The notes under the pieces are model-generated. The model had not been told where the DNA came from. It was given only the letters and a program-made list of their open reading frames with translations, and ran no database searches. DNA of 64,000 nucleotides, from positions 6,045-70,044 of the forward strand of contig JAKPFN010000089.1 of the NCBI GenBank assembly GCA_029551395.1, given 5' to 3'. The position numbers were made by a program, and so were the translations under genes. Every line of letters starts with the position of its first letter. Position 1 is the stretch's first letter. Source of the stretch: Armatimonadota bacterium. Its GTDB lineage: Bacteria > Armatimonadota > UBA5829 > DTLH01. This document shows, piece after piece, positions 1 through 64,000 of this stretch.

Positions 1-356
1 CCTACTTCTGGAAAGCTGCGGTCGATTACGCATGGTGGGGTGATGGAATGACCACGGCGCGGAGAGAAGGAGACTTTTCTTTCCCGTCTGAGCAGATGCT
101 GCTTTATGAGCACTCTGGCTGGCATTGGGGAGATGCCGGCAGAGGGCTTTCTGATGGCGTTACGCTTAACATGGTGTTTATAGACGGACATGCAGCCACC
201 AAGAGGCTTCGTGAAGCCTGTGGAGCAAAACCTCCCATGGCCAGTCCTCCAACAGGAGAGCCTGCTTGGTATAACTGCAATATGGAATCCGGCAGTCCAG
301 TCTACAACAAGGGCGCAAACTATGACCCGAACTTGTGGATGGACAATCTGCCGTAA
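1..356 (+). CDS. C-terminal fragment of a prepilin-type / DUF1559 ('H-X9-DG') protein, truncated at the window start
   Basis: ORF 48..356 is in frame with the window edge. 'GWHWGDAGRGLSDGVTLNMVFIDGHAATKRL...GEPAWYNCN...DNLP' is co-linear with the C-terminus of the full-length paralog at 13416..14240 ('[31 protein letters not shown]...GEPAWFNYN...DNLP'). Confidence 0.7.
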   Translation, partial: YFWKAAVDYAWWGDGMTTARREGDFSFPSEQMLLYEHSGWHWGDAGRGLSDGVTLNMVFIDGHAATKRLREACGAKPPMASPPTGEPAWYNCNMESGSPVYNKGANYDPNLWMDNLP

Positions 357-691
357 CGTAAATAGCGCCAATTAAGAAACGCGGGATACTGCAAAGATTG
401 GAGCACATTCATAAGGATGTAAGCCTGTCCACATCCAAACCTTGTGGTAATCCCGCATGCTCTCGGGGCGGAGGTTCATCCTCTGCCCTGAGAGTTGATA
501 TGTGTTGGCATCTTTTCTTTTTAAAAAACTGCCAGTTATAACTGCTTAACTCTTTTAATGTCTCCAATCTCATTCGTTGCTGCTTTTCTCGGAATTCTGC
601 CGCTGCCATCCTGAATGTCAATCTCTAATTGAAGGATTCTGTAGCATATTTATCCAAGTAGAAAATGGTTATCCTTGGGAGGTAATAACGA

Positions 692-1591
692 ATGAGATTG
701 GCTTTAGTAATTGCACTGATAGCAATATTCCTAACTTGTGTAGGTTGCAGCAAGCAGCAGGCCGAGCTTGGGACAAAAGAAAATCCTATCAAGATGGCTA
801 TGGTGCCGTCGCTCGATACGCAGAGATTATTGGTAAGCGGAAAACAGCTCGAGACGCTTCTTGAGAAAAGGACAGGCTACGAATTCGAGACTAGCGTACC
901 TACTACATACACTGCGGTTGTTGAAGCGATGTCTGTAGGTAAAGTGGATGTCGGTTGGCTTCCTCCGCTGTCTTACGTGCTTGCCCATGACAAATATGGC
1001 GTCGAGGCTATCCTTGTTGTGCAGCGGGATGGTTCTACAAACTACAATTCTGTTATCATCGCGCGCACAGATTCTAAAATCGACAAGCTGGAAGATTTGA
1101 AAGGAAAGAAATTTGCCTATGGCGATGTCCTTTCTACATCAGGTTATATCTATCCAAGACACCTTATCCGCACCAGTGGTTATAATCCCGATACTTTCTT
1201 CTCAAATGCGGTGCAACTTGGAAGACACGATGTGGTAATCGCTGCAGTCCTCAATGAACAGGTAGACGCAGGAGCAGTATACGGCGGGCCTGTCTCAGAC
1301 GCACGGGAGAATCTAGTCGAAGTTCAACCTGACATAATGAAGATAACCAAAATCATTGCCAGGTCAGAGGACATTCCCAATGACACAGTAAGCGTACGCA
1401 AAGGCCTCCCCAAGGAGATGGTGGATAAGATCCGAGATGCACTGATCGATATTGCAGAATCTGGTGAAGGAAAACGTATCATAACCGATCTTTATGGCAT
1501 AGATGGCCTCAAACCAGCAAAAGATTCCGACTATGACTGCGTCCGCCGGGTTGCTGAAGCAGAAAAAGTCGACTTGAGCAAACTGAAATAA
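692..1591 (+). CDS. phnD: Phosphonate/phosphite ABC transporter substrate-binding lipoprotein (PhnD-like)
   Basis: 299 aa with a lipoprotein signal ('LIAIFLTCVGCSKQQ'). PhnD-like periplasmic binding fold. Sits immediately upstream of the PhnC and PhnE homologs. Confidence 0.75.
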   Translation: MRLALVIALIAIFLTCVGCSKQQAELGTKENPIKMAMVPSLDTQRLLVSGKQLETLLEKRTGYEFETSVPTTYTAVVEAMSVGKVDVGWLPPLSYVLAHDKYGVEAILVVQRDGSTNYNSVIIARTDSKIDKLEDLKGKKFAYGDVLSTSGYIYPRHLIRTSGYNPDTFFSNAVQLGRHDVVIAAVLNEQVDAGAVYGGPVSDARENLVEVQPDIMKITKIIARSEDIPNDTVSVRKGLPKEMVDKIRDALIDIAESGEGKRIITDLYGIDGLKPAKDSDYDCVRRVAEAEKVDLSKLK

Positions 1592-1617
1592 AGGCACCGG
1601 AGCAATAAACTGATAGT

Positions 1618-2379
1618 ATGTCGTTAAAGATAGAGCACCTCACCAAGATTTACGACGATGGCACGGTTGCGCTCGATGACGTCTCCCTGGAAGTGCCTGA
1701 TGGGCAGTTTCTGGGGATTATCGGGCTTTCCGGGTCAGGTAAGAGCACGCTCATGCGGTGCATCAACAGGCTTATTGAACCTACTAGCGGCAGGATTTGG
1801 CTGGATGATGTCGAGGTTACTGCCGCTGACTCAAACGAACTTCGAAAAATCCGCCTGCACATAGGGATGATCTTCCAGCAGTTTAACCTGGTGAAGCGCG
1901 CATCCGTGCTTACAAATGTGTTAACAGGCAGGCTTGGATACCTTCCTGCTGGCACCGGGCTTTACCGCCGGTTTCCGAGCGAAGAAATCAAAAGGGCAGA
2001 GCGGAATCTCGCAAGAGTAGGTATTTCAGAGAAAGCTCTGCAAAGAGCAGATGCACTTTCTGGCGGTCAGCAGCAGCGAGTTGCAATAGCACGCGCATTG
2101 ATGCAGGAACCTGGAATCCTCCTTGCAGATGAACCTGTTGCAAGCCTTGATCCGGCTACTGCTCATTCTGTGCTCAAATACCTGGAGGAAATCAACCAAT
2201 CGGACGGCATAACAGTTATCTGCAATCTCCATTTTCTCAGCCTTACCAGAAGGTATGCTCACCGGGTAGTGGCGCTCAAGAGTGGGAAGATCGTTTTCGA
2301 TGGATCGCCGTCCGAAATCGATAACGCCAGGTTCCGTGAGATATACGGAGAGGATGCAGAGGAGGTAGAGGTGCGATGA
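1618..2379 (+). CDS. phnC: Phosphonate ABC transporter ATP-binding protein
   Basis: Walker A 'GLSGSGKST', ABC signature 'LSGGQQQRVAIARAL', Walker B 'ILLADEP'. 253 aa. Overlaps the downstream permease by 4 nt (translational coupling). Confidence 0.85.
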   Translation: MSLKIEHLTKIYDDGTVALDDVSLEVPDGQFLGIIGLSGSGKSTLMRCINRLIEPTSGRIWLDDVEVTAADSNELRKIRLHIGMIFQQFNLVKRASVLTNVLTGRLGYLPAGTGLYRRFPSEEIKRAERNLARVGISEKALQRADALSGGQQQRVAIARALMQEPGILLADEPVASLDPATAHSVLKYLEEINQSDGITVICNLHFLSLTRRYAHRVVALKSGKIVFDGSPSEIDNARFREIYGEDAEEVEVR

Positions 2380-3719
2380 CAATCATTCCGCAGCCCAAAA
2401 ACCGCCGCCGGGTGCTGATTGCATCGCTGCTTTCTATTATCCCTGGTCTTGGTCAGATATATCTAGGTGAAGTCCAGCGTGGACTGGTGCTACTGTTTGG
2501 GCTTCCGGCTCAGACTGCTATTTTTTGGGCCATAGGTGGACAATGGCTTGCTGCAACGACAGTGATAATCTGGGCATGGAACATTCTGGATGCCCGGAAG
2601 CTCGCTCGTGGAACAAAAGTGTCCCTTGCGGTTCCCATTCTCCTCTTAGTAGTCCTGAACCTTGCTGCAGGTTGGCATGTTACTAAAATCGATTTATATG
2701 AGTTAGCCACCGGAGTGCCTAACATGCGTAGAATCGGCGTTTCGCTGTTCCAACCTCAGTTTGTAGTAAGGGATGTAAGAGCATCGGCTGTTTACACTGT
2801 TCCAGGGCCGGATGTAACTAAACTCGGATACAGGTCTGAACCTGCTTCGGATGCTCCAAATATATCCGTTTCCCCTGATTCTGTTGTTAAGGGGCAGAAT
2901 GTTACAGTCTCAGGCAGGAAGTTTCCTTCAAACCAAAACGGTGTGCTTCGCATAAACGTAGGTTCAGACTGGCAGAAGATAAGCATCAAGACCGATTCCA
3001 ACGGCCGGTTCATATCTAAGTTCGTCAACCAGTCCACGGAGCCAGGGGATTATATAGTAGAAGCCATCATTGGGTTGCCGTTCAATCAGTGGCATCCATC
3101 TGAGACTCTTAAACTGACATCTAGATTGATGCTTGAGACGATCTTTCTGGCGCTTGTTGGAACAGCTATGTCTATTATAGTCACTGTCCCTTTGAGCTTT
3201 TTCGGCGCGAGAAATCTGATGAAAACAAGCCGCGCGGGAAGAATCGCTTATGCTGCTACAAGAGGATTGTTCAATGTGCTCAGGTCTATAGAGGTGCTTA
3301 TAATCGCCGTTATGCTTACGGCAGCGGTTGGGATAGGCCCATTTGCCGGAGTGCTTGCGCTTGCTATCCACGGCATAGGCGCTCTTGGCAAGCTGTATTC
3401 TGAGGCTATCGAAAGCATCGAGCAAGGCCCAATCGAAGCAATCACAGCAACAGGAGCATCAAAGCTGCAGGTCATAGCATTTGCCGTAGTTCCGCAGATT
3501 ATCCCACAGTTTATTTCATTTACGATGTACCGTTGGGATATAAATGTGAGAATGGCGACTGTCATAGGTTTGGTAGGCGGCGGCGGTATTGGTTATATTC
3601 TGATGCAGTATATCGGGCTTCTTCAGTGGAAAGAGGCTGCAACAGCAATATGGCTAATCGCAGCCGTAGTAATGTCTATGGACTACGCCAGCGCAGTAAT
3701 CCGCGAAAAGCTGCTGTAA
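2376..3719 (+). CDS. phnE: Phosphonate ABC transporter permease PhnE with an N-terminal ~250-aa extension (extra TM segments plus a predicted extracytoplasmic beta-rich domain)
   Basis: The C-terminal ~200 aa carry the PhnE signature ('EAIESIEQGPIEAITATGASKLQVIAFAVVPQIIPQFISFTMYRWDINVR'). N-terminus 'RRVLIASLLSIIPGLGQIYLGE' is TM2-like. Residues ~120-230 are hydrophilic and Ig-like ('NISVSPDSVVKGQNVTVSGRKF...'). Confidence 0.75.
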   Translation: MTIIPQPKNRRRVLIASLLSIIPGLGQIYLGEVQRGLVLLFGLPAQTAIFWAIGGQWLAATTVIIWAWNILDARKLARGTKVSLAVPILLLVVLNLAAGWHVTKIDLYELATGVPNMRRIGVSLFQPQFVVRDVRASAVYTVPGPDVTKLGYRSEPASDAPNISVSPDSVVKGQNVTVSGRKFPSNQNGVLRINVGSDWQKISIKTDSNGRFISKFVNQSTEPGDYIVEAIIGLPFNQWHPSETLKLTSRLMLETIFLALVGTAMSIIVTVPLSFFGARNLMKTSRAGRIAYAATRGLFNVLRSIEVLIIAVMLTAAVGIGPFAGVLALAIHGIGALGKLYSEAIESIEQGPIEAITATGASKLQVIAFAVVPQIIPQFISFTMYRWDINVRMATVIGLVGGGGIGYILMQYIGLLQWKEAATAIWLIAAVVMSMDYASAVIREKLL

Positions 3720-3854
3720 GCCAAGTCCAGTTGATGGGAAGGTATGAGTTGGGTTTACTCATCACTCATCACTCGTTACTTCCCCACTTTACACTCGCTT
3801 TGTTCAATTCTGTGTTACAATAGATAGGCAAAATAGCAATTAAGATACAGGCGG

Positions 3855-4277
3855 ATGCTTTGGGTAATGGCTGATTTTAATAAGATTGGGCTTCTTGTCG
3901 TTCGAGATAATAAGATTCTTCTGTGCCGCGAGCAGGACTTGGATGCGTTGATTCTACCAGGCGGAACGGTAGAAGGAAACGAAACATCCACAGAGTGTCT
4001 TGACAGGGAACTGCATGAAGAACTGGGCAGTGTGACGGTTGCAGACCTGACCTACATCGGCATTTATGATTTCGAAGCTGCATCCGACCCTCAGAAGACT
4101 GTCGAGATAAAGCTATACAAGGGAGAGCTTAAAGGCGAGCCTGTTCCAAACGGGGAAGTAGAGGAATTGGTCTGGTTTGGTCAGGATGCGGACTGGAACA
4201 GACTTTCTCCAATCCTCGTGCATAAAATCCTGCCTGATCTCATCAAACGGAAAATACTTGACTGGAGCCTTGTGTGA
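3855..4277 (+). CDS. NUDIX hydrolase
   Basis: Nudix box 'GGTVEGNETSTECLDRELHEELG' (GX5EX7REUXEEXGU pattern). 140 aa. The start may be the internal Met 'MADFNKIG'. Confidence 0.8.
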   Translation: MLWVMADFNKIGLLVVRDNKILLCREQDLDALILPGGTVEGNETSTECLDRELHEELGSVTVADLTYIGIYDFEAASDPQKTVEIKLYKGELKGEPVPNGEVEELVWFGQDADWNRLSPILVHKILPDLIKRKILDWSLV

Positions 4278-6151
4278 CTTCAGTAGAACTCCTCGCACCT
4301 GCAAAAGATCTGGAATGTGGAATTGCGGCGATAAACTGCGGCGCTGATGCAGTATACATAGGTGCTCCACGTTTCGGCGCAAGAGAGGCTGCAGGTAACA
4401 GTATGAGCGATATCGCAGCGCTCGCAGCCTACGCCCATAAATACTGGGCAAAGGTGTATGTCACCGTAAACACTCTGCTTCACGATGATGAAATCCCGGA
4501 AGCCCTCAGGTTGATTACCGACTTGTATGACATCGGCATCGATGGACTGATTATACAAGATACAGGGCTGCTGGAATGCGATCTTCCTCCGCTGCCGATA
4601 ATCGCAAGCACTCAAATGCACAACAACACTCCTGAGAAGGTGGAGTTTTTGGAGAAGGTAGGTCTGCATCGGGTTATCCTGGCGCGGGAACTAAGCCTTG
4701 ACCAGATCAGGGAGATACGCAAGCGGACCAACATAGAGCTTGAGGTCTTCGTTCACGGCGCGCTCTGCGTTTCTTACAGCGGGCAGTGCTATCTGAGTTA
4801 CGCTTTAGGCGGGCGAAGCGGCAACCGAGGCCAGTGCGCCCAGCCATGCCGGAAGCCATATGATCTGGCGGATAGCCAGGGCAATATCCTTGCGCGTAAC
4901 AAACACCTTCTATCGCTAAAAGACCTTAACCTATCCGAGCATTTGCGGGAACTGCTTGAAATCGGAGTCTCTTCTTTCAAAATCGAAGGTCGGTTGAAGG
5001 ATAAAACATATGTTGCCAATGTAGTTGCGTTCTATCGAGATAAGCTGGACCGAATTTTGGCTGACATGGGGAAGAAGCGGAGTTCATCAGGCACAAGCGT
5101 TATCGATTTCACCCCTGATCCTCAAAAAACATTCAACCGAGGTTACACTACATACTTCCTGCATGGCTGGAGCGAGCCTGTTGGGTCTATTGATACTCCC
5201 AAGATGGTAGGTGAAGCTGTTGGCAAGGTGACGACCATTGGTAAGCGGGATATAAAACTCGATCTGATTACCCAAATCCATCGTGGAGATGGGATTTGCT
5301 TCTTCGACCGAAACGGAGTCCTGGGAGGTTCTGTTGTCAACGATGTGCAGGGCAGTGTTATCATCCTTGACAAGCCGGATGGTATTGAAAAAGGATTGAT
5401 TCTTTACCGCAACCATGACCATGAGTTCTTAACCAGTCTTGCCAAGAGCAAGGCATATAGGCAAGTCAGAGTCAGCTTCACTCTTCGAGAATCTCCCGAC
5501 GGGCTGGTTCTTTCAGCAAAAGACGAAGATGGCAATAAGGCAGAGTTTTCGTATCAGTGCGAAAAAACAACGGCTGAGAAGCCGGACCAGGCAGTTGATA
5601 ACATCAAGAAACAATTGTCCAAGACCGGCGGGACTCACTTCACCTGCTCAGATGTCAAGATAGAGCTTTCTCAGGCATACTTTCTGCCTATTTGTGTGCT
5701 AAACACGCTGAGACGTGGAGTCTTAGAATCGCTCGAAGCAGTTCGGGAGCAAAACCGTCCGAAACCCATCGGGAAGATAGAAAAGAACGATTTTCCCTAT
5801 CCAGAAAAGCAATTGACCTACCTGGGGAATGTTCTAAACCACAAAGCCGAGGAGTTCTACAGACGGCATGGTGTGACAGCAATCGAACCAGCAGCGGAAT
5901 CTGGGCTTGACCTGACTGGCCGAAAGGTTATGACCACCCGGTACTGCATCAAGTATCAGCTTGGGATGTGTCCGCAGGATTCCGACGCCAATAAATGCTC
6001 TGAACCACTTTTTCTGATAGACTGCCAGGATGGACACCGGTTGCGGCTGCATTTCAACTGCCGGGAGTGTCAGATGGAGGTCTTCCTTGCCCCCACAACT
6101 TCTGCACAGGTTAAAAAGAAAGTTGCACAACACTCCCGGCGGCGAATATAA
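4274..6151 (+). CDS. U32 family peptidase (collagenase-like; RlhA/YdcP-type)
   Basis: N-terminal 'ELLAPAKDLECGIAAINCGADAVYIGAPRFGAR' is typical of peptidase U32. 625 aa with the U32 C-terminal domain and Cys-rich tail. Overlaps the NUDIX stop. Confidence 0.8.
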   Translation: MTSVELLAPAKDLECGIAAINCGADAVYIGAPRFGAREAAGNSMSDIAALAAYAHKYWAKVYVTVNTLLHDDEIPEALRLITDLYDIGIDGLIIQDTGLLECDLPPLPIIASTQMHNNTPEKVEFLEKVGLHRVILARELSLDQIREIRKRTNIELEVFVHGALCVSYSGQCYLSYALGGRSGNRGQCAQPCRKPYDLADSQGNILARNKHLLSLKDLNLSEHLRELLEIGVSSFKIEGRLKDKTYVANVVAFYRDKLDRILADMGKKRSSSGTSVIDFTPDPQKTFNRGYTTYFLHGWSEPVGSIDTPKMVGEAVGKVTTIGKRDIKLDLITQIHRGDGICFFDRNGVLGGSVVNDVQGSVIILDKPDGIEKGLILYRNHDHEFLTSLAKSKAYRQVRVSFTLRESPDGLVLSAKDEDGNKAEFSYQCEKTTAEKPDQAVDNIKKQLSKTGGTHFTCSDVKIELSQAYFLPICVLNTLRRGVLESLEAVREQNRPKPIGKIEKNDFPYPEKQLTYLGNVLNHKAEEFYRRHGVTAIEPAAESGLDLTGRKVMTTRYCIKYQLGMCPQDSDANKCSEPLFLIDCQDGHRLRLHFNCRECQMEVFLAPTTSAQVKKKVAQHSRRRI

Positions 6152-6184
6152 GAAAAGATCAAGTTACTCTTTTCAAGTTGCAGG

Positions 6185-7717
6185 CTAGTTTTCTTTGATC
6201 CTTGCCCTCACAGTCTCAAGGATCGCAAAGGCCATCCGGTCTACTTCACACCTGATCTCTTCAGCCCTGTCAATTAGCTTATCTCTTACTGCCTGGTCTG
6301 TTATGGATGAAACGTTTGCTTCAACGTTCAACATAGCGCCATCACAGGCAGCCTTGGCCATCAGCGCTCCGACTCCCGCATCCGATGTTGAATTGATATT
6401 GCCCTTCGCTGCTATAATCTGCAGTTGAGTCAAAAGCCCTTTTACCTCTTCCATTACAGACAAAGGCACCTCTGCTGCCTTTATGTAAGCCGATTGCAGC
6501 GCTGCCTCTCGTTTTTCAATCTCCTCAGGAGTCTCTGCAGGTGTTCTGATGGCCTTCATAACAGCATTAAATGCTTCAGCATCTGTTTGGATAGCGGCTG
6601 TCAGCCTGCCTCTGTATCTTTCTGTCTGGCTGAGCGCTTCTTTCAGCTCCTCAGACACGGCTAGATACTTCTTTCTACCTATAGTAAGCCTGCAGACCAT
6701 CGAACCTAATGCTGCAGCAAGCGCACCGGCAAGCGCAGCAACACTTCCGCCTCCAGGAGCAGGAGATTTAGACGCTACTTCGTCCAGAAACAGCGTCGGA
6801 ACGCTTTCAGCAGCCCCTCCTGCATACAGTTTATGTTCCAGTACCTGTTCTGGCTTGAAATCGTTCAACTGCAGGTGGAAAGCGGCTGTGTCAACTATCG
6901 CTTCAAACGGCACGAGACCGATTACCTCGCTGTCTGTTACAGAAACACCATACCGGGCTGCTTCCCGCTTTACAAAGTCGAATGCGTCGTGAATTGGAGT
7001 GCCTTTGTAGTTGGTCAGGTTCATCGAGACCTGAACACAGCCGCGCTCTCGGATGGCAAACCCGTTGGCTTTCACATAACGGAACCCACCGTCAAGGAAC
7101 CTCACTCTCCGGGCAATCTTTCTTGCCAGTTCCAGGTCATTGGTGTTCAGATATATGTTGTAAGCAATCAGGAAGTCCCGTACTCCGACTGCCGTAGCGC
7201 CTGCTGTTGGATGGATACGTGCTGGGCCAAAGTCCGGGCGGCGGGATGGATCAACGCCTATTACATCCCTCAAACCTTCAAACTGCCCTTCCCGGACATT
7301 AGCAAGGTTCTCTCTTTCCGGTCTCGTGGCGGCTTTTTCGTAAAGATAGATAGGTATTTCTAGCTTTTCAGCTATCTCCCGACCAACCTCTTTTGCCAGA
7401 TCGATACACTCTTCTACGCTCACACCTGATATCGGTATGAATGGTATAACATCTGTCGCCCCTATCCTTGGATGTTCTCCTGTGTGCTGGGTCAAGTCTA
7501 TCAGTTCCGCAGCTTTGGCACATCCTGCAAAGGCAGCCGATTTAACAGCTTCCGGTTCGCCTACAAAGGTCACGACAGCCCTGTTATGGTCTTTGTCCAT
7601 CTCCTTACCAAGGACTCGGATTCCCTCAACAGAAGCAATTGCCTCTACTATGGCATCGAGTACCTCAGGCCGCCTTCCTTCCGAGAAGTTAGGCACGCAT
7701 TCAACAATCCTTATCAT
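6185..7717 (-). CDS. Glutamate formimidoyltransferase / formimidoyltetrahydrofolate cyclodeaminase (bifunctional FTCD-like)
   Basis: N-terminus 'MIRIVECVPNFSEGRRPEVLDAIVEAI' is the formiminotransferase domain signature. C-terminal ~190 aa is cyclodeaminase-like and helical. 510 aa. Adjacent to hutI. Confidence 0.8.
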   Translation of the reverse strand: MIRIVECVPNFSEGRRPEVLDAIVEAIASVEGIRVLGKEMDKDHNRAVVTFVGEPEAVKSAAFAGCAKAAELIDLTQHTGEHPRIGATDVIPFIPISGVSVEECIDLAKEVGREIAEKLEIPIYLYEKAATRPERENLANVREGQFEGLRDVIGVDPSRRPDFGPARIHPTAGATAVGVRDFLIAYNIYLNTNDLELARKIARRVRFLDGGFRYVKANGFAIRERGCVQVSMNLTNYKGTPIHDAFDFVKREAARYGVSVTDSEVIGLVPFEAIVDTAAFHLQLNDFKPEQVLEHKLYAGGAAESVPTLFLDEVASKSPAPGGGSVAALAGALAAALGSMVCRLTIGRKKYLAVSEELKEALSQTERYRGRLTAAIQTDAEAFNAVMKAIRTPAETPEEIEKREAALQSAYIKAAEVPLSVMEEVKGLLTQLQIIAAKGNINSTSDAGVGALMAKAACDGAMLNVEANVSSITDQAVRDKLIDRAEEIRCEVDRMAFAILETVRARIKEN

Positions 7718-7753
7718 AAATCCTCCATTATGCAGCCATCAGCCGTGTCATAA

Positions 7754-8992
7754 TCAAGAGCTTAAGGCCACTTTCCCCTTCTTAACAACAGTATCAACCG
7801 GGTTTGTCCCAAAATGATAAGGGATTTCCCGATAATCAGGCACTTTAAGTATCAATATATCTGCTTGTTTTCCCGGCTCAAGCGTTCCTACCAGTTTATC
7901 TCTGCGAATAGCTTTTGCGGCATTTAAGGTGGCAGCAATCAGTGCTTCTTCCGGCGTCATCTTGAGCTTCAGGCAGGCCAGGCCGATTATAACCGGCATT
8001 CCCTCGATGGTACACGTTCCAGGATTGTGATCTGTAGCCAAAGCAACTGGCAGACCGTGTTCTATCATCTTCCTGGCAGGCGCATATTTTGAATCGAGGA
8101 AAAAGCTCGTTCCAGGAAGGAGAACGGGCACGACTCCGGTTTGCTTCATCGCTGCGATTCCCGAATCTGACACATACACCAGATGATCTGCCGATACCGC
8201 TCCCACTTCGGCTGCAAGTTCAGCGCCTCCGAGCGGAGTAATCTCGTCTGCATGGACTTTGGGAAGCATACCCATTTGCTTTGCTTTAAGCAAAATGCGG
8301 CGAGATTCCTCTATTGAGAACACTCCGGTCTCGGTGAAGACATCGCAGAACTCTGCAAGTGAAGTCTTGGCTGCTGCTGGGATCATTTTGTCCACTACCA
8401 GGTCCACATAGTCCTGATGGCGTTCCCGGTAATCTGGAGGCACTTCATGAGCGCCCATGAACGTAGGCACAAGCTCGACTGGTTGTGAATCTGCGGCCAA
8501 CCGGATAGCCTGGAGCATTTTCATCTCGCTCGATGTAGACAGTCCGTAGCCTGTTTTGACTTCCGCCGTAGTGGTACCCCAGCCAAGCATCCGGGCAAGC
8601 CGTTCCCTGGCAAATCCAGCAAGATCTTCGACTGATGCTTTCCGGGTAGCTTTGACAGTGGAATTAATGCCGCCGCCTCGTTTGGCGATCTCCATATATG
8701 GCATACCTTGCAGCCTGAGAGCGAATTCCTCTGCTCTGGAGCCTGCATAAACCAGGTGGGTGTGAGGGTCAACATACCCAGGGCAGACTACCTTGCCTGC
8801 AGCATCTATTACAGTCAGTCCGGTGGTTTTCTTCACGAGCGGCAGAACATCATCGGTCTTGCCAAGAGCAGCGATCTTCTCACCTTTTACAGCCACAGCA
8901 CCGTCTTTGATGACCTTCAGCTTCCATCCCTTACCCGGTGTAACGAGCTGGGCTGCATTCAGAATGAGCAGATCAGGTGTAAACATATCCAC
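7754..8992 (-). CDS. hutI: Imidazolonepropionase
   Basis: Amidohydrolase fold with HutI motifs ('VDPHTHLVYAGSRAEEF...MPYMEIAKRGGGINSTVKATR', 'HADEI', 'ATDHNPG'). 412 aa. Confidence 0.85.
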   Translation of the reverse strand: MDMFTPDLLILNAAQLVTPGKGWKLKVIKDGAVAVKGEKIAALGKTDDVLPLVKKTTGLTVIDAAGKVVCPGYVDPHTHLVYAGSRAEEFALRLQGMPYMEIAKRGGGINSTVKATRKASVEDLAGFARERLARMLGWGTTTAEVKTGYGLSTSSEMKMLQAIRLAADSQPVELVPTFMGAHEVPPDYRERHQDYVDLVVDKMIPAAAKTSLAEFCDVFTETGVFSIEESRRILLKAKQMGMLPKVHADEITPLGGAELAAEVGAVSADHLVYVSDSGIAAMKQTGVVPVLLPGTSFFLDSKYAPARKMIEHGLPVALATDHNPGTCTIEGMPVIIGLACLKLKMTPEEALIAATLNAAKAIRRDKLVGTLEPGKQADILILKVPDYREIPYHFGTNPVDTVVKKGKVALSS

Positions 8993-9199
8993 AGCTTATT
9001 CTCCATTGAACTCTGGGACAGGAAGGCTTGCAGCCAACCATTGACTTATTATAAAGCAAACCAGCCGGAGTATCAAAGAGATGGGAAGGGGACTGATCGC
9101 ACTACTTGATCGCCCTGGATAATTTTTGTTGATGTCTCCAGTGTAATTTGGTATACTCCATGTGGTAAGGGAAGCCTGTCAGGTTAGGTTTTTCCGATA

Positions 9200-9372
9200 T
9201 CACAATAAGGTAATATTGTTTTACAAAGGGGAGTAGCACCCGCCTTATGACGGGGGGCGAAATCAACATCCTGTTCTGCGGGAAGAAGCGCAGAGCTGGT
9301 TTCGTCCACAAACTCTAAGTTTGCAAGACCTTTGTCTTAAGCCATTTGCTTACGGACAAAGGTCTTTTTACT
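9200..9372 (+). promoter_or_regulatory. yybP-ykoY (Mn2+) riboswitch candidate in the TerC leader
   Basis: Near-invariant 'AAAGGGGAGUAGC' at ~9225..9237 and a second conserved-looking segment '...GUUUGCAAGACC' at ~9318..9330. Lies directly upstream of a TerC/Alx-family gene, which is the canonical genomic context for this riboswitch class. Followed by a terminator hairpin. Confidence 0.55.
9325..9372 (+). terminator. Intrinsic terminator-like hairpin (probable riboswitch expression platform)
   Basis: 'AAGACCTTTGTC' ... 'GACAAAGGTCTT' inverted repeat followed by 'TTTTA', ~40 nt upstream of the TerC start. Confidence 0.6.
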
Positions 9373-9409
9373 TATTTGGAGTGTCATAGGAGGAGCAAGC
9401 ACACTTAAG

Positions 9410-10372
9410 ATGGCAAACGAAATCTGCTGCTGGGTCGGGTTCAATATTTTTGTGCTGGCAATGCTGGCATTGGACCTCGGAGTATTTCACCGGAAGTCAC
9501 ACGAGGTATCTGTCAAAGAAGCGCTGATTTGGACGGGGGTATGGGTTGGACTCGCTTTACTGTTTAATGGCGGCCTTTTCTTCATACGCGGAAAGGAAGC
9601 AGCACTTACTTTCCTGACAGGTTATCTTATAGAAAAGTCTCTCAGCGTGGACAACGTATTTGTTTTCTACCTGATATTCACCTGCTGTGTGGTCCCAAAA
9701 GTTTACCAGCACAGAGTGTTATTCTGGGGTATTCTAGGTGCGCTCGTTATGCGTGCTATCCTGATTGCTACCGGAATAACGTTGATGAACACATTCCACT
9801 GGATTATCTATGTATTCGGCGCGTTTCTCATCATTACCGGTATAAAGATGGCTTTTTCCAAGGACAAAGAGATCGACCCGGGAAAGAATCCGGCGCTAAA
9901 ACTGTTCCGGCGATTGGTACCGACTACCAAAGAGTATCATAACGAAAAGTTTTTAACTCGTATAAACGGTAAATTATTCGCCACACCACTTCTTGCGGTT
10001 TTGGTGATGATAGAAACTACCGACCTGGTATTTGCTTTGGACTCCATCCCTGCGATTCTTGCCATTTCTACGGATTCGTTCATCGTGTATACATCCAATG
10101 TCTTTGCTATACTCGGTCTTCGGGCCTTGTTCTTTGCTTTAGCCGGTGTAGTGAATAAATTCGAGTATTTGCATTACGGCTTTTCTGTCATACTGGCTTT
10201 TGTCGGTGTAAAAATGGTGAGTGCGAATGTCATAAAAATCCCCATAGGCATATCGCTTGGAGTAATATCAAGCGTGCTTGTTGTGTCTATGGCAGCTTCG
10301 GTTATAGTTGCAAAGAGGAATCAACCTGTTATTGAACTGGATGAAAAGGTAGAAGTAGAATCTATTTTATAG
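9410..10372 (+). CDS. TerC/Alx family integral membrane protein (putative Mn2+/redox-linked exporter)
   Basis: 320 aa, multi-TM, TerC signature 'GYLIEKSLSVDNVFVFYLIF' and a second repeat 'ETTDLVFALDSIPAILAIS'. Confidence 0.85.
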   Translation: MANEICCWVGFNIFVLAMLALDLGVFHRKSHEVSVKEALIWTGVWVGLALLFNGGLFFIRGKEAALTFLTGYLIEKSLSVDNVFVFYLIFTCCVVPKVYQHRVLFWGILGALVMRAILIATGITLMNTFHWIIYVFGAFLIITGIKMAFSKDKEIDPGKNPALKLFRRLVPTTKEYHNEKFLTRINGKLFATPLLAVLVMIETTDLVFALDSIPAILAISTDSFIVYTSNVFAILGLRALFFALAGVVNKFEYLHYGFSVILAFVGVKMVSANVIKIPIGISLGVISSVLVVSMAASVIVAKRNQPVIELDEKVEVESIL

Positions 10373-10509
10373 AGCTGACATCCGTAGAATAATTTAGGGG
10401 ATTCCAGACATGCTGAAATTCCCTGGTAAACTGGTTTATTGCTTTCACTATAGGCTGTATGATTTCTATCAAGGCTCCTTTTTGGCAGGAGTCTAAATTG
10501 ATATACTGC

Positions 10510-11259
10510 CTACCATCGGTAATCGAACTGTACTGGCGAGTCTTTGGGCAGTGGGTAAGTATTTAACAGTTTTTCCTGCACAAATCTCGAGTGACCGTCG
10601 CAGAACAGCACATTAACGCCGCCCCTGTGCCGCTCACGAACCTGCTCTAATAAGAATTTATAGTTTCCGCCATAGAGGTCAGTCCAGGTACAGTCCATAA
10701 TGTATGCAACCCTAGAAGGCGTCCGGATCTCTGATTCTGTCGGTAATTTATCTGCCCACCAGTTCGGATTAGTAATATCCATTCCGGCCAAGGCAATGTT
10801 TATACCGTAATGGCACGGTATATAAGGGAAGCCATTTTTGCCGTTAGTATCATACCATACCCATCCACAGTCTCTGTCTGTTATTCTCTCCTCATTAGTT
10901 TGAATAGTACGTCGATCCTTGGGTACTTCTTCATATAAAATTCTAGGTGCAGATGGGCATCTATAAATGGCAAGGTTTTTCCCATACTTTTGAAGCAAAT
11001 ACGGCCAGGAATGCCATGTTCCATAAGGCCAACCTGCTGCCGGAAGGTAGCGGTCGTTCCAATCAGCATTGTAAGCTTTGAAAGCTAGACCCATCTGTCT
11101 TTGGTTAGATAAGCACTTAACGTCTCGTCCTTTTGATCGTGCCGCAGAAAATACCGGAAAGAGAATCGCTGCTAAAATTGCAATTATTGCGATTACGACA
11201 AGCAGCTCGATAAGTGTAAATCCGCGTTTGTTCATTTCTTCCCCTGTCCTTTTATTCAT
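10510..11259 (-). CDS. Prepilin-type N-terminal cleavage/methylation domain protein (DUF1559, H-X9-DG family)
   Basis: N-terminal '[30 protein letters not shown]' is the class III signal / pseudopilin helix. C-terminal '[11 protein letters not shown]' is the H-X9-DG-like motif. 249 aa. Confidence 0.8.
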
Positions 11260-11489
11260 ATATTATTGGTATGTCGAATGATGTATACGCGATCAGTTCA
11301 CAGCTTGCTTCCCAATTGTTCCATCAATCGCTTTATAACATGCCAATTATAGTTTGTCAACGTAAATAAGTGCGAAATACACGAACATGCTATACAAGAA
11401 CCACAAAGAGTTGACACAGTTGATGTAGGATACAACTTTAAAGTCAAGAATCAATGGTTAGTAAAAGGTTAATGAACACCAGACAGTCT

Positions 11490-12542
11490 TCATGGCCCAG
11501 TTTTTACTACCAGGCTATAGAGATTTTGCTGCAGGAGACCGCCCTGATCATCAGAAATCATGATGAGACTCCAGGTATTTCCTCCCAAATGAGGTCCTAG
11601 TGCCAGACCTTCGTAGTTGTCCAGCGGAAACCGTCTTTCCCAAAGCAACCGCTTGCCTACCGGTGTGTAGTCATTGCCTGAGAGGCCATTGTTGAGCTTT
11701 GATACATCTGCTGCGTTGTCAAATACAACTTCATAAAGCCTGATACGGAAGTCAGGGATACTCAGCGAGGCGAACTCTCTGATATCTGCTTCTCTCTCCA
11801 GAACGATAATCGTTCCATCAGGCAGCACAGCAAGGTCGGATACCCCGCTGCGTTCGCGGTTGTCAATTGGCGAGGTAGAGCGGATTGGATCCGTTATATA
11901 GGCCCACTGACCTACTGGTTCCAGGTTCTTGTTCAGCTTGATTAACCTTACTACTGTGCCCTGTTTAGTCGTGGAAGGCTCCCCATCTCCTTCCAGTGCT
12001 TCTTCATTCGCTGTCCAGAGTGCCCACTGTTTTGTCTCGAGTGCAAGCGATTCAAGTGAAAGGTTGTCTCGAACATTCTTCAGTACAGCAGGTAGGGGAT
12101 TTGAGATGCTCAACGTGCGGATTGAGTTAAGCGGCTCCGAACTTTTTGTTTTTAGACGATATTTCCTGATTACAGTCCCGGATTCATCGCTTGTATAGAT
12201 TGCTCCTTCAACTGCATCGTAAGCAATGCCTTCAAGGTCTCCGCCTTCGGCCAACTGCTGTTTGGAGGCGATTTTGGCCGATAGAATAGCGCCTGTAGAC
12301 ATGTTTAGCTCGACATGGATGCCATACAGTGTCCGTGACCTGTCTGAAACTGCGTAGTAAAGAAAAGTGTCCCGTTCTCCTGTTACCGGACCTGCGTATG
12401 TAAGGCCGCTCAATCCGATAACCTGCTCGCTGCCGGATATCTGAACGCTGCCAATGCCCTTGATTTCTGCTCCAAAGGCTGAGATTTGGCACAGTAAGAG
12501 TGTTATTGAAATAATACATACTATTATGCGTAGTCCTGGCAT
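11490..12542 (-). CDS. Secreted hypothetical protein (possible phytase-like/beta-propeller fold)
   Basis: 350 aa with an N-terminal signal peptide ('IVCIISITLLLCQISAFGA'). Beta-rich, no catalytic motif recognised with confidence. Confidence 0.35.
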   Translation of the reverse strand: MPGLRIIVCIISITLLLCQISAFGAEIKGIGSVQISGSEQVIGLSGLTYAGPVTGERDTFLYYAVSDRSRTLYGIHVELNMSTGAILSAKIASKQQLAEGGDLEGIAYDAVEGAIYTSDESGTVIRKYRLKTKSSEPLNSIRTLSISNPLPAVLKNVRDNLSLESLALETKQWALWTANEEALEGDGEPSTTKQGTVVRLIKLNKNLEPVGQWAYITDPIRSTSPIDNRERSGVSDLAVLPDGTIIVLEREADIREFASLSIPDFRIRLYEVVFDNAADVSKLNNGLSGNDYTPVGKRLLWERRFPLDNYEGLALGPHLGGNTWSLIMISDDQGGLLQQNLYSLVVKTGP

Positions 12543-12967
12543 TGCTCTACCTCCGGCAATCAGTATACAGTTAATATCAGGATATGTGGTAGCAGGTTTT
12601 TTCTTTTGTCATACCGAACATAACACTTCATGCACCTTAGGATGACGCTCAATACCTTTGAGGGTGATGGTTATACCGTCATGCTGAACTTGCTTCAGCA
12701 TCTCCTCACAAACATGGGACCTAGCATCAGGCTGCTCCATAAACATAAAATAATCGCTGCAAAATAGCTCCGTGTATCTGTTTTACTGCGGCTTTATGCC
12801 ACCGGTATAATTGCTGGGGTAATATTCCACACCCTCAATTTGTGAATTTCCCTTTATTTTTACCTAAACAGTGGAACATTCCCGACTTTTCATCAGTCAA
12901 TTAATCCGAGGGCCGTGTAGCTAACGTTCTTTAAAGTAAGAAATTTGCAAAACGGCTGAGTTGTCCG

Positions 12968-12997
12968 TTGACAGCGGTTTGGATTACGTGCTAGCAT
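12968..12997 (+). promoter_or_regulatory. Candidate sigma70-like promoter feeding a long (>400 nt) leader upstream of the DUF1559 gene
   Basis: 'TTGACA' followed after 17-18 nt by 'TAGCAT'. Speculative, as it lies in an ~870 bp ORF-free region. Confidence 0.2.
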
Positions 12998-13415
12998 ACA
13001 AATAGGGCTGGCGTCCGACCGCAGAGTCGGAGGCTGGTGTGCTCCGATTGCAAGCGGCATCTCATAAAAGGAGTACGTCGGCTAGGCCGGCAAAGGAGGT
13101 GAGGCCAGCGATTCGCGCAGGCAAGCTGACTCATTTATCCATAATTAATAGGCAAGATTTGCCTGACTTTTGCGCGACTACGTATAACCAGATCTGACCT
13201 CTCGGCAATTAGACAAGTTGTGGTATGGTATCTCCCTGGTGGCGGGGCTGAATAGACATCCGCGACTGTGTCCGACTGCTGTCTTTCTTTCAGAAAGAGT
13301 GAATTCCCTCGCTAGGATTTCAGAGCAGTGTCTGCGTACGTATCCACAGAAGTATTTCGATAAAATCAATCAAATCAACCGCACTGGTGTGCACATAAAT
13401 TAAGGAGGTAGTTCA

Positions 13416-14240
13416 ATGCTAGCTATCAACCGAAGGAAGAGCGGATTTACACTAATCGAGCTCCTGGTCGTCATTGCGATCATAGCTATCCTAGCAGCAA
13501 TCCTGTTCCCGGTTTTCGCAAGAGCTAGAGAGGCAGCAAGAAAATCTTCCTGCCAGAGCAATATGAAAGAGCTGGGTACGGCTGTAGCCCTGTATTTTGG
13601 TGACTATGATGCCATGCTCCCCAGTTCCATTCTTTATGGTGGTTCGGCAACTTGGAACACCAGCAACTTCATGAACTTTGCAATGGAAAGAGGCACATTG
13701 CCTCCAGATCCAAATGTTGGTTATGGTGTTAATGGAGTAGCGCAGTCTTGGCCGATGCTTCTTTACCCGCACATGAAGAACAAAGACATCGTGTGGTGCC
13801 CATCTGACCCTAACAAGAGTGAGGATCCAAGATCTAGAGTATCTTACTGGTATAAAGCTGCAATCGATGCTGCATGGTACGGCGGACCAGCTGGTAATGG
13901 CGCATTCTGCCGTAAGGAAGGCGATTTTGATTACCCTGCAGACCAGGTTATCTTCTATGAGGCCCGTGGTTGGCACTGGGGCGACACCAGCAAGGGATTC
14001 AAGAATGGTGTTACCTTGAATATGTGCTACATAGATGGACACGTGGCAGCCAAGAGAATCGCTGCCAGTGGTTATATGGGTATTTCCAATATTAACCAGC
14101 ATCTCGCATTGCCTGGCAGTTCAGCCGGTCAAGGTGAGCCTGCATGGTTCAACTACAACTATGAAGTTGCAAACACTTCTCAGCCTTACGTGGTTGGGCA
14201 GTTCTGGGATCCGCATATCTACGGAGACAACCTCCCGTAA
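13416..14240 (+). CDS. Prepilin-type N-terminal cleavage/methylation domain protein (DUF1559, H-X9-DG family)
   Basis: '[30 protein letters not shown]' N-terminus. 'GWHWGD...[13 protein letters not shown]' C-terminal motif. Strong RBS 'AAGGAGG' 7 nt upstream of the ATG. 274 aa. Confidence 0.85.
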
Positions 14241-14272
14241 AGCTATACTCGATATTCATAGTATAAGCTAAC

Positions 14273-14311
14273 AAGCGGACCTGCTTTACAAGCAGGTCCG
14301 CTTGTTTTTGT
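14273..14311 (+). terminator. Rho-independent terminator
   Basis: Perfect 14-bp stem 'AAGCGGACCTGCTT'-TAC-'AAGCAGGTCCGCTT' followed by 'GTTTTTGT', 30 nt after the DUF1559 stop. Confidence 0.8.
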
Positions 14312-14338
14312 ACCGCACTTGTTGCATAATGTGATGGT

Positions 14339-15697
14339 ATGATACACAATCATTATCACGGAACTTATGATGTAATAGTCGCAGGCGGAGGGATAGCCGG
14401 GCTTGCGGCTGCTGTTACTTCAGCCCGGCTTGGTAAGAAGACTCTGCTTATCGAGCGGTACGGCTTCCTCGGAGGTCTTGCGACTGCAGGTCTTGTCAAT
14501 CCGTTCATGACTCATCGGTCTTCCACTGGTCAGCCTCTTATTTCCGGGTTCTTTGACAACCTATGCTCCAGGCTAGAGGAATTCGGCGGCATTAAAGGTT
14601 CTACATTCGACTCTGAATCTATGAAATTTGCAGCGCAGGAGATGGCGCTGGATGCCGGAGTGCATCTTCTTCTTCATTCATGGGTGAAGGAAGCTGTTGT
14701 AGTAGACGGAGCCATCCGAGGGCTGCGTGTGGTAGACAAATCGGGTGAAGTCGAGTATTCAGCAGACAGAGTCATCGATGCCACAGGGGATGGGGACGTT
14801 GCAGTTTCGGCAGGCGCTTCTTATCAATCAGGCGGAGAGGATGGTTATCCGCAGGCAACTACGATGATGTTTGACGTTGGCGGTGTTGATCTTGCCGAAG
14901 CCCTTGCTTATGTCAAATCCAGACCCGACCAGTTCAGATTCCCGGTTCTATCACCTGATGTTGATCCTGTAAAACTATCCAAAGAAGTTATTTCTGTAGC
15001 TGGATATTATGACTTGGTTGCACGGGCTAGAGAGCGGGGCGAATACTCGCTTCCTGGCGATTTGATCTTCTACATCAGCCGCCCAAGGCCAGGGGAGGTT
15101 GTTTTTAACACTACGCATGTCGGTATGGTCGACGGCACTAAATCTCAAGACTTGACACGAGCTGAGATAGAAGGTCGAAGGCAAGCATCTGCACTTGTGA
15201 AGTTCGTTAGAAACTATATACCAGGTTTTAAGAATGCTTATCTGCTTAGGATGGCTGCTCAGATAGGTGTCAGAGAGACCAGGCGGATTATTGGTGAGTA
15301 TATCTTCAGTGCAGACGATGTAATAGAGGCTCGCAAACATCATGATGCAATCGCCAGACTTGCTTATCCGGTAGATGTCCATTCAGGTAAAGGTGAGGGA
15401 TATACAAGGGACGAAGAACAGTTGACCGGCCCGGTAGTTCCGCCTCCAGGCGATTGGTATGAGATTCCATATCGCTGCCTGGTTCCGCTTGAGATAGAAA
15501 ACCTGTTGGTAGCCGGCAGATGCGTGTCCAGCACTCAAGCAGGGCATGGGGCCATCAGGATAATGCCTTGTTGTGCTGCGATGGGCCAAGCTGCAGGCGC
15601 TGCGGCAGCCCTTTCTATCACCCAAAACGTTACCCCACGGAATCTTGATGTCAATCTCCTGCTAAAGGTATTGAGAGAACAAGGCGCTTTGGTATAA
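14339..15697 (+). CDS. FAD-dependent oxidoreductase
   Basis: Dinucleotide-binding motif 'DVIVAGGGIAGLAAAVTSARLG'. 452 aa. C-terminal 'GRCVSSTQAGHGAIRIM' is typical of the PF12831-type FAD oxidoreductases. Confidence 0.7.
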   Translation: MIHNHYHGTYDVIVAGGGIAGLAAAVTSARLGKKTLLIERYGFLGGLATAGLVNPFMTHRSSTGQPLISGFFDNLCSRLEEFGGIKGSTFDSESMKFAAQEMALDAGVHLLLHSWVKEAVVVDGAIRGLRVVDKSGEVEYSADRVIDATGDGDVAVSAGASYQSGGEDGYPQATTMMFDVGGVDLAEALAYVKSRPDQFRFPVLSPDVDPVKLSKEVISVAGYYDLVARARERGEYSLPGDLIFYISRPRPGEVVFNTTHVGMVDGTKSQDLTRAEIEGRRQASALVKFVRNYIPGFKNAYLLRMAAQIGVRETRRIIGEYIFSADDVIEARKHHDAIARLAYPVDVHSGKGEGYTRDEEQLTGPVVPPPGDWYEIPYRCLVPLEIENLLVAGRCVSSTQAGHGAIRIMPCCAAMGQAAGAAAALSITQNVTPRNLDVNLLLKVLREQGALV

Positions 15698-15748
15698 CCT
15701 TGGCTATGTCGAGTTGATTAGCAAGGTGTCTCAGGGTAGAATGGCAGT

Positions 15749-16957
15749 ATGAGACTGCTTACGGCCTTCTTGATTCCATTTCTGGTATTCCCGCTCGTTG
15801 GATGCAAGCCTGTTGGACAAATCCACGCATCACTTCAATATCACAACCTCGACTTTAGACTGGTAAAGAGCAAAATGACGATAACCGTCGGCGATGGCAG
15901 CATAGATGCTCGCAAGCTGATGGAGCAAGAGACTTATGTTGGCAGCATTACATGTGGGCGAGTAAAAGCCGAGTATCCTGAAGGATTGCAAGAAACAGCG
16001 CAGGAGCTTGCTCAGGAGTTCAACGAGTTTTACTCGGTAGTCGAACGACGATTTGGCATCAGTTGGGACTATAATCTGGTGATAAAGCTCATTAGAGTGC
16101 AGTCAGCGGGAAGAGGTTATCGCTATGCAGCCAAGTTTGGCAGAGACCGTTCGCTTACTTTCCCAGTACTAATCACGGAAAACGGCCAAGCACGATGGTG
16201 GACTCCCATTATCGCTCATGAACTGACCGAAGCAAGCCTGATTGCACCTGAAGACAGGTCTCAGTTGGTGCTTGCAGACCTGTATTCTGGCTCGTTCTGC
16301 ATTCCATCCGGGACAAGATGGTTTCGAGACGGCGTTTCCGACTACGTGCAGTATGCTTTCGATGACCGGCTGCCTCCGCCGTCAGTCTATGCCGAGTTGA
16401 ATATCGTTCGTAACAGGCTTCTTGACTGGTCGAACTGCCAAGGGCAGCCAAATTGGTATGATGCTTCTGCAGGGTTGATTTGTGAGATGGTAAACAGGTT
16501 CGGAGTGGATTCTGTTCGGAAAATGATGGAGGAGTTGTCCAAAGAGCCGGTTCCCGGCAGGAGAGGGATTGCCAGAGCGTTCAAAAGAGCTACAGGTGTT
16601 GATTTGGAGGAGTTTTTAACCGGTTATCAGACTCCGTGGGCTGGAATTGTGGTTAGAGATACTCGTCCGGTTGGCTCTGATGATAACCAGGTTCGTGTTC
16701 TGACGGTATATCCAGCGACTCCTGCCAGCAGGCGAGGTATTAGGGTAGGGGATGTTATCACGAACTTTGCAGGCGTACCTGTGCGTTCATCAGACGAGTT
16801 TGCAGATATTTTAGCCAAGCAAACAATCTGGCAGATGGTTCCTGTAGAGGTTAAACGCGATGATGAGAACATCCCGATGCGGCTAAAACTTATTCCAAGA
16901 CCGACAGATATCAATCAGTTTCTGATACTGTCAGGTGTGGAAAAGGCTGGACGTTGA
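15749..16957 (+). CDS. Lipoprotein with a C-terminal PDZ domain (putative peptidase-associated)
   Basis: Lipobox 'PLVGCKP'. C-terminal 'RRGIRVGDVITNFAGVPVRSSDEFADIL' is a PDZ fold. 'HELTE' is not a canonical HEXXH motif, so a protease role is unproven. Confidence 0.45.
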   Translation: MRLLTAFLIPFLVFPLVGCKPVGQIHASLQYHNLDFRLVKSKMTITVGDGSIDARKLMEQETYVGSITCGRVKAEYPEGLQETAQELAQEFNEFYSVVERRFGISWDYNLVIKLIRVQSAGRGYRYAAKFGRDRSLTFPVLITENGQARWWTPIIAHELTEASLIAPEDRSQLVLADLYSGSFCIPSGTRWFRDGVSDYVQYAFDDRLPPPSVYAELNIVRNRLLDWSNCQGQPNWYDASAGLICEMVNRFGVDSVRKMMEELSKEPVPGRRGIARAFKRATGVDLEEFLTGYQTPWAGIVVRDTRPVGSDDNQVRVLTVYPATPASRRGIRVGDVITNFAGVPVRSSDEFADILAKQTIWQMVPVEVKRDDENIPMRLKLIPRPTDINQFLILSGVEKAGR

Positions 16958-16977
16958 AGCCCAGCCTTGATATACGA

Positions 16978-17676
16978 TTATTCCTTCTTCAAAGCAGCCG
17001 ATACAACATATATCGCATCCTGGTTTTCACCCAGTTTGAGCGTAGACCTTAATTTGTCTGCATCGAATCCGCCCATTGGCACGCCAATCATTCCCAGAGC
17101 AACTTCTTCCAAAAGGACGTTCTGCGCAGAATGACCTGCCTCAACAAACGCCCATTCCTTTGCCTTGTCTTTACCGAACCTGCTTGCAGTGTTTGTGTAG
17201 TCAGCAACATAGACAAACAGCGCTGGTGCTGTCTGCATCTGAGGCTGTGAGCCAACATTAGTCCGCTGGTCGCCTTCCATCACAAGCTGCAGCTTATGCC
17301 CTTTGGGAATATATTCATACACACCTGCAGGAAGGTCTTTAACATTTCCTGCAAACAGATAAACACGCAGAGGGTAGGTTGCCACGGCTGATGGCGCTGT
17401 TCTTAAGCCCTTAGTCGGCTCGGTGATTCCCTGAGCAGCCCAGAGCAGTTGAGATACCTGCTGAAGAGTGACCGGCTCAGTTGAATAAGTCCGCACAGAC
17501 CGCCGCTTGGCAAGCGCTTCCTCAACCGAAACCTTGCCCTTGGTTTCCGGCGCAGGTAAAGAAGTAACTGACTGCTGTGCGGTAGCTTCCTTATCATCAG
17601 CCCGATTTATCTGAATCCCGACTAAAGAAAAGACCACAGTCATCAGGATCAGAATTAATGTTGAACGTATAACCAT
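16978..17676 (-). CDS. SagB/ThcOx-type nitroreductase-family dehydrogenase, membrane-anchored/secreted
   Basis: N-terminal TM/signal, then 'RRSVRTYSTEPVTLQQVSQLLWAAQG' and 'LRVYLFAGNVKDLPAGVYEYIP', typical of the SagB-type nitroreductase domain. 232 aa. Confidence 0.6.
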   Translation of the reverse strand: MVIRSTLILILMTVVFSLVGIQINRADDKEATAQQSVTSLPAPETKGKVSVEEALAKRRSVRTYSTEPVTLQQVSQLLWAAQGITEPTKGLRTAPSAVATYPLRVYLFAGNVKDLPAGVYEYIPKGHKLQLVMEGDQRTNVGSQPQMQTAPALFVYVADYTNTASRFGKDKAKEWAFVEAGHSAQNVLLEEVALGMIGVPMGGFDADKLRSTLKLGENQDAIYVVSAALKKE

Positions 17677-17700
17677 AATCCACCTCCGTTTTTGCTGTTC

Positions 17701-19476
17701 TTACTTGCATCGCCTGTAGTCAAGGCCGTCGGGTGTTGGTTTGACTATCCACCTTGTTCCTTTGACCATAAGCGACAGCGAACCGTCATCCAATACCCGT
17801 CCTGGGAACTCCCTTGGCTCATCCGGTTTCTGAATTATAAACAACACCAGGAACTCATATCTACCGGACTTGTCTGGAGTAATTGACAGTACCGGATGGG
17901 TATTTTCGTGGCGCGTTTTCCAGTCACTCAGCTTATATGCCCGCCGCTGAGTGTGCGACCAATCTTTCGGTTGGACGACGAATGCTTGTAAGGCTGCTTC
18001 GCTACATTTAATCGAAAATCCTCTGTCATGTGAGCCGGGATGGATTGTCAGAGCATCACTTCCGTGTAGTTGCCACTGTATTGGAAGCGGCCTGACCAGT
18101 TCCACTACGTCCCTTACAACAATCACATTCGGTTTAAGGAACAATATGGCACGCAGGACCTTGGTTGCATCATCATAGGCATTTGCACTGTCGCCTGCAG
18201 CGTAATCAGCATCACCAGATATGCGGGATTTCAACATCTTTCCGCTGGTTTCAGCGGTATGCCTATGCTGTCCTTTGCCGTTGATGAGAATCACGTTATG
18301 AGCCAGGCTGTCTCTATAGCGCTCGAAGTAATTTGGGTGTGCTCTCCAGCCGAGACCGGAATCGAGCGCCAATTCGCAGCCATGTCCGATGATCTCAAAG
18401 CTGTTTTGATCAAGATGATGGTAGCCCGGCCAGTAAGGTGAGCTTTTGAACGTAACCAGGTTGTCCGTCTCGCTCCATCCAGACCTCATTATCATCCAGC
18501 CGATCTTCCTGAAGTTCATACTTCCGATATTCTCTGCTTCAGGAGATGTAATCTCACCAGAATCTTCGTACCACAGCAAGTCCTGAGCCTGTATATAGCC
18601 TGTGCGAGGTGTGTTTGCCATTCCCCAACGGATAACAGGGTCCTGGAACCATCGAGCAAGCAGTTTGCTCAAAGGTCCGCGGGGGATATTCGATATAGAC
18701 AGAGGCAATGCCTGATCCATCTGCGTAATATGTGTTCCGCCGGGAGCAAGACAGTAGATGGCAAACCTGCGTGTCCGTTTTATTGCTTCGTGCTGCCTTA
18801 GGTCGCGTCCTGTGACTCTATAGAGTGCTTCAAAGAACGTGCAGACGTGAGTGAGCGCAAACTCCCATCTTGCAATGCCGCTTGGATGGCTGCCATCGGT
18901 TGGAAGGGCTTCTAGATAGGCTGTAATCCGCGAGATTGCCCGTTCCAGCCAGGATTCAGCCCTGTCATCTATGCCAAGCAGCACCATCGCAACCTGTCCT
19001 ATTGCGCTGTGCATGGTAGTAGACCAGTCGTCAAAGTCGTTTGCAGCCCAGCGGGTGGCTTTTGAAGCGCTTATCTCCGTCAGCCGTTGAGCCATATAAG
19101 CCAACCGCTTGCGGATGATTTTTGTCAGTTCTTCCGGTAAGGCTCCATCGAAGAAATCGAGCGCCCATGCGAATGCCCGTATACCGCTTGCAGTCTCAGG
19201 AGCAACATCATAGTAACCGTCGATGACCTCATGCCTGCCATCGGACCACCGAGGCCAGCTTAAAGCCTCCTCGAGCAGTCCGACAGCGTTATCGAGATAC
19301 GCATTGTCGCCAGTAAGATGCCATGCAACTCCAGCGGCAGGAATGACATTCTCAAGCCCTACTAACTTCCAGCCGATGTCAAAAAGCCGTGGGTCGACAT
19401 CGGCTGCTGCTGCAAGTGGAGAAGTGACGTCCTCCGGCCTGGACGCGGCAAGCTCCAGAACCGCATCATAGAGCAT
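17701..19476 (-). CDS. Heparinase II/III-like / alginate-lyase-superfamily protein
   Basis: 591 aa. N-terminal (alpha/alpha) toroid-like helical region plus a C-terminal beta-sandwich with His-rich segment 'GHGCELALDSGLGWRAHPNYFERYRDSLAHNVILINGKGQHRH'. The assignment is by architecture only. Confidence 0.45.
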   Translation of the reverse strand: MLYDAVLELAASRPEDVTSPLAAAADVDPRLFDIGWKLVGLENVIPAAGVAWHLTGDNAYLDNAVGLLEEALSWPRWSDGRHEVIDGYYDVAPETASGIRAFAWALDFFDGALPEELTKIIRKRLAYMAQRLTEISASKATRWAANDFDDWSTTMHSAIGQVAMVLLGIDDRAESWLERAISRITAYLEALPTDGSHPSGIARWEFALTHVCTFFEALYRVTGRDLRQHEAIKRTRRFAIYCLAPGGTHITQMDQALPLSISNIPRGPLSKLLARWFQDPVIRWGMANTPRTGYIQAQDLLWYEDSGEITSPEAENIGSMNFRKIGWMIMRSGWSETDNLVTFKSSPYWPGYHHLDQNSFEIIGHGCELALDSGLGWRAHPNYFERYRDSLAHNVILINGKGQHRHTAETSGKMLKSRISGDADYAAGDSANAYDDATKVLRAILFLKPNVIVVRDVVELVRPLPIQWQLHGSDALTIHPGSHDRGFSIKCSEAALQAFVVQPKDWSHTQRRAYKLSDWKTRHENTHPVLSITPDKSGRYEFLVLFIIQKPDEPREFPGRVLDDGSLSLMVKGTRWIVKPTPDGLDYRRCK

Positions 19477-19582
19477 CCGATACTGCGGATCAGAAAGCTG
19501 AGACTTTATTTTAGCCAGCTCTTCTCGGTTGGTCAGCAGTACAGGCCGGGATTGGGTATTTTGGACAGTCTGAGCGTTCAGC

Positions 19583-20308
19583 TTACCTCTCCAGGTCTAT
19601 TAGTTTGGTACGGCGGCCCCATACCAGGATGACGTCATTTTTCTCAATCACAGTAGACGGCTCAGGAGACATCATGAAGTTATCGCCTCTGTGCAGCCCT
19701 ATCAACCTCACACCTGCAGGAAGCTGTGACTGGAGTTTTAACACAGTCTGGTCAACCAGCCTCTCAGGTACCTTAATAGCCTCCACAGCATAGCCGTTCC
19801 CCATATCGACTTCGCCAACGACCTTTGGGTGAACGAGGTTTTCGGCCAACTGGTGGGCCATATCTATCTCCGGGAAGACAATCATGTCTGCTTCTATCTT
19901 CTCGAGGATTTTAGCGTGCTTGGATCGCATCGCTTTGGCTATGATGTAGTTTGCGCCGAGATCTTTCAGGTTCATGGTAACGGTGACGCTGTCTTCCATG
20001 TCTGAACCACGTCCGACGATGCATACATCGAAGTTCCGCACGCCAAGGGTTGCTAGTGCATCTTCGTCTGTCGCGTCCATTTCTATAGCCTGGGTCAGCT
20101 TATCGGCCAAATGTTGGATGATGACAGGGTCGGTGTCTACTCCAACAACTTCCTGTCCCAGTTCATAAAGCTTTGTTGCAACTGCTTCGCCGAAGTAACC
20201 GAGCCCGATGACCAGAAAGCTCTTCTTCGGCTTATCCAGCTTGTCCTTAACCAATGACAACATGTTCTTCCGCCAACCTTCTTCTAACGGGTTTCTCCCG
20301 TAAAGCAA
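19583..20308 (-). CDS. trkA: K+ uptake system NAD-binding regulatory subunit (TrkA/KtrA)
   Basis: Rossmann motif 'FLVIGLGYFGEAVATKL' (TrkA-N) and a C-terminal TrkA-C domain. The likely true start is the internal Met 'MLSLVKDK' (~20263), leaving a short overlap with trkH. Confidence 0.8.
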   Translation of the reverse strand: MLYGRNPLEEGWRKNMLSLVKDKLDKPKKSFLVIGLGYFGEAVATKLYELGQEVVGVDTDPVIIQHLADKLTQAIEMDATDEDALATLGVRNFDVCIVGRGSDMEDSVTVTMNLKDLGANYIIAKAMRSKHAKILEKIEADMIVFPEIDMAHQLAENLVHPKVVGEVDMGNGYAVEAIKVPERLVDQTVLKLQSQLPAGVRLIGLHRGDNFMMSPEPSTVIEKNDVILVWGRRTKLIDLER

Positions 20309-21674
20309 GCGCAGCGAACGCGGTAAGCGGTCCGATACGCCCTATATACATTACAAAAATTATTATCAACCTGCCCATAGTGCTGAGCGAGGGAGTTATA
20401 CCTGTTGTCAGCCCTACAGTGCCCCATGCTGAAATCGTTTCGAACTGTACATTCATAAAACTGGCCCGTCCGTTGGCATCAGCTACATCCACTTCTGTAA
20501 ATGTAAGTATAGTAGTTGCCGCAAGCACAAGAATCGCAGCCAGAATGGTGATTGTCAGCGCCCGGTAGACCTCTTCAGGCGGAATCCGTCTTCCAAATGC
20601 CTCCGTGTCGGTCTTACCTTTGGCAGCGCTGTATACTGCCAGCAGCATCAGCACGAAAGTCGTTGTTTTTATGCCTCCGCCGGTACCTCCAGGAGATGCT
20701 CCGATGAACATCAATATTCCCATTATAAACAGCGTAGTTGCATGTACCTGGCTGATGTTTATGGTGTTATAACCGGAAGTTCTTGCAGTTACTGACTGGA
20801 AGAACGATGCCAGAAGTTTGCCGCCTATAGGCATATTGCCTATCGTATCAGCATTGGTCCACTCGATTCCAAGTATAAGCACTGTTCCGACGACAAGCAG
20901 TGCGGCGGTAGTATACACTACGAGCTTTGCATGGGTCGTCAACCGGCGTTTTTTCTTCCTCTGTAACAATTCTTCGACTACCGGATAGCCCATACCTCCG
21001 ATGATAATTAACCCGGCGATAGTCAGGCTCACAACAGGGTCTTGGGCATAGTGAGTGATTCCTGAGAACTTGCCGTATATTACACCCATCAAATCGAATC
21101 CGGCGTTGCAGAATGCTGAAACAGCGTGGAAAATGCCGTAATAGATAGCCCGGACACCGTTTATGTTCGGGTCAAAGGCGAACCGAGTAATCAGTATCAG
21201 CGCGCCTATGGCTTCGATCATCAAAGCATAGATTGCAGTATTGCGGGTGAGCCGAATCATCCCTGACAGCCGATATTGCCCGTGTAATTCCTGCAGTTGT
21301 ATCCGCTGAGTGACTCCCAACTCTCTACCGAGAAGGATAGCCGCTGCTGTCGCTATAGTCATGTAACCCAATCCGCCCATCTGGATGAGCAGAAGTATTA
21401 CCATCTCTCCGAACATAGTAAATGCTGTCGATGTATCCACTACCACAAGCCCGGTCACGCATACGGCGCTTGTAGCTGTAAACAGGGCATCCAGCGGATG
21501 GACTCCACCGTCTACCCAGGCAATCGGCAGTGACAAAAGCAGCGTGCCGACGGCTATCAATATAGCAAAACTGAGCGCTATAATTGACGCCGGTCTAAGG
21601 GCCGATTTAGGTTTTCTATTGATGCTATCAAGTCTCACAGGTGGTATTTTACCAGAGTAACACAGTTGAGGCAA
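20247..21674 (-). CDS. trkH: TrkH/KtrB family potassium transporter
   Basis: 475 aa, about 10 TM segments, with repeated selectivity-filter-like 'GLGYMTIATA', 'NAGFDLMG', 'GGMGYPVV' and 'SGYNT' motifs characteristic of the TrkH/KtrB superfamily. Confidence 0.85.
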   Translation of the reverse strand: MPQLCYSGKIPPVRLDSINRKPKSALRPASIIALSFAILIAVGTLLLSLPIAWVDGGVHPLDALFTATSAVCVTGLVVVDTSTAFTMFGEMVILLLIQMGGLGYMTIATAAAILLGRELGVTQRIQLQELHGQYRLSGMIRLTRNTAIYALMIEAIGALILITRFAFDPNINGVRAIYYGIFHAVSAFCNAGFDLMGVIYGKFSGITHYAQDPVVSLTIAGLIIIGGMGYPVVEELLQRKKKRRLTTHAKLVVYTTAALLVVGTVLILGIEWTNADTIGNMPIGGKLLASFFQSVTARTSGYNTINISQVHATTLFIMGILMFIGASPGGTGGGIKTTTFVLMLLAVYSAAKGKTDTEAFGRRIPPEEVYRALTITILAAILVLAATTILTFTEVDVADANGRASFMNVQFETISAWGTVGLTTGITPSLSTMGRLIIIFVMYIGRIGPLTAFAALALREKPVRRRLAEEHVVIG

Positions 21675-22119
21675 ACGTTTTAATTAATGGAAGTGACGAG
21701 TTGCGAGTGATGAGTGATGAGGAGGGAAGTATCCCTGCAACAATTGCTGAATTTAATGGTTTTGGTAAAAACGAAATGGGCAGGAATTGAGCGTGATCTG
21801 AGCTTGGGATGGTGGCTTGTGAGCGTGGATTTCATTTCGTTTTGCATGTTTTTTATTGCACACCTTTCTTTTTGGCTCTTATTGTCTTCTGGGAGTCTGT
21901 TCCGGCCTGTTTTTATAGCCGTTTTCTGGAACGAACTCCCCAATTTGAGCACAAAAATGGCTGTTTGAGTTTGTTCCGACGTTTTTTTATTTATCGATTT
22001 TAGCCTGCGTTTCTGGATGTTTCAGAATTTACTGTTCATAATTATAATACAACAACTCGGCCAAAAAGTACAGAAAAAGTGGGGATATTTCTGGGATATT
22101 TATGGGAACGGATGTTTGC

Positions 22120-22250
22120 AAGAGGGTATGAGGTATGAGTGGGCTGTTACGTAGAGATTCTGCGTAATGCTGTTAGCTTGAGATATGGTAGTTGTTCGGG
22201 TTAGATTAATGCAGATTGAGGAATGCGGAATGAATATGAGGGATTGGGGA
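22120..22250 (-). repeat. Copy (reverse orientation) of the dispersed 'CTCATACCTCATACCC / ATTCCGCATTCC' intergenic repeat family
   Basis: The reverse complement of 'GGGTATGAGGTATGAGTGGGCTGTTACG' matches 'ACAGCCACTCATACCTCATACCC' at ~60571, and 'GAATGCGGAATG' matches the ATTCCGCATTC arm. Confidence 0.55.
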
Positions 22251-22300
22251 TAAGTATCCCTGAGATACCCGCCCCGGATGAATATCCGGGGCGATCAGAT
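22247..22300. repeat. Isolated copy of the palindromic 'GGATATCC..GAGATRC..CGCCCCGGATGAATATCCGGGGCGATC' repeat
   Basis: Same ~48-nt unit as the tandem array at 22926..23400. Contains an 8-bp GC-rich hairpin 'CCCCGGAT-GAAT-ATCCGGGG'. Confidence 0.7.
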
Positions 22301-22413
22301 GAAGGGATTCAACGATCTTGAAGGGAATAAATATCCGATGGTACCAATTAATGAAGCAGTAATTGATCAGACAAACTATCGGTTCTGGTCAGGATTCTTC
22401 GATCTGGTAGACA

Positions 22414-22917
22414 TTGAGAGTTGGATTCTGGGGAACATTTTCCGAAACGACGAGGCGCTATATGTTAACTCATAAGGACATTTTGCAGGCTGAGCAAATC
22501 CGCAATAGTCAAGTAAAGCGTATATATGAATCATCCGAGTTATGGTACAGTAACAAACAAAACCAGGAGGCATTGGATGAGTGGAGAAAAGCCTGCAACG
22601 ATTATCATAATACGACATTAGCGATCGATTACCTGTGGTCCGATGAGACTCGAATGAAGATCAAAAGCGGTGACAGAGAAACTATCGATGATGTTTTGCT
22701 GTTTCTTGAAGTCGATCCCTGGTTCTTTCGGTCGGGATATCTGAAAGAATGGCTGATCGATAACCTGATGCATGCACCGCTTACCGAAGAGGATAAAGTC
22801 AGGATACGACAGATTATCATCGCCGTTGCAGGTGGCCGGAACAGAAGGGAGTTCAGGCGGTTTTGTAAGCTGGCAACAAGAGTGACATCCTCCGAATTCG
22901 AAGCCACCATTGCGTAG
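22414..22917 (+). CDS. Hypothetical protein (the true start is probably the internal Met 'MLTHKD' near 22462), preceded by a small overlapping ORF (22299..22475)
   Basis: Only an ORF. No recognisable motifs. Flanked on both sides by copies of the palindromic repeat. Confidence 0.3.
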   Translation: MRVGFWGTFSETTRRYMLTHKDILQAEQIRNSQVKRIYESSELWYSNKQNQEALDEWRKACNDYHNTTLAIDYLWSDETRMKIKSGDRETIDDVLLFLEVDPWFFRSGYLKEWLIDNLMHAPLTEEDKVRIRQIIIAVAGGRNRREFRRFCKLATRVTSSEFEATIA

Positions 22918-22925
22918 TTGGCGGA

Positions 22926-23400
22926 GAAGCAAGACCCAGGCGGAAAGTTTTCATATCTGCTTCGATACCTGAAGGAGCATCCAACTCATTAAAGAGATTA
23001 GGATGGATATCCCTGAGATGTGCGCCCCGGATGAATATCCGGGCCGATCGGAGACAATTTTGTTGAATTACATTGCTTTCCACACGGGGACGGGTTGGAG
23101 GTTGGAGATTGGAGATGGATATCTCCGAGATGCCCGCCCCGGATGGATATCCGGGCCGATCGGGAAGCAAGACCCAGGCGGAAAGTTTTCATATCTGCTT
23201 CGATACCTGAAGGAGCATCCAACTCATTAAAGAGATTAGGATGGATATCCCTGAGATGTGCGCCCCGGATGGATATCCGGGCCGATCGGATTACATCGCT
23301 TTCCGCACGGAGAGGGGTTGGAGGTTGGGGATAGATATCCCCGAGATGCCCGCCCCGGATGGATATCCGGGCCGATCGGAAACCATTAGACACTGAAGCG
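22926..23400. repeat. Tandem array: a ~240-bp unit duplicated twice, with four copies of a ~48-nt palindromic repeat
   Basis: 'GAAGCAAGACCCAGGCGGAAAGTTTTCATATCTGCTTCGATACCTGAAGGAGCATCCAACTCATTAAAGAGATTAGGATGGATATCCCTGAGATGTGCGCCCCGGATG' occurs at 22926 and again at 23166. The core repeat '...GGATATCCNNGAGATGYSCGCCCCGGATGGATATCCGGGCCGATCGG' is present at ~23003, 23113, 23243 and 23340. Confidence 0.85.
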
Positions 23401-23710
23401 AAATTGCATCACACAGATGCGGTTAAACACGTTTCAACAAAGATGCCTGTGCAAATGATGTAACCAGTGTGACAACAGGCTCGTCATATTAACTGAAAGC
23501 ATCTGAATCGGGCCTGAAAGAGATGCTCATTGTGCGGGAAACCTTGATGCCGGTCCATAACTCGCAGACTCAACAGCGTCCGGTCTGCACACGATGATGG
23601 AACGTAATCACTGAATATAAACGGCCTGTTAATGGAACACTTGGCTGGCAGGCACGTCTTAGTAACCTAGAAGGGAATTACTGGCAGCCCGTGCAAAGGA
23701 GGCATCTGAA

Positions 23711-24712
23711 ATGAAACGAAGATCGACAATACTGATCGCAGCCGCCGCAGTGCTCACAATGGCAGTAATGCCGGCGAGTGCGGCATCTCTTGCAACAAAA
23801 GCTCTGAAAGGAGCGGCCATTGGTTATGCGGTCAACCAGTCGGCGGGCACGCTAAACAAGTTCATCAATACAATAACCTTGAATAACGGCGTATCTCACA
23901 AAATGGATACAAAAGTTGTTCCGATCCTGTCTGTTGGCGATAAAGGCTATGTGGGCGGCGCTCAGGTAGCGGGACCAGCCAGCCTGGTCAAGGAAGTCAA
24001 GGCCGTTTTTCAGTATGAACAGAACATCGATCGCGGGCGCTATCGGATCAAAGTGCTCGTACCAAGTTCCAGTATAAATCCACTGCAACTAAAGCGGGTA
24101 GAGAAGGTTGGTGTTACAGCCATAATCGATGTCTCGCTGGCAGGTGGGCTTAAGAAAGAGTATTACAGCGCGAAAGTGGGCGCTGGCGATGCGATTCGAG
24201 CCGGGGCGATAGCCGTCGGTGTAAAAGCAGCCGCAGGACCTATCAACAGTGCCATCAACGCTGTTACGATCAACAAAGGAGTATCCACGGCTGTTGTTCC
24301 GATGGCGAGTGTCGGCGAGAAGGCATATGTCGGCGGAGTCCAGATTTCAGGCTCTGCAAATACCGTCAAGAGTGTTCAGGTGGCATGGATATATGAAGAC
24401 CTGTTCTCCAGCGGTAAGTTCAGAGTGAAGGTAATCGTTCCTTCAAACTCTATAAACCCGCTCAAGATCAAGAGAGTCGATGGAGTTGGTATAACGGCGA
24501 TCATCGATACAAGCATCGCTGATCAGCAGGAATACAATTACGACAAAAAACGCGCCAGCAATACCTATAAACCAAAGGACAATCGTTACTATAACGACAA
24601 AGACCGTCACGACAACGGCAAGCATAAAGGCTGGTATATAGGCGAGCATAAGGGCTGGGACAAGCAGAAAGACAAAGATAAAGACAAGAACAAGAACAAG
24701 AAAAAGAAGTAA
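23711..24712 (+). CDS. Secreted protein with an internal ~150-aa tandem domain duplication and a Lys/Asp-rich low-complexity C-terminal tail
   Basis: Signal peptide 'ILIAAAAVLTMAVMPASAAS'. The two halves align ('GVSHKMDTKVVPILSVGDKGYVGGAQVAG...YRIKVLVPSSSINPLQLKRVEKVGVTAIIDVS' and 'GVSTAVVPMASVGEKAYVGGVQISG...FRVKVIVPSNSINPLKIKRVDGVGITAIIDTS'). Tail 'KDKDKDKNKNKKKK'. Confidence 0.55.
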   Translation: MKRRSTILIAAAAVLTMAVMPASAASLATKALKGAAIGYAVNQSAGTLNKFINTITLNNGVSHKMDTKVVPILSVGDKGYVGGAQVAGPASLVKEVKAVFQYEQNIDRGRYRIKVLVPSSSINPLQLKRVEKVGVTAIIDVSLAGGLKKEYYSAKVGAGDAIRAGAIAVGVKAAAGPINSAINAVTINKGVSTAVVPMASVGEKAYVGGVQISGSANTVKSVQVAWIYEDLFSSGKFRVKVIVPSNSINPLKIKRVDGVGITAIIDTSIADQQEYNYDKKRASNTYKPKDNRYYNDKDRHDNGKHKGWYIGEHKGWDKQKDKDKDKNKNKKKK

Positions 24713-24840
24713 CGGCAGAATGATCGGCTGCCTGCTCTATATAAGCGAAGACCGATGCTGATTGAATCACGCTGGAATGCCTCCGGCAGTTTACATACAG
24801 CTTCTCAAGGAAGAAGACTAGATAATCTAGTTGTCCACGG

Positions 24841-25242
24841 ATGGACATTAGAAAGGTAACTACTCGAATGAAAACTAAAAGAGCCGGTATTTTGATTATA
24901 CTTGGGCTTTTCGTGACTACTCTATTTGCTCCGATGGCTGCATTTGCCAGCAGCGAGGGCCGACGCAACACTGCTATTGCAGTCACCGCTGCTACTCTTT
25001 ACAGCCTCATAAAGGGCAAAGATACCCAGGGACTGGCGCTTGGCGCAGGCTCCTACTATGCGTGGAAAAGATACAATGATGCACGCCAGCAAGAGGCAAA
25101 GAAACAGTCCTATAAATATGGGTACAGACGAGATTCAAAAAACAACTATAAGCGGGATTATAAAGCCGGCAAGTACTCCAAGAAGTATTCTCCAAAGCAT
25201 TCCGGCAAGCACAGTAACTATCGCAGTTACTCGAAACGCTAA
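24841..25242 (+). CDS. Small secreted protein with a Gly-zipper-like segment and a Lys/Tyr/Arg-rich basic tail
   Basis: Probable start at 'MKTKRAGILIILGLFVTTLFAPMAAFA' (signal peptide). 'GLALGAGSYYAWKRY'. Tail 'YKYGYRRDSKNNYKRDYKAGKYSKKYSPKHSGKHSNYRSYSKR'. Confidence 0.45.
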   Translation: MDIRKVTTRMKTKRAGILIILGLFVTTLFAPMAAFASSEGRRNTAIAVTAATLYSLIKGKDTQGLALGAGSYYAWKRYNDARQQEAKKQSYKYGYRRDSKNNYKRDYKAGKYSKKYSPKHSGKHSNYRSYSKR

Positions 25243-25330
25243 TATAGACTAATTAAAACGGGGCGGTGAGAACTCTCACTGCCCCTTTATTATGTACGAA
25301 ATTAAGCAGAATCTCTCTACTTTCGTCGTG

Positions 25331-25795
25331 CTAGAGCGTTCCAGGCCGAGATACTTCGCCTAGAATAAAGAAAACCACGCCTATGATCAGCCAGAAAAGT
25401 ACCGAGATGATAACAATTTCAGCAGTGTAGGTATAAGACTGATCGTAATTGATGTCGCAGAAATAGTCGAGCGTAAACGTAACCACCAGCCAGAAAGCAA
25501 CTATGCCTCCAACCAACCCTATTATGCCGCTAATTATCCACATCGGAACTTGAAAAGCAAGGGATCCGACTACGGCTATAACTCCGGTGGCGTAGAGAGT
25601 CTTCTTGTTATCTGGCTTAGGGTCTACGAGCAGCTTCATTGAGATAAATGCTACCGGGGCTGCGATAATGATCTTCAGCAAAATACCCATCGACAGCCCT
25701 TCAAATATTGCTCCTAATATATTCCCCGGACTTAAAAGCATGATCATTCCCTCATGCCAGGATACTTCGTCAAGGACTACACAATTTTCCTGCAA
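25331..25795 (-). CDS. Hypothetical integral membrane protein (~4 TM)
   Basis: 154 aa, hydrophobic helices ('IIAAPVAFISMKLLV', 'VIAVVGSLAFQVPMWIISGIIGLVGGIVAFWLVV', 'IVIISVLFWLIIGVVFFILG'). Confidence 0.45.
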   Translation of the reverse strand: MQENCVVLDEVSWHEGMIMLLSPGNILGAIFEGLSMGILLKIIIAAPVAFISMKLLVDPKPDNKKTLYATGVIAVVGSLAFQVPMWIISGIIGLVGGIVAFWLVVTFTLDYFCDINYDQSYTYTAEIVIISVLFWLIIGVVFFILGEVSRPGTL

Positions 25796-26002
25796 GAAAT
25801 GATTGGCGGTTTATATAAAACACCATGTAGACAAATATATAGAAGGCTTAGGCTGAGAATAAGCAGTGTTTTATCTCGTCATTCATCACTCGCAACTCTC
25901 CATCAATTTGACTCAGCATCTTTCAGGGAGTATAATCCAATCAGTACAGGGAGTTATTCTCAGGATTATTGACTTGTTCAGCCGCCATACCCTCGGCGGC
26001 TG

Positions 26003-27430
26003 TTGGTTTTAATAGCCTTCGGATGTAGAAAGTGCAGCTCTGTGATGTTACGTAAGAAATGGATTTGGATCGCCGCTATCGGACTTGTAACAGCGGCGGC
26101 TGCCTATGCTCAAGGTGAACATGCTGAACATGCTTCAGCAGAGACTATGGTCCTTCCGGTTCTTACTGCACTTGCCGTTATTCTGGTAGCAGCTAAACTT
26201 GGGGCCGATATCTTCGCCCGGATAGGCCAGCCTCCTGTGCTGGGAGAATTGGTAGTTGGAGTCGTTCTCGGCAACCTGACCTTGGTTGGGTTAAATAACT
26301 TCAACTACATCGTAGAGAACCAGATTATCGAAATATTGGCTGAGATAGGTGTAATCCTGCTGCTTTTCCAGGTTGGGCTTGAGTCCAAGGTCGATGAGAT
26401 GCTTTCAGTAGGGCTTTCTTCTCTGTTGGTGGCGACGATTGGGGTAGTTGCACCGTTCACTCTCGGCTGGGGCATAGCACTGATTTTTCTGCCGGATGCT
26501 TCTATCTATGTTCACATGTTTATCGGTGCAACGCTGTGCGCTACCAGTGTCGGGATTACCGCGCGGGTGTTCAAAGACCTTGGCAAGGTTCATCTGAAGG
26601 AAGCGAAGATAGTCCTTGGCGCTGCAGTAATAGACGATGTCCAGGGGTTGATCATCCTGGCAGTGGTCAGCGGGATCATAGTTGCAGCGAACTCAGGATT
26701 GGAGTTGTCAGCACTTGGGATTTCTATGATACTGATCAAGGCTGTTGTATTCCTTGTAGGCAGTATTATTCTTGGACAGTTCCTGGCACCTCGCGTGTTT
26801 GGTATAGCCTCCGCACTCAGGGCTAGAGGAATTCTGCTGGCTGTTTCGCTGGCATTCTGCTTCCTTATGTCATGGATTGCTGGCCGGATAGAGCTTGCCC
26901 CGATTGTCGGCGCGTTTACTGCTGGCCTCTTGCTTGAAGAGGTCCATTACAAAGATTTGTTGAGACAAGGTGAGGCTAAGCTCAACGATCTTATAGAGCC
27001 GATTGCCGCGTTTCTTGTTCCAGTGTTCTTTGTCCACATGGGGATGAAAGTCCATCTTACAAGCTTTGCAAACGTTAAAGTGCTTGGATTTGCGGCTGCA
27101 CTGACTGCTGTAGCCATCATAGGCAAGCAGTTCTGCAGCTTTGGCGTCATCGGTCGGGGAATAGACAGGCTGACAGTAGGGCTGGGGATGATACCCAGAG
27201 GAGAAGTGGGCCTTATATTTGCTGGTATTGGCACGACTATGGTTATAAATAAGCTACCGGTAGTCTCTCCTGATACTTATTCTGCGATTGTCGTTATGGT
27301 TATCGTCACTACGCTCATCACACCGCCGCTTCTTCGCTGGTCACTGGGAAGAATCAGTGATGAAGGGCATCATGAGGTGTCCAAGCTGCGGAAAATCCGC
27401 ACAGAACGCCCTCGCAAGGTCATTTACTGA
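26003..27430 (+). CDS. Cation:proton antiporter (CPA2 / Na+-H+ exchanger family)
   Basis: Multi-TM protein with the Na_H_exchanger-type motif 'GQPPVLGELVVGVVLG' and a conserved 'RGEVGLIFAGIG' region. The likely start is the internal Met 'MLRKKWIWIAAIGL' (~26045). Confidence 0.75.
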   Translation: MVLIAFGCRKCSSVMLRKKWIWIAAIGLVTAAAAYAQGEHAEHASAETMVLPVLTALAVILVAAKLGADIFARIGQPPVLGELVVGVVLGNLTLVGLNNFNYIVENQIIEILAEIGVILLLFQVGLESKVDEMLSVGLSSLLVATIGVVAPFTLGWGIALIFLPDASIYVHMFIGATLCATSVGITARVFKDLGKVHLKEAKIVLGAAVIDDVQGLIILAVVSGIIVAANSGLELSALGISMILIKAVVFLVGSIILGQFLAPRVFGIASALRARGILLAVSLAFCFLMSWIAGRIELAPIVGAFTAGLLLEEVHYKDLLRQGEAKLNDLIEPIAAFLVPVFFVHMGMKVHLTSFANVKVLGFAAALTAVAIIGKQFCSFGVIGRGIDRLTVGLGMIPRGEVGLIFAGIGTTMVINKLPVVSPDTYSAIVVMVIVTTLITPPLLRWSLGRISDEGHHEVSKLRKIRTERPRKVIY

Positions 27431-27432
27431 CC

Positions 27433-28455
27433 TTAAAATACTTTGTTCCCGCAGAGTGATTTTACCTGCTGCATTACGGTTGCAAAAGTATCAAGTGTAA
27501 GCGCCTGCGGGCCGTCGCAAAGCGCCTTTGAAGGTTCCGGATGCACTTCCACCAATAGTCCGTCTGCTCCAGCCGCTGCTGCAGCACAGCAGAGCGACGG
27601 CACATAAGCCCTGTTTCCTGCTGCATGGCTTGGGTCGACCAATACAGGCAGATGGGAGATCGATTTTACTACCGGAATAGCCAGGATGTCGAGAGTATAC
27701 CGCGTGTAAGCCCGGTCAAGAGGATGAACCCCGCGCTCGCATAGGATAACCTTTGAGTTTCCCTGGCAAAGGATGTATTCCGCTGCCAGAAGCCATTCAT
27801 CTATTGTTGCCCCAGGGCCGCGCTTTAATAGCACAGGGACATCCATCCGTCCGACAGCACTTAAAAGCGAGTAGTTCTGCATATTGCGAGCGCCGATTTG
27901 CAGGATGTCCGCGTATTCTGCGATAAGTTCAGCATCGTGCTGGTCCATTATCTCGGTGACTGTCACCATGCCTGTGGCTTCTCCTGCTTCTTTGAGCAGC
28001 TTGAGTCCTTCTACACCCAATCCCTGGAAGGCGTATGGTGATGTTCTGGGCTTGAACGCGCCGCCTCTCAAGAGCTTCGCGCCGGACTTTTCCACAGATT
28101 CCGCAGTCTGCATCAACTGGTCGCGGTTTTCAATGGCACATGGCCCTGCTGCGACGGTAAAAGTGGGCGCTCCTATCTTCACACCCTTGATTTCCACAAC
28201 GCTATCCACAGGGTTGAATTCTCTGGAGGCAAGTTTATAAGCACGGCTGACCTGAGTGACGTGACCGACTCCGGCAAGGCTGTTTAACACTTCCGTAAGA
28301 GTATCCCGTACATCATGAGAGATAGAGCTTGTAATACCGATGGCAACACGCTCGCCTCCGGGGAGTGTCATCGCACGGAGTCCGTATTCAGCAATAGTCT
28401 CTACGACGCGCTCGATATCAGCCTGAGTCGCATCGCTTCGCATAGCAACAATCAT
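27433..28455 (-). CDS. 3-deoxy-7-phosphoheptulonate (DAHP) synthase, class I-beta, with an N-terminal ferredoxin-like regulatory domain
   Basis: N-terminus 'MIVAMRSDATQADIERVVETIAEYGLRAMTLPGGERVAIG' is the FL/ACT-like domain. 'GAFKPRTSPYAFQGLGVEGLKLLKE' and 'PVLVDPSHAAG' are typical of DAHPS/KDO8PS-fold enzymes. 340 aa. Confidence 0.8.
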   Translation of the reverse strand: MIVAMRSDATQADIERVVETIAEYGLRAMTLPGGERVAIGITSSISHDVRDTLTEVLNSLAGVGHVTQVSRAYKLASREFNPVDSVVEIKGVKIGAPTFTVAAGPCAIENRDQLMQTAESVEKSGAKLLRGGAFKPRTSPYAFQGLGVEGLKLLKEAGEATGMVTVTEIMDQHDAELIAEYADILQIGARNMQNYSLLSAVGRMDVPVLLKRGPGATIDEWLLAAEYILCQGNSKVILCERGVHPLDRAYTRYTLDILAIPVVKSISHLPVLVDPSHAAGNRAYVPSLCCAAAAAGADGLLVEVHPEPSKALCDGPQALTLDTFATVMQQVKSLCGNKVF

Positions 28456-28605
28456 CTTTTTTCAGTCCTCTTTCAGGTCGCCGGCAGCAGCCGAAGTTCA
28501 CACCCTTGTTGATAAGCCTGTGGATAACTCAGATTTCTGTTCTCCACAGTGCTTTTCACAGGTTTTTCCACAAAAACCGGCTCAGTTTCCACTATAGTAT
28601 ACAAT

Positions 28606-28966
28606 AAAAGGCCATTAAGTGCGGAACCTTTCAAGTGCGGAATCTTTCAAGTGCGGAATGCGGAATACGGAGTGCGGAATGAAGGGAGAGTTACGAGTGA
28701 TGAGGGATGAGCGGCTGTTAAGTAGCGGCTGGTTCGTAGATTTATCAGCTTGAGCTGTAGTGGTTGTTTGGGATCAAGAGATCCCTCGGTTGCTATTTCG
28801 GAGATGGATTGCAAATCCATCCCCAGTTAGACCCATCCTCATCTGGAGTTACTTGTCCGGGGGGAAATGTAAATTCCCCCGAGCTTGTTTCTCGACTCGT
28901 CACTTATCACTCGCGACTCATCACTTTCCCCTAATTCCGCACTCCGCACTCCACATTCCGCACTTG
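28606..28966. repeat. Composite intergenic element with ~90-bp imperfect terminal inverted repeats and a palindrome-rich centre
   Basis: Left arm: 4x 'AAGTGCGGAAT'-like units plus 'GTTACGAGTGATGAGGGATGAGC'. Right arm is the reverse complement: 'GCTCGTCACTTATCACTCGCGACTCATCAC...ATTCCGCACTCCGCACTCCACATTCCGCAC'. The centre carries 'GATGGATTGCAAATCCATC' and 'GGGGGAAATGTAAATTCCCCC' hairpins. Abuts the stop codon of the 28967..30472 gene. Confidence 0.8.
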
Positions 28967-30472
28967 CTACGGTCTCAGGTAGCGAAGGTAGGTGTAGGTT
29001 ATCGTGTGCTTTTGACCTGGTGGGACGTTTATCTGGCATCTCATAGAGCTTTTAGGGTTCAGGCCGTCTGAGCTTTGCGGCTGGGACTGCACTTCTGCGT
29101 TATCAGTGACTTCCGTTACCTTGCCCTGGACTGACCAGGTTACTTCTACCTCAGATGTCTCGTTTCTAAGGTTTTCCACAATCAGTTGCCCCTGGCTGAC
29201 TACAGGAATATACTCCCGGCTGGATATGACCTGAGTTGGCTGCCGCTCAAGTTCCATTTCTTTGACGGCTGTTCTGATATCTGTAGTGGTTGTCAGTTTG
29301 AGTCTGCCTTCAGCCTTGGGAGAGATATACTTCATATAATCCTGGCTTACCGGTTTACCGTTCTGGACTACCATCACAGGGCCTGTTGTAAGCGGGGCAT
29401 CCAGGGTGTTTTTGATGGCAACGTGCTGATATACCTCTTTGCCTGAGTCAACATCCCACGTGAAAACAACCCGATACGGCACAGTACCGGTCATAATAGT
29501 TGTCATGACAACATCTCCGATTGCCAGGTCCAGTTCCTGTTTGTCATAGAAGTAGAGCGACTGCAGTCCTTCCACTGGAATATTGCTGATGGGAGTTCCT
29601 GTTACGGCTGTTTCATCTTCTTTATACAGCATATCTGCAGACCTGCTGTTACTTATGGCCTGTGATGGTCCTGCTACTGATGGAGGCATTGCTGACAGTA
29701 CAGCCGCTCCTAGTGAGTGAGCAGTCAGAGGGTCCAACTGGTTCTTCAGTGCGAAATTTGGCACTCCAACTACAAAGAGAATATTGCAGTCATCTAAGTC
29801 CTCTACTGTGTTGGTTATGGTGGCTTTCAGAGTTATCCGAGCTTCCTTTGGACTGATAAGATCGAGTGTGTAGGTAGGTGTCCAGTTGATGCCCTGCTGG
29901 AGATACCCCATCCGCACGGTCACATCGTTAACAGGCTTGGAATTGTCTACCTGTATGAGCAGCGGTTGCCCCAGGATACGTGCTGTTTTGACATCTTTTA
30001 TCTGGACGACTTTGACATCCTTACCGGATTTTACTAGTATGAGATCGTTCATCACACCCAGCAGTTCGCCTTCAGTGACGACTTCAGGGGTTGTCAGGCT
30101 GATCTGCACTCCCGTATAGTCTCCAAGCGTCTGCACGAGTTCATTCGGAGACTCAAACTTGATCATGTTTTTGCTGGTAGAGCGGATAGTGTTGACAGCC
30201 GTACCGTTTTCGAGAGTGTAGAACCAGAAAGTACCTGCTGTGGCTCGTGGGATGTAGTCGGTCATGCACCAGCCATCTATCAGGTGCGCTCTACCTTCTC
30301 TGAGGAAGAAGCCGTAACCGTCTTTGAATATGGCTACAGTCTTCGTTTTTGTTTTGAACGTGTTTCCGGGCAAGGCAGCCGCAGACTTACCTTCAGCTCC
30401 GTAGCTTAATACAGCCAGTGTTGATAGAGCCAGAATTATTGCAGTACAGGTCAAAAACCAGAACTTTTTCAT
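28967..30472 (-). CDS. Secreted hypothetical protein
   Basis: 501 aa with signal peptide 'MKKFWFLTCTAIILALSTLAVLSYGAEG'. Beta-rich. No motif recognised with confidence. Confidence 0.4.
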   Translation of the reverse strand: MKKFWFLTCTAIILALSTLAVLSYGAEGKSAAALPGNTFKTKTKTVAIFKDGYGFFLREGRAHLIDGWCMTDYIPRATAGTFWFYTLENGTAVNTIRSTSKNMIKFESPNELVQTLGDYTGVQISLTTPEVVTEGELLGVMNDLILVKSGKDVKVVQIKDVKTARILGQPLLIQVDNSKPVNDVTVRMGYLQQGINWTPTYTLDLISPKEARITLKATITNTVEDLDDCNILFVVGVPNFALKNQLDPLTAHSLGAAVLSAMPPSVAGPSQAISNSRSADMLYKEDETAVTGTPISNIPVEGLQSLYFYDKQELDLAIGDVVMTTIMTGTVPYRVVFTWDVDSGKEVYQHVAIKNTLDAPLTTGPVMVVQNGKPVSQDYMKYISPKAEGRLKLTTTTDIRTAVKEMELERQPTQVISSREYIPVVSQGQLIVENLRNETSEVEVTWSVQGKVTEVTDNAEVQSQPQSSDGLNPKSSMRCQINVPPGQKHTITYTYLRYLRP

Positions 30473-30535
30473 CAGAGTCCTCCTCTAGTGTTTTGTCACT
30501 AGAGTTAGACCTGTTGAATAGCTGTTTCCTTCAAA

Positions 30536-33500
30536 TCAATCCGACGCTTGCCGGCATTTATAATTACAGTAAATGCAGTGAGGGCCTTTTTTCTCCGGGA
30601 ACTTTCCTTTGATCATATCTTGAGCGGTTTTGTTGATAAGATCATACACGTGTTGAGTCAACTCCGGTGTTACTTTCATTGAAGAGTCGCTCCCATTGCC
30701 AAGGTCGATCAACACTGCATCCGACAGCTTCACTCCCAGGCATTTTTCCACTGCCAGAGCATACAGTCCGACCTGCATCCGGTAGGTTTCCTTATCAACA
30801 CCTGCTCCAGTTTTGTAATCAGCCACAACCCAGCCTGAATCAGATTTGAACAACAGGTCTATCCGTCCCAATAGGTTGAATCCATCGAACCTTGCTGAAA
30901 ACGGCACCTCCTGCATCCTTTCCTGGGCTGATTTGATTTTCTCTAGCCAAGGAGAGGAAAGGAGTTTGTCACATGCGGATATAATAAGGCCGCGAAGCAC
31001 AGGATTTTGATGTTTTACTAGATCGTTAACCTGAGTTTTGATGTCTTGACTGAAGTCAACGGCTGCAAGCACGTCATGCACAGCCGTACCAAGGTCCAGG
31101 GCAGAATAACTCACAGTTTCATCAGGCAGTTCCTGCTCCTTTGTTGTCTGGTCTTCGACTCCAAGCACCCATTGGAGATAATACCTCCGTGGGCACTCCA
31201 GATATGCAAGCAATCGGCTGACTGTTAACCTCAGTGAGTCTTCTCCTGATGCACTACACTCAGCAATACACCGTTTGACGATATCCAGACAGTCAGTTTT
31301 CGATGGTATGCTCTTGCCAAACATCAGTTCATCACGATATAGTTCGAGCGCAGGGGGAAATCGTTTTACGGCCGTAATATCTGCAGACGACCCTGTATTG
31401 AGCAACACAGGAACATCTCCCGCTGCAAGGTTCCCTATACCATTCACAGGACTGGAGTCTATGTCAAATGCCTTTTCAACCCATCCTGCCCAACTGCTTA
31501 TTTCGCTGTAAGTCTTTTTCTCGATTTTTCTGCCCTTGTAGTCGCAGTAGCCGCTGATGATAAGAAGCTCCTCAGCCCTTGTTGCCGCAACATAAAGCAG
31601 CCGCTTCTCTTCTCTGATATCCTTGTTCTTGAGCGAGTCAGAGACTGATTTGTAAGCGTCTGTCTCTACCCATTCATCTGTAAGCGGGTTTTTGAGCCTG
31701 CATGCAATTCCAGTATTCTTGCCGACTTTAAATGGTGACCTGTCACTATCCCTTGGTTCCCTTGAACAGTCTGCAACTATCACAACAGGCGCTTGCAGCC
31801 CTTTTGCTTTATGGACGGTCATCAACCTGACTACGGAACTGTCTTCGGTCTCAGTGGCAGCCTCGCTTTCCCGCTCTCCAACAACCATCATGTTCTCTAT
31901 GTAGCGGATAAAATCAGCAAGCGAGAACAACCGGCTTGTTTCAAAGCCCTGTGCAATATCCAGAAGCTTCCCAATGTTGGCGAACTTTCTTTTGCCGCTT
32001 ACCGAAGCCAGTAATTTGAGGTCATACTGTGTATCAGATATTGCCTTGTCCAACAGGCGGGTAATCCTGCTGTCTGAACGTATGCTGTGGAGTTCCGCAA
32101 GAGTCTGCCAGAACTTAGCCAGCTTCTCCCGGTCTGTTTCATTGAGTTCTTTAATCTGTTCTAACTGAGATAGTCCTGAGTATAGCTTCCCGATGTTCCT
32201 GTTTCTTGCCGGAAGATAACTCTCGTCTTCCGAAATCTCATCGAATTCAACCTCATTGTGGCTGCGGGTAAGCCACCAGAGCGCGTCATCCGAGATTGAG
32301 ACCATCGGAGACCGCAGCACTCCGGCCATTGCCACATCATCCATAGGGTTTTCGACCACGCGAAGCAGGTTGAGAATATCCTGGACCTCATGAGTCGAAT
32401 AAAACCCTCTTCCGCTGACTACATAACAGTCTATTCCAGCTTCATTCAGCACTCTTTCATAAAGCGGGATAGATTTAGTCGCGCGGAACAGGAGCATTAT
32501 GTCGCCAGGTTTAAGGTCTCGCGGCTTGCCATTCTCGTCTTTCTTCTTTGTTACCTGGAACGGCTTGTCTCCGTTTATTCCAAGCAGTTGGTTTATCCTG
32601 TTGGCTATGGCCCTTGCTTCCTGAAGCCTGCACTCGTCGGTTGAACCGTTCTTTTGGATGAATAACAGTTCTACATCAGTCCCAGGTCTATCATGGAACA
32701 AGCCTTTTGCCTCTAGTTCTTCAAACTCGAAGTCCTGGTCTTCTTCCCAGAGACGAGCAAACAACCAGTTGACGAACCCGATTATGTCAGGCCGGCTGCG
32801 GAAGTTCTCCTGAAACGCAAGCCCGACTCCTTTGCCCTTTTTGATTGCATCATGGTGCTCTCTGAAGACATCGACATCGCTGTGAATGAACCCAAATATG
32901 CTCTGCTTAATGTCTCCTACAGTAAAGAATCTGTCAGGTTGAGTTACTGCCTGCACAATGCTCTTTTGCAGGGAGTTTGTGTCCTGAAACTCGTCCATTA
33001 CCACGAATTTGAACTTGTTCAGGTAGTCTTCTGCAATCTGGGTGCACGTGCCGTCCGGCTTGATTAGCAGATCCCTTGCAGTAAGAAGCAGGTCATCGAA
33101 ATCTAGCGCTCCGACTCTCTTTTTTGCCTCCCAGTAGGCGCATCTGAAGTCCTGAGTGACCTTCTTCAGGCAGTTTACATAGTAGTTTGCCATCGGTTGG
33201 ATCAGCGTATCCAGGAACTGCTTTGCCGTTTCCTTTGCAGGCTTCACGTAATTCTCTTTGACTTCCTTGCTTCCCACATTTCCCGGCACGAAGTTGGCTA
33301 TGTATGTCAGTTCGTTAAATACATCCCAGTCGAATGTCAGGAAGTATTTTTCAGGGTCAGAGATGAGGAGCCAGCAGGATGCTTCCATCATCTTGGACTT
33401 CAGAGGCTCGTATTTTTGTGCGAATTCTTTCAACCGCTCAGCAAACGCATCCGTCAGTTTTCCTGAATAGAGTTGAGCTAGAAGCTGTTCGATGATTTCA

Positions 33501-34132
33501 AAATACTGGTCTGCAAGAGCCTGAGGGTTAGCAGATACAAGTTGAGCATGGCCTATGTCCGATACCTCTTTGCCCAGGCTTGCCAGATGACTGTGCAGCT
33601 TCTTTACACCATGTTTGATGCTGTCTTTACCGAATGCGTAAGCCAGGTCGAGATACTCTTTGGTTCCTTTTTCGTATTCAATTGCAATCAGTTCTTCTAG
33701 AACGTTGTCTTTTATAGTCTCAGCTTCGGCATCTGCAAGCAGAGAGAACTTAGGGTCTACTCCTGCTTCAAAAGAGTTTTCTCTCAACAACCGTGAAGCA
33801 AACGAGTGAATTGTCCCTATGTAAGCTGATTCCACGCTCCGGCGGGCTTCTTCGAACCTCGGGTCTTTCGTGTCTTCGTAATGCTTTTCGAACCGCTGGA
33901 CTATCCGTTCCTTCATCTCTTTCGCTGCTTTTTCTGTGAAGGTAACGGTCAGGATTTCGTCCACTTTAGCCAGACGATTCTCTACAATCCGGCAGAACCG
34001 TTCAACGAGCACCGCTGTCTTGCCTGAGCCTGCTCCTGCAGAGACCGATACATTCCTGTCCAGCGTTTCGATTGCTTCCTGCTGACTTCTTGTGAACTTA
34101 AGCGTGCTCATTGGCGTCCTCCTCGGCATCAT
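30536..34132 (-). CDS. addA: ATP-dependent helicase/nuclease subunit A (AddA/UvrD-like helicase with a C-terminal RecB-family nuclease)
   Basis: 1198 aa. N-terminus 'FTRSQQEAIETLDRNVSVSAGAGSGKTAVLVERF' (UvrD helicase motif I). C-terminal PD-(D/E)XK nuclease 'GRIDLLFKSDSGWVVADYKTG', followed by a Cys cluster 'CIYCNYKC'. Confidence 0.85.
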   Translation of the reverse strand: MMPRRTPMSTLKFTRSQQEAIETLDRNVSVSAGAGSGKTAVLVERFCRIVENRLAKVDEILTVTFTEKAAKEMKERIVQRFEKHYEDTKDPRFEEARRSVESAYIGTIHSFASRLLRENSFEAGVDPKFSLLADAEAETIKDNVLEELIAIEYEKGTKEYLDLAYAFGKDSIKHGVKKLHSHLASLGKEVSDIGHAQLVSANPQALADQYFEIIEQLLAQLYSGKLTDAFAERLKEFAQKYEPLKSKMMEASCWLLISDPEKYFLTFDWDVFNELTYIANFVPGNVGSKEVKENYVKPAKETAKQFLDTLIQPMANYYVNCLKKVTQDFRCAYWEAKKRVGALDFDDLLLTARDLLIKPDGTCTQIAEDYLNKFKFVVMDEFQDTNSLQKSIVQAVTQPDRFFTVGDIKQSIFGFIHSDVDVFREHHDAIKKGKGVGLAFQENFRSRPDIIGFVNWLFARLWEEDQDFEFEELEAKGLFHDRPGTDVELLFIQKNGSTDECRLQEARAIANRINQLLGINGDKPFQVTKKKDENGKPRDLKPGDIMLLFRATKSIPLYERVLNEAGIDCYVVSGRGFYSTHEVQDILNLLRVVENPMDDVAMAGVLRSPMVSISDDALWWLTRSHNEVEFDEISEDESYLPARNRNIGKLYSGLSQLEQIKELNETDREKLAKFWQTLAELHSIRSDSRITRLLDKAISDTQYDLKLLASVSGKRKFANIGKLLDIAQGFETSRLFSLADFIRYIENMMVVGERESEAATETEDSSVVRLMTVHKAKGLQAPVVIVADCSREPRDSDRSPFKVGKNTGIACRLKNPLTDEWVETDAYKSVSDSLKNKDIREEKRLLYVAATRAEELLIISGYCDYKGRKIEKKTYSEISSWAGWVEKAFDIDSSPVNGIGNLAAGDVPVLLNTGSSADITAVKRFPPALELYRDELMFGKSIPSKTDCLDIVKRCIAECSASGEDSLRLTVSRLLAYLECPRRYYLQWVLGVEDQTTKEQELPDETVSYSALDLGTAVHDVLAAVDFSQDIKTQVNDLVKHQNPVLRGLIISACDKLLSSPWLEKIKSAQERMQEVPFSARFDGFNLLGRIDLLFKSDSGWVVADYKTGAGVDKETYRMQVGLYALAVEKCLGVKLSDAVLIDLGNGSDSSMKVTPELTQHVYDLINKTAQDMIKGKFPEKKGPHCIYCNYKCRQASD

Positions 34133-37100
34133 CTTTCACTAGCGCAGCCTTCTGTAGAATCTGGCTGTAATCATCAGTCCTGCAGACACATTTGAATGAG
34201 CAGTAGTCTTTGCAGTCTTTTGGAGCCACGGGGATTTTGCCTGCCCTTATATCCTCAGCAATGCTTATAATGAACTGTTTGCACTGCTTGAGCATAGCAT
34301 CGAAGTCCTGCTCCGACATAGTCCTGTTCTTCTTTTTAATGCCAGAGGCGTCAACGTAGTAGCCATCTGGTTCCCATTTACTAAGTAGACGATACTCTGC
34401 ACCAAGCGCATTGATGTCAAATAGTTGTTCCAGCGCCAGCGCATAAACCATCGCCTGAAGTGTCAACCCTTTTTCGAAGTCAGTGATTTTATTGGATTTC
34501 TTGAACTTATAATCGATAACCAGTCCACCGTCTGAGCAGACATCCACCCTGTCGATCTTCCCTCGTATCTTGACTTTGCAGCCGTTTTCGTTTGTTATCT
34601 CAAGCGGTTTGTCTGTTGAATGGGGATCCCGGTTTCTGTCAGGCATGGGCGGGCTTCCGAACTCTAGCTCGAAGTATGCTGGGATGAGCTGTTCTGGGCC
34701 ATGCTCGATTTCTCCTGTCAGATAGCGTTTCAAATACATCCTCAGAGTGTGACGCTGCAGTTCTAGTTCGTGGGCAGGCAGATGCAGCAGCTTTGAGTTC
34801 TTCTCGATTTCTTCCTGCAAAATCTCAAAAGCTGAATTTATAGTCTGAACGCGGTCGAGTATCCTCAGGTTGAAATCATTGCCATGTTTGGCCTGAAGCT
34901 CGGTCAGCAGCCGGTAGAGCACTTTATGGAGTATCCCGCCGATGTCCAGCGCACCTACTTTGTCTCGTATAGCCTCCAGCCCAAGTATCCTTTGGCAAAA
35001 ATGCATAAACGGGCAGGCTGCGTATGATTCAAGCTCAGTGCATTGGTAAGCCCGGTTGTCATTTGCAAGGTGGTTCAGTATCTTCCGGCAGGTAATGACA
35101 GCTTCTTTATCCCAGCAGTTCTGGAATACCGGGTTAAATCTGCTCGGTTGAGACTCAAGAAATGAGTTATAAGCAGCAAGCGCCGTATCAGCCTGCTCGC
35201 AAGGAATATGCGAAAGCCGATAGACAACAGACCGTTCCAGCCTCGCTATCGTTTCGACCTTCTCGACCGGCGGGATCATATCCGTCACGTCTCTTCCAAT
35301 CGTTACCACATTGCCGTTGAAGAGCTTTCGGACTTCATCCAGGTAGAACGACGGCAGGCTGTCTGTTGCAGTTTCATCAGCGGCGGGATAAGTCAGATAC
35401 AGCTTCTCTCTTGCTGCTGCGGCGGCTGAGAAAAACAGGTGCCGTTCTGTTCCCTGCTGAGGCAGCCGTTCTCTCAATGGGTGTAAAAGATAACGGTTCA
35501 ATACTCTCCGCTCTCGGTCTCTAAGGAAAGACTCCTCCTGAATCTGCCTTGGGAAGACTTTCTCCAGCATTCCAACTACAAACACTGCCCGGAACTTCTG
35601 CCCGCCAAGCCCTGTGACGGAAAGCATCTTTACAGCATCTTGAGTCTTTCCCCGCAGCCTGTAGGTGTCTCTTGATATAGAGCTTTTCAGCAGCCCGAGG
35701 AACTGTGTGGGATTGAGCTTTCTTCTCAGGAGTCTTTCCGTTTGCAGCAGGTCTTGCAGGATGCCTTCAACAGCCCGCGCAGCCGATGAAAACTGCGCCT
35801 GGCTCTCATCATCAGATTTCTGCCTGAACACAGCCGTCAGCTTTTTAACGGCGTTGATGCATTCTTCCACACCCTTGGCTTTTTGTAATTCCTTTTCGAA
35901 CTCAGCAACAGGTCCCAGCACCTTCTTTCTCAGTGCCAGCATAGTATCGGATTCTTCCCACTGTTTGAACCAGTTGTCTCTGCCTTGTAGTATCCCGGCT
36001 TGCTTTGCATCTACTTCCATCTTGCAGGCTGCTGCGAGGTCAGAGTCCATCAGTTCTGATTTGAGTATACGGAAGACATCTGCGCGTCTCCATCCGCCTG
36101 TTATCAGGTCTATGCAGGTTACAAGAAGTTTTGCATAAGCTGTTTCGGCCAAATTCTGTCTGCCAGGTTCCACTGGAATGCCTGAATAGATAAACTCCCG
36201 CTCTATCCGCGCTCTGTAAGTCTCAATTTGCCGCGCAACGATGGCAATATCTCCATATTTAAGCCTCTGATCTCTGGTCAGCCGGCGGATTTCATCCCCA
36301 ATAAGCTCGATTTCTATACCTGGAGTGCCGCCTTCGATGATAGTGACGCTTGCATCCGACGAGATTCTGGCAGGTTCGCGGGAAAAGATATTTGACCTCA
36401 GGTGTTCGATCGCTGTCTGTGGCTGTTCTTGCTGCTTTAGCACAGTCTCGGAAGTCTCGTTAAGCTCAAGAACGAACTTTCGGGTGTCCTCGACCGGCTT
36501 AAAAACTTCCGGTCTGCCTTCAGAGTATGTAAGAGTGACTAAGATTTCACTTACATCCTTTGATGCTTTTTGGAGAAACTCTCGCTGCACGGGCTGAAGG
36601 TCGTTGAAGCCGTCAAACACTATACATTTCAGCTCGCTGAGGTAGTTTTCGTTTTCGAGGACTTCCAGAGCACGCCACATAAGTCCTTCCCGGTCATGCA
36701 GCGCGTTAGCCTCCAGGATTTCTTTCTGATACTGCCAGTAAAGCCGGGAAAGCTCCTGCAGCTTGCGAGAAGATGCCGGAGTGAGTTCACGCGATGCTCT
36801 TTTTATCGCTTCATCAAGCTCATCAGGCTTAACCAGTGATATTTTCAGCTCTCCGATAATTTCACCAAGCGCATCTACAAACCCTGGGAACTCACTGGCT
36901 CTCTTGAAATAGTCAAGATTTGCCTGCTCTACCAGGTTCTGGAGCATAACAGACTTTTGGATGTCTGAGATAAGCTGGCTTGCGAACCCAGCGCGTGAGA
37001 TGAACTCCCTTGTCAAATTGTAAAAGGTAGTGACGACATTCCCGAGGATTCCTGAAATGCCTGCCTGGTCCATAATGCAGTTTTCGACCTGCCGGGCCAT

Positions 37101-37250
37101 CTCTACAGTAGGGACAACGTATCTGACTTCGCGGTTCCACCTGATTGGATCGTATCTGAGGATTCTTTGCACGGCATAGGTGGTCTTTCCACTTCCAACA
37201 TCTCCGGTTACAAGCTCAACAGCCAACTCCCTGCCTCCCATCCAAAGCAT
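34098..37250 (-). CDS. addB: Helicase-nuclease subunit B (AddB; inactive helicase-like N-terminus, RecB-type nuclease with an Fe-S staple)
   Basis: 1050 aa. Walker A 'GDVGSGKTTYAV'. C-terminal nuclease 'GKIDRVDVCSDGGLVIDYKFK' with Cys residues 'CPFMHFC' ... 'CKDYCSFKCVC' that fit the AddB iron-staple pattern. Overlaps addA by ~35 nt. Confidence 0.8.
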   Translation of the reverse strand: MLWMGGRELAVELVTGDVGSGKTTYAVQRILRYDPIRWNREVRYVVPTVEMARQVENCIMDQAGISGILGNVVTTFYNLTREFISRAGFASQLISDIQKSVMLQNLVEQANLDYFKRASEFPGFVDALGEIIGELKISLVKPDELDEAIKRASRELTPASSRKLQELSRLYWQYQKEILEANALHDREGLMWRALEVLENENYLSELKCIVFDGFNDLQPVQREFLQKASKDVSEILVTLTYSEGRPEVFKPVEDTRKFVLELNETSETVLKQQEQPQTAIEHLRSNIFSREPARISSDASVTIIEGGTPGIEIELIGDEIRRLTRDQRLKYGDIAIVARQIETYRARIEREFIYSGIPVEPGRQNLAETAYAKLLVTCIDLITGGWRRADVFRILKSELMDSDLAAACKMEVDAKQAGILQGRDNWFKQWEESDTMLALRKKVLGPVAEFEKELQKAKGVEECINAVKKLTAVFRQKSDDESQAQFSSAARAVEGILQDLLQTERLLRRKLNPTQFLGLLKSSISRDTYRLRGKTQDAVKMLSVTGLGGQKFRAVFVVGMLEKVFPRQIQEESFLRDRERRVLNRYLLHPLRERLPQQGTERHLFFSAAAAAREKLYLTYPAADETATDSLPSFYLDEVRKLFNGNVVTIGRDVTDMIPPVEKVETIARLERSVVYRLSHIPCEQADTALAAYNSFLESQPSRFNPVFQNCWDKEAVITCRKILNHLANDNRAYQCTELESYAACPFMHFCQRILGLEAIRDKVGALDIGGILHKVLYRLLTELQAKHGNDFNLRILDRVQTINSAFEILQEEIEKNSKLLHLPAHELELQRHTLRMYLKRYLTGEIEHGPEQLIPAYFELEFGSPPMPDRNRDPHSTDKPLEITNENGCKVKIRGKIDRVDVCSDGGLVIDYKFKKSNKITDFEKGLTLQAMVYALALEQLFDINALGAEYRLLSKWEPDGYYVDASGIKKKNRTMSEQDFDAMLKQCKQFIISIAEDIRAGKIPVAPKDCKDYCSFKCVCRTDDYSQILQKAALVKDDAEEDANEHA

Positions 37251-37386
37251 GTAGATGCATATTTCTTCTATAAAAGGTTGCTTGCTTCCTTGTTAATAAG
37301 GATATAATCTAAATGGTTGACTGCCAAGTTCAATGGTCAACCTGGTCAAATGGTTTTGCAAAGATTGAAGTATTTGGAGGATTGTA

Positions 37387-38148
37387 ATGGCACGAAGGTT
37401 CGAAGGTAAGGTAGCACTTGTAACCGGCGGCGCGGCTGGATTAGGTTTGGCAACAGCGCTTGCGTTTGCCAGAGAAGGAGCATCTGTAGTTATTGCTGAT
37501 GTGAAGGAAGAAGCAGGTCAGGCTGCTGTTCAGAAGATAACAGACACTGGGGGTAAAGCGATTTTCGTCAAAACAGATGTTTCTCGGGCTGAGGAAGTTA
37601 AAATGCTCATAGACAAGACTGTTGAGACATTCGGACGGCTCGATTGCGCTTTCAATAACGCAGGAATCGAAGGCAAGTCTGCATCAACAGCCGATTGCAC
37701 GGAAGAAAACTGGGACCGAGTGATAAACATCAACTTGAAAGGTCTGTGGCTGTGCATGAAATACGAAATCCCTCAGATGCTCAAACAGGGCGGCGGTGCT
37801 ATTGTGAACATGTCTTCCGTTGCAGGTCTTGTTGGATTTGAAGGTATGCCTGCCTATTGTGCTTCCAAAGGCGGAGTCATACAACTTACCAAAACTGCTG
37901 CCCTGGAATATGCTCGCAATGGAATCAGAGTCAACGCAGTGTGTCCGGGAGGCATCGAGACTGAGATGATAGAGCGCGTCGCTACCACAAGCCCGGAGAT
38001 GAAGCAGAACTTGATTAATATGCATCCTGTTGGCCGGTTGGGAAGGCCGGAAGAAGTGGCTGACGTTGTTCTGTGGCTGTGCTCTGATGAGTCGTCGTTT
38101 GTTACAGGTTATCCCGTTGCTATCGACGGCGGATTTGTTGCGCGGTAG
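37387..38148 (+). CDS. SDR family NAD(P)-dependent oxidoreductase
   Basis: 'KVALVTGGAAGLGLATALAFAREGASVV' (TGxxxGxG) and the catalytic 'YCASKGGVIQLTK' (YxxxK). 253 aa. Confidence 0.85.
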   Translation: MARRFEGKVALVTGGAAGLGLATALAFAREGASVVIADVKEEAGQAAVQKITDTGGKAIFVKTDVSRAEEVKMLIDKTVETFGRLDCAFNNAGIEGKSASTADCTEENWDRVININLKGLWLCMKYEIPQMLKQGGGAIVNMSSVAGLVGFEGMPAYCASKGGVIQLTKTAALEYARNGIRVNAVCPGGIETEMIERVATTSPEMKQNLINMHPVGRLGRPEEVADVVLWLCSDESSFVTGYPVAIDGGFVAR

Positions 38149-38216
38149 TTGTCCGTACTTCCCCGTATTGTCCATCCTGGCTGATTCTGCTATCCTGCCA
38201 GCGGAGGATTGAGCTT

Positions 38217-40295
38217 ATGCCGAAAGTCGATGTCAGAGAGAAACAGATTTACGTTGACGATACACCTGTTCCGATTATCTCCGGAGAGGTCCATTACTGG
38301 AGGCTGTCCCCGGACAGGTGGAGAGAGATACTTGAGCGGGTTCGGGAGATGGGGCTTCAGACCGTGGCAACCTATGTCTGTTGGGAATACCACGAGTATG
38401 AGCGCGGGAAGTTCGATTTTACAGGTGAAACAGAGCCTCAGCGGAACCTTGTAGCGTTTCTGGATCTGTTACAGGAAATGGGATTCTGGATAATCATCCG
38501 TCCCGGGCCTTATATCTACTCGGAATGGAAGAACGGAGGAGTGCCGGACTATATCGCACCGTTCCACAGGCTGTCAAACGAGTATCAGTCCGCTGCAAAG
38601 GTGTGGATGGAAGCAGTATCGCAGGTGCTGAAACCTTATCTTGTAACGAATGGCGGAAGAATCTTCCTGTTTCAGCCTGATAACGAGATAGACCTGTTTA
38701 CCCACTGGTTTGAAGATGAAATGGGCTTCAGGGGCAAGCCAGGTTTGTTCCAGCAGTTCCTCAAGGAGCGGTATGACACGGTTGATAAGCTGAACAAGGC
38801 TTGGGATAAGAATTACGAGTCGATAGACCAGGCAGAACCGGTCTCACGGGCGCACTTTATCCTAGATAGAGGCCACAGGGTAGCATTGCTCGACTACTGG
38901 AGGTTCGAACATTATCTGGTAGCTAAAGCTGTCAAATGGCATGTCGATACCTACCGCAAGTTTGGCATTGATGTCCCTATGTATCACAACTACTACTACG
39001 GCGGCGACGTGCAGAACCATCGTGAGATTGCCAAAGTGGTGGACTTCGTCGGAATAGATGTCTATCCCGGCAATGAGTTCGAACTGGAAGGCTATCCAAA
39101 GTCCCACAGCCTTTATATGAATATGCTCCGTTATCAGAGATCGATCTCGCCTATTCCATATATCGCAGAATTCGAGGCTGGTGTCTGGCATGGGCTTCAT
39201 GAAATGGCCGGAATCATTACTCCTAACCATTACAGGATAATGTGCATATCTGCTCTGGCTGCTGGTATGGCAGGCTGGAACTGGTACATGCTGGTCAACC
39301 GGGATAACTGGTACTTCTGCCCGATACAGGAGTGGGGAAGGATCAGGGGAGAGCTTTTCGAAGTCTTCCAGCGCATTACAAGCAACTATAATGAGATGAA
39401 CCCGCCGAAGCTAGATAAAATGACAGACACAACAGTGCTTATGGATCCGCTGCATATAGCTTCAATGCGGCATCTGCATACTGACCTTGTCCTTAAAGCG
39501 CTTTACGAAGCTGACATCGAGCATGAGACCTGGGACCCTGAGACAATGCGGTTCGAAAGGCCTCTTATGTTCTATTCAGGAGACCAGTGGCTTGCCAAAG
39601 CTGACCAGGAGAAGCTGCTGAAGTATGTCGAAAATGGCGGCAATCTCGTCTGCTTCAAGAACTATCCCAGGCTGGACGAGAATCAGCAGCCGTTGAATAT
39701 GCTTGGTATACTCGAACCAGCCCGTGTGCTTTCTCCGCTTGGTAAGCAATTGATAGTGACTCTTGGCGAGGAAACAGCACAGGCCGATGGAGCGGTTTTT
39801 GAATATGATGCAGTCAACCAGCAGGGGATTGAGTGGATTACTGCTGAACAGACTCTTGGCCCGCTTCAGGCAGTCGAAAACAGCGATATTCTGGCAATCA
39901 ACTACCAGGGGAAGAAGTTCACAGTTGGCTATGTGGAGCAGCGAGGAAAGGGGAAAATAGTCGTAATCGGGCTTGATCCCAATCCTGAACTGGTGCTGGC
40001 CGTCCACAGGTTCCTCGATGTTCCAACTTATGCCTGCGCAGATGCATCAGGAGTCCATACGTCGCTGCTCCGGGGTGATGATGCGTGGTATTTGGCAGCA
40101 TCGAACCTGGCTAAAGAGGAGAGAAAATCTCTGGTTGCTCTGGAAGGGCCTGGTACGCCTATAGGAGCCTGCCTTGTTACGGATATGTGGACAGGCGAGG
40201 TCGATGAGGTTGACATCGATGGCAGTATCCTCATTTCCCTCAATGGAAAAAGCGGAAATGTGTGGAAAATCGAGGTGAAAAACAGCGAAACATAA
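38217..40295 (+). CDS. Beta-galactosidase, glycoside hydrolase family 35-like
   Basis: N-terminal TIM-barrel region 'PIISGEVHYWRLSPDRWREILERVREMGLQTVATYVCWEYHEYERGKFDFTG...IIIRPGPYIYSEWKNGGVPDY' matches the GH35 consensus (HY.R...W...GLN...TYV.WN.HE...G.YDF.G...RPGPYICAEW..GG.P). 692 aa. No signal peptide. Confidence 0.7.
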   Translation: MPKVDVREKQIYVDDTPVPIISGEVHYWRLSPDRWREILERVREMGLQTVATYVCWEYHEYERGKFDFTGETEPQRNLVAFLDLLQEMGFWIIIRPGPYIYSEWKNGGVPDYIAPFHRLSNEYQSAAKVWMEAVSQVLKPYLVTNGGRIFLFQPDNEIDLFTHWFEDEMGFRGKPGLFQQFLKERYDTVDKLNKAWDKNYESIDQAEPVSRAHFILDRGHRVALLDYWRFEHYLVAKAVKWHVDTYRKFGIDVPMYHNYYYGGDVQNHREIAKVVDFVGIDVYPGNEFELEGYPKSHSLYMNMLRYQRSISPIPYIAEFEAGVWHGLHEMAGIITPNHYRIMCISALAAGMAGWNWYMLVNRDNWYFCPIQEWGRIRGELFEVFQRITSNYNEMNPPKLDKMTDTTVLMDPLHIASMRHLHTDLVLKALYEADIEHETWDPETMRFERPLMFYSGDQWLAKADQEKLLKYVENGGNLVCFKNYPRLDENQQPLNMLGILEPARVLSPLGKQLIVTLGEETAQADGAVFEYDAVNQQGIEWITAEQTLGPLQAVENSDILAINYQGKKFTVGYVEQRGKGKIVVIGLDPNPELVLAVHRFLDVPTYACADASGVHTSLLRGDDAWYLAASNLAKEERKSLVALEGPGTPIGACLVTDMWTGEVDEVDIDGSILISLNGKSGNVWKIEVKNSET

Positions 40296-40395
40296 AAAAC
40301 TTGAGACAGCGTGACACCTGAGGTCATACAAGGCCGATGCGTTTTAGCCATATTTAAGCTAGGGAAAGAGTAATATGGCATAGTATTCCGGTGCA

Positions 40396-40644
40396 ATGTA
40401 CCGGGTAAAGGAGGCATTGGTGATGACCTTTCAGGATATGACAATCACAGCTAAGGTCAAAGCGGCGTTAGCGCAGGCCGAAGATGTGAGCGCTATGGAT
40501 ATAGATGTAAATGTTAAGAATGGTGTTGTTACGCTCAAGGGCAATGTCAGCCGTGATGCCCATGACCGGGCAATTCAGGTAGCCAGGGGTGTAGACGGTG
40601 TAGTATCCGTCGAGGACAATCTCAACATAACATCATCAGCTTAA
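40396..40644 (+). CDS. BON domain-containing protein
   Basis: 'ITAKVKAALAQAEDVSAMDIDVNVKNGVVTLKGNVSRDAHDRAIQVARGVDGVVSVEDNL' is a classical BON domain. About 75 aa from Met 'MTFQDM'. Confidence 0.8.
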   Translation: MYRVKEALVMTFQDMTITAKVKAALAQAEDVSAMDIDVNVKNGVVTLKGNVSRDAHDRAIQVARGVDGVVSVEDNLNITSSA

Positions 40645-40653
40645 CGTGATAGA

Positions 40654-40700
40654 CAGGCCGCCCGATTGCAGCACAATCTGGCGGCCTTAATTGTTTTCTC
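40654..40700 (+). terminator. Rho-independent terminator after the BON gene
   Basis: 'AGGCCGCC'...'GGCGGCCT' stem followed by 'TAATTGTTTTCTC'. Confidence 0.6.
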
Positions 40701-40749
40701 TAACTCTTAGATTGCCTGGGATGTGTATCCCAGGTGCAGGTTTGGCGGT

Positions 40750-40945
40750 TATTCATCCGCCTATCTCTCGGGAGGGATTTGCCGTCTCTCGGGAGGAATT
40801 TGCCGTCTCTCGGGAGGAATTTGCAATTCCTCCCGGACATATTGCTGAGGGATCTGTGATCCCGGATGATTAACAAAAATACCAAGGAACGGGATTGCAA
40901 ATCCCTCTTTTGCTCTTCCGGGCTAAATTGCAAATTTAGCCCGAG
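40750..40945. repeat. Left arm of a ~200-bp imperfect inverted repeat bounding the 41-47.8 kb operon
   Basis: 'CCTCCCGGACATATTGCTGAGGGATCTGTGATCCCGGATGATTAAC(A)AAAATACCAAGGAACGGGATTGCAAATCCCT...CCGGGCTAAATTGCAAATTTAGCCCGAG' is the reverse complement of 47849..~48000. Contains 3 tandem 'TCTCGGGAGG(G/A)ATTTGC' units and the palindromes 'GGGATTGCAAATCCC' and 'CCGGGCTAAATTGCAAATTTAGCCCGG'. Confidence 0.85.
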
Positions 40946-41018
40946 TGTGAGTCGGCGCCACCATTATCGATCTTAGTCAGCTAAATTTTTCGGTTTTTGT
41001 CCATGCGGGTAGAATCGA

Positions 41019-41047
41019 GTTGACATCTGCTGCCGATAATAATATAT
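41019..41047 (+). promoter_or_regulatory. Candidate sigma70-type promoter for the NuoE/NuoF-GltD operon (followed by a ~315 nt leader)
   Basis: 'TTGACA'-17 nt-'TATATT' ('ttgacatctgctgccgataataatatatt'). Confidence 0.4.
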
Positions 41048-41232
41048 TGAAAGTACTAAGGAGCCGTCTTGTGAGGCAGGTTGACCTGTTCAACCTTCTC
41101 ATAAGATGACAAAACTGACCAAGAAGGAATAGGCAAAGGCAGCCTATAGCCGAGTGGCTGGTTGTTCTTGCAGTGTTGCACGGGACATAAAACCAATATC
41201 TTGGACCAATACCGCCTGCAGTAATCTCAGCA

Positions 41233-42261
41233 ATGGGGCTGAGCCGGATGGCAGACTCAGGTCTTAGACCTCAAACAACCTGCAAAGACACCGCAAAGCA
41301 TTTGTTTTGCACCAACCAGCCATATTCGACATTCCTGGCAGCGCAGCAAGGAGTAGAAGAAATGGTCTTAAATGTAGAGCCTTCGTGCAAGACATGCACC
41401 TGCCACGAGGAAGTGGATTTATCGCATGTCGAGAAGATTCTGGCCAAATACAACAATGACCGAGCCGAATTACTCTCGATTCTTGAGGAGGTTCAGGCCG
41501 ATTATGGCTATCTCCCGCAGAATGCACTTCGAATGGTGGCTGAAAGAACAGGCTCCTCGATGGTCGACGTTTTCGGCGTCGCCACTTTCTACCGCGCATT
41601 CAACCTCAAACCCCGAGGCAAACACTGCATCTCTGTGTGCATGGGAACAGCCTGTCATGTTAAAGGTGCGCCGAATGTAGTAAAAGAGTTCGAGCGTCAG
41701 CTTGGAATCTCTGTTGGCGAAACTACCCCAGACAACGAATTTACGCTTGAAACAGTCAATTGCCTTGGAGCAAGCGCACTGGGGCCAATCGTAATGGTTG
41801 ACGGGCATTATTTCTCCCATGTCACTCCCGCAAAAGTAAAGTGGCTCCTGTCAATGGTTCGTGCAGGACTTGATAAGGTCGATGTAAAGACTGATAGCCG
41901 GATAATCCACCTGGATGTGCTGTGTCCTCACTGCAATCAAAGTCTGATGGATTCTGTGCATCCAATAGACGGCTGCCCATCCATCCATACGACCATAACC
42001 TTTAACGGGGTTAGCGGTCATGCAAGATTGTCATCTCTTTATGGAAGTTACTCCATTCAATCAGAGCCTGATGCACCTGTGGGAACTACAGTTGACTTTT
42101 TCTGCCCATCGTGCAATAAAAAACTTACGACGACATCCAGATGTCCCGAATGTGGTGAGTTGATGGCATTGATGAGAGTAAGTGGGGGCGGTGTAGTACA
42201 AATCTGCACGCAGCGTGGATGTAAAGGGCATATACTAGACCTGAGTGAAATCGATATCTAA
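41233..42261 (+). CDS. NuoE/HoxE/HydC-like thioredoxin-fold [2Fe-2S] subunit with a C-terminal zinc-ribbon-like extension
   Basis: 'LSILEEVQADYGYLPQNALRMVAERTGSSMVDVFGVATFYRAFNLKPRGKHCISVCMGTACHVKGA...VNCLGASALGPIVMVDG' is the NuoE-family 2Fe-2S module. The C-terminal ~130 aa carry CxxC pairs ('CPHCNQ', 'CPSCNK', 'CPECGE'). The likely true start is ATG ~41363, with RBS 'AAGGAG' and Met 'MVLNVEPS'. Confidence 0.75.
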   Translation: MGLSRMADSGLRPQTTCKDTAKHLFCTNQPYSTFLAAQQGVEEMVLNVEPSCKTCTCHEEVDLSHVEKILAKYNNDRAELLSILEEVQADYGYLPQNALRMVAERTGSSMVDVFGVATFYRAFNLKPRGKHCISVCMGTACHVKGAPNVVKEFERQLGISVGETTPDNEFTLETVNCLGASALGPIVMVDGHYFSHVTPAKVKWLLSMVRAGLDKVDVKTDSRIIHLDVLCPHCNQSLMDSVHPIDGCPSIHTTITFNGVSGHARLSSLYGSYSIQSEPDAPVGTTVDFFCPSCNKKLTTTSRCPECGELMALMRVSGGGVVQICTQRGCKGHILDLSEIDI

Positions 42262-42314
42262 CAGCCACGGTGAAATAGTCAAGCTTTATTGGGCATAAGA
42301 AGGAATGGATAAGA

Positions 42315-45300
42315 TTGATGGAAAGACTGACTTCCGTTGAGGAGTTTCGGACACTGCAGAGTCGCGTCATTGCAGCTTTAGACCCTACAGTTCCTACCAT
42401 AGTTATCCCGGCCGGCACTTGCGGACAGGCTAGCGGTGCGAGTGATCTGATCAGAGTCGCAAAACGTTATCTCTTGGAAAAACGTTTAACTGATAAGGTT
42501 CGCTTGCGCATCACTGGATGTCATGGGTTCTGCGAAATGGAACCTTCCGTGCTTATCGAACCGCAAAAAACATTCTACCCTCGGGTAAGCATGAGAGATG
42601 TCTCCCGGATCATAGATGCCGCTGTAGAGGGAAAGGTGATCGAAGAACTCCTTTTTGTAGATCCAACGACCGGGGAACGGATTCGCAAGCAAAGTGATAT
42701 CCCATTTTTCAAAAAACAGTTCCGTTTGTTGATGGAAAGAAATGAGCGGGTAGACCCAAGACGGATTTTGGACTATATAGAGTCTGGTGGATATACAGCG
42801 CTGGCAGAGGTACTTGCAGAACGTGATCCTGAATGGGTTGTGTCCGAGGTCAAAGCGTCTGGACTGAGAGGCCGCGGCGGAGCTGGATTTCCTACGGGGA
42901 TTAAATGGGAAATGCTGGCAAAGCAGCCGAGCGATAAAGGCAAATTCATCGTGTGTAATGCTGATGAAGGCGACCCAGGAGCCTACATGGACCGCAGTAT
43001 CCTCGAAGGCAACCCACACAGCATCATTGAAGGGATGATCATTGGAGCTTTTGCGACTGGTGCGACTGATGGGATCATATATGTGTGCTGCGAGTTTCCT
43101 CTGGCTATTAAACATATTGGTATGGCATTGGAACAGGCGTATGAACTCGGGCTGCTGGGTGAAAACATTTTAGGCGCCGGTTTCTCCTTTAATATGACTA
43201 TGGTTAAAGGCGCTGGGGCATTCGTCTGCGGCGAAGAAACCGCCATGATCCACTCTATCGAAGGTTATACCGGCGAGCCAAGGCAAAGACCTCCATTTCC
43301 CATCCAAAAAGGAATAAACGGCAAGCCTACTGCCATTAATAATGTCGAGACATGGGCCAATATCCCGATTATCATCAGGGATGGCGCAAAAGCTTATGCC
43401 AGTATCGGCACTCCAAACAATTCCGGTACAAAAATCTTTAGCTTGGTCGGCAAGGTCAAACACACCGGGCTTGTTGAGATGCCTATGGGTACCACAATCG
43501 GAGAGATTGTATATAACGTAGGCGGTGGAGCTGTTGGCAACAGCGAAATCAAGGCTGTGCAGACTGGCGGGCCTTCAGGTGGATGTATTCCAGCAAGCAG
43601 CTTCGATCTTCCTGTAGATTATGATACGCTGGCTAAGTTCGGTTCGATTATGGGGTCTGGCGGCATGATCGTCATGGATGAAGATACGTGTATGGTCGAT
43701 GTTGCCAAATACTTCATGAACTTCCTGAAGAATGAGTCCTGCGGCAAGTGCTTTACCTGCCGTAAAGGCACTCAGCGGATGTATGAACTGCTGGAAGATA
43801 TTACTCTGGGAGCAGGTACTCCTGAAAGTATAGCTCTTTTGGAAGAACTTGCGTATGTAGTCAAAGACACGACGATGTGCGGTCTAGGGCAGTCGGCATC
43901 GAATTCCGTTTTGAGTTCGCTTAGGCATTTCCGCAATGAATATGAACAGCATGTAGTTGAAGGAAAATGCCCCTCTTATGTATGCAAGGATTTGGTAGGG
44001 GTGCCTTGTCAGACTGCCTGTCCGGTAGGGACTGAAATCTGGCGGTATATTGCGCAGATAGAGCACAAAAATTATGTAGATGCGTATAAAACAATACGTG
44101 AGTCTAACCCATTTCCATCGGTATGTGCTCGAGTGTGCAATCATCCGTGTGAAGACAGATGCAAATCCGGCACAAGCGGCGGGCAGCCAATCAATATCAG
44201 GGCTTTGACGAGGTTCGTTACCGATAATGTCGACCCAGGCGTTTATAAACCGGTAATTGAGCCACAGTTTGGAGATAAACATCCTCAGGTTGCTGTTGTT
44301 GGCGGAGGGCCAGCCGGACTGACAGCCGCGCATTATCTTTCTTTGAAAGGCTGCAAGGTTACTATCTTCGAGCAGGAATCTGAGCTTGGAGGAATGCTTC
44401 TTTCCGTAATACCGGAATACAAGCTGCCAGGAGAGGTTCTAAAATCGGAGATTGCCTCTTTGCTTAACGATAACATCACGCTCAAATACGGCACAGTGCT
44501 TGGGCGAGACATCACTGTTGATGGCTTGTTGAAAGACAACTTCGATGCTGTGTTCCTGAGTTTCGGTGCTCATAATAGTTCTGGGCTGCAATCGGACATT
44601 AAGGATATTCAAGGCGTTTATCCATTGCTGGATTATGTTAAGTCGGTAAATCTGAGAGGCGAAAACCTTGCTATTGGTAAGGTTGGCATCATTGGAGGAA
44701 GCGTTTCTGCTATTGATGCTGCCCGGACAGCCATCAGGTCGGCTAAAGCTGAGAGCGTAACGGTCTTTTATCAAGGGACGCGCGAAGATATGCTGGCAGC
44801 GAAAGATGAAATCGATGCTGCCATCGAAGAAGGTGTCAGTATTGAAACTCTGGTGTCTGTTGAAGAGATCCTCTCTCAAGACGGCAAGTTGGCAGGGGCC
44901 AGGATAGTTAAAAGCAGACTTGGAGACTTCGATTCGGATGGCCGAAGAAGACTTAAGCCGATTGCAGGGAGTGAACAAAAGGTAGATTTGGACACTCTCA
45001 TCATAACCGCATCGGAATCTCCAGATGTGGAATGTTTGCTGAGTAATAGTCATCTAAGCATCGATCTCAATGCTGACGGGACTATAAAAGTGGATGTTGG
45101 AACACTTGCTGCCAGTATTCCCGGTGTCTTTGCTGGAGGTGATATAACCGGCCAGGTTAGCGTCATCGATGCAATCGCAGCAGGAAAAAGAGCTGCTGAG
45201 TCTATTAGCTGTTACCTGCAAGGTAAAGTATATAAACCATCAACTGGTATCCAACTGCCGCAGGTTTTTATAGAACCAAACAGATCTGAAGAAGATGCAA

Positions 45301-45467
45301 GCGGACAAAGCGCCCGGGTCAAGCTTCCAAAGATCGATGTCAGTGAGCGACGTGGAAACTTCAAGGAAGTCGAGATTTCGCTTACACCGGAAAACGCTCT
45401 AAAAGAAGCCGGAAGATGCCTGAGGTGTGATCTGGACTTCTTCAAGTGCAAAGAGTGCCAGGAGTAA
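42315..45467 (+). CDS. Fusion protein: NuoF-like NADH-binding FMN/[4Fe-4S] flavoprotein module + GltD/NfnB-like [4Fe-4S]x2 FAD/NAD(P)H oxidoreductase module
   Basis: N-terminal half: 'GLRGRGGAGFPTGIKWE' (NuoF NADH/FMN site), 'ESCGKCFTCRKGTQRM' (NuoF 4Fe-4S), SLBB-like region. C-terminal half: 'CPSYVCKDLVGVPCQTACPVGTEIWRY...VCARVCNHPCEDRCK' (GltD/DPD-type N-terminal Fe-S domain), 'VAVVGGGPAGLTAAHYL' (FAD), 'VGIIGGSVSAIDAARTA' (NAD(P)H), 'GVFAGGDI'. 1050 aa. The start is more likely ATG 42318. Confidence 0.8.
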   Translation: MMERLTSVEEFRTLQSRVIAALDPTVPTIVIPAGTCGQASGASDLIRVAKRYLLEKRLTDKVRLRITGCHGFCEMEPSVLIEPQKTFYPRVSMRDVSRIIDAAVEGKVIEELLFVDPTTGERIRKQSDIPFFKKQFRLLMERNERVDPRRILDYIESGGYTALAEVLAERDPEWVVSEVKASGLRGRGGAGFPTGIKWEMLAKQPSDKGKFIVCNADEGDPGAYMDRSILEGNPHSIIEGMIIGAFATGATDGIIYVCCEFPLAIKHIGMALEQAYELGLLGENILGAGFSFNMTMVKGAGAFVCGEETAMIHSIEGYTGEPRQRPPFPIQKGINGKPTAINNVETWANIPIIIRDGAKAYASIGTPNNSGTKIFSLVGKVKHTGLVEMPMGTTIGEIVYNVGGGAVGNSEIKAVQTGGPSGGCIPASSFDLPVDYDTLAKFGSIMGSGGMIVMDEDTCMVDVAKYFMNFLKNESCGKCFTCRKGTQRMYELLEDITLGAGTPESIALLEELAYVVKDTTMCGLGQSASNSVLSSLRHFRNEYEQHVVEGKCPSYVCKDLVGVPCQTACPVGTEIWRYIAQIEHKNYVDAYKTIRESNPFPSVCARVCNHPCEDRCKSGTSGGQPINIRALTRFVTDNVDPGVYKPVIEPQFGDKHPQVAVVGGGPAGLTAAHYLSLKGCKVTIFEQESELGGMLLSVIPEYKLPGEVLKSEIASLLNDNITLKYGTVLGRDITVDGLLKDNFDAVFLSFGAHNSSGLQSDIKDIQGVYPLLDYVKSVNLRGENLAIGKVGIIGGSVSAIDAARTAIRSAKAESVTVFYQGTREDMLAAKDEIDAAIEEGVSIETLVSVEEILSQDGKLAGARIVKSRLGDFDSDGRRRLKPIAGSEQKVDLDTLIITASESPDVECLLSNSHLSIDLNADGTIKVDVGTLAASIPGVFAGGDITGQVSVIDAIAAGKRAAESISCYLQGKVYKPSTGIQLPQVFIEPNRSEEDASGQSARVKLPKIDVSERRGNFKEVEISLTPENALKEAGRCLRCDLDFFKCKECQE

Positions 45468-46153
45468 TGAGTATGGTCAACTTTGTTTTAAACGGTTTGC
45501 CTGTTAGTGTTGAGAAAGGATCGACAATACTGGAAGCCGCGCAGTTTTATGGTTTTCCTATTCCAACGTTATGTCACATGGAAGGACTTTCGCCGTACGG
45601 TGCGTGCCGTCTTTGCGTAGTAGAGATAGGCGAAGGACCAAGGGCCAAGCTTGTTACATCCTGTACTTATCCGGTTGAGGAAGGCCTGAAGGTGCGAACT
45701 GCCTCAGAGAGAGTGATTAAAGCACGGAGGATGGTCATAGAGCTTCTTTTGGCTTCGTGCCCGCAGTCTAAAACAATACAAGACCTTGCCTCCGCGCATG
45801 GAGTGAGACAGCAGCGCTTCAGGCAGGAATATGAAGACTGCATACTGTGCGGACGCTGCATACGGATGTGCAAAGAACAGATGATGGCAAAAGCTATAGG
45901 TTTCAGGGGCCGTGGCGAAGGAAGGTCCATCGGTACTCCCTTTGATATGAAGAGTGAACAGTGCAGGCAGTGTGGCGGCTGCATCTATGTATGCCCTGCC
46001 TGCCAGTTGAGATGCACTTACACCGAGCCGGAGAAAGCGGTGTGCGGTGGATGCGCGAATCTGACACCTCCTTGTGTCGAGAAAGATTCGTTTGATGATA
46101 TGATGTGTTATATGAACCCATGTGTAGCTTGTGAAATCAAGAAGGACCTGTAA
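45446..46153 (+). CDS. Ferredoxin subunit: 2Fe-2S (NuoG/HydA N-terminal type) + two [4Fe-4S] motifs
   Basis: 'VNFVLNGLPVSVEKGSTILEAAQFYGFPIPTLCH...GACRLCVVEI' (Fer2_4-like 2Fe-2S), 'CILCGRCIRMC' and 'CRQCGGCIYVCPAC' (4Fe-4S). The start is probably the internal Met 'MSMVNF' overlapping the upstream stop. Confidence 0.75.
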   Translation: MQRVPGVMSMVNFVLNGLPVSVEKGSTILEAAQFYGFPIPTLCHMEGLSPYGACRLCVVEIGEGPRAKLVTSCTYPVEEGLKVRTASERVIKARRMVIELLLASCPQSKTIQDLASAHGVRQQRFRQEYEDCILCGRCIRMCKEQMMAKAIGFRGRGEGRSIGTPFDMKSEQCRQCGGCIYVCPACQLRCTYTEPEKAVCGGCANLTPPCVEKDSFDDMMCYMNPCVACEIKKDL

Positions 46154-47756
46154 GGAGTCAAATGATATGGCGACAGCTTTCTCGAGGGTGAATGCTTCAG
46201 CAGCGACCCTTACCAAGAATCGAACTGAAGGATCAGTATCTTCCATCTCAGGTATGTGCGTGACCTGCGTAGATGGCTGCATCGGTATGTGCGAGATTGG
46301 AAAGTCCGCATACAGGGGCCATGAGGTTATTTATCCGCAGCCGTTTGGTGTTATTACGACTGCTGCTGAAAAGACCTACCCTGTTGACTACTCGCATTTT
46401 AACATAATGGGCACCGCAGTCGGGGCTGTTGGTATTGAGGCCGATAGTGACAAGGCTATATTCCCGAACGTTGACCTTTCGGTCCGATTCGGTCATGACG
46501 GCGGCATTAAGTTCAAACTGCCAATGATTATCCCTGGAATTGGCTCAACGAATATCGCCAAGAATAACTGGGAAGGATTAGCGATCGGTTCGGCGCTTGC
46601 AGGAACAGGTCTGACTATCGGTGAGAATGTTGTAGGTATGGATCCGCAGTCCGTAATCAAAAACGGACGTGTGGTTGATACCGTAGACCTGAAGCGCAGG
46701 GTCAAACTCTTCAAAGACTACCAGCGGGATGGCTGGGGAGAGATAGTTGTTCAGGCTAATGTAGAGGATACAAGGCTTGGAGGCCAGGAATACGCTATAC
46801 AGGAGCTCGGCGTTAGAGTTGTTGAGATGAAATGGGGCCAGGGCGCAAAGGACATCGGCGGCGAGGTCAAAATAAACGACCTGAAGAAGGCCCAACTGCT
46901 TTACGAGCGCGGTTATGTAGTCATACCGAATCCGACTGACCCGAATGTGATTAAAGCATTCGAGCAAGGCGCTTTCAAGGAGTTCGAGCGGCACTCGAGA
47001 GTCGGAATGATCTCTGAAGAGAGCTTTGCAAAGAGGGTGGAGGAACTGCGTAAGGCTGGTGCGAAGTATATCTTCCTGAAGACCGGTGCTTACAGACCTG
47101 CAGACCTTGCCAGAGCTATTGCATGGGCATCCAAATATAAGCTTGACCTGCTGACAGTTGATGGCGCAGGCGGTGGAACCGGTATGAGTCCGTGGAGGAT
47201 GATGAACGAGTGGGGAGTCCCGCCGGTTGAGCTTCATTCATTGCTTTATCAGTTTGCCAAGCGGCTTGCGGACAAGGGGAGGTATCTCCCGGCTTTTGCT
47301 GTTGCAGGTGGATTCACCTTCGAAGACCAGATATTCAAAGGTCTGGCAATGGGCGCTCCATTCGTGAAGCTGGTTGGAATGGCCCGAGGTCCTATTGCCT
47401 CTGCAATGGTAGGAAAGACCATCGGCAGAAGTATGGATGACGGTCAGCTTCCGGTGTATGTGGAGCGATTCGGCACGACCAGGGATGAGATTTTCGTCAC
47501 GGCAGCACATCTCAGGCAGGAACTTGGAGATGATGAGTTCGAAAAGCTGCCTACTGGTGCTCTTGGGCTTTACACCTATTATGAAAGGCTTGCCCAGGGA
47601 CTCCGCCAGTTGATGTGTGGAAGCCGGAAGTTCGCACTGGAGCACATCAGCCGAAACGATATTGCTGCTCTCACCCCGGAGGCATCAAAGGTCAGTGGTA
47701 TCCAGTACATAATGCACGTTGACGAGGACGAGGTAGACCAAATCCTCGACGCGTAG
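46131..47756 (+). CDS. Glutamate synthase large-subunit FMN-binding central domain ('GltB domain 2', PF01645-like) as a stand-alone subunit
   Basis: 541 aa. N-terminal Cys cluster 'CVTCVDGCIGMCE'. TIM-barrel FMN region 'KFKLPMIIPGIGSTN...GENVVGMDPQ', 'LLTVDGAGGGTGMSPWRMMNEWGVP', 'FAVAGGFTFEDQIFKGLAMGAPFVKLVGMARG'. No glutamine amidotransferase domain in the cluster. Confidence 0.7.
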   Translation: MKSRRTCKESNDMATAFSRVNASAATLTKNRTEGSVSSISGMCVTCVDGCIGMCEIGKSAYRGHEVIYPQPFGVITTAAEKTYPVDYSHFNIMGTAVGAVGIEADSDKAIFPNVDLSVRFGHDGGIKFKLPMIIPGIGSTNIAKNNWEGLAIGSALAGTGLTIGENVVGMDPQSVIKNGRVVDTVDLKRRVKLFKDYQRDGWGEIVVQANVEDTRLGGQEYAIQELGVRVVEMKWGQGAKDIGGEVKINDLKKAQLLYERGYVVIPNPTDPNVIKAFEQGAFKEFERHSRVGMISEESFAKRVEELRKAGAKYIFLKTGAYRPADLARAIAWASKYKLDLLTVDGAGGGTGMSPWRMMNEWGVPPVELHSLLYQFAKRLADKGRYLPAFAVAGGFTFEDQIFKGLAMGAPFVKLVGMARGPIASAMVGKTIGRSMDDGQLPVYVERFGTTRDEIFVTAAHLRQELGDDEFEKLPTGALGLYTYYERLAQGLRQLMCGSRKFALEHISRNDIAALTPEASKVSGIQYIMHVDEDEVDQILDA

Positions 47757-47783
47757 TGCGATTCGTAGGGGTAAATAAAGAAG

Positions 47784-47816
47784 GGAGGCAGTTCAAAAAG
47801 GATTGCCTCCCTTTTA
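47784..47816 (+). terminator. Rho-independent terminator of the four-gene operon
   Basis: 'GGGAGGCAG'-TTCAAAAAGGAT-'TGCCTCCC' followed by 'TTTTAATTA', ~30 nt after the stop. Confidence 0.7.
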
Positions 47817-47848
47817 ATTATCAATGTGCAGTAATTTGAAGAATAACC

Positions 47849-48060
47849 TCGGGCTAAATTTGCAAATTTAGCCCGGAATAGTGGATTAGGGATTTGCAAT
47901 CCCGTTCCTTGGTATTTTAGTTAATCATCCGGGATCACAGATCCCTCAGCAATATGTCCGGGAGGGATTGCAAATCCCTCCCGAGAGATGAATCCCTCCC
48001 GAGAGTGTCCCTCCCGAGATAAGGTTCGTCTGGGAGGCTAGGAATCCCCTCACGAGATAG
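47849..48060. repeat. Right arm of the ~200-bp inverted repeat (reverse complement of 40750..40945)
   Basis: 'CTCGGGCTAAATTTGCAAATTTAGCCCGG...GGGATTTGCAATCCCGTTCCTTGGTATTTTAGTTAATCATCCGGGATCACAGATCCCTCAGCAATATGTCCGGGAGG' plus degenerate 'CCCTCCCGAGAG' tandem units. Confidence 0.85.
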
Positions 48061-48099
48061 GAGTGAGGATTCATTCCGAGTGAGTAGAGAGTATTCTGT

Positions 48100-48390
48100 C
48101 TACCACTGTTCCGGCAGCATCATCAGTATAAACAATCCGACCAAACCACCTACCAGCCCCAATATTCCTCCCAACACGCCATCGTAACCTTTACTTCGCG
48201 CATAGTAAATGCAACCTCGAATAAAGATAATATCTACAGCAATCAGTAGTGCAACCACAATGGGTATTAGTGTATCGACATCGATTATCTCGCTTAGAAA
48301 AGCAAAGAGGATTAACACCCCAAGCCACATTAGAAGCGCCAGTTTAATGTTCGAGTTTGCGGTTTTTTTGTCTTCGTTCATGGAAGTCAC
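48100..48390 (-). CDS. Small hypothetical membrane protein (2 TM)
   Basis: 96 aa: 'LALLMWLGVLILFAFLSEII' and 'LGGILGLVGGLVGLFILMMLP'. Confidence 0.4.
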   Translation of the reverse strand: MTSMNEDKKTANSNIKLALLMWLGVLILFAFLSEIIDVDTLIPIVVALLIAVDIIFIRGCIYYARSKGYDGVLGGILGLVGGLVGLFILMMLPEQW

Positions 48391-48568
48391 CTCGCGAGGT
48401 ACTGTATCACAATGCTTGCCTGTAGTTTGGATTATTTTAGAATAATGCTAAATTAATGTCTACGTTTTCTTCTCCAAATGCTGAGGGTAACACATTACGG
48501 TGCGATTCCTGTTTTGGAATAGTTGTGTAGTGCACAACAATGTCAATTTGACCGGGAGGGATGAATAA

Positions 48569-48961
48569 TTGGAGAAGAAAACTAGCTACCTGATTATTGG
48601 AATGGCAGCTGGTGCAGCAGTTGGAGCCGGTACAGCAATGTTATTAACACCAATGAGTGGTAAAGAGGCAAGGGAAAAAGCCAGACAAAAAGCCCAGGGA
48701 GCTTATAGCTCTGCCAGGCAGCAGGTCTCGTCTGCAACTCAGATGATTGGCCGAAAAGGCGGCTCTATGAGAGCAGTCGATTTGAATAAGGCCGGAAAAG
48801 AGGAATTGATGCAGATAGAGGGCATTGGACCGGATATGGCTGAAAGTATCATTGCTTACCGCAGTCAGCATGGCGGGTTCGGATCGCTGGATGAACTGGA
48901 GAATGCTGTTGGCGCAAGTGTCGTATCGACTTTTAACCTCAAAGGCAAGTTCCATATATAA
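48569..48961 (+). CDS. ComEA-like helix-hairpin-helix DNA-binding protein with a YtxH-like N-terminus
   Basis: 'LNKAGKEELMQIEGIGPDMAESIIAYRSQHGGFGSLDELENAVG' is a tandem HhH (ComEA-type). The N-terminal 'LIIGMAAGAAVGAGTAMLLTP' is an amphipathic/TM segment. Confidence 0.65.
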   Translation: MEKKTSYLIIGMAAGAAVGAGTAMLLTPMSGKEAREKARQKAQGAYSSARQQVSSATQMIGRKGGSMRAVDLNKAGKEELMQIEGIGPDMAESIIAYRSQHGGFGSLDELENAVGASVVSTFNLKGKFHI

Positions 48962-49117
48962 AATCTCCGTATGCTAATGCCCGAGTTGCACAACTCGGGC
49001 TATTTTAGTTTGCCTTCTGGAATATATTATCAGTTAAAGCATTTTATTACTCATTATTCGTTACTTTCCCTTGGCTTTCCCCTCAGGTTATGCGGTATAA
49101 TACAGGCAGGAGAATTA

Positions 49118-50302
49118 ATGTTTATGCGTAGAATCCAACCACTATTCGTTTTCTTACTACTCTTTGTATTCACTGCAATCGCCTGTGCTGCTCCCAAGAA
49201 TGTAATCCTGTTTATCGGTGATGGGATGGGTCATGCTCATATTGCTGCTGCAAGGATAAGCACACTCGGCCAGGGAGGCCGGCTTACAATAGAGAAAATG
49301 CCGGTTACAGGGATGCATACAACACATTCAGCAAATGCTCTGGTGACAGATTCTGCTGCCGGAGCTACAGCGCTTGCTTGTGGAGTCAAGACAAACAACT
49401 ATACAGTAAGCAAATCTCCTGACGGCAGACGCGTAAGATCGATACTTGAAGCTTCAAGAACCATTGGAAAAGCTACAGGCGTTGTGACTACGACTTCAGT
49501 TACTGATGCCACACCCGCGGCCTTTACCTCTCATGTCGATGAAAGAGGAATGCAGCCGGAAATAGCCGGTCAGCAACTCGATGTAAATATCGATGTATTG
49601 ATGGGCGGCGGTAGAGCCTATTTTCTGCCTGAAGGCGACGATGGCTACCGTTCAGATTCAAGAAATCTGCTCTCTGAAGCAGCTGCAAAAGGTTATATCG
49701 TTGTTACAACAGCCGAAGAACTGAACAAAGTAAATAGTGGGAGAGTTTTAGGCTTATTTGCAATGGAGAAGCTGACTACACAGTCCCCTGAGCCTTCGCT
49801 TTCCGAGATGACCAAAAAAGCAATCCAGATACTCTCTCAGGACACGGACGGATTCTTTCTGATGGTTGAAGGTGGGCAAATAGACTCATACGCACACCGC
49901 AATGATCTTGATGGAATGGTCCGGCAGCTTATCGAGTTCGATAAAGCCGTTGCTGAAGGATTGAGCTTTGCACAGCAGAATGGCGATACGCTGGTTGTTG
50001 TTACTGCAGACCATGAAACAGGCGGGCTGACGCTGCTTTCTGACGATGAAGGTAATTTAGGACCATCCTGGTCCACAGGCGGACACAGCGGAATTATGGT
50101 TCCGGTTTTTGCATTCGGCCCAGAGTCCCAGCGCTTTACCGGGCTTATGGATAATACTGATATTAGTAAAAAGATTGGCGCTGTCTGGGGAGTAAAAGTT
50201 GGGTTGTTTGATGTGTCCGATGATGATAAAACAGCCGACTCGGTCCGTATAAAACACGAATACTCCAAGTCGGCTGCAGTAGCTGCTTCATCTACACGCT
50301 AA
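49118..50302 (+). CDS. Alkaline phosphatase (PhoA family), secreted
   Basis: Start chosen at 'MFMRRIQPLFVFLLLFVFTAIACA' (signal peptide) with RBS 'AGGAGAA'. The track ORF starts further upstream at 48971. Motifs: 'ILFIGDGMGH', 'DSAAGATALACGVKT', 'VVTADHETGG', 'GGHSG'. Confidence 0.85.
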   Translation: MFMRRIQPLFVFLLLFVFTAIACAAPKNVILFIGDGMGHAHIAAARISTLGQGGRLTIEKMPVTGMHTTHSANALVTDSAAGATALACGVKTNNYTVSKSPDGRRVRSILEASRTIGKATGVVTTTSVTDATPAAFTSHVDERGMQPEIAGQQLDVNIDVLMGGGRAYFLPEGDDGYRSDSRNLLSEAAAKGYIVVTTAEELNKVNSGRVLGLFAMEKLTTQSPEPSLSEMTKKAIQILSQDTDGFFLMVEGGQIDSYAHRNDLDGMVRQLIEFDKAVAEGLSFAQQNGDTLVVVTADHETGGLTLLSDDEGNLGPSWSTGGHSGIMVPVFAFGPESQRFTGLMDNTDISKKIGAVWGVKVGLFDVSDDDKTADSVRIKHEYSKSAAVAASSTR

Positions 50303-50304
50303 AT

Positions 50305-53300
50305 CTAGTTCTCAGCAGATGTTTCTGCCGTTTCTTTTTTTTCGACGGTATTCTGCTTTGGAGCAGTCTTTCGTCTGGATGTATAACGTCGCCGTGGTTT
50401 TTTGCCGTTTCCGTTGTCTGAGTCAGGTGCTATCTGTTGAACAGGTTCAACAACTGGCTCAGCAACGGGTTCAGACACAACGACCGGCTCAGGTGTTTCT
50501 GCCGGTTCTTTGGATGTCTTTGACGCACGCCGTCCGCGCCGCTTCTGTTTGACTTCCGGTTCCGCAGTAGAAACTGTATCTTCAACAACTACCGGTGCAG
50601 GTTCTACGGCTGCGGTAGCAGTCTCTTCGACAACTGGCGATGCCTTTCTGCTGCGCCGCTTCGGCTTCTTCTCTTCCATTACCGGCTCTTCTGCTTTTAC
50701 AGGTGGTTCTTCGGCAGGAGTCGGCTCAGCAGCAATTGCCTGTTCCTGTGCTGTTTCCACTACATCGGGAGCCTGCTTCACACTACGCCTTTGATGCCGT
50801 CTGGAAGTCCGCTTCCGCTCAGCCGATGGTTCATCCGACACGGCCTCCGCTTTTGGTGAAGCTGCAATCTCAGCCTCTACTTCTTCAGGTTTTACAGGCT
50901 GCTCCTCAGGAATATTCGCACCTTTGGACTTTGTCCGATGCCTGCGCTGCTTTTTAGACGATGATGCTGCAGATGTCTCAGTCTCATTGGCTGCAGTTGT
51001 TGGAGAAGCTTCAATTGTCTCTACTGCTTCACCTTCAGCCGGTTGAGATTTCTGCGCCTCCTGAGTTTCAGCAGCTTCAGTGTGAGAGCGCTTGGACCGT
51101 CTGCCGCGCTTCCGCTTCTTCTCTGCCTGTTGAGCCAACTTTTCCAGTTCTTCCTTTGCAGCACGTTCTGCGAACTCATGCTCCAGTTCAGCCAGGATTT
51201 TTATCATCTGCTCGACAGTTTCGATGTCGCCGCGTCCAGGCGGTATCGGAAGCGGTTCAGGTTGTGTTGATTCCTTATTAGCCTTTCTGCGCTGCGGTTT
51301 ACATGCAGCACCCAAAATGAGCTGTATCGTATGCTTGCCTCCACCAAGTTCGATGTTCGAGTCATAACGGTCTCTGCCATCGACAAGGACTCTGCAGGGT
51401 GCTGGCCCTTTTGGCGGAATGAACTCAGCAATGACACCGGACGGAACTGAGATAAGCAGTGTAAGCCCTCGCCTGACAGTCTGCCATTCTACCGAAACAG
51501 GGCCTGAAGCAGTCTGAACGGTGCCTTTGGCCCATTCAAGCCCTGATGGATGCGGTTCTATCCGCACTCTTTTCGGTTCACCTGTCGGTTTTATGCCCAG
51601 CACGTGTGCAGGAAGCTGATACGCAGGCCCGCTGGACGCTGCATAGCATCGGCAGTCCCCATTTTCAGGATTAAAATGCTCCCAGAACGTCGTAGCGCCC
51701 TCGGAGAGCATTTTACCCCATTTTTCTTTGATTACATCTACTGCTTGTGCAGCAAATCCACTTCTGGACAATGCTTCTACAAGGTAGGATGTAAAATATG
51801 GTGTCGATATCGGCGGCAGACCTTTCTCATCCAGCATCTGCCTGAAGATAGACGACTTCTGGTAGTGGTCTGCGACATCAAACAGTGCAGCAAGTATGTT
51901 TGTCTGCCTTGAATAATGCTCCTGAAGCTTGCCATCTACTCTTGCATCCGCGAAAAGCCCACGGTCACGTGACCAGAAGAACTTGGATATGGCCATTCTC
52001 AGCGCAGAAGCCATTCCGGCCCATTCTTCAGCCTCATTTCTCTTGTGCAGCGCTTCAGCAATCCAGCAGGCTGCACGCAGCGCGCCTAAATACAGGCAGT
52101 TCAGCGCTGCGACTTCACCTCGGCGGTCAATCTCAGCCCAGTCGATAAACAAATCACCTCGGACACGAGACAACAGCCCGTCTGAGTCCGTAAACTGACC
52201 AATCCACTTCAGCCATTTGACAACATTCGGGTAAAGTTCTGCCAGAAGACTCAGGTCTTCGCTCTGCGCATAATATTCCCACAGGCTCATGACCCATAGA
52301 GCAGCAAAGTCAGGGAAAAGCTCTCTTGTGGCGCTGGGGAACATTGCAAAGATAGCGCCGTCACCTTCCTGCGATGCTGCTATATGCCTGAGTCCCTGTT
52401 TCATGAGTTTTGTGTCGCCGAACGCATAGTAAGCGGCACGTGAAGCCACCGAAGCATTGTCCCACCATTGGGTGCGTTCTCTCCAAGGGCTGTCGGTGTA
52501 AGTGTCCTGCATAGACAACCGGGCGGTTTCAGCAGCAGTCCGCCAGATACGGTTCAGTTCTTCATCGCTGCATTCAAAGTTACCCTGCCACTCGACCGGA
52601 TATGATGTCTCATGAACGCGAACATGGCTTATCGAAACTGGTTTCGGACAATTTCTAAGGTCTAATTGAACATAGCGGAAAGCTCGCTGTTCGAAGCTGG
52701 TCCATGTCTGTTTGCCATTACGCAGGATTAATCGGTCGGTGTAGCGTATATCTCCGCGGTTTGGTATTACCTTGCCATCCTGAAGCACTTCGCTGTAGCC
52801 GATGTCCACTATTCCGCCGTTAGACCGGGTGAACTCTAGTTCGATGCTTCCAAATACCTCGCGTCCAAAGTCCAGCACTAGGGATATACCTTCGGGATTA
52901 GGCACAGTTATAGCTGCAGCATCATCATTAGCGCTAATCAGCCTCTCAGGCTTAAACACTCGTCCTTTTTTGAGTGGCTTGAGGTCTTCTTCAGCCATGA
53001 ATGCTGGCATATCTGGAGGTTGAATACCTTCCGGCAGCGGCGGGCAGTTATAGATGGAATACACAGAGTCAGGGTAGACAAGTTGTTCGCGAAGATGCGG
53101 AATTTCACGGGGAACAAGCTTGTAGAAAGGCCGCATCTGGGATTTGCCGAGCACTATAGCCTGCGGCCACTTGGCGTCTTTGAACTTCACCTTGGTCCAA
53201 TTCTGCGGCTCCAAATTTGCATCATAAACTTCTTGCCAACCAAGGCGGCGGCTCATACGGGTTCCGGCTGCTGTCCATTCTGATGCAGGCAGAACACGCC

Positions 53301-53724
53301 AAGTCTCATCTGTTATAATTTTCTCGCTTGCGCCTTCCCATTCGATATCCGCTTCGCAAATCAGTCCGGGCCTGCCGGGGATATAGCTGTAGGTACCTTG
53401 TCCTATATGATGGACAAGGACGGCGATTACATTCTGGCCTTTGACCAGGAAATCTGCAATGTTGTATATATCGTAGCTCTGCCGGTGCGGATCCGACCTT
53501 ACCGGACCGCGCCCCACGAAAACGCCATTTATAAAAAGCTTGTATCGGCTGTCTGCAGAAATCCGTAGTTTAGCATCTACGGGCCTGGCAGGCAACTTGA
53601 AGGCTTTTCTTGCATGGAGGTAGAAGTTGCGGGGACGGCTGTCGCCCTCACACCATACCCAATTGGCGGTCCAGTCGTCTTTTCTTACGAACCGGCTGCG
53701 TCTAGCAACCACTGATTTATCCAT
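50305..53724 (-). CDS. GH78 alpha-L-rhamnosidase-like protein (six-hairpin glycosidase core) fused to a ~330-aa Arg/Lys/Glu/Pro-rich intrinsically disordered C-terminal tail
   Basis: 1139 aa with no signal peptide. Rhamnosidase N-terminal domain ('RISADSRYKLFINGVFVGRGP'), six-hairpin motif 'QDTYTDSPWRERTQWWDNASVASRAAYYAFGD'. The tail has clusters 'KRKRGRRSKRS', 'KKQRRHRTKSK', 'RKRTSRRHQRRS', 'KKPKRRSRK', 'KQKRRGRRASK', 'KKPRRRYTSRRK' interspersed with acidic/PVxEPV stretches. Confidence 0.65.
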   Translation of the reverse strand: MDKSVVARRSRFVRKDDWTANWVWCEGDSRPRNFYLHARKAFKLPARPVDAKLRISADSRYKLFINGVFVGRGPVRSDPHRQSYDIYNIADFLVKGQNVIAVLVHHIGQGTYSYIPGRPGLICEADIEWEGASEKIITDETWRVLPASEWTAAGTRMSRRLGWQEVYDANLEPQNWTKVKFKDAKWPQAIVLGKSQMRPFYKLVPREIPHLREQLVYPDSVYSIYNCPPLPEGIQPPDMPAFMAEEDLKPLKKGRVFKPERLISANDDAAAITVPNPEGISLVLDFGREVFGSIELEFTRSNGGIVDIGYSEVLQDGKVIPNRGDIRYTDRLILRNGKQTWTSFEQRAFRYVQLDLRNCPKPVSISHVRVHETSYPVEWQGNFECSDEELNRIWRTAAETARLSMQDTYTDSPWRERTQWWDNASVASRAAYYAFGDTKLMKQGLRHIAASQEGDGAIFAMFPSATRELFPDFAALWVMSLWEYYAQSEDLSLLAELYPNVVKWLKWIGQFTDSDGLLSRVRGDLFIDWAEIDRRGEVAALNCLYLGALRAACWIAEALHKRNEAEEWAGMASALRMAISKFFWSRDRGLFADARVDGKLQEHYSRQTNILAALFDVADHYQKSSIFRQMLDEKGLPPISTPYFTSYLVEALSRSGFAAQAVDVIKEKWGKMLSEGATTFWEHFNPENGDCRCYAASSGPAYQLPAHVLGIKPTGEPKRVRIEPHPSGLEWAKGTVQTASGPVSVEWQTVRRGLTLLISVPSGVIAEFIPPKGPAPCRVLVDGRDRYDSNIELGGGKHTIQLILGAACKPQRRKANKESTQPEPLPIPPGRGDIETVEQMIKILAELEHEFAERAAKEELEKLAQQAEKKRKRGRRSKRSHTEAAETQEAQKSQPAEGEAVETIEASPTTAANETETSAASSSKKQRRHRTKSKGANIPEEQPVKPEEVEAEIAASPKAEAVSDEPSAERKRTSRRHQRRSVKQAPDVVETAQEQAIAAEPTPAEEPPVKAEEPVMEEKKPKRRSRKASPVVEETATAAVEPAPVVVEDTVSTAEPEVKQKRRGRRASKTSKEPAETPEPVVVSEPVAEPVVEPVQQIAPDSDNGNGKKPRRRYTSRRKTAPKQNTVEKKETAETSAEN

Positions 53725-53845
53725 TGAACCTCATAATCTCGCTCGGCCCAGTTATGATTATGTCACAAATCCCTGCAGAACGCAAGAGAGCTTACGCGTT
53801 TTTCAACGGTTTTCCAGCCTAATCTGCCTTGAGCTATAAGGAATT

Positions 53846-55228
53846 ATGACCGTAATATTCCGCACGTCAACTGGTTTTAATGATATGATACTAACAGCTA
53901 TTCTCCAGTTTGAAAGGAAGCACTGTATGGGTCGTAAGCGGGTGGATATGTTAATCATCGCAGTAGTATTTATTGCAGTACTTGCTGTCATTGGTGCAAT
54001 CTGGTTTATAAATTCGAACCGGATGCCTGAAATCAAACTGCCTACACCAGTAATGCCTTCTCCAAATGCTTATGATTACTACACCAGTGCAGGAAACCTG
54101 ATTGTAGACAGCAAGAAAATCGATGAAATAGTTTATGAGCAAACATTTTCAAGAACAAGAACTTCCCCTAAAGTCTACAGTCTGGCGGAAAAGGAAGCTT
54201 TACTTGCCAATAATGAACCGGCATTGCAGATGATGCGCGATGGCTTTGATTATGAGTGCATGGCACCAGTAAGAAGGTCTTTTGATGCTCTGTTTCCGGA
54301 ATTCCGGCATTTTCAGAACTTGGGCAGACTTTTGTATATTGAGTCGCAGATAAAGTCTGCAAAGGGAGACTATGCTGGTGCAATGGATAGCTGTCTCGAC
54401 GGCATATACTTTGGAGTCAATGCCCCTAGCGGAGGGTCACGTATTCACAGGCTCGTTGGTATATCAAACCAGAAAATTGTACGTGAAGATGCCTGGAAAC
54501 TACTGGAGCAGATGGATGCTGGAGAGTGCAGGGCAGCAGCCGGAAGATTGGAGCATATAGTCTCCAAACAACGACCATTCGCTGAAGTATTAGAAGAAGA
54601 GAAATGGTTTGGAATTGGGGCTTTTCAGGAAGCTGTGCAGAAAGAAACAATGGGAGATTTCATCAGTAGTGCTATATATGATGATAATTCGCTCAGGTCA
54701 CGCATTGTGTGGAACATTAGAGCGCTCAAAACCAGCAAGCAGAAGGTTATCCGAAACTACTCAGACTATATGGACCAATTGATCGAGAACGCAAAGAAAC
54801 CTTACGCGCTGCACCTTCCCGACCCACCAACTCCTGATGACCCGGTAAACTCTGTTCTAGCTCCAGTTCTTAACAGGGCCAGATTTTCGGATGAGTTAAA
54901 CCAGCTTCAGAATGAGTTGCTCCTTCTTAAGCTTGCGATTCGGGCTTACAAACTTGATAATGGAAGGTATCCTGCATCACTTTCTGACCTTACGCCTGAT
55001 TATATCAAGTCCATCCCCAGGGACAGGTTTGTTCTGAAGGGGCCAATCAGATACAAACAGCAAGGCAGCAGTTATGTGCTCTACAGTGTTGGCCCTGATG
55101 GAAAAGACGATGGCGGCAAGCCCATAGATAACATAAAAAGCCCGTCAAGACCTAACGCTGATGAACTAAGGTATCATGTCGAAGATAAAAGCAAAGGCGA
55201 TATAGTAGCAGGTATTAATTTAAAGTAA
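53846..55228 (+). CDS. Membrane-anchored hypothetical protein with a C-terminal T2SS GspG-like (pseudopilin globular) domain
   Basis: Likely start 'MGRKRVDMLIIAVVFIAVLAVIGAIWFI' (single N-terminal TM). C-terminal 'LAIRAYKLDNGRYPASLSDL...DRFVLKGPIRYKQQGSSYVLYSVGPDGKDDGG' resembles the GspG C-terminal consensus (nGrYP...DPWG.PY.Y...Y.L.S.G.DG..GG). Confidence 0.5.
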   Translation: MTVIFRTSTGFNDMILTAILQFERKHCMGRKRVDMLIIAVVFIAVLAVIGAIWFINSNRMPEIKLPTPVMPSPNAYDYYTSAGNLIVDSKKIDEIVYEQTFSRTRTSPKVYSLAEKEALLANNEPALQMMRDGFDYECMAPVRRSFDALFPEFRHFQNLGRLLYIESQIKSAKGDYAGAMDSCLDGIYFGVNAPSGGSRIHRLVGISNQKIVREDAWKLLEQMDAGECRAAAGRLEHIVSKQRPFAEVLEEEKWFGIGAFQEAVQKETMGDFISSAIYDDNSLRSRIVWNIRALKTSKQKVIRNYSDYMDQLIENAKKPYALHLPDPPTPDDPVNSVLAPVLNRARFSDELNQLQNELLLLKLAIRAYKLDNGRYPASLSDLTPDYIKSIPRDRFVLKGPIRYKQQGSSYVLYSVGPDGKDDGGKPIDNIKSPSRPNADELRYHVEDKSKGDIVAGINLK

Positions 55229-55229
55229 A

Positions 55230-55262
55230 AGTTACGAGTGGCGAGTGATGAGTAACGAGAAA
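55230..55262 (+). repeat. Copy of the 'GTTACGAGTG(G/A)CGAGTGATGAGTAACGAG' dispersed repeat
   Basis: 'AGTTACGAGTGGCGAGTGATGAGTAACGAG' matches copies at ~21691, 28690 and 60503, and in reverse at 3758 and 25875. Confidence 0.7.
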
Positions 55263-55935
55263 AGCTCAATGTTAAAGTGATTATAAATCCCTCTTGTCTG
55301 GTTTGAGCTAAAAGGAACTATGACAAGTAATATTCGTCAAAAACACTGTAGGTGAGTAAACCTCAGTGTATCAACTTCGTTATTACTGGTGAAGGTGAAA
55401 GCGGAATCGCCCTGCCGCAGACCTTGCTGGGTTTCCCAGCACATCTCTCAATACCGATACTGTTTTGGATGCGGAAGAAACTATGTGGAAGGGCATGGAT
55501 ATGACATATCCCCGTAGTTCTTCCAGCAGCCCCATTCACAAGTCAGAGTAAATGCCTGCCTGGTGCTTAGTACTGCAAACTAAGCGGGTACAATTTAATG
55601 GTCTTTGGTTGTAGTGTAACAATCAATCTGAGGTCGATGTTACGCTGCAATAACAAATACCAAGCTGGACTCTCAAGTAACGAATCTGAGTCTTTTTACT
55701 GCATAATTGCAGCATCATTGCACGAAAGTCTATGGATAAGCATTTTTAAGTTGTGACTGGCAAGCGTGTTGATGTGCTGTTTTGCTCGATAATTTGACAG
55801 GTTTCGTTTCAATATCTATGAAGAACGCAACTTGACACTGAATAGGCCTTCCTATATACTTGAGCCAGTATTATTACCTGGTTTGGAAGGCCTGGAAGAG
55901 GCGCTTTGTGTTCTCTGACGGGAGGTTTATTTATC

Positions 55936-57222
55936 TTGGACAAGTTATTCATAACAGGCGGCGTCCAGATGAGGGGCACCATCAGGGCAAGCGGCAGTAA
56001 AAACGGCACACTGGCTATTCTCGCTGCCACTCTGCTTGCAAAGGGACAAACTATTCTAAAGAATGTCCCAAGAATTGGCGATATCTATACTATGGTTGAC
56101 ATGCTCCGCGCTCTGGGCGCGGACTGTTATATAAACGGTGAGAACGTAATTACTATTGATGCCACTGAGCTTAGATCCTCAGAGGCTCCTTATGACCTGG
56201 TGAAGAAGATGAGAGCATCTTTCACGGTGCTTGGGCCGCTTCTTGCCAGAATGGGCTACGCTAAAGTAGCCATGCCAGGCGGGTGCGATATCGGTGCGCG
56301 TCCGATTGACTTCCATGTAAAAGGTATCCAGGCGCTTGGCGCACATGTAGAGACCGGCCACGGATATGTTGAAGCTGAAGCTGACAAGTTGACAGGTTCA
56401 GAAATATATCTGGACTTCCCAAGTGCAGGTGCAACCCAGCATATAATGACTGCTGCATGCCTTGCAGAAGGTGTTACTGTAATCCAGAATGCGGCTATGG
56501 AACCTGAGATAGTCGATCTGGCTGACTACCTGACTGCAATGGGCGCTAAAATCGAAGGCGCTGGGACGACCACTGTCCGAGTTGAAGGCGTCAAGGAACT
56601 CATTGCGGTAGAACATTCGGTGATCCCTGACAGAATGGAAGCCGGAACCTATGCGGTTGCAGCAGCTATGACTCAGGGTGATGTTAGAATAGAAAGTGCG
56701 GCGCCAAAGCATATGGAACCGTTCCTCTTGAAGCTTAGAGAGACCGGCGCTGTCGTCACAACGGGAGAAGACTGGGTCAGAGTCCGGGCTAATTCCAGAC
56801 CTCTGGCAACGGATGTCGTTACTATGCCTCATCCAGGATTCCCGACAGACATGCAGCAGCCGTTTGTAGCATTGCTTTCTCTTGCTCAGGGAACTTCTAT
56901 CGTGACAGAGAATGTCTACGAGCGCAGGTTCAGGTATGTAAGCGAACTTCAGAGAATGGGCGCAGACATCAAGCAGGATGGCCGCACGGCTGTTGTCAAA
57001 GGTGTTGAAAAGCTTTCCGGAGCTCCTGTTACTGCCACAGATTTAAGAGCCGGAGCCGCTTTGGTAGTTGCCGCATTGGCTGCAGAAGGGGACTCTGAAA
57101 TCTCAGGTATCGAGCATATAGACCGTGGCTATGAAGGCCTGGTAGACAAACTGATAACTCTCGGTGCGCAGGTAATTCGCGCCGATTCTGAAAGAAAGGG
57201 AAGTGCTCTGTGTTCAGTCTAG
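55936..57222 (+). CDS. murA: UDP-N-acetylglucosamine 1-carboxyvinyltransferase
   Basis: TTG start after RBS 'GGAGG'. '[35 protein letters not shown]', active-site region '[16 protein letters not shown]'. About 428 aa. Confidence 0.85.
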
Positions 57223-58229
57223 TCCCGGAACTTGGGATTGATCTGGGAACTGCTAATATTGTCGTTTTTCTTAAAGGCAAAGGAATAGTCCTCCGCGAAC
57301 CGAGTGTGGTTGCCATGTCCACGGTAACCAAAAAAGTCCTCGCTGTTGGTGAGGAAGCTCGCTTGATGATAGGCCGTACCCCAGGTAACATCATTGCTAT
57401 CCGCCCAATGAGTGAGGGCGTAATCGCCGATTACACCACTACGCAGAAGATGCTCGAATACCTTATTGGCAAAGTATGCGGTCGGAAGCGCATGTTCAAG
57501 CCTAAGGTGCTTGTGTGCGTACCGTCCGGGGTGACGAGTGTCGAAAAGCGCGCAGTCATTCAAGCCGCCAGAAGCGCCGGGGCAGGGGAGGCTTATCCCA
57601 TAGAAGAACCTATGGCTGCAGCCATCGGGGCAGGACTCCCTATATCGACTCCTGGCGGGAATATGGTAGTTGATATCGGTGGAGGAACGACGGATATTGC
57701 CGTTATTTCACTTGGTGGAATAGTCGTTTCGCGGTCAATCAGGCTTGGCAGCAACAAGATGGACGAAGTCATCGCCAGACATGTTAAGAATAAGTATAAC
57801 CTGATGATAGGTGAGCGGACGGCAGAGGAAATCAAAGTCAAAATAGGTTCAGCCTATCCGCTGCAGACGGAGATGACGCTTGAGGTCAGAGGCCGGGATA
57901 TGGTTGCCGGACTGCCTAAGACCGTTGAAGTAACATCAGAAGAAATCAGGGTCGCGCTCTCTGAGCCAGTGAGCATGATTATTGACCGGGTGAAGCATGT
58001 ACTGGAGTTGACCCCACCGGAGTTGTCATCGGACATAATAGAACGGGGCATGATGCTTACAGGTGGCGGAGCGCTGCTGCGCGGTCTGGACAGACTGCTT
58101 GCGATAGAGACCAATATACCAATACATATAGCTGAGGACCCGCTTTCATGCGTGGCGCTTGGCACGGGCAAGGGACTCGATGGGTATGATGAGATACGTG
58201 ATAACTTCACGTTGACCGGAGTCGAGTAA
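57210..58229 (+). CDS. mreB: Rod shape-determining protein MreB
   Basis: '[27 protein letters not shown]', '[21 protein letters not shown]', '[15 protein letters not shown]' are actin-like ATPase motifs. 339 aa. Overlaps the murA 3' end. Confidence 0.9.
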
Positions 58230-58237
58230 CCTTTGGT

Positions 58238-58735
58238 ATGAAATATCTGCTGTTGGTGGTTGGAATAATCGGGATTGGCGCGTTGTGTTTCGCTGCAGGC
58301 GAAAAAGTTGGCATCGCGCGATTTTCTGATGTACCTGCTGACCATTGGGCAGCCGATGCAGTTACCGAACTTGCTGATCAGGGCGTTCTTCAAGGCTATC
58401 CAGATGGAACATTCAATGGAGAACGGGCTGTAACCCGGTATGAACTTGCGGTAACGCTTGCGCGGTTTGCAGAGTTTATGAATGCGGGTAGAAATCCATT
58501 AGTTCAGCCTGATAGCACAAAGTCCGGATCGATTATACCGGAGGAGTGTCCATCTTGGGCACAGGACTCCGTCTTATTTTTATCGGAGAACTCAATATTG
58601 CCAGTGGATTCTCCGATAATAACGGACGGTAAGAAGTTTGCGACTGGTGAGGACGTCGCTCAGTCGCTTTCATCATTGGCAGCACGGTTCATAGAGCTGG
58701 AAGTTGCCGATCCCGGGCCTGAGGATATTGAATAG
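58238..58735 (+). CDS. S-layer homology (SLH) domain protein
   Basis: 'FSDVPADHWAADAVTELADQGVLQGYPDGTFNGERAVTRYELAVTLARF' is a canonical SLH motif. N-terminal signal/TM. 165 aa. Confidence 0.7.
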   Translation: MKYLLLVVGIIGIGALCFAAGEKVGIARFSDVPADHWAADAVTELADQGVLQGYPDGTFNGERAVTRYELAVTLARFAEFMNAGRNPLVQPDSTKSGSIIPEECPSWAQDSVLFLSENSILPVDSPIITDGKKFATGEDVAQSLSSLAARFIELEVADPGPEDIE

Positions 58736-59091
58736 TGTTTCCTGGCCTGACTGAAGGAATCGGGAAGATGGCAATTACAACATCTCAGACAACTGAAGAG
58801 GTTGTGGTCAAGGTTATAGGGGATCTGGACCTTACGACTGTTGGTGAATTTCAAGCAGTTGTTGATAAGGCGTTGGATGCCAAAGATAACCGACGGCTGG
58901 TTATTGACCTGAGAGAGACGGATTACATCGATTCGGCAGGTTTGGAACAGCTTTTGGTCGTGAACCGGAAGTTGATACCAAAAGGCGACCGCATTCTTGT
59001 GCGAGTTGAGCCTGGTAAACAGCCGCAGTCGGTGCTTTCCATAACCGGATTTGGCGCCGTAATGGATATCGAACCTCTGCCGGGAACTTAG
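58735..59091 (+). CDS. STAS domain anti-sigma factor antagonist (SpoIIAA-like)
   Basis: 'VVKVIGDLDLTTVGEFQAVVDKAL...RLVIDLRETDYIDSAGLEQLLVVNRKL' is the STAS fold with the conserved phospho-acceptor region 'DSAGL'. The likely start is Met 'MAITTSQ'. Confidence 0.75.
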   Translation: MFPGLTEGIGKMAITTSQTTEEVVVKVIGDLDLTTVGEFQAVVDKALDAKDNRRLVIDLRETDYIDSAGLEQLLVVNRKLIPKGDRILVRVEPGKQPQSVLSITGFGAVMDIEPLPGT

Positions 59092-59126
59092 TGATAACTA
59101 AAACTCGATTTATGTTTATATAATAA

Positions 59127-59156
59127 GAAGACCGACCATATAAAGGCCGGTCTTTT
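59127..59156. terminator. Bidirectional terminator hairpin between the convergent STAS gene (+) and hemL (-)
   Basis: 'AAGACCGACC-ATATAAA-GGCCGGTCTT' flanked by A/T runs on both sides ('TTTTAGTTTATTT'). Confidence 0.55.
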
Positions 59157-59159
59157 AGT

Positions 59160-60464
59160 TTATTTCATCTCAGCAAATACTTCTTTTGCCGCTGCCAGCG
59201 TAGAGTCTGTATCATCGGCGCTGTGAGCAGTTGATACAAATGCTGCCTCAAACTGCGATGGTGCAAAGTAGAACCCCCGTTCCAGCATCCCGTTGAAAAA
59301 TGCTGCATAGCGCGATGTATTCGATTTCTTAGCTGATGCGTAGTCCGTTACATCAGAAGATGTAAAGAAAATGGTAGACATCGAACCTATCTGATTGCCA
59401 TGCGTCTGGACACCAGCAGATGCTGCTGCATCGAGCAGTCCAAGAGCCAGTCTTTTGCCTTTTTCCTCAAGCTGTTCATAGACGCCAGGTTCCTTCAGCA
59501 TTTTGAGTGTTTCAATGCCTGCTGCAACGGCAAGAGGATTGCCGGAGAGCGTTCCGGCCTGATACACAGGTCCTGACGGGGCTACAAACTCCATAATATC
59601 TTTTCTGCCGCCGTAAGCGCCCATCGGAAGCCCACCGCCTATGATTTTACCCATCGTAGTCAGGTCTGGAATAACTCCCAGCCGTTCCTGCGCTCCACCA
59701 TAAGCGAGCCTGAAGCCTGTAATGACTTCATCGAAGATAAGCACGATGCCGTTGTCATCCGCAATCTGCCGTAGAGCTTCCAAAAACCCCTGTTTCGGCA
59801 ATACTACGCCCATATTTCCTGCTACAGGCTCTACTATGATGCACGCTGTATTTTTACTATGAAGTGCAACGGCTGCACGGACTGCTTCTATGTTGTTATA
59901 GGGGACTGTTATGGTATCTATGGTCAGATTAGGAGGCACACCAGCGCTGTCCGGCATACCGAGAGTGGCAATACCTGATCCGGCTTTTGCTAAGAGGCTG
60001 TCGCTGTGACCGTGATAGCAGCCTTCGAATTTGATGATCTTATCGCGCCTGGTAAACCCTCGCGCAAGTCTGATGGCGCTCATTACGGCTTCTGTGCCGG
60101 AACTGACCAGCCTGACCATCTCGACTGACGGGACAGCATCTACAATCATTTCTGCTAGCGTCACCTCAGCGGCAGTTGCGGCTCCAAACGTGGTCCCGGT
60201 CTCTGCAGCAGCTTTGATTGCGGTGACAATCCGGGGATGAGCGTGCCCGAAGATGAGCGGCCCCCATGAACAAACATAATCAACATACGAATTGCCGTCT
60301 TCGTCGACGATCCTCGAGCCATGACCTTCTTTTATAAAAGCAGGTTGGCTGCCAACGGACTTAAACGCGCGAACCGGGCTGTTAACCCCACCCGGAATGA
60401 GTTTCTCTGCTTTCTCGAATAGTATTTTTGAGTTTGATATATCCAATTGTTTCACCAGGGGCAA
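59160..60464 (-). CDS. hemL: Glutamate-1-semialdehyde 2,1-aminomutase
   Basis: 434 aa class-III aminotransferase with 'FDEVITGFR' and 'YGGRKDIMEFVAPSGPVYQAGTLSGNPLAVAAG', typical of HemL. Confidence 0.9.
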   Translation of the reverse strand: MPLVKQLDISNSKILFEKAEKLIPGGVNSPVRAFKSVGSQPAFIKEGHGSRIVDEDGNSYVDYVCSWGPLIFGHAHPRIVTAIKAAAETGTTFGAATAAEVTLAEMIVDAVPSVEMVRLVSSGTEAVMSAIRLARGFTRRDKIIKFEGCYHGHSDSLLAKAGSGIATLGMPDSAGVPPNLTIDTITVPYNNIEAVRAAVALHSKNTACIIVEPVAGNMGVVLPKQGFLEALRQIADDNGIVLIFDEVITGFRLAYGGAQERLGVIPDLTTMGKIIGGGLPMGAYGGRKDIMEFVAPSGPVYQAGTLSGNPLAVAAGIETLKMLKEPGVYEQLEEKGKRLALGLLDAAASAGVQTHGNQIGSMSTIFFTSSDVTDYASAKKSNTSRYAAFFNGMLERGFYFAPSQFEAAFVSTAHSADDTDSTLAAAKEVFAEMK

Positions 60465-60502
60465 GTATAACAGCGCCCCGAAACCAGTGTCAAACGCAGG
60501 GA

Positions 60503-60640
60503 AGTTACGAGTGATGAGTGATGAGTAACGAGTAGGGGACTTGGCTCAAAATAACAAAGTAACGAACCGTTTCTACTTAACAGCCACTCATACCTCATAC
60601 CCAAGATTCCGCATTCCGCACTCCGAACTCCGCATTTAAA
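60503..60640 (+). repeat. Copy of the dispersed intergenic repeat element (GTTACGAGTGATGAGTGATGAGTAACGAG ... CCACTCATACCTCATACCC ... ATTCCGCATTCCGCACTCCGAACTCCGC)
   Basis: Direct sequence match to arms of the 28606..28966 element and to the reverse-oriented copy at 22120..22250. Confidence 0.75.
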
Positions 60641-60704
60641 CGCTCTAAGTGGGGTATAATAGACTCATCTTTTAAAAGCTTTTGATTCTACCTGGAGGCA
60701 TAAA

Positions 60705-60923
60705 TTGATTGATTTGGATCAGGAGTTCTTCGAAATACAGCGTGCTGTGGCGCATCTTGACCTTGGGCTGAAGGCTTATCGGGCTGCAACGCAGGATCAG
60801 ATAGATGCATCCCGGCTTCTTGAATCCATCAAAACCGAACTCGATAAGCTGGTTGAGAGCGCTCAAGCTGCACGAGATAAGGTCCATTCCAGCCTGAGCG
60901 AACCGATAAAGGCTGAAGGATAA
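60705..60923 (+). CDS. Small hypothetical helical protein (72 aa)
   Basis: ORF with a plausible RBS context ('GGAGGCATAAATTG'). Predicted all-helical. No motif. Confidence 0.3.
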   Translation: MIDLDQEFFEIQRAVAHLDLGLKAYRAATQDQIDASRLLESIKTELDKLVESAQAARDKVHSSLSEPIKAEG

Positions 60924-60933
60924 ACAGACTGCG

Positions 60934-61581
60934 ATGCAAATAATCGCTGTGAGCGATATGCACGGCGATCTCAGAACCGTCAAAGAACTGGTATCGAAAT
61001 TCAACCCGGATATGCTGCTTTGCTGTGGCGACTGGGGTAATCCAGGTGAAGTCCACAGTGATGATATCTCGTGGCTTGTCCAGCAGACTCATGTGCTGAC
61101 GGTATTCGGCAATCATGATGACATCTCTCTGCTTTCCAGCCTTCATAACCGGGATGGTTCGCCGATTCTGCTCCAAAACGGCGAGGTCAGGCAGGCAGGT
61201 CAGATAACGATTACCGGGATCAACGGTATATGGGCCAAATCTCATCGCCAGCCCTGGTATATAACTGATGAGGAAGTTGTGGATGCTGCCGAAAAAGCGG
61301 GACATACAGATATTTTCATCACCCACGGATGTGCCATAGGGCTTGCAGACCTGTTCCCCTGGGGCAGACGCGGCGGACAGAGGTGTTTTCTGGATGCTTT
61401 CAAGTTAATCCAGCCAAATGTGTACATCTGTGGACACCTGCACGTCCAGCAAATCAAACAACTAAAGGATGGCCGCACGGCAGCAAATGTTGGCAATACT
61501 GCTCAAGGTGAATACCTGTCAATCGAGACCAATTCCGGGCATTGGACAGTTAAGGTAAGGAAGTTGGGGGAAGAAGAGTGA
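60934..61581 (+). CDS. Metallophosphoesterase (calcineurin-like phosphoesterase)
   Basis: 'IIAVSDMHGDL', 'CCGDWGN', 'GNHD', 'ITHGCAIG', 'CGHLH' are the five metallophosphatase motifs. 215 aa. Confidence 0.8.
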   Translation: MQIIAVSDMHGDLRTVKELVSKFNPDMLLCCGDWGNPGEVHSDDISWLVQQTHVLTVFGNHDDISLLSSLHNRDGSPILLQNGEVRQAGQITITGINGIWAKSHRQPWYITDEEVVDAAEKAGHTDIFITHGCAIGLADLFPWGRRGGQRCFLDAFKLIQPNVYICGHLHVQQIKQLKDGRTAANVGNTAQGEYLSIETNSGHWTVKVRKLGEEE

Positions 61582-61611
61582 AAAACACTCATCTCCCCTT
61601 ATTATTCGGAG

Positions 61612-62259
61612 TTAAAACATTCTTGGAGACCAACTAAGGTTAAACATATAACCGTCTCTGCTAGCTCCAGAGTTGTTGCGTATGTAGCCAGCTGCTAATT
61701 CCAAGTTGTTCCTAAGGTGTATTACTAATCCGATGCTGGCAGCGTTTTCATCTCCTGCTGTGTAATCAGCTTGTAGAGTCAAGTGTTTGCTGAGGCTTCT
61801 ATCGTAGCCTAACATCGGCCTGATATGGTCTTCTGTGTCGATAAATCCCGCATGGAGTCTTCCGAGTCCCATTGGAATACAACCAACGATATACGGTTGA
61901 GAATCTTCTCCGCTTCGGATGTTTTGTATGCCCAATGCAACAATTGGTGTACCTTCATGCCATGCTATAGCCGATTTTATATTCCACACACCAATAGAGG
62001 TCCCATTGTCCATTACATCGTAACCTATCTCGATTCCGCTTAACAACCCAAACTGCAGTTGAAAAGCAGTCTCTGTATTATCTGCATCGGGTTTGGAACA
62101 TGCTATACACTTAGATGCTATGCCCCGATCGAGCACATCAGCAGTCGGGATAATCAGAAGTCCCGAAGGAGCCGCACATACTGATGCAACTGTAAGCAGA
62201 AACACGATCAAATTGATTTTGATGTACAACACAATTATCCCCCTTAGTGTTATATTCAC
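61612..62259 (-). CDS. Secreted hypothetical protein (possible small outer-membrane beta-barrel)
   Basis: Signal peptide 'IVFLLTVASVCAAPSG'. 215 aa. Alternating beta-strand pattern. C-terminal aromatic residue 'F'. Confidence 0.35.
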   Translation of the reverse strand: MNITLRGIIVLYIKINLIVFLLTVASVCAAPSGLLIIPTADVLDRGIASKCIACSKPDADNTETAFQLQFGLLSGIEIGYDVMDNGTSIGVWNIKSAIAWHEGTPIVALGIQNIRSGEDSQPYIVGCIPMGLGRLHAGFIDTEDHIRPMLGYDRSLSKHLTLQADYTAGDENAASIGLVIHLRNNLELAAGYIRNNSGASRDGYMFNLSWSPRMF

Positions 62260-62423
62260 ATTGCATGACAGTAAGTATCAGTATCAGACCTTAGGGACTA
62301 CATATATCTATGATTCCCTTCAATGAGATACCATATACCTACCATGCATAATGTTAGATCGTGGTACTAATTCTACACTTCGTGCTACTAATCCTGCTTT
62401 ATTTAAGGAAAATATTAGTGTAG

Positions 62424-62466
62424 GCAAAAAATAAAAACGCACCGACAGAGTAATCCATCGGTGCGT
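62424..62466 (-). terminator. Rho-independent terminator downstream of prfA (minus strand)
   Basis: Stem 'ACGCACCG'/'CGGTGCGT' with a 14-nt loop. On the minus strand it is followed by 'TTTTTATTTTTT'. Confidence 0.65.
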
Positions 62467-62489
62467 TGTGGAATCGGTCTTAAGAAGTC

Positions 62490-63572
62490 TTATTCGCCGT
62501 TGTCGCTGCCTGCAGCCTGGAGCCGGTCGGCCTGGTCTGCGCTTATCAGGTGATCTATCATCTCCTGTATGTCGCCATCCATGTAAGTGTCCAACCGGTA
62601 GAGGCTGAAGTTGACCCGGTGGTCGGTGACTCGGCCCTGCGGGAAGTTATATGTCCTGCTTTTGTCGCTTCTATCACCGGAGCGGACCATAAGCCTTCTG
62701 GCAGAGGTTTCCTTTTCCTGCTGAAGCTGCCGTTCACGCTCAAGCAGGTGAGAGCGGAGCATCATCATCGCCCGTTCTTTGTTCTGCAGTTGAGAACGCT
62801 CATCCTGGCACTGCACCACAATACCTGTAGGCTTGTGAGTGATTCTGACAGCGGTTTCGTTCTTCTGAACGTTCTGACCGCCTGCACTCGATGACCTGTA
62901 GGTGTCTATCTCAAGGTCATCCGGATTGATTTGAACGTCTATCTCTTCTGCTTCAGGCATAACAGCGACCGTAGCAGCAGATGTGTGTATGCGCCCGCTG
63001 GATTCTGTCGCAGGCACTCGCTGGACTCGATGCACGCCCGATTCAAACTTGAGTGCGCTGTAAGCGCCGCGGCCTTTGATTAGGAGCACTGCCTCTTTGT
63101 AACCGCCTATACCGTTAGTTGTGGCAGACAGCAGTTCAGCCGACCAACCGCGCCGTTCTGCATAACGCTCATACATTCTCAAAAGGTCGCCTGCAAAGAG
63201 TGCGGCTTCGTCACCGCCTGTTCCGGCTCGGATCTCCATAATAACATTCTTCTCGTCATTCGGGTCCTTCGGCAGGAGCATGACTTTCAACTCCTGCTCT
63301 AGTCCGGGCAGTTGCTCTTTGAGGTCATCCAGCTCAGATTGCGCCAGACGCCGCATTTCGTCATCGAGCGGCTCGCCCAGCAGTTCTTCCGTATCGCGGA
63401 TTTGCTTTCGAATATTTTTATATTCTCTATATTTAGCTACTATCTCGGACAAGTCGGAATGCGCCTTGGCAATGCGTTGATATTCACGAGGGTCGGATGT
63501 AACATCCGGCTCGCTCAACTTAACGCCAAGGTCATCGTACCTGTCTTCAACTTCCTGTAGTTTCTCAAACAT
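62490..63572 (-). CDS. prfA: Peptide chain release factor 1
   Basis: '[22 protein letters not shown]' (PxT anticodon-like tripeptide of RF1), '[45 protein letters not shown]' (GGQ motif). 360 aa. Confidence 0.9.
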
Positions 63573-63620
63573 TTTAACCTATGAATAACGAGCTGCGAGC
63601 GGATATGAATCTGTCGGACA

Positions 63621-64000
63621 TCAGGTTGTTTCCACCTGCTGTTCGCTGCTCGTTTCAGCCTCCTCCTCTGCCTGACGCACGCTTTGGAACGATACAAGAG
63701 CCACCTCTACCATCTCATCCGTTGGTTCCTGCGTTGTGACCCGCTGCAAGAGAAGCCCAGGAGTGAGGATAAGCCTCATTAACGTCGAGTTCTTCCTGCT
63801 GCCTGCGAATTTGATTACTTCATAAGCTATGGCAGCCACAACCGGCAAAAGCGGGAGTTTGTAGGCAAACCTCTGCCATGTTCCTTCCCAGGGCAATGCT
63901 GAGAACACAACAATGCTTACCAGGATGACAACAAGCAGAAAACTTGTTCCGCATCTCACATGGACCGTCGTGTGTTTTTGAATATTCTCGACGGTCATCT
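63621..64000 (-). CDS. Hypothetical membrane protein, C-terminal part (gene start lies beyond the window end)
   Basis: The ORF runs to the window edge. Hydrophobic segments 'SFLLVVILVSIVVFSAL' and 'LLPVVAAIAYEVIKFA'. Possibly a DUF1385-type protein as often found next to prfA, but unverified. Confidence 0.3.
   Translation of the reverse strand, partial: MTVENIQKHTTVHVRCGTSFLLVVILVSIVVFSALPWEGTWQRFAYKLPLLPVVAAIAYEVIKFAGSRKNSTLMRLILTPGLLLQRVTTQEPTDEMVEVALVSFQSVRQAEEEAETSSEQQVETT

Follow-up and report, generated by a model that had tools for sequence, protein, structure and literature searches.

An open reading frame on a contig of an Armatimonadota bacterium joins a NuoF-type NADH dehydrogenase flavoprotein to a GltD-type FAD-NAD(P)H oxidoreductase. 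This raises the question of whether the fusion is real and, if it is, whether it amounts to what a first-pass annotation saw in it, namely two flavins and two independent pyridine-nucleotide sites on one chain, an arrangement taken there as the hallmark of bifurcating or confurcating Nfn- and Stn-type enzymes. Here we describe the gene, its operon and their homologues; the window is the whole 64,000-nucleotide stretch of DNA that was analysed (Table 1).

The fused gene and its NuoF half

The NuoF::GltD fused gene is real. Its reading frame runs uninterrupted on the + strand from a TTG at 42315 or an ATG at 42318 to position 45467; the ATG has aagaaggaa just before it, and residues are counted from this codon throughout. 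All five motifs quoted in the first-pass annotation are present, GLRGRGGAGFPTG at residue 182, ESCGKCFTCRKG at 473, VCARVCNHPCEDRC at 602, GGGPAGL at 662 and GGSVSAID at 793. Pfam domains follow one another along the chain in the order Complex1_51K (142 bits), NADH_4Fe-4S (106), Fer4_20 (82) and Pyr_redox_2 (79). In PDB searches, residues 29-560 match HydB-type subunits (E 1e-195) and residues 562-1045 match the GltD-like domains of Stn/NfnA-type subunits (E 1e-91). The first-pass annotation was right that a complete NuoF-type half, with its FMN, NADH and [4Fe-4S] sites, shares a single chain with a GltD-type half for Fe-S and FAD.

The chance that a sequencing or assembly frameshift joined adjacent nuoF and gltD genes is effectively nil. 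The frame is continuous, and the junction, in which H545-x5-C551-x4-C556-K-D/E-L is followed by PCQxACP, is kept without gaps in 179 aligned homologues. A search for homologous fused frames, as had been proposed, recovered the same fusion at about 64 of the 80 loci examined, in unrelated species genomes from many phyla, which excludes the artefact; full-length homologues of 1047-1118 aa fall into 119 clusters at 90% identity among the matches listed.

Table 1. Coordinates of the operon, its protein domains and its flanking elements within the window.
Feature	Position	Strand	Basis
Left arm of ~181-nt inverted repeat bracketing the operon	40766..40945	.	repeat search, alignment, blastn 87% over 181 nt
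Sigma-70-like promoter, TTGACA-17-TATATT, 11/12, upstream of the operon	41020..41048	+	consensus match only
NuoE-like (BfuC-type) thioredoxin-like [2Fe-2S] subunit	41233..42261	+	PF01257 2Fe-2S_thioredx 168 bits, Zn_ribbon_6; NCBIfam NuoE/HoxE
NuoF::GltD fusion gene (1049 aa)	42318..45467	+	Pfam, NCBIfam, PDB matches, conservation
N-terminal thioredoxin-like domain, HydB/BfuB type (B2 site)	42393..42647	+	alignments to 7t2r_B, 9n5u_B, 7q4v_B; conservation
NuoF core, FMN/NADH site and [4Fe-4S] B1/N3 ligands	42753..43955	+	TIGR01959 466 bits, Pfam, column counts
H545-x5-C551-x4-C556, B5/Zn hinge site of Bfu B subunits	43950..43985	+	alignments, conservation, PMC12018979
GltD-type Fe-S domain (Fer4_20)	43998..44228	+	Pfam 82 bits, alignments, PMC10482914
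FAD/NAD(P)-binding two-Rossmann domain	44286..45158	+	Pfam Pyr_redox_2, alignments
Degenerate NADP(H) pocket IIGGSVSAID...FYQGTREDMLA	44688..44798	+	column counts over 184 sequences
C-terminal segment NFKEVE...EAGRCLRCD	45315..45464	+	alignments to 9n5u_A, 4ylf_B, 5jca_L; conservation
HoxU/NuoG-N-terminal-like Fe-S subunit (minimal BfuA)	45467..46153	+	Pfam Fer2_4 61 bits, Fer4_7; NCBIfam HoxU/FeFe A6 N-terminus
FMN (beta/alpha)8-barrel subunit (529 aa)	46167..47756	+	Pfam Glu_synthase, AF2, fold searches
Right arm of inverted repeat	47848..48019	.	repeat search, alignment, blastn

Over residues 26-562 the N half is about 60% identical to the solved bifurcating B subunits 7t2r_B, 9n5u_B and 7q4v_B, and the residues with which bifurcating HydB/NfnB subunits bind FMN, NADH and [4Fe-4S] are all retained in it. 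Its thioredoxin-like domain has three conserved cysteines (C35, C68, C72), as in C. saccharolyticus NfnB. Column counts show no variation across the family in the FMN/NADH motifs GLRGRGGAGFPTG, NADEGDPGA and CGEET or in the B1/N3 [4Fe-4S] ligands C475, C478, C481 and C521. Among the domains that define BfuB, PF01512 (NuoF FMN/NADH-binding, IPR011538) matches at 142 bits and the B1 domain PF10589 at 106 bits; SLBB, at 25.4 bits, lies slightly below its cut-off of 27 and is counted as present, the region aligning ungapped to HydB chains. The closest match of the N half is the B subunit of HydABC and NiFe-HydABCSL, the Bfu prototype (7T2R, 7Q4V, 8A6T, 7P5H), with which it shares the thioredoxin-like domain, FMN/NADH site, B1 cluster and H-x5-C-x4-C motif. 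This motif, H545-x5-C551-x4-C556, is also the last element common to fused and unfused NuoF variants.

The GltD half and its altered NADP(H) pocket

The best PDB matches of the GltD half are 9bov_A, 9n5u_A and 8oh5_C, and they include the segment NFKEVE...EAGRCLRCD, which is C-terminal in the fusion and N-terminal in NfnB/GltD, a circular permutation as in StnC/NfnA. This segment contributes C1034 and C1037 which, together with Cys 564, 568, 603, 607, 611 and 615 of the Fe-S domain, make up the eight invariant cysteines for two [4Fe-4S] clusters. The FAD GxGxxG is present, and the FAD motifs GGGPAGL, FE, LGG and FAGGD are intact. A check of ligand residues finds those for FMN, FAD and Fe-S kept.

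The NADP(H) site is different. In the family the pocket reads V/I-I-GGG[ND]SA[VI]D...YRRT..EMPA, and the canonical NADPH motifs GGG[ND]SA.D, YRR and EMPA are intact in 183 of 184 members; the window protein has GGSVSAID, YQG and DMLA in their place. The substitutions G795S, N796V, R819Q, R820G and P826L occur in the window protein alone (1 of 184 sequences at each position), and GGSVSAID cannot be read as an intact Rossmann site. An independent fragment, 99% identical (P0001), carries the same altered motifs. Two further family-invariant residues are also changed, Lys631 to Thr (K631T) and Arg702 to Lys (R702K). They correspond to K170 and R239 of StnC, respectively a strictly conserved Lys ligand of the FAD-proximal cluster and an Arg near FAD, whose mutants lose activity (PMC10482914).

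Deviation is concentrated in this half. Of 114 near-invariant columns in the C half the window protein departs from the family at 15, where the maximum among the 183 others is 4, and of 202 in the N half at 5; its ratio of C-half to N-half identity is the lowest of 174. Degeneration of one domain, which the first-pass annotation had named as grounds against its proposal, is therefore seen at the key residues of the NADP(H) site. Because the pocket and the K170- and R239-equivalent residues are substituted, the second, NADP(H)-type site is probably not functional in the window protein, leaving the enzyme with a single site for pyridine nucleotides. The two-site description holds for the family at large (183 of 184 canonical) and probably fails for this copy.

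A four-gene operon with two NuoF endings

The gene set of the operon, encoding NuoE-like, NuoF::GltD, HoxU-like and FMN TIM-barrel proteins, is invariant across loci L001-L005 and 80 genome loci. The NuoE-like subunit bears a conserved C-terminal Cys-pair (zinc-ribbon-like) extension. Its fourth cluster cysteine is Ser181 in the window (CLGASALGP vs CLGACALGP in the family) and there is an additional Cys132; C181S is one of two deviations at 45 near-invariant columns. The real start of this gene may lie downstream of 41233. The HoxU-like gene overlaps the stop of the fusion at its start (TAATG), and its product has the [2Fe-2S] ferredoxin and 4Fe-4S ferredoxin-type domains that define BfuA, with the [2Fe-2S] site, two CxxCxxCxxxC(P) motifs, nine further conserved cysteines and no deviation at 91 near-invariant columns.

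The fourth subunit is 79-87% identical across phyla, begins with an invariant C31-x2-C34-x3-C38-x3-C42 and deviates in the window at 3 of 261 near-invariant columns. By sequence it has no meaningful match in the PDB at E values up to 10 and none in NCBIfam; Pfam Glu_synthase matches at 50 bits (cut-off 20.4) over residues 281-402 only. An AF2 model from a diverse alignment (pLDDT 86.6) is identified by fold searches as an FMN (beta/alpha)8 barrel, and this is presumed to be the catalytic subunit. The database label is 'FMN-binding glutamate synthase family protein', and in a distant relative, P0370, the same FMN domain is fused to an FrhB-like F420 module. Residue damage in the window operon is thus confined to C1 (NuoE-like) and the GltD module, the HoxU-like and FMN subunits being spared.

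The inverted repeat that brackets the operon has three tandem 21-nt units and short palindromes in its left arm, and the inner palindrome CGGGCTAAATTTGCAAATTTAGCCCG of its right arm also scores as a terminator-like hairpin. Control by sigma-54 was considered for the window and dropped: reading by eye gave no GG-N10-GC match in the region upstream of the operon, where the sigma-70-like match is the only one, and the 64 kb hold no homologue of the sigma-54 activator/regulator, the kinase, glutamate dehydrogenase or the PPDK-like protein.

Beyond the window, the FMN subunit is encoded in at least 597 genome stretches, and the phyla of the family include Planctomycetota, Zixibacteria, Ignavibacteria, Acidobacteriota, Latescibacterota and Armatimonadota; the complex abounds in phyla of soil and sediment that have few cultured representatives. 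NtrC-type sigma-54 regulators occur at 40 loci, and glutamate dehydrogenase adjoins the operon in 11, in three arrangements and with both NuoF variants. On its sequence relationships, the family is a widespread four-protein redox enzyme related to the electron-bifurcating hydrogenases.

The second NuoF variant is found at 13 sister loci, where an unfused 616-aa protein ends, from the same junction, in a Fer4 dicluster 2×[4Fe-4S] ferredoxin-like domain. Pfam finds no Fer4-type match on the window protein, in which Fer4_20, of GltD type, comes after the hinge motif. Because NuoF of the 13 sister operons ends there in a 2×[4Fe-4S] domain, the GltD module is a replacement of that domain. In solved Bfu enzymes the C-terminal domain with B3/B4 is the ferredoxin site (PMC12018979), and the alignments place the GltD module where that ferredoxin exit would lie. 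In an NJ tree of NuoF, fused and ferredoxin-ended sequences intermingle.

Known enzymes and the likely working of the complex

Both halves align most closely with electron-bifurcating Bfu/Stn subunits, and to that extent the first-pass interpretation is supported; GltD, however, sits here at the C-terminus of NuoF. Nor are the modules simply 'encoded separately' in the known enzymes, as had been supposed, since Stn/NfnABC insert the GltD domain in a NuoG-like subunit (PMC7483475, PMC10482914). Those enzymes (S. ovata 8OH5, C. saccharolyticus 9N5U, T. sibiricus) likewise have a NuoE-like subunit and a HydB-type NuoF-like core, the same E-F-G-like gene order as the window operon, and a GltD module of the same permuted type with two [4Fe-4S]; no PDB entries match the C half better (E 1e-80 to 1e-91). 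Their GltD module, however, lies in the A subunit and feeds the mid-potential path, while the B subunit keeps B3/B4. In the window operon it is the B subunit that carries GltD, where B3/B4 would otherwise be, nothing is inserted in the A subunit, which is a minimal 225-aa HoxU-like protein, and there is an extra FMN subunit, a fourth gene found in every operon of the family examined; this copy also carries substitutions in the NADPH site and at the equivalents of K170 and R239. The C half has a further homologue in the GltD-like large subunit of NfnAB/NfnSL (T. maritima 4YLF, P. furiosus 5JCA; E 1e-60 to 1e-68), but the fusion has a permuted GltD module, its NADPH motifs are lost in the window, and Pfam and NCBIfam detect no NfnA/S (FNR-like [2Fe-2S]/FAD) domain among the operon proteins.

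It is highly improbable that the window protein is a transhydrogenase flavoprotein of Nfn/Stn type on one chain, bifurcating or confurcating, with NADH working at FMN and NADPH at FAD. The kinship of both halves to Bfu/Stn subunits and the NADPH motifs intact in 183 of 184 family members speak for it, whereas this copy lacks those motifs and the K170 and R239 equivalents, the fusion is always accompanied by an FMN subunit of higher conservation, the operon occurs without any GltD module, and no ferredoxin-like B3/B4 domain remains for a third partner. As the whole story, a self-contained transhydrogenase is ruled out, because the four-gene operon is invariant and GltD-less variants with unfused NuoF exist.

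The FMN subunit suggests another comparison. GltBD and dihydropyrimidine dehydrogenase also combine a GltD-like Fe-S/FAD module with an FMN (beta/alpha)8 barrel fed via Fe-S clusters, and GltB and the FMN subunit share a GGTGxSP phosphate-binding region. In a novel glutamate synthase, the GltD half would feed the GltB-like FMN subunit for ammonia-dependent reductive amination of 2-oxoglutarate, with NuoE/NuoF/HoxU as NADH or bifurcating input. We consider this unlikely, even though the Pfam Glu_synthase match and GGTGxSP, GltD as the natural partner of GltB, the regulators and glutamate dehydrogenase at family loci and the joining of the FMN domain to an F420 module in P0370 would all suit it. 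Compared with GltB, the FMN subunit is without the glutaminase (Ntn) domain, the GXGXG domain, the [3Fe-4S] site and a GltB-like synthase site, having an N-terminal CxxCxxxCxxxC and not the Cys-x5-Cys-x4-Cys of the GltB [3Fe-4S]; compared with GltBD, the operon has a permuted GltD topology and a whole NuoE/NuoF/HoxU module attached. A survey of Bfu enzymes is without mention of glutamate synthase, and we found no description of the fusion or the operon in the literature on NuoF/HydB, GltD, glutamate synthase or Bfu.

We lean slightly towards a reading in which the fusion is the NADH-oxidising HydB/BfuB-type subunit of a conserved four-subunit cytoplasmic Fe-S flavoenzyme, which in the window would act as a plain NADH:substrate oxidoreductase. 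Electrons would pass from NADH to FMN, B1, the HoxU clusters and lastly the fourth subunit, with its N-terminal cluster and its FMN, where the substrate would be turned over; a 2-oxo, 2-imino or 2-hydroxy acid tied to glutamate/2-oxoglutarate metabolism is our best guess. If the complex is such a plain NADH enzyme, the GltD half would be a vestigial or re-purposed Fe-S/FAD appendage, this copy having lost the invariant pocket residues, the Lys that tunes the FAD-proximal cluster, an Arg close to the flavin and a cluster cysteine of NuoE. A cycle of glutamate dehydrogenase and the complex making reduced ferredoxin from NADH was dropped on thermodynamic grounds, by reasoning only.

Elsewhere in the family the ferredoxin-like domain would, by analogy with solved Bfu structures, pass low-potential electrons out to ferredoxin, by way of C1 and then B3/B4; in most members the role of third redox partner would therefore fall to NADP(H), acting at the FAD of the GltD module, and not to ferredoxin. 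Short of an even chance, but a serious possibility, is that the family is truly bifurcating, NADH being split between the substrate of the FMN subunit (higher-potential) and a low-potential acceptor, ferredoxin in the short variant or NADP+ via GltD in the fused one, with that branch lost in the window. The N half is close to proven bifurcating B subunits, B1, the B5 motif and the N-terminal domain are kept, a NuoE-like partner is present, ferredoxin-like and GltD endings are interchangeable at the B3/B4 position (PMC12018979), and the window damage falls only in C1 and the GltD module. However, Bfu membership as defined requires a C-terminal ferredoxin-type 2×[4Fe-4S] domain on BfuB (IPR017896; PMC9304861), which is missing in the window fusion and present in the 13 sister operons, and the thermodynamics would hinge on the substrate of the FMN subunit. 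Compared with HydABC, the window operon is also without a hydrogenase subunit or H-cluster domain, its C-terminal ferredoxin-like domain is replaced, and its third-substrate module is an FMN TIM-barrel, absent from the Bfu types of PMC9304861.

Taken further, and only tentatively, the operon family may be an undescribed Bfu-type bifurcating branch in at least about 600 species of more than 10 phyla, with a new, almost invariant FMN-barrel catalytic subunit that turns over a 2-oxo/hydroxy acid, whether related to glutamate/2-oxoglutarate or not. Its ferredoxin domain would have been repeatedly swapped for an NADP-reducing GltD, and the window copy would be a horizontally delivered cassette, framed by the 181-nt inverted repeats, in which this branch has decayed.

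Metabolic reconstructions are likely to be led astray by the database labels 'glutamate synthase family' and 'NuoF'. For Bfu-type (HydABC-like) enzymes the main mechanistic question is where the low-potential branch lies and how it is gated, and, if true, the swap of a ferredoxin domain for GltD would be a ready-made experiment on that branch. Three natural versions of one complex are available, with the B3/B4 domain, with a GltD/FAD/NADPH module in its place and, in the window, with the pocket destroyed, and their biochemical comparison would directly probe the role of the low-potential branch.

A fused NuoF–GltD subunit in a four-gene operon

The fusion is encoded on the + strand by an unbroken ORF from 42315 (TTG) to 45467, whose start codon is likely the ATG at 42318, ~11 nt past an aagaaggaa ribosome-binding site. 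Pfam domains follow one another on this single chain in the order Complex1_51K, SLBB (scoring slightly below cut-off), NADH_4Fe-4S, Fer4_20 and Pyr_redox_2, while NCBIfam assigns residues 146–546 to nuoF_fam and 515–1047 to GltD-type models. Every motif quoted in the first-pass annotation was found, confirming its proposal that NuoF and GltD share one polypeptide.

Homologous fused ORFs were recovered from several phyla. A search of 5.8 billion proteins yielded 119 clusters (1047–1118 aa, 59–63% identity) with the identical domain set, from Planctomycetota, Acidobacteriota, Ignavibacteria and others, labelled just ‘FAD-dependent oxidoreductase’ or ‘NuoF’, together with a single 99%-identical fragment (P0001, NCBI). 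The NuoF/GltD junction, H545-x5-C551-x4-C556-K-D/E-L followed by PCQxACP, is kept without gaps in 179 aligned homologues. That the fusion was created by misassembly is contradicted both by this junction and by the clusters of full-length fusions, and we give this explanation practically no credence. In one Zixibacteria MAG (L020, 5101–8248), the NuoF and GltD matches are separated by a 170-nt gap, with a NuoF-part ORF of just 572 aa; this split could be real or an assembly frameshift.

The fusion gene is the second of four closely packed genes, its stop overlapping the start of the next (TAATG), and AAGGAG stands ahead of the fourth. A consensus-based, σ70-like promoter match accompanies the operon in the window. 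Five loci retrieved via three fusion homologues have the identical gene set in the identical order, and the set was also found, wherever sequence sufficed, in 80 species-representative genomes probed with the FMN protein, for which the genome scan gave at least 597 confirmed matches.

Features of the operon and its surroundings, in window coordinates
Feature	Position	Remark
Inverted-repeat arm	40766-40945	
NuoE-like subunit	41233-42261	C-terminal Cys-pair extension, conserved
NuoE-like Cys132	41626-41628	Leu in the family
NuoE-like Ser181	41773-41775	
NuoE-like C-terminal extension	41920-42261	residues ~230-342
NuoF::GltD fusion	42318-45467	1049 aa
HoxU / NuoG-N-terminal-like Fe-S protein	45467-46153	225 aa; minimal BfuA
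FMN protein	46167-47756	529 aa; N-terminal CxxCxxxCxxxC, invariant
Inverted-repeat arm	47848-48019	

An inverted repeat of ~181 nt brackets the operon. Its arms share 87% identity (93% over a 124-nt core), and in each a 21-nt unit (TCTCTCGGGAGGAATTTGCCG) stands in three tandem copies, alongside several palindromes based on ATTTGCAAAT. Just two copies occur in the window, and 85 related loci contain none; the enclosed segment carries no transposase and matches the flanks in GC content. The structure could be a mobile cassette, an invertible segment or a pair of regulator sites. In an Acidobacteriota MAG (L077), inverted repeats of ~100 nt with 79–82% identity, at 3336–3552 and 15371–15689, flank a 12-kb segment holding the operon, and the only other long-range inverted repeat among 84 related loci is a single 45-nt match in L082.

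The GltD module in place of the ferredoxin-like domain

Residues 26–562 share ~60% identity with B subunits of electron-bifurcating enzymes whose structures are known (NiFe-HydB 7T2R, NfnB 9N5U, HydB 7Q4V/8A6T/7P5H and StnB 8OH5), in an alignment that takes in the hinge motif (H545-x5-C551-x4-C556) as well as the N-terminal thioredoxin-like domain, neither of which complex I NuoF has. The FMN/NADH loop and the four cysteines of cluster B1, the NuoF [4Fe-4S], are invariant across the family and kept in the window protein. The best PDB matches of the C half are 9BOV_A, 9N5U_A and 8OH5_C (E 1e-80 to 1e-91), in each case a GltD-like domain inserted in the NuoG-like subunit of a Stn/NfnABC-type enzyme, with NfnB/NfnL, GltD and DPD ranking next. 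As in Stn-type modules, the ‘NF.EV…EA.RCLxC’ segment is C-terminal; NfnB and GltD have it at the N-terminus, so the two topologies differ by a circular permutation. The FAD motifs and eight cysteines of the C half (564, 568, 603, 607, 611, 615, 1034, 1037) are invariant.

In 13 loci the NuoF-like gene is shorter (~616 aa), and what follows the identical hinge motif is a classical 2×[4Fe-4S] ferredoxin-type domain; this product is a textbook BfuB, the NuoF-like subunit of the HydABC-type bifurcating (Bfu) family. Short and fused forms are intermixed at at least eight separate places in an NJ tree of NuoF cores, indicating that the two endings were exchanged repeatedly at the fixed junction.

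In the T. sibiricus NfnABC structures, the ferredoxin-like domain holds clusters B3/B4, provides the site where ferredoxin docks and is reduced by the mobile NuoE-type C1 cluster (PMC12018979). In Stn/NfnABC the GltD module forms part of the A subunit, where it supplies the mid-potential path (PMC7483475, PMC10482914), whereas here it sits on the NuoF-like subunit, in place of B3/B4. The survey of the Bfu family takes the ferredoxin-type domain as the defining feature of BfuB and makes no mention of glutamate-synthase-like partners (PMC9304861), and the fused form appears to lie outside its scope. In the family, the low-potential exit would be served by the GltD/FAD/NADP(H) module in place of ferredoxin docking. 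Compatible with this substitution, and tentatively entertained given the kinship of the N half, is a genuinely bifurcating enzyme at the family level.

Substitutions in the window copy

The first-pass annotation had placed two pyridine-nucleotide sites on the chain. The FMN/NADH site of the NuoF half stands, but in an alignment of 184 family members the NADP(H) motifs of the GltD half are substituted in the window: the Rossmann motif GGG[N/D]SA[V/I]D reads GGSVSAID (G795S, N796V), the YRR carrying the 2'-phosphate arginines reads YQG (R819Q, R820G), and EMPA, with its conserved Pro, reads DMLA (P826L). Each of these five changes occurs in one sequence of the 184, that of the window. P0001 carries GGSVSAID and YQG too, so an error confined to this assembly does not account for the motifs.

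The window protein deviates at 15 of 114 near-invariant columns in the C half (at most four in any other member) and at 5 of 202 in the N half, and its C-half/N-half identity ratio of 0.76 is the lowest of 174 sequences (median 0.87). K631T lies at the position of K170 in StnC of S. ovata, a strictly conserved residue that ligates the FAD-proximal cluster and whose replacement (K170A, K170C) left the enzyme nearly inactive, and R702K at that of R239, where R239K much reduced activity (PMC10482914). The expectation that key cofactor residues are intact in both halves therefore fails for the NADP(H) motifs and the K170/R239 equivalents, with FAD motifs and cysteines retained. NADPH binding has probably been lost in the window protein, for which a self-contained two-nucleotide transhydrogenase seems highly improbable.

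Of 91 near-invariant columns in the HoxU-like subunit none deviates; in the FMN subunit 3 of 261 do, each conservatively, and in the NuoE-like subunit 2 of 45, including the fourth C1 cysteine. The damage is thus limited to the putative low-potential branch. In the NuoE-like subunit, CLGASALGP replaces the CLGACALGP of 60 relatives, which puts Ser181 where the fourth Cys would ligate the [2Fe-2S] cluster; Cys132 lies four residues ahead of the ligand Cys136, and together the two may represent a ligand swap. The family-conserved extension of this subunit comprises four Cys pairs and a His (C..C, CP.C, C..C, C...GC..H), weakly matches a double zinc-ribbon in Pfam and has no counterpart that we found described in the Bfu literature.

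The FMN subunit and the proposed function

The label ‘FMN-binding glutamate synthase family protein’ stems from a partial Pfam match (residues 281–402, 50 bits); the FMN subunit has no NCBIfam match and no PDB sequence match even at E = 10. Profile comparison with the FMN domain of E. coli GltB aligned just 82 columns, around the GGTGxSP phosphate-binding strands, and found no match to the GltB [3Fe-4S] cysteines. An exhaustive representative search defined a compact family (1067 representatives at E ≤ 1e-3, 179 at E ≤ 1e-30), and AlphaFold2 with these sequences gave a confident (β/α)8 model (pLDDT 86.6), against which lactate monooxygenase, glycolate oxidase, flavocytochrome b2, IDI-2 and glutamate synthase score alike in Foldseek (E about 1e-9 to 1e-10). 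The subunit is therefore an FMN barrel, which Fe-S clusters would supply with electrons.

Among the related loci, a GAF-histidine kinase lies upstream of the operon in 36, an NtrC-type σ54 activator near it in 40 and a PPDK_N/receiver protein in 13. Glutamate dehydrogenase (~446 aa) adjoins it in 11 loci from several phyla, with fused and unfused NuoF variants, being upstream in L024, L031, L038 and L040, downstream in L034, L041 and L081, and convergent in L004, L005, L048 and L061. None of these genes lies within the 64-kb window. Such neighbours suggest, but do not prove, a link to glutamate/2-oxoglutarate or nitrogen metabolism. A new glutamate synthase, with GltD feeding the FMN subunit directly, is unlikely.

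Across Armatimonadota, Planctomycetota, Zixibacteria, Ignavibacteria, Acidobacteriota, Latescibacterota, Scalindua, Smithella and Syntrophorhabdus (80 loci and the window), the FMN subunit retains 79–87% identity, far above the fusion (~61%) or the NuoE-like subunit (~55%), reflecting either extreme constraint or frequent horizontal transfer. An NCBI entry that is 100% identical to the FMN subunit of the window places this DNA in an Armatimonadota MAG. In a distant relative of 800 aa (P0370, 37% identity), the FMN-type domain is fused to an N-terminal 2x[4Fe-4S] and FrhB/FdhB-type F420-binding module; one catalytic barrel seems to be plugged into differing electron-input modules.

The building blocks are already known. 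In our full-text literature searches we could not find described their combination, namely a Stn-type GltD module instead of B3/B4, its invariant pairing with the FMN subunit, and a natural three-state series of ferredoxin-like, GltD-intact and GltD-degenerate forms.

In the account that we slightly favour, the ORF encodes the B subunit that oxidises NADH in a four-subunit, Bfu-like enzyme, ferredoxin docking is replaced in the family, and the NADP(H) pocket has decayed in this genome. Electrons would reach the FMN subunit, where substrate is turned over, via B1 and then the HoxU clusters. The window enzyme would probably be an NADH:substrate oxidoreductase, its Fe-S/FAD appendage vestigial or re-purposed.

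Follow-up and report, generated by a model that had tools for sequence, protein, structure and literature searches.

A glutamate synthase-like FMN protein is encoded at the end of a conserved operon with NuoE-, NuoF- and HoxU-like subunits

In glutamate synthase (GltS), the usual electron-donor partner of GltB is a GltD-type domain. Split glutamate synthases with separate domain proteins occur in archaea and Thermotoga, and their genes are normally adjacent. A GltD-like module carrying NADPH, FAD and two [4Fe-4S] clusters also occurs in DPD and PreTA, where it is wired through further Fe-S clusters to a substrate-reducing FMN TIM barrel. In the Bfu (HydABC-type) enzymes, an H-x5-C-x4-C site (B2) marks the bifurcating BfuB/HydB subunit and is missing from non-bifurcating homologs, and the third-substrate modules described for these enzymes are hydrogenases, Fdh, Nfn, F420, Wor, Bam, Codh, Por, Mbh, Nuo and Rub, with no GltS-like FMN subunit among them (Schut et al. 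2022, PMC9304861). FGltS of methanogens, a putative F420-dependent enzyme proposed to be glutamine-dependent, is uncharacterised (Susanti and Mukhopadhyay 2012, PMC3448663). Here we compare these systems with a locus on an Armatimonadota contig; our literature search found neither a description of the complex it would encode nor biochemistry on any member of the family.

The window, a 64-kb stretch of DNA, contains a gene that a preliminary description had presented as a stand-alone GltB FMN-domain subunit. We found instead that this gene ends a four-gene operon on one strand, with intergenic gaps of 56, 5 and 13 nt:

41362 to 42261, forward strand: nuoE/hoxE/hydC-like gene for a thioredoxin-like [2Fe-2S] subunit, BfuC-like (PF01257, E 1e-49; NuoE/HoxE NCBIfam models)
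42318 to 45467, forward strand: nuoF/hydB-like gene for an NADH-FMN-[4Fe-4S] subunit with a fused GltD/NfnB-like C-terminal module (PF01512, PF10589, PF14691, PF07992)
45473 to 46153, forward strand: hoxU/NuoG-N-terminal-like gene for an FeS subunit, short BfuA-like (PF13510, PF12838)
46167 to 47756, forward strand: gene for a GltS-like FMN TIM-barrel protein (529 aa, PF01645 family, N-terminal Cys4 motif)

The upstream partners are obligate in synteny. HoxU-, NuoF- and NuoE-like genes precede the GltS-like gene in 82 of 82 related loci, as far as the sequence reaches, and the HoxU-like gene stands directly upstream in 81 of them; the loci represent at least 15 phylum-level lineages. The preliminary description also missed a GltD domain, the customary partner of GltB, which lies two genes upstream, fused to NuoF. 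Sequence identity across these loci climbs toward the catalytic end of the operon, from 47-62% for NuoE through 62-76% for NuoF and 68-86% for HoxU to 77-87% for the GltS-like protein, a level suggesting a central, mechanistically constrained enzyme, which is what such conservation normally marks. The operon is conserved and its last gene is not an orphan GltB fragment; the GltS-like protein very probably works as part of a four-subunit complex.

For the NuoE-like gene, the open-reading-frame rule gives a start at 41233 and homolog lengths (282-292 aa) suggest the ATG at 41362. The encoded subunit has a C-terminal extension of about 120 aa with eight cysteines (C188, C191, C248, C251, C261, C264, C282 and C287), each 100% conserved. 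Two sites in the first two genes are informative:

41773 to 41775, forward strand: AGC codon (Ser138) of the NuoE-like subunit, where the fourth cysteine ligand of the [2Fe-2S] cluster is expected
43950 to 43985, forward strand: H-x5-C-x4-C (HVVEGKCPSYVC), aa 545-556 of the NuoF-like subunit, the His/Cys site marking BfuB/HydB

The Ser138 position is Cys in 58 of 59 homologs and Ser in the window copy alone, which leaves the BfuC-like [2Fe-2S] cluster (C1) of the window with three cysteines and this serine. Of the 69 full-length NuoF proteins scored, which comprise 68 homologs and the window's own, 68 carry the H-x5-C-x4-C site. In NCBIfam the NuoF-like protein matched nuoF_fam (E 7e-140) and gltD-type models, and tblastn with E. 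coli GltD aligned 428 aa of the fusion at 32% identity (E 3e-54). The GltD module (2x[4Fe-4S], FAD, NAD(P)H) forms its C-terminal half, at 43986-45467, and the B1 [4Fe-4S] ligands C475, C478, C481 and C521 are 100% conserved. At the N-terminus of the NuoF-like protein, the thioredoxin-like domain resembles a 2Fe-2S ferredoxin model (E 4e-9) and has about three cysteines, of which C68 and C72 are fixed and the third shifts among positions 31, 35 and 36. The HoxU-like subunit, whose best NCBIfam models are the FeFe_hydrog_A6 N-terminus, HoxU and NuoG, combines a [2Fe-2S] site with two CxxCxxCxxxC motifs and has a conserved C-terminal tail that contains eight cysteines; all 21 of its cysteines are conserved in at least 87% of 69 sequences.

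This arrangement resembles the Bfu enzymes in its NuoE-/NuoF-like core with H-x5-C-x4-C and in a short BfuA-like FeS subunit that would feed a separate catalytic subunit, the 'Type 2/3' logic (PMC9304861). It departs from them in that the B3/B4 ferredoxin-side domain of the window's NuoF is swapped for the GltD module and that the N-terminal [2Fe-2S] (B5) ligands appear incomplete. The fusion with GltD occurs in 49 of 68 operons, whereas NuoF in the other 19 (28%), the 'short' homologs, ends in the canonical Bfu C-terminal 2x[4Fe-4S] domain and retains B3/B4.

We next consider the GltS-like gene itself. The open reading frame reported earlier (46131-47756, forward strand, 541 aa, opening at GTG) and its translation were correct, but its start was placed 36 nt too early. 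More than 100 homologs are 526-531 aa long and begin at the residue corresponding to M13 of the 541-aa frame, and a GGAG lies 9 nt upstream of the ATG at 46167, immediately past the HoxU-like stop at 46153. On the strength of these homolog N-termini and the ribosome-binding site we place the start at 46167, giving 529 aa. Proteins about 80% identical occur in Planctomycetota, Zixibacteria, Ignavibacteria, Acidobacteriota, Syntrophales, Spirochaetes and many candidate phyla; a word-indexed homolog search gave at least 8000 passing candidates, every one of those it scored, and 1067 of 1.84 billion cluster representatives matched the family at E<=1e-3. Judged from these sequence comparisons, the family is compact and set apart from GltB. 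It currently bears only a generic name.

Several lines of evidence tie the family to the glutamate synthase FMN domain, in agreement with the GltB central-domain TIM-barrel motifs noted at the outset. Against Pfam the protein matched PF01645 alone, weakly (E 3e-13; aa 281-402; a score of 50 bits where the cut-off is 20.4, spanning only positions 185-303 of the 369 in the profile), and all 61 family members compared matched PF01645 and no other family. It had no match among NCBIfam models, and none among PDB sequences (GltS included), even with the family profile. BLASTP against E. coli GltB gave 28% identity over 132 aa. Profile alignment by hhalign to the E. coli GltB FMN domain (760-1240) was collinear over aa 46-512 with a probability of 72% (E 3.5e-5), compared with 24% for GuaB and 0.9% for LldD, and the shared motifs are RLG/RFG, K-x3-QGAK-x-GG, DGxGGTGxSP, GG-x6-D-x2-K-x4-GA and the C-terminal helix. 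An AF2 model folds as a TIM barrel (pLDDT 83). Taken together, these comparisons show a resemblance to GltB that is real but remote, and on sequence grounds the protein descends from the GltS synthase domain. Three motifs are central to the comparison:

46257 to 46292, forward strand: C31-x2-C34-x3-C38-x3-C42 (529-aa numbering), presumed [4Fe-4S] site, conserved across clades
46830 to 46865, forward strand: K222-W-G-Q-G-A-K228-D-I-G-G-E233, paired by hhalign with the GltS motif IK-x-AQGAKPGEGGQ
47160 to 47192, forward strand: D332-G-A-G-G-G-T-G-M-S-P342, GltS-type FMN loop, pairing with GYDGGTGASP of GltB

The N-terminal cysteine cluster recognised earlier is the first of these, and it is invariant or nearly so both in the main clade and in clades of just 30-50% identity. 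The [3Fe-4S] ligands of GltS, C-x5-C-x4-C after strand 8, align with a stretch of the protein that has no Cys (VGKTIGRSMDDGQLPVYV), and the N-terminal Cys4 site is presumed to stand in for this internal loop. K222 and K228 do not vary among 61 sequences, and Q225-G-A-K228 is invariant or nearly so. We take Gln969, Lys972, Arg992 and Glu903 to be the GltS synthase-site residues for 2-oxoglutarate binding and catalysis, Arg992 presumably binding the distal carboxylate of 2-oxoglutarate. Q225 and K228 pair with the GltS QGAK motif and are conserved; at the Arg992 position the protein has Leu245, followed three residues later by Arg248, which is clade-specific, and in view of the Leu 2-oxoglutarate may not be the substrate. 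Compared with GltB/Fd-GltS (PF01645; Azospirillum brasilense, PDB 6S6S/2VDC), the protein shares the sole Pfam match, a collinear alignment of about 460 residues, the motifs, a predicted Fe-S cluster feeding FMN and a GltD-type module that would supply NAD(P)H electrons. It differs in the altered cluster site and distal-carboxylate position, in the missing GEGGE insertion (hhalign alignment) and in a donor that would comprise a NuoEF/HoxU module and not just GltD.

The larger difference lies in what accompanies the FMN domain. We searched six frames of the 64-kb window with E. coli GltB segments (tblastn and phmmer) and the 10-kb flanks of the 82 related loci by tblastn, and neither search detected an amidotransferase, central or GXGXG domain. 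The earlier observation that neither the protein nor its neighbours carry the Ntn amidotransferase or GXGXG domain thus extends to the whole window and to 82 loci. Lacking these domains, the protein would hence have no ammonia tunnel, and glutamine-independent chemistry is the natural inference.

Variation among relatives points to a protein that accepts electrons from different sources. One relative at 34% identity (P0250) is fused to FrhB (F420) and a ferredoxin domain, recalling FGltS in its combination of a GltS-type subunit with a non-canonical electron input, known there from gene context; the present complex differs from FGltS in its NAD(P)H modules and in having no amidotransferase nearby. 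Firmicutes relatives at 30-45% identity are monocistronic, and the Firmicutes sister clades, which include Clostridium kluyveri, Moorella and Peptoclostridium acidaminophilum, have no partner genes beside them. Such interchangeable electron-input modules are expected of a terminal reductase.

Glutamate dehydrogenase (GDH) is the only recurring metabolic neighbour of the operon. Nine of the 82 main-clade loci (11%) have GDH genes within 10 kb, against a rough chance expectation of about 0.5 per 82 loci (some 16 flanking genes per locus, 1-2 GDH genes per genome of about 3500 genes). These genes sit inside the operon in three loci (L017, L020 and L024) and directly downstream in two (L021 and L051), and they belong to two different subtypes. 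In both full-length loci of the F420-fused relative, two GDH-type genes lie directly upstream on the same strand. The 64-kb window itself has no such adjacency. This repeated association ties the family to the glutamate/2-oxoglutarate node and lends indirect support, from other lineages, to the earlier idea of amination with free ammonia or reduction of another imino or oxo acid. It could also mean shared regulation rather than a shared substrate, and GDH beside an ammonia-dependent glutamate-forming enzyme looks redundant.

The operon is also bracketed by inverted repeats of about 180 nt, and further elements flank it:

40766 to 40945, no strand: left arm of a long imperfect inverted repeat (repeat search and blastn)
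41020 to 41048, forward strand: TTGACA-17-TATATT, the top sigma-70-like promoter candidate ahead of the operon, 11/12 (consensus scan)
47783 to 47819, forward strand: hairpin GGGAGGCA...TGCCTCCC followed by TTTTAATT (sequence read directly; 13-nt loop)
47848 to 48019, no strand: right arm of the inverted repeat (repeat search and blastn)

The core pair of the repeat, 40806-40929 and 47865-47988, spans 124 nt at 93%, extended by blastn to 181 nt at 87%. In the left arm, a 21-nt unit (TCTCTCGGGAGGRATTTGCCG) occurs three times in tandem and palindromes surround a TTGCAA core; the motif was counted five times against 0.25 expected by chance. The hairpin begins 27 nt past the stop codon of the GltS-like gene and is likely the operon terminator, although its 13-nt loop kept it off the list of the pattern scan. 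The promoter-like site is a pattern match only, such sites occurring in the region at their chance expectation.

Gene order, domain content, conserved ligand motifs, homology and co-occurrence are direct observations; on them we build a scheme whose cofactor occupancy, electron path, substrate, direction and bifurcation are all inferred. NADH would lose its electrons to the FMN of the NuoF-like subunit, which is held by its NuoE-like partner; NADPH would have an entry of its own at the FAD of the fused GltD module, a module found in the window and about 72% of homologous operons. The HoxU-like subunit would relay the electrons, by way of its [2Fe-2S] and [4Fe-4S] clusters, to a [4Fe-4S] cluster on the N-terminal CxxCx3Cx3C of the GltS-like protein, from which they would reach the FMN of that protein, in the TIM barrel of synthase-domain descent. 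The path from a GltD-like module through Fe-S clusters to an FMN TIM barrel would match the layout of DPD/PreTA (discussed in PMC8097209). At this FMN, the imine of 2-oxoglutarate, or of a close 2-oxo acid, with free ammonia would most likely be reduced to the amino acid, or the amino acid would be oxidised in the opposite direction. The Bfu signature on the NuoF subunit makes coupling to ferredoxin by bifurcation or confurcation possible.

We give about an even chance to the proposal that the GltS-like protein is the substrate-converting subunit of a four-subunit soluble Fe-S flavoprotein complex of the HydABC/Bfu (Stn-like) kind, with glutamine-independent GltS-type chemistry. That its substrate lies at the glutamate/2-oxoglutarate/ammonia node is plausible at somewhat less than even confidence, and ferredoxin-coupled bifurcation is suggested only tentatively. 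Points against the proposal are Leu245 at the distal-carboxylate position, the missing GEGGE insertion, the small share of loci with adjacent GDH genes and the incomplete Bfu features of the window. The fullest version, which we regard as speculative and rather unlikely as a whole, is 'Glt-Bfu', an unrecognised class of Bfu-type enzyme that would act as a glutamine-independent bifurcating or confurcating glutamate oxidoreductase. Its third substrate would be the 2-oxoglutarate plus NH4+/glutamate couple, and it would tie the pools of NADH, NADPH and ferredoxin directly to the central carbon-nitrogen node in anaerobes of more than 15 phyla, with ferredoxin-only forms in Clostridium and Moorella and F420-linked forms in archaea-like lineages.

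The alternative that survives best, although we consider it unlikely, keeps the same complex and has the FMN subunit act on a different 2-oxo, 2-hydroxy or imino acid, for example by reducing 2-oxoglutarate to 2-hydroxyglutarate, acting on a cyclic imine, or converting pyruvate/lactate as a Bfu analogue of the confurcating lactate dehydrogenase. It would accommodate the Leu at the distal-carboxylate position and the nearest structures, which are L-lactate oxidase/dehydrogenase, mandelate oxidase, flavocytochrome b2 and glycolate oxidase. It also fits the occurrence of the Firmicutes sister clade in amino-acid fermenters and the sigma-54 two-component regulators encoded ahead of the operon at 49 of the 82 loci, such regulators being typical of substrate-inducible catabolic operons. 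Against this, PF01070 is matched by 0 of 61 members, the hhalign probability for LldD is negligible, the His-Arg pair of L-lactate dehydrogenase (SNHGGRQ) gives way to DGAGGGTG where the FMN loop stands, the conserved K-x3-QGAK and GGTGxSP are GltS-specific, and GDH remains the sole metabolic gene that recurs nearby. An alpha-hydroxy-acid oxidase/dehydrogenase (PF01070) was accordingly set aside as an identity for the protein itself, only the overall fold being close; type-2 IPP isomerase and IMPDH/GMPR likewise give no profile match, and like PF01070 enzymes these families have no Fe-S motif.

We find it improbable that the complex is a Stn/Nfn-type NADH-NADPH-ferredoxin transhydrogenase in which the GltS-like subunit is accessory or regulatory with no substrate of its own. 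NuoE, NuoF, a HoxU-type FeS subunit and GltD do make up the full StnABC/NfnABC inventory (PMC10482914, PMC9304861), but the fourth, GltS-like FMN subunit is always present, is the most conserved and keeps near-invariant active-site motifs (K222, Q225-G-A-K228), whereas GltD is missing in over a quarter of operons. The same protein stands alone in Firmicutes and is FrhB-fused elsewhere. Relative to StnABC/NfnABC (PMC7483475, PMC10482914), GltD is moreover joined to the NuoF-like subunit and not to the FeS subunit StnC/BfuA. Quite improbable, too, is a split glutamate synthase of the archaeal, glutamine-dependent type to which the protein would contribute one piece. Its PF01645 membership, the GltD module in the same operon and the F420-linked GltS predicted from FrhB adjacency (PMC3448663) would suit this reading, yet GATase_2, central and GXGXG sequences are missing from the window and from all 82 loci within 10 kb, the [3Fe-4S] loop is gone, the family is separate from GltB with PDB GltS unmatched even by profile, and a quarter of the operons have no GltD. 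An autonomous enzyme in an incidental NuoEF/HoxU neighbourhood, for which the monocistronic Firmicutes relatives could be cited, is scarcely credible beside invariant synteny over 82 loci in many phyla, the 13-nt spacing in the window and a HoxU-like partner co-conserved at about 80% identity.

Collectively, these findings bear on how such genes are annotated: the name gltB is unsuitable for the GltS-like gene, as are the complex I names nuoE and nuoF for the genes upstream. At present the former gene risks being counted as GOGAT and its NuoEF partners as parts of complex I or a hydrogenase. Should the proposed four-subunit complex indeed connect NAD(P)H and ferredoxin with the node of glutamate, 2-oxoglutarate and ammonia, the Bfu family would gain a new module. 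The complex would also offer anaerobes a route through their carbon-nitrogen junction that needs no glutamine, and would change the bookkeeping of 'glutamate synthase' genes in metagenome models of sediment and digester communities.

The preliminary description presented the GltS-like FMN TIM-barrel protein (the target) as a stand-alone subunit of 541 aa encoded at 46131-47756. The ORF at 46131..47756 (+), counted from a GTG, and its N-terminal cysteine motif are indeed present in the translation, but the ATG at 46167 is almost certainly the true start, giving 529 aa, since both homolog alignment and an upstream GGAG favour it: nearly all of the best 120 homologs are 526-531 aa long, and their alignments begin at the counterpart of M13, and the GGAG lies 9 nt 5' of this ATG, just past the TAA of the preceding gene. 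Nor is the target stand-alone, as it ends a tight four-gene operon whose upstream gene order recurs in all related loci as far as their contigs reach:

41362-42261, + strand: NuoE/HoxE-type [2Fe-2S] protein with a Cys-rich C-terminal extension
42318-45467, + strand: 1049-aa NuoF/HydB-type NADH-FMN-[4Fe-4S] subunit fused to a GltD/NfnB-type NAD(P)H-FAD-2x[4Fe-4S] module
45473-46153, + strand: HoxU/NuoG-N-terminal-type protein carrying one [2Fe-2S] and two [4Fe-4S] motifs, plus a tail of eight cysteines
46167-47756, + strand: the target

All four genes, assigned from their domain matches, share one strand, with intergenic gaps of 56, 5 and 13 nt, and a hairpin followed by a T-run lies 27 nt 3' of the target stop codon. 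Assignment to respiratory complex I or a hydrogenase was rejected because further nuo or hydrogenase genes are absent from the operon. We also observed Cys-rich C-terminal extensions of a kind unusual for HoxU or NuoE, namely a conserved eight-cysteine tail (C-terminal 50 aa) past the two ferredoxin-type motifs of the HoxU-like subunit and a conserved eight-cysteine, zinc-ribbon-like extension (C-terminal 120 aa) of the NuoE-like subunit; these could house additional clusters or provide the surfaces on which the GltS-like subunit docks. Separately, Ser138 of the NuoE-like subunit (AGC, 41773-41775) replaces the fourth [2Fe-2S] ligand, which is Cys in 58/59 homologs, and could reflect a genuine ligand exchange with a shifted cluster potential, gene decay or an error in sequencing. 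The flanks (37387-40295 and 48569-55228) hold polysaccharide-degradation and miscellaneous genes that are functionally unrelated to the operon, encoding an SDR, a GH35/42 beta-galactosidase-like protein, a ComEA-like HhH protein, an alkaline phosphatase, a 1139-aa rhamnosidase-like GH and a 460-aa protein whose C-terminus weakly matches type II pseudopilins.

Across the 82 related loci (two long metagenomic contigs and 80 genome loci), the HoxU-like, NuoF-like and NuoE-like genes lay upstream of the target homolog in constant order in every case, as far as the contig reaches. The named lineages among these loci are Planctomycetota (including Phycisphaerae, Pirellulales and Candidatus Scalindua), Zixibacteria, Ignavibacteria, Melioribacteraceae, Bacteroidota, Acidobacteriota, Latescibacterota, Krumholzibacteriia, Eisenbacteria, Neomarinimicrobiota, Verrucomicrobiota, Riflebacteria, Coatesbacteria, Spirochaetales, Syntrophales, Smithella, Syntrophorhabdus and Pseudomonadota, and protein searches found further target homologs in KSB1, Calditrichota, WOR-3 and Armatimonadota, the last at 100% identity and hence probably from the source of the window. 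Identity to the window proteins climbs along the operon toward the target, from 47-62% (NuoE-like) and 43-53% (GltD module) through 62-76% (NuoF-like) and 68-86% (HoxU-like) to 77-87% for the target itself. Such a gradient points to very strong purifying selection acting on the catalytic pair; recent transfer by itself would not give rise to it.

Clustering all ORFs of the 82 loci identified recurrent neighbours. A sigma-54 NtrC/AtoC-type response regulator precedes the operon in 49/82 loci, a count that covers the regulator; a GAF/HisKA sensor kinase gene was noted before it in two loci, kinase and regulator together lying at 1542-4610 in L001 and at 2558-5639 in L002, and the upstream regulators in other genomes are generic AtoS/AtoC/NtrC-like proteins. 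Directly 5' of nuoE, 44/82 loci encode a small protein of ~90-120 aa (for example L001 4815-5174 and L002 6151-6438) consisting of two G-L-C-x2-C-x5-C-x(9-11)-C-E-E-Y repeats; it matches no Pfam or NCBIfam model and may serve the complex as a metal-binding carrier or an assembly factor not recognised before. Beside the target 3' end, about 10 loci carry a gene for a ~1000-aa protein with an unassigned N-terminal third, a PPDK_N domain (PEP-utilising ATP-grasp) and a C-terminal nucleotidyltransferase (L002 11714-13852, L005 6554-9802, L030 11728-14895), on the same strand as the target in most loci and on the opposite strand in L039 and L065; this protein may act as a covalent-modification regulator.

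Neither the small Cys protein nor the sigma-54 regulators that commonly lie upstream occur in the window, where the sigma-54 promoter consensus occurs 3 times against 5.1 expected and never upstream of the operon. With neither the kinase and regulator nor this consensus upstream, regulation of the operon must differ in the window genome. An imperfect inverted repeat was also seen to bracket the four genes (40766-40945 versus 48019-47848). Its core of 124 nt has 93% complementarity (~181 nt at 87% identity by blastn), and its arms include 21-nt tandem units (TCTCTCGGGAGGRATTTGCCG) and palindromes centred on TTGCAA. The two arms are the only occurrences of the repeat in the window, none of the 82 related loci has it, the element has no plasmid match, and an Rfam scan of 40300-48700 returned nothing. 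Together with the missing regulators and the glycoside-hydrolase surroundings, the repeat looks like a mark of cassette-type acquisition, its arms perhaps being the ends of a mobile cassette; alternatively, they may be shared hairpin terminators or operators.

Judged from its profile matches, the target is, only just, a member of the glutamate-synthase FMN-domain family. PF01645, the GltS FMN synthase domain, is its sole Pfam match (scoring 50 bits where 20.4 is required and spanning one third of the model) and likewise the only family matched by 61/61 diverse relatives, while NCBIfam models did not match it and searches of PDB sequences with the target and with a 61-sequence family profile found nothing, no solved GltS included. 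By BLASTP the target shares 28% identity with E. coli GltB, the large GltS subunit, across 132 residues. When phmmer was run exhaustively against 1.84 billion cluster representatives, only 1067 proteins reached E<=1e-3, so the family is compact and lies well apart from canonical GltB; most of the best 150 of these matches are fragments. Against the E. coli GltB FMN domain, the family profile gave a collinear alignment spanning residues 46-512 (E 3.5e-5, probability 72%), compared with probabilities of 24% for E. coli IMPDH and 0.9% for the L-lactate dehydrogenase LldD. Membership of the alpha-hydroxy-acid dehydrogenases was rejected, as the target has no PF01070 match and lacks the catalytic dyad, with DGAGGGTG in place of the catalytic SNHGGRQ of LldD. 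An AF2 model from 20 sequences ~83% identical reached a pLDDT of 45 and was not used; adding the 30-40% identical Firmicutes clade raised this to 83.

Closer inspection of the profile alignment paired the following segments, as well as the C-terminal helices of the two proteins.

Segments of the target (529-aa numbering) aligned with E. coli GltB
R203-L-G: RFG in GltB
K222-W-G-Q-G-A-K228-D-I-G-G-E: IKVAQGAKPGEGGQ in GltB
D332-GAGGGTGMSP: GYDGGTGASP in GltB
AGGFTFEDQIFKGLAMGA: DGGLKTGVDIIKAAILGA in GltB

The [3Fe-4S] loop of GltB (C-x5-C-x4-C) lies opposite a cysteine-free stretch in the target, whose N-terminal motif, C31-x2-C34-x3-C38-x3-C42, is invariant across the main clade, is retained in clades of only 30-50% identity and looks like a functional replacement for that loop. 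The GEGGE segment of GltS is deleted in the target, and Leu245 occupies the aligned position of GltS R992, which we take to bind the distal carboxylate of 2-oxoglutarate; these two differences would count against an exact GltS site.

Genomic context supplies a clue to the substrate. Glutamate dehydrogenase (GDH) genes, of two different subtypes, lie inside or beside the operon in 9/82 loci from different phyla (L015, L017, L020, L021, L024, L036, L039, L051 and L057): in L020 (Scalindua) and L024 they separate nuoE from the small Cys protein, in L017 they lie just 5' of the latter, and in L021 and L051 directly 3' of the target homolog. By our own rough expectation, chance would place ~0.5 GDH genes in such flanks per 82 loci, so the association is unlikely to be accidental. 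GDH-type genes recur beside a relative of the target, P0250, a fusion protein that also contains ferredoxin and FrhB-type F420-binding domains: two such genes lie immediately upstream on the same strand in both full-length loci of this relative (L091 4355-7585; L092 3826-6823), with a class-III aminotransferase at one of the two. The first of these loci was also seen to carry pylBCD-like genes. The fusion recalls the F420-dependent glutamate synthase predicted for methanogens from gene context (PMC3448663). That ferredoxin, F420 or NAD(P)H modules serve one catalytic unit is what would be expected of a terminal substrate reductase or oxidase. Collectively, GDH adjacency and the conserved lysine and glutamine of QGAK point to the glutamate/2-oxoglutarate/ammonia node. 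Given the departures from the GltS site, use of a different 2-oxo, 2-hydroxy or imino acid is an appreciable, though clearly lesser, possibility.

The NuoF part of the window operon carries an H-x5-C-x4-C site (HVVEGKCPSYVC), found in 68/69 full-length NuoF proteins scored, the window's own counted. In the HydABC-type electron-bifurcating (Bfu) family this site is reported to mark virtually all bifurcating BfuB subunits and not their non-bifurcating homologs (Schut et al., PMC9304861). Bfu membership of the window copy is not clean; GltD stands in its NuoF in place of the Bfu ferredoxin-side clusters, the N-terminal [2Fe-2S] domain of the NuoF-like subunit has only two fixed cysteines and a wandering third, and the cluster of the NuoE-like subunit shows the Ser138 substitution noted above. 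The GltD fusion occurs in 49/68 related loci with a full-length NuoF gene, and in the remaining 19/68 NuoF terminates, as canonical HydB does, with a 2x[4Fe-4S] ferredoxin domain. The operon also shares the domain inventory of the StnABC/NfnABC transhydrogenases (NuoE, NuoF, FeS domain and GltD) but places GltD on NuoF rather than on the FeS subunit and adds the target as an extra constant subunit. That the target is an accessory subunit of an Stn-like transhydrogenase, as the shared inventory might suggest, is improbable.

The claim that no amidotransferase or GXGXG partner accompanies the target held up across the window and the flanks of the related loci. We divided E. coli GltB into amidotransferase, central, FMN and GXGXG segments as queries for tblastn and phmmer against six frames of the 64-kb window; the sole match was a marginal one of the FMN segment to the target itself, the other three segments being absent, and none was found <=10 kb around the homolog in the 82 other loci. 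A role of the N-methylglutamate synthase MgsC type was rejected, as its required GATase-like and GXGXG-like partners are likewise absent from the window and these loci. A split, glutamine-dependent GltS would need its partners to lie at a distance, and we consider this slightly less probable again than an accessory role. With the same three genes upstream in every locus, a truly autonomous enzyme is very hard to credit.

In the proposed scheme, NADH would reduce the NuoF FMN and, in the window operon, NADPH the GltD FAD; the HoxU-like clusters would relay single electrons to a [4Fe-4S] cluster held by the target Cys4 motif, and from there to the barrel FMN. Once reduced, this FMN would pass a hydride to the imine that free ammonia forms with a 2-oxo acid, most probably 2-oxoglutarate. 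An ammonia tunnel would be needless because the GltS domains that build it are absent. The standard potential of the 2-oxoglutarate + NH4+/glutamate couple is close to -120 mV. Under standard conditions this is sufficiently positive for NADH to drive bifurcation to ferredoxin in the reductive direction, and it would also suffice for ferredoxin-assisted glutamate oxidation; at cellular concentrations the potential is far lower, about -280 mV by our own estimate.

All building blocks of this complex are already known. The third-substrate modules surveyed for Bfu enzymes comprise hydrogenases, formate dehydrogenase, Nfn, F420, Wor, Bam, CODH, POR, Mbh, Nuo and rubrerythrin, and the text and one supplement of that survey do not mention a GltS/GltB-like partner (PMC9304861). 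The literature searched held no description of the gene cluster, and the database name of the target family is the generic 'FMN-binding glutamate synthase family protein'. An arrangement in which a Bfu/Stn-type input module drives a GltS-derived [4Fe-4S]-FMN subunit, and likewise the breadth, extreme conservation and GDH link of the complex, thus appear to be undescribed in that literature. Relatives of the target with 30-45% identity are monocistronic in Clostridium kluyveri, Moorella/Neomoorella, Clostridium chromiireducens, Peptoclostridium acidaminophilum, Tissierella, Sedimentibacter and Gudongella, and their gene context in P. acidaminophilum, Gudongella, C. kluyveri and Moorella is variable and holds no substrate clue. 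A sister clade (P0130 and P0390-P0508; 546-547 aa) from Clostridium kluyveri, Moorella/Neomoorella, Desulfotomaculum and Syntrophomonadaceae is itself 73-79% conserved, and its genes are monocistronic in acetogens and C. kluyveri. These hosts are well studied, cultured and genetically tractable, and would offer the simplest route to the family's substrate.

Follow-up and report, generated by a model that had tools for sequence, protein, structure and literature searches.

How does a glycoside hydrolase of the bacterial cytoplasm come to end in some 330 residues of alternating basic and acidic sequence, is this extension truly part of the enzyme, and what might it be for? The question is raised by a gene of an uncultured Armatimonadota bacterium (assembly GCA_029551395.1, contig JAKPFN010000089.1), located in the stretch of 64,000 nt analysed here, which is called the window below. 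To our knowledge, few metabolic enzymes of bacteria have long disordered regions. The few well-studied charge-patterned bacterial disordered regions (IDRs), such as the C-terminal domain (CTD) of RNase E, organise RNA decay in condensates. In the literature searched on GH78 in Armatimonadetes, on disordered rhamnosidase tails and on Armatimonadota IDRs, the feature was not described.

The gene and its GH78 core

The coding sequence and the modules of its enzymatic part are the following:

50305..53724, reverse strand: complete coding sequence of 1139 aa, with ATG start, no internal stops and a TAG stop codon (50305-50307)
53680..53709, reverse strand: N-terminal Arg-rich cluster VARRSRFVRK, aa 6-15 (AF2 pLDDT <50 for aa 1-12)
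53146..53583, reverse strand: Bac_rhamnosid_N beta-sandwich, aa 48-193 (Pfam E 1.1e-14), aligning with RhaB 5-213
52630..52881, reverse strand: concanavalin-like Bac_rhamnosid domain, aa 282-365 (Pfam E 7e-10)
51664..52587, reverse strand: (alpha/alpha)6 catalytic domain Bac_rhamnosid6H, aa 380-687, holding D411, E416, W420 and E682
51403..51573, reverse strand: Bac_rhamnosid_C beta-sandwich, aa 718-774, the confident fold extending to about aa 805

The original prediction described a continuous ORF, and a single open frame of 1139 aa was in fact found, the exact protein being also present on contigs of three independent sequencing runs or samples. An N-terminal extension is impossible, since just two sense codons separate the upstream stop from the ATG, and the latter is preceded, at a distance of 6-9 nt, by a GAGG-like ribosome-binding site. 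Across the DNA of the tail the annotated frame is the only open one, the other two sense frames containing 12 and 28 stops. The check for a frameshift separating two genes revealed none, given this single frame, the identity between samples, the in-frame indels and the tail dN/dS of 0.16 described below; moreover, about 60 homologues have continuous ORFs, with no stop between core and tail. The absence of a signal peptide was also borne out by inspection, as the N-terminus MDKSVVARRSRFVRKDDWTANW is devoid of a hydrophobic h-region and no hydrophobic stretch of a Sec or Tat signal occurs in MDKSVVARRSRFVRKDDWTANWVW, ahead of the first beta-strand of the fold. A Tat signal, hinted at by 'RRSRF', was dropped because no h-region follows this motif.

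As to the first 800 or so residues, their assignment to a GH78-type glycosidase stands: the four Pfam modules of the family are present, Bac_rhamnosid6H (PF17389) with an E-value of 1.6e-41 (143 bits, the cutoff being 24.5) and Bac_rhamnosid_N, Bac_rhamnosid and Bac_rhamnosid_C each above the gathering cutoff, while AF2 models a complete GH78 fold at residues 13-805 with pLDDT >90, the catalytic region being a helical barrel. The closest solved relative is RhaB of Bacillus sp. GL1 (PDB 2okx; E 6.7e-105, aligned over aa 17-226 and 279-773), whose D567, E572, W576 and E841 align with D411, E416, W420 and E682. As cited in PMC3663046, Glu572, Asp567 and Glu841 are the proposed catalytic residues of RhaB. 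Across 82 family members, the E416 position is E in 60, the D411 position D in 71 and the E682 position E in 77. The position of RhaB Asp579, which we take to be a rhamnose-binding residue, is occupied here by Asn423, with Asp422 adjacent; the window's subclade has Asp-Asn and most of the family Gly-Asp, and therefore full catalytic competence is not certain. Since the scores against the NCBIfam equivalogs of characterised rhamnosidases are below their cutoffs (126 bits vs 1720 for NF041573; 45 vs 1800 for NF041572), membership is assigned at family level only. The protein is a GH78-family glycosidase with its active-site signature intact, most likely an alpha-L-rhamnosidase by predicted activity.

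The tail and its conservation in Armatimonadota

Beyond the core, the following parts are distinguished:

51223..51309, reverse strand: linker, aa 806-834, with the first basic patch KPQRRKANK and low pLDDT
aa 826-841, from linker into helix: subclade-conserved motif PIPPGRGDIETVEQMI, conserved in P0001-P0016
51118..51222, reverse strand: predicted long acidic amphipathic helix TVEQMIKILAELEHEFAERAAKEELEKLAQQAEKK, aa 835-869 (pLDDT 58-80)
50308..51120, reverse strand: aa 869-1139, a disordered array of charge blocks in six degenerate repeats, each some 45-55 aa long
51082..51120, reverse strand: basic cluster 1, KKRKRGRRSKRSH, aa 869-881
50917..50955, reverse strand: basic cluster 2, KKQRRHRTKSKGA, aa 924-936
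50770..50817, reverse strand: basic cluster 3, RKRTSRRHQRRSVKQA, aa 970-985
50638..50670, reverse strand: basic cluster 4, KKPKRRSRKAS, aa 1019-1029
50509..50550, reverse strand: basic cluster 5, KQKRRGRRASKTSK, aa 1059-1072
50365..50403, reverse strand: terminal basic cluster KKPRRRYTSRRKT, aa 1108-1120, with motif [KR]n-x-Y-x-[KR]2 and the only Tyr of the tail

Residues 806-1139 match no family in a Pfam search. That these 330 or so residues are disordered agrees with the low AlphaFold confidence: aa 872-1139 have pLDDT <50 and lack secondary structure, and the sole predicted helix is that of residues 835-869. Each unit of about 48 aa opens with an Arg/Lys cluster and continues as an acidic E/P/A/V/T spacer, so that the alternation of Arg-rich and acidic Pro-Val-Glu blocks, noted at the outset, takes the form of six basic clusters with their spacers. 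The charges are more strongly segregated than in 500 random permutations of these residues (z = 7.5). Residues 801-1139 are composed of E (16%), A (14%), K (10%), P (10%), R (9%) and V (8%) in the main, with 64 K+R vs 61 D+E; the charged fraction (FCR) of the tail is about 0.37 and S+T amount to 14%. It contains two RGR-type motifs only, and its Lys share is above that of most clade members. Tandem Repeats Finder detected in the tail DNA only a trivial 12-nt repeat of 2.9 copies; the units in this genome are degenerate, without recent duplication.

Whether the tail is conserved or a lineage-specific gain had been left to a homologue search, which identified it as the hallmark of a deep monophyletic GH78 clade of the Armatimonadota. 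About 60 homologues were recovered with 37-61% core identity, those with names all belonging to this phylum, and the tailed GH78 proteins form a single clade on a neighbour-joining tree built from the core only. The tail is not private to the genome of the window and had a single origin within this deep clade. In 62 homologues it measures 126-427 aa, and two clade members have it shortened to 41-70 aa. The 62 tails are mostly 16-23% K+R (15-27% overall) and 14-21% D+E (12-22% overall), with about 5% hydrophobic residues, a median net charge of +2 and Arg as 74% of the basic residues, and their blockiness against shuffles has a median z of 8.25 (minimum 3.1). Basic clusters occur once per 48 aa, their number following tail length (r = 0.9), and their spacing (median 50 aa, IQR 44-55) is regular, with a coefficient of variation of 0.31, where randomly placed clusters give 0.58; in 51 of 56 tails it lies below the random value (p ~1e-9). 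At least two RGG/GGR/RGR motifs are found in 47 of the 62 tails, and 10-23 in many of subclade B. A C-terminal KKxRRxYxRR motif is present in 37 of the 62; its profile (alignment A3), searched against 5.8e9 proteins, had 240 word-sharing candidates and none at E <= 10, the motif being too short for a match to reach significance. At the other end of the protein, the N-terminal Arg-rich cluster occurs throughout the tailed clade and is missing from tail-less relatives. Separately, some subclade-B homologues bear a short conserved hydrophobic motif at the N-terminus.

Within the clade, the pair L005/L006 has a dN/dS of 0.16 in the tail and 0.085 in the core, values which are approximate because dS is near saturation (1.1-1.5), and its indels are in frame. 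In ten close pairs the basic clusters are 75-95% identical vs 49-78% for the spacers: the clusters are conserved almost like the catalytic core, whereas the spacers drift and accept in-frame indels. Judged from these substitution patterns, the tail is held by purifying selection across the clade and, since the whole deep clade keeps it under selection, it is real and functional. Outside this family the tail has no homologue in an exhaustive HMMER search: phmmer, run with it against 1.84 billion representatives, returned two other GH78 family members only, and a composition and cluster detector run over 1.4 Mb (the window, its flanks and related loci) found no such tail on a non-GH78 gene, the remaining flags being off-frame high-GC ORFs; a widespread habit of such tails is rejected within the 1.4 Mb scanned. 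Taken jointly, a cytoplasmic GH78 enzyme and an in-frame, disordered, charge-segregated repeat tail of one origin and under purifying selection can be regarded as practically established.

What the tail may do

The tail may be a multivalent electrostatic module which binds RNA or another polyanion, or which drives condensate-type self-association. We infer this function from composition, pattern and conservation, and consider it a real possibility, albeit somewhat short of an even chance. On this view, the regularly spaced Arg clusters, which in most clade members contain RGG/RGR motifs, would hold on to a polyanion of the cytoplasm, RNA being the likeliest candidate, or would alternatively engage the acidic blocks on adjacent molecules. 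In either case the enzyme, probably dimeric, would be gathered or positioned within an assembly resembling an RNP or a condensate, by analogy with the C-terminal IDR of RNase E and its alternating charge patches, and the terminal KKxRRxYxRR could be where specific docking or contact with RNA takes place. Nevertheless, with a net charge near zero, the tail could undergo intramolecular collapse instead. Moreover, we know of nothing that would bring a rhamnosidase together with RNA, which counts against the RNA reading, and no RNA-metabolism gene was found as a conserved neighbour, contexts varying by subclade. The tail has no homology to an RNA-binding family in the Pfam and phmmer searches, and the scarcity of RGR-type motifs and the higher Lys share in the window's own tail speak against this reading as well.

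A stronger version, rather unlikely as seen from the sequences at hand, is that the clade glycosidase would serve a novel bacterial condensate or RNP assembly, either as its scaffold or as an obligate client. If this were true, the periodic, blocky Arg/Glu IDR, in units of about 48 aa, together with the conserved KKxRRxYxRR peptide would represent a module for condensate formation or RNA binding that is new and has evolved independently, and rhamnose-glycan turnover might be linked to RNA or ribosome biology. The tail is a candidate for a new mechanism of localisation or condensation of a carbohydrate enzyme, and a glycoside hydrolase whose very regular, blocky polyampholyte repeats strictly every 48 aa or so offers a clean natural test of charge patterning vs sequence conservation in bacterial IDRs, for which the family alignment supplies natural variants of 3 to 12 repeats, near-perfect in P0027 and P0029.

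The gene neighbourhood bears on another reading, judged unlikely, in which the tail tethers the enzyme to a polyanion other than RNA (the anionic leaflet of the inner membrane, glycan intermediates either lipid-linked or of the cell wall, the nucleoid or polyphosphate granules) and places a rhamnose-trimming enzyme beside envelope-polysaccharide biosynthesis or recycling. In the window's subclade, murA, mreB and an SLH-domain gene adjoin the GH78 gene; at locus L004, dTDP-rhamnose-type genes (RmlA/RmlC/RmlD-like), GT4 glycosyltransferases and a Wzx-type flippase do so, and a LytR-CpsA-Psr gene is near it at L088/L091. No sugar transporter or PUL-type context was seen at any locus examined, and polybasic clusters bind polyanions generically. 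However, synteny differs between subclades, and no conserved operon partner was found among the loci examined. Membrane-binding polybasic motifs usually have hydrophobic or aromatic anchors, but only about 5% of the tail residues are hydrophobic, and anionic surfaces would repel the equally abundant acidic residues. The Arg preference, the RGG motifs and the Tyr fit nucleic-acid binding or condensates better.

If the tail were instead a passive entropic bristle, a solubility enhancer or a spacer, with a bulk physicochemical role and no specific partner, its length range of 126-427 aa, the reduction to 41-70 aa in two clade members and a divergence so rapid that HMMER finds two relatives only would be readily accommodated. 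Nevertheless, such a role needs neither regular cluster spacing and conservation near core level nor a conserved Tyr-containing terminal motif and a matching N-terminal Arg cluster. Charge segregation was found in 62 of the 62 tails, and segregated opposite charges favour compaction and association over bristle behaviour, as the polyampholyte theory of Das and Pappu reportedly holds. This explanation is improbable and, as a mere solubility appendage, the tail would make the finding a curiosity.

A further proposal is that the tail acts in cis or is processed, by autoinhibition as a pseudo-substrate, by cleavage at polybasic sites or by modification of Arg, Ser or Tyr. Carboxylates line the GH78 active site, where basic clusters could dock; the helix 835-869 adjoins the core with moderate AF2 confidence, and the clusters have many Ser/Thr plus one Tyr. 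However, no tail is docked on the core in the AF2 model, 6-12 repeats are too many for one active site, and no protease, kinase or transferase is found in conserved synteny, so that we hold this to be very improbable. Finally, although the gene is split over two frames at L011, a locus from a nanopore-derived MAG, and low-complexity DNA may hold frames open by chance, the notion of an untranslated 3' sequence, or of a separate gene fused by frameshift or assembly error, is dismissed as next to inconceivable on account of the identical ORF in three samples, the continuous homologues, the sole open frame and the dN/dS of 0.16 with in-frame indels.

Comparison with known systems

In RhaB, the N-terminal beta-sandwich, the concanavalin-like domain, the (alpha/alpha)6 domain and the C-terminal beta-sandwich are all shared with the window protein, and neither has a signal peptide, RhaB being intracellular. 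However, RhaB (956 aa) ends at the C-terminal beta-sandwich, without a disordered tail, and has an extra domain (residues 213-436, approximately) which is missing here.

RNase E bears a disordered C-terminal scaffold in the degradosome of E. coli and in the BR-bodies of alpha-proteobacteria. Its CTD in E. coli is, as in the window protein, a long C-terminal IDR rich in E/P/A/V/R on an enzyme core, Arg-rich segments being present in both, and the compositions of window tail and RNase E C-terminal half are very close (K+R 19 vs 13%, D+E 18 vs 17%, P 10 vs 11%, A 14 vs 15%, hydrophobic 6 vs 7%). The GH78 tail is by a wide margin the more regular and blocky one (z 7.5 vs 2.2), the net charges differ (+3, close to neutral, vs -22), and the membrane-targeting helix and known partner-binding microdomains of the CTD have no recognisable counterpart in the GH78 tail. 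A loose resemblance exists between the E. coli AR2 (...GQRRRRYRDERY...) and the terminal KKPRRRYTSRRK of the window tail, which is a lead only. No sequence homology was detected in BLASTP of the tail against E. coli RNase E (E 1.2), and the RNase E/G catalytic domain of Pfam is absent from the window protein. Thus, the 'RNase-E-like' character attributed to the tail holds for composition and alternating charge patches and fails for homology, phmmer having matched GH78 proteins only; in these searches the tail was homologous neither to RNase E nor to a Pfam family.

Disordered RNA-binding proteins with RGG/RG motifs include the eukaryotic Ddx4 and LAF-1. The RhlB helicases (PMC13462270) form condensates and have RGG/RG-motif disordered tails. 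In these systems, as in many tails of the clade but with only two such motifs in the window's own, Arg-Gly-rich clusters are set in disordered, charge-patterned sequence. However, RGG/RG tails are borne by RNA enzymes rather than by a glycoside hydrolase, and their spacers are rich in Gly/Ser/Asn whereas those of the clade are rich in Pro/Val/Glu.

Among carbohydrate-active enzymes, the disordered C-termini (dCTRs) of LPMOs (PMC8615602, PMC10990093) are, like the GH78 tail, long, fast-evolving and recurrent within families. They belong to secreted enzymes and are weak polyampholytes rich in Ser/Thr/Pro/Ala, with a mean charged fraction of 0.13-0.18 (PMC8615602). When compared with dCTR-type features (Ser/Thr/Pro-rich, FCR <0.25, secreted), the GH78 tail falls outside them, having no signal peptide, an FCR of about 0.37 and a strong Arg/Glu block segregation; the LPMO dCTRs are the sole, and a distant, CAZyme precedent found.

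The reading frame and the enzyme core

The gene under study consists of one unbroken frame of 1139 codons with an ATG start, preceded by a GAGG-like Shine-Dalgarno sequence and, just two codons 5' of the ATG, by a stop codon, so that no longer N-terminus is possible. Over its final kilobase the annotated frame alone is open: stops number 12 and 28 in the other two sense frames, and coding asymmetry between codon positions is strong in the tail DNA. Moreover, an identical 1139-residue protein was recovered from contigs of three independent sequencing runs (SRR35946780, SRR25776748 and SRR35946791). Taken together, the single open frame, the coding asymmetry and the recurrence of the protein indicate that the gene is real at these coordinates, and the original prediction of a continuous frame holds; no frameshift joins two genes here. 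At its 3' end it converges with another gene:

48971-50302, + strand: alkaline-phosphatase gene, stop codon TAA at 50300-50302
50305-53724, - strand: GH78-type gene, stop codon TAG at 50305-50307

The 2-nt gap between the stops leaves no space for an intergenic terminator and, therefore, the two transcripts must overlap or end within the opposite gene. In a long-read MAG (locus L011, CAVQDB010000003.1, 10001-13287) the orthologue is broken into two frames: the protein called there (P0060) is 692 aa long, and the last part of the core, together with a 7-cluster tail, is read in a different frame. A sequencing frameshift is the probable explanation and a pseudogene a possible one.

Features of the window protein (residues, description, source)
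48-193: Bac_rhamnosid_N (Pfam)
282-365: concanavalin-like domain (Pfam)
380-687: six-hairpin catalytic domain (Pfam, E 1.6e-41)
718-774: Bac_rhamnosid_C (Pfam)
806-834: linker (AlphaFold, low confidence)
835-869: long acidic amphipathic helix (AlphaFold, pLDDT 58-80)
after 869 to the end: region without secondary structure (AlphaFold, pLDDT below 50)
869-881, 924-936, 970-985, 1019-1029, 1059-1072, 1108-1120: Arg/Lys clusters

As a member of GH78 the core is ordinary: it has the full architecture of the family and, in an AlphaFold2 model built on an 82-sequence alignment, pLDDT above 90 for residues 13 to 805. Among solved structures the nearest is RhaB, a rhamnosidase of Bacillus sp. GL1 (2okx, E 6.7e-105), for which Glu572 together with either Asp567 or Glu841 has been proposed as catalytic (cited in PMC3663046). 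These three align with Glu416, Asp411 and Glu682, respectively, positions preserved in most of 82 GH78 family members. At the position of RhaB D579, a rhamnose-site Asp, the alignment places Asn423, with Asp422 beside it, and this GD to DN switch is confined to the window's subclade. Since the scores against the NCBIfam equivalog models of characterised rhamnosidases were far under threshold, the assignment is made at family level only. No hydrophobic signal-peptide core was found at the N-terminus, as had been predicted. At the level of sequence, a real GH78-type enzyme, predicted to be cytoplasmic and with an intact catalytic signature, is established.

Pattern, selection and conservation of the tail

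For residues 806-1139 Pfam gave no match, even with the cutoff relaxed to E <= 10. The composition (E 16%, A 14%, K 10%, P 10%, R 9%, V 8%) gives 64 basic against 61 acidic residues, which are segregated: Arg and Lys gather in six clusters (11-16 residues long, 41-55 residues apart) that acidic E/P/A/V/T stretches separate, and the charge blockiness relative to residue shuffles reaches z = 7.5 in the tail versus 0.1 in the core. Division of the tail at the clusters gives six units that can be aligned to one another as a degenerate repeat headed by KK-x-[KR]RR-x-RR; no DNA-level tandem repeat was detected in the tail with TRF, which argues that the units are old. The window tail is disordered, periodic, charge-segregated and neutral overall, and both the disorder and the alternation of charges anticipated for the last ~330 aa were borne out.

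A search with the whole window protein against 5.8 billion proteins yielded 205 relatives, of which ~60, with 37-61% core identity, extend beyond the core at the C-terminus by 126-427 residues of the same general composition (K+R mostly 16-23%, D+E mostly 14-21%, Pro mostly 9-15%, hydrophobics ~5%). All of these with a phylum-level name come from Armatimonadota MAGs, and one is labelled just 'bacterium'; the MAGs with tailed homologues include GCA_039683595.1, GCA_039679645.1, GCA_964497515.1 and GCA_039698155.1. The more distant relatives, of 800-850 aa, end directly after the C-terminal beta-sandwich, and include proteins of other Armatimonadota (e.g. Chthonomonadaceae), Planctomycetota, Verrucomicrobiota and Acidobacteriota. 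The tail is thus conserved clade-wide and not private to the window genome. A neighbour-joining tree restricted to core columns separates a clade of tailed proteins from a clade without tails, and only two members of the former have shortened tails (41 and 70 aa), which suggests that the tail was gained once and then retained for a long time.

The same pattern runs through the 62 tails analysed, with a median blockiness z of 8.25 (minimum 3.1), a median net charge of +2, Arg as 74% of the basic residues and Glu as 87% of the acidic ones. Basic clusters are spaced by a median of 50 aa (IQR 44-55), with a coefficient of variation of 0.31 versus 0.58 for random placement (lower in 51/56 tails, p about 1e-9), and their number follows tail length (r = 0.9, one cluster per 48 aa). 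The tails of some homologues (P0027, P0029) contain near-perfect units of ~50 aa, which indicates growth by unit duplication.

Selection was estimated by the Nei-Gojobori method on two homologues, from loci L005 and L006; dN/dS was 0.085 in the core versus 0.16 in the tail, values that are approximate given a dS of 1.1-1.5. Every indel between them is in frame and within the acidic spacers, and the basic clusters and terminal motif are essentially identical. Among ten close protein pairs, clusters were 75-95% identical versus 49-78% for spacers, although clusters made of K/R only reach identity more easily. These data indicate that the tail is translated and constrained, mainly in its basic clusters and pattern; purifying selection on the tail throughout the deep clade is demonstrated, as judged from sequence comparison.

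Terminal motifs and gene surroundings

In 37/62 tails a conserved Tyr, often the sole one of the tail, lies within the final basic cluster (e.g. KKKRRTYTRRPRKK and KPRRRTYRRR; KKPRRRYTSRRK in the window). The cluster is 4-25 residues from the C-terminus in nearly all motif-bearing tails (48 in P0031); since the sole match in P0038 is 147 residues before the end, the motif is truly C-terminal in 36 tails, not 37. At the other end, an N-terminal Arg cluster (VARRSRFVRK in the window) occurs across the tailed clade and is missing from tail-less relatives. Subclade B (P0017-P0052, P0072; e.g. L005 10001-10110) shares the motif ML..L..LLP..G..G, followed by the Arg-rich stretch RRSRRxRSR; of the two, only the Arg cluster is present in the window protein, without the hydrophobic part. 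As a classical signal peptide the subclade-B motif was rejected, being too short and too charged downstream.

The gene neighbourhoods are of housekeeping type and differ between subclades, with no conserved partner gene and no sugar transporter or polysaccharide-utilisation context across the loci compared.

Neighbours of the GH78 gene
Window's subclade: murA, mreB, SLH gene
L004 (homologue 57% identical): dTDP-rhamnose-type and glycosyltransferase genes, SpoU methylase
L005/L006: ECF sigma and anti-sigma genes
L088/L091: rsfS, LytR-family gene, nadD

In L004, a SpoU/RlmB-type RNA methyltransferase (13201-14013) starts 6 nt past the GH78 stop on the same strand, followed by a dTDP-rhamnose-type (RmlA/C/D-like), GT4 and Wzx polysaccharide cluster (14031-23195), a suggestive arrangement, but not conserved in other subclades. 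Other loci of the window were:

30536-37250, - strand: AddA/AddB-type helicase-nuclease pair (1198 and 1050 aa)
38217-40295, + strand: adjoining GH35/GH42-type beta-galactosidase, another glycosidase without signal peptide in a housekeeping region, without charged tail
41233-47756, + strand: cluster of a NuoE-like 2Fe-2S protein, a 1050-aa fusion (NuoF-like FMN/4Fe-4S module and GltD-like pyridine-nucleotide-disulphide oxidoreductase), a 2Fe-2S/4Fe-4S ferredoxin-like protein and a glutamate-synthase-domain protein, together resembling an oxidoreductase complex that is either of bifurcating type or linked to NADPH
48569-48961, + strand: 130-aa fusion of a YtxH-like N-terminal segment and a ComEA-type helix-hairpin-helix DNA-binding domain
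53846-55228, + strand: 460-aa protein divergent from the GH78 gene and adjoining it in the closest genomes only, with an N-terminal transmembrane-like segment, no Pfam family on record and a weak, sub-threshold C-terminal T2SS-G/pseudopilin match (E 0.0019)

Proposed role and comparison with known systems

The tail could act as a multivalent electrostatic module. Tentatively, it may bind RNA or another polyanion, and/or its basic and acidic blocks may pair between molecules, localising or concentrating the enzyme; this is the best supported of the readings, in view of the Arg preference, the RGG/RGR motifs present in most clade members, the Tyr flanked by Arg and the precedent of RNase E. Tethering of the enzyme to the membrane, envelope intermediates, the nucleoid or polyP is considered rather unlikely, and a passive bristle somewhat less probable again. 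A cis-regulation or processing element seems improbable, and an artefact, with the same protein found in three runs, deserves practically no credence. The function of the tail is a proposal; the tail itself is robust, conserved and unusual, and provides a clear, directly testable hypothesis.

When the tail was searched exhaustively with phmmer against 1.84 billion representative proteins, the query and two other GH78 members were the only hits, and a composition/cluster detector applied to the window plus 1.4 Mb of related loci flagged GH78 genes alone, apart from off-frame high-GC ORFs. No description of such a charge-block tail on GH78 enzymes was found in the literature searched. The original prediction had called it RNase-E-like, which stands for composition, almost the same in the E. 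coli C-terminal region, and fails for homology (BLASTP against E. coli RNase E insignificant, E 1.2). The AR2 segment of that enzyme (locus L087, residues ~796-819, PRRSRRSPRHLRVSGQRRRRYRDERY) contains an Arg run broken by Tyr; its likeness to the terminal KKxRRxYxRR is superficial and too short for statistics. In the RNase E C-terminal IDR, alternating charge patches have been reported as necessary and sufficient for condensates (PMC12691583). The disordered extensions of secreted LPMOs, in contrast to the GH78 tail, are Ser/Thr-rich and weakly charged (PMC8615602). By analogy, the tail may work like the charge-patterned IDRs of the RNase E type, while belonging neither to these nor to any known family.
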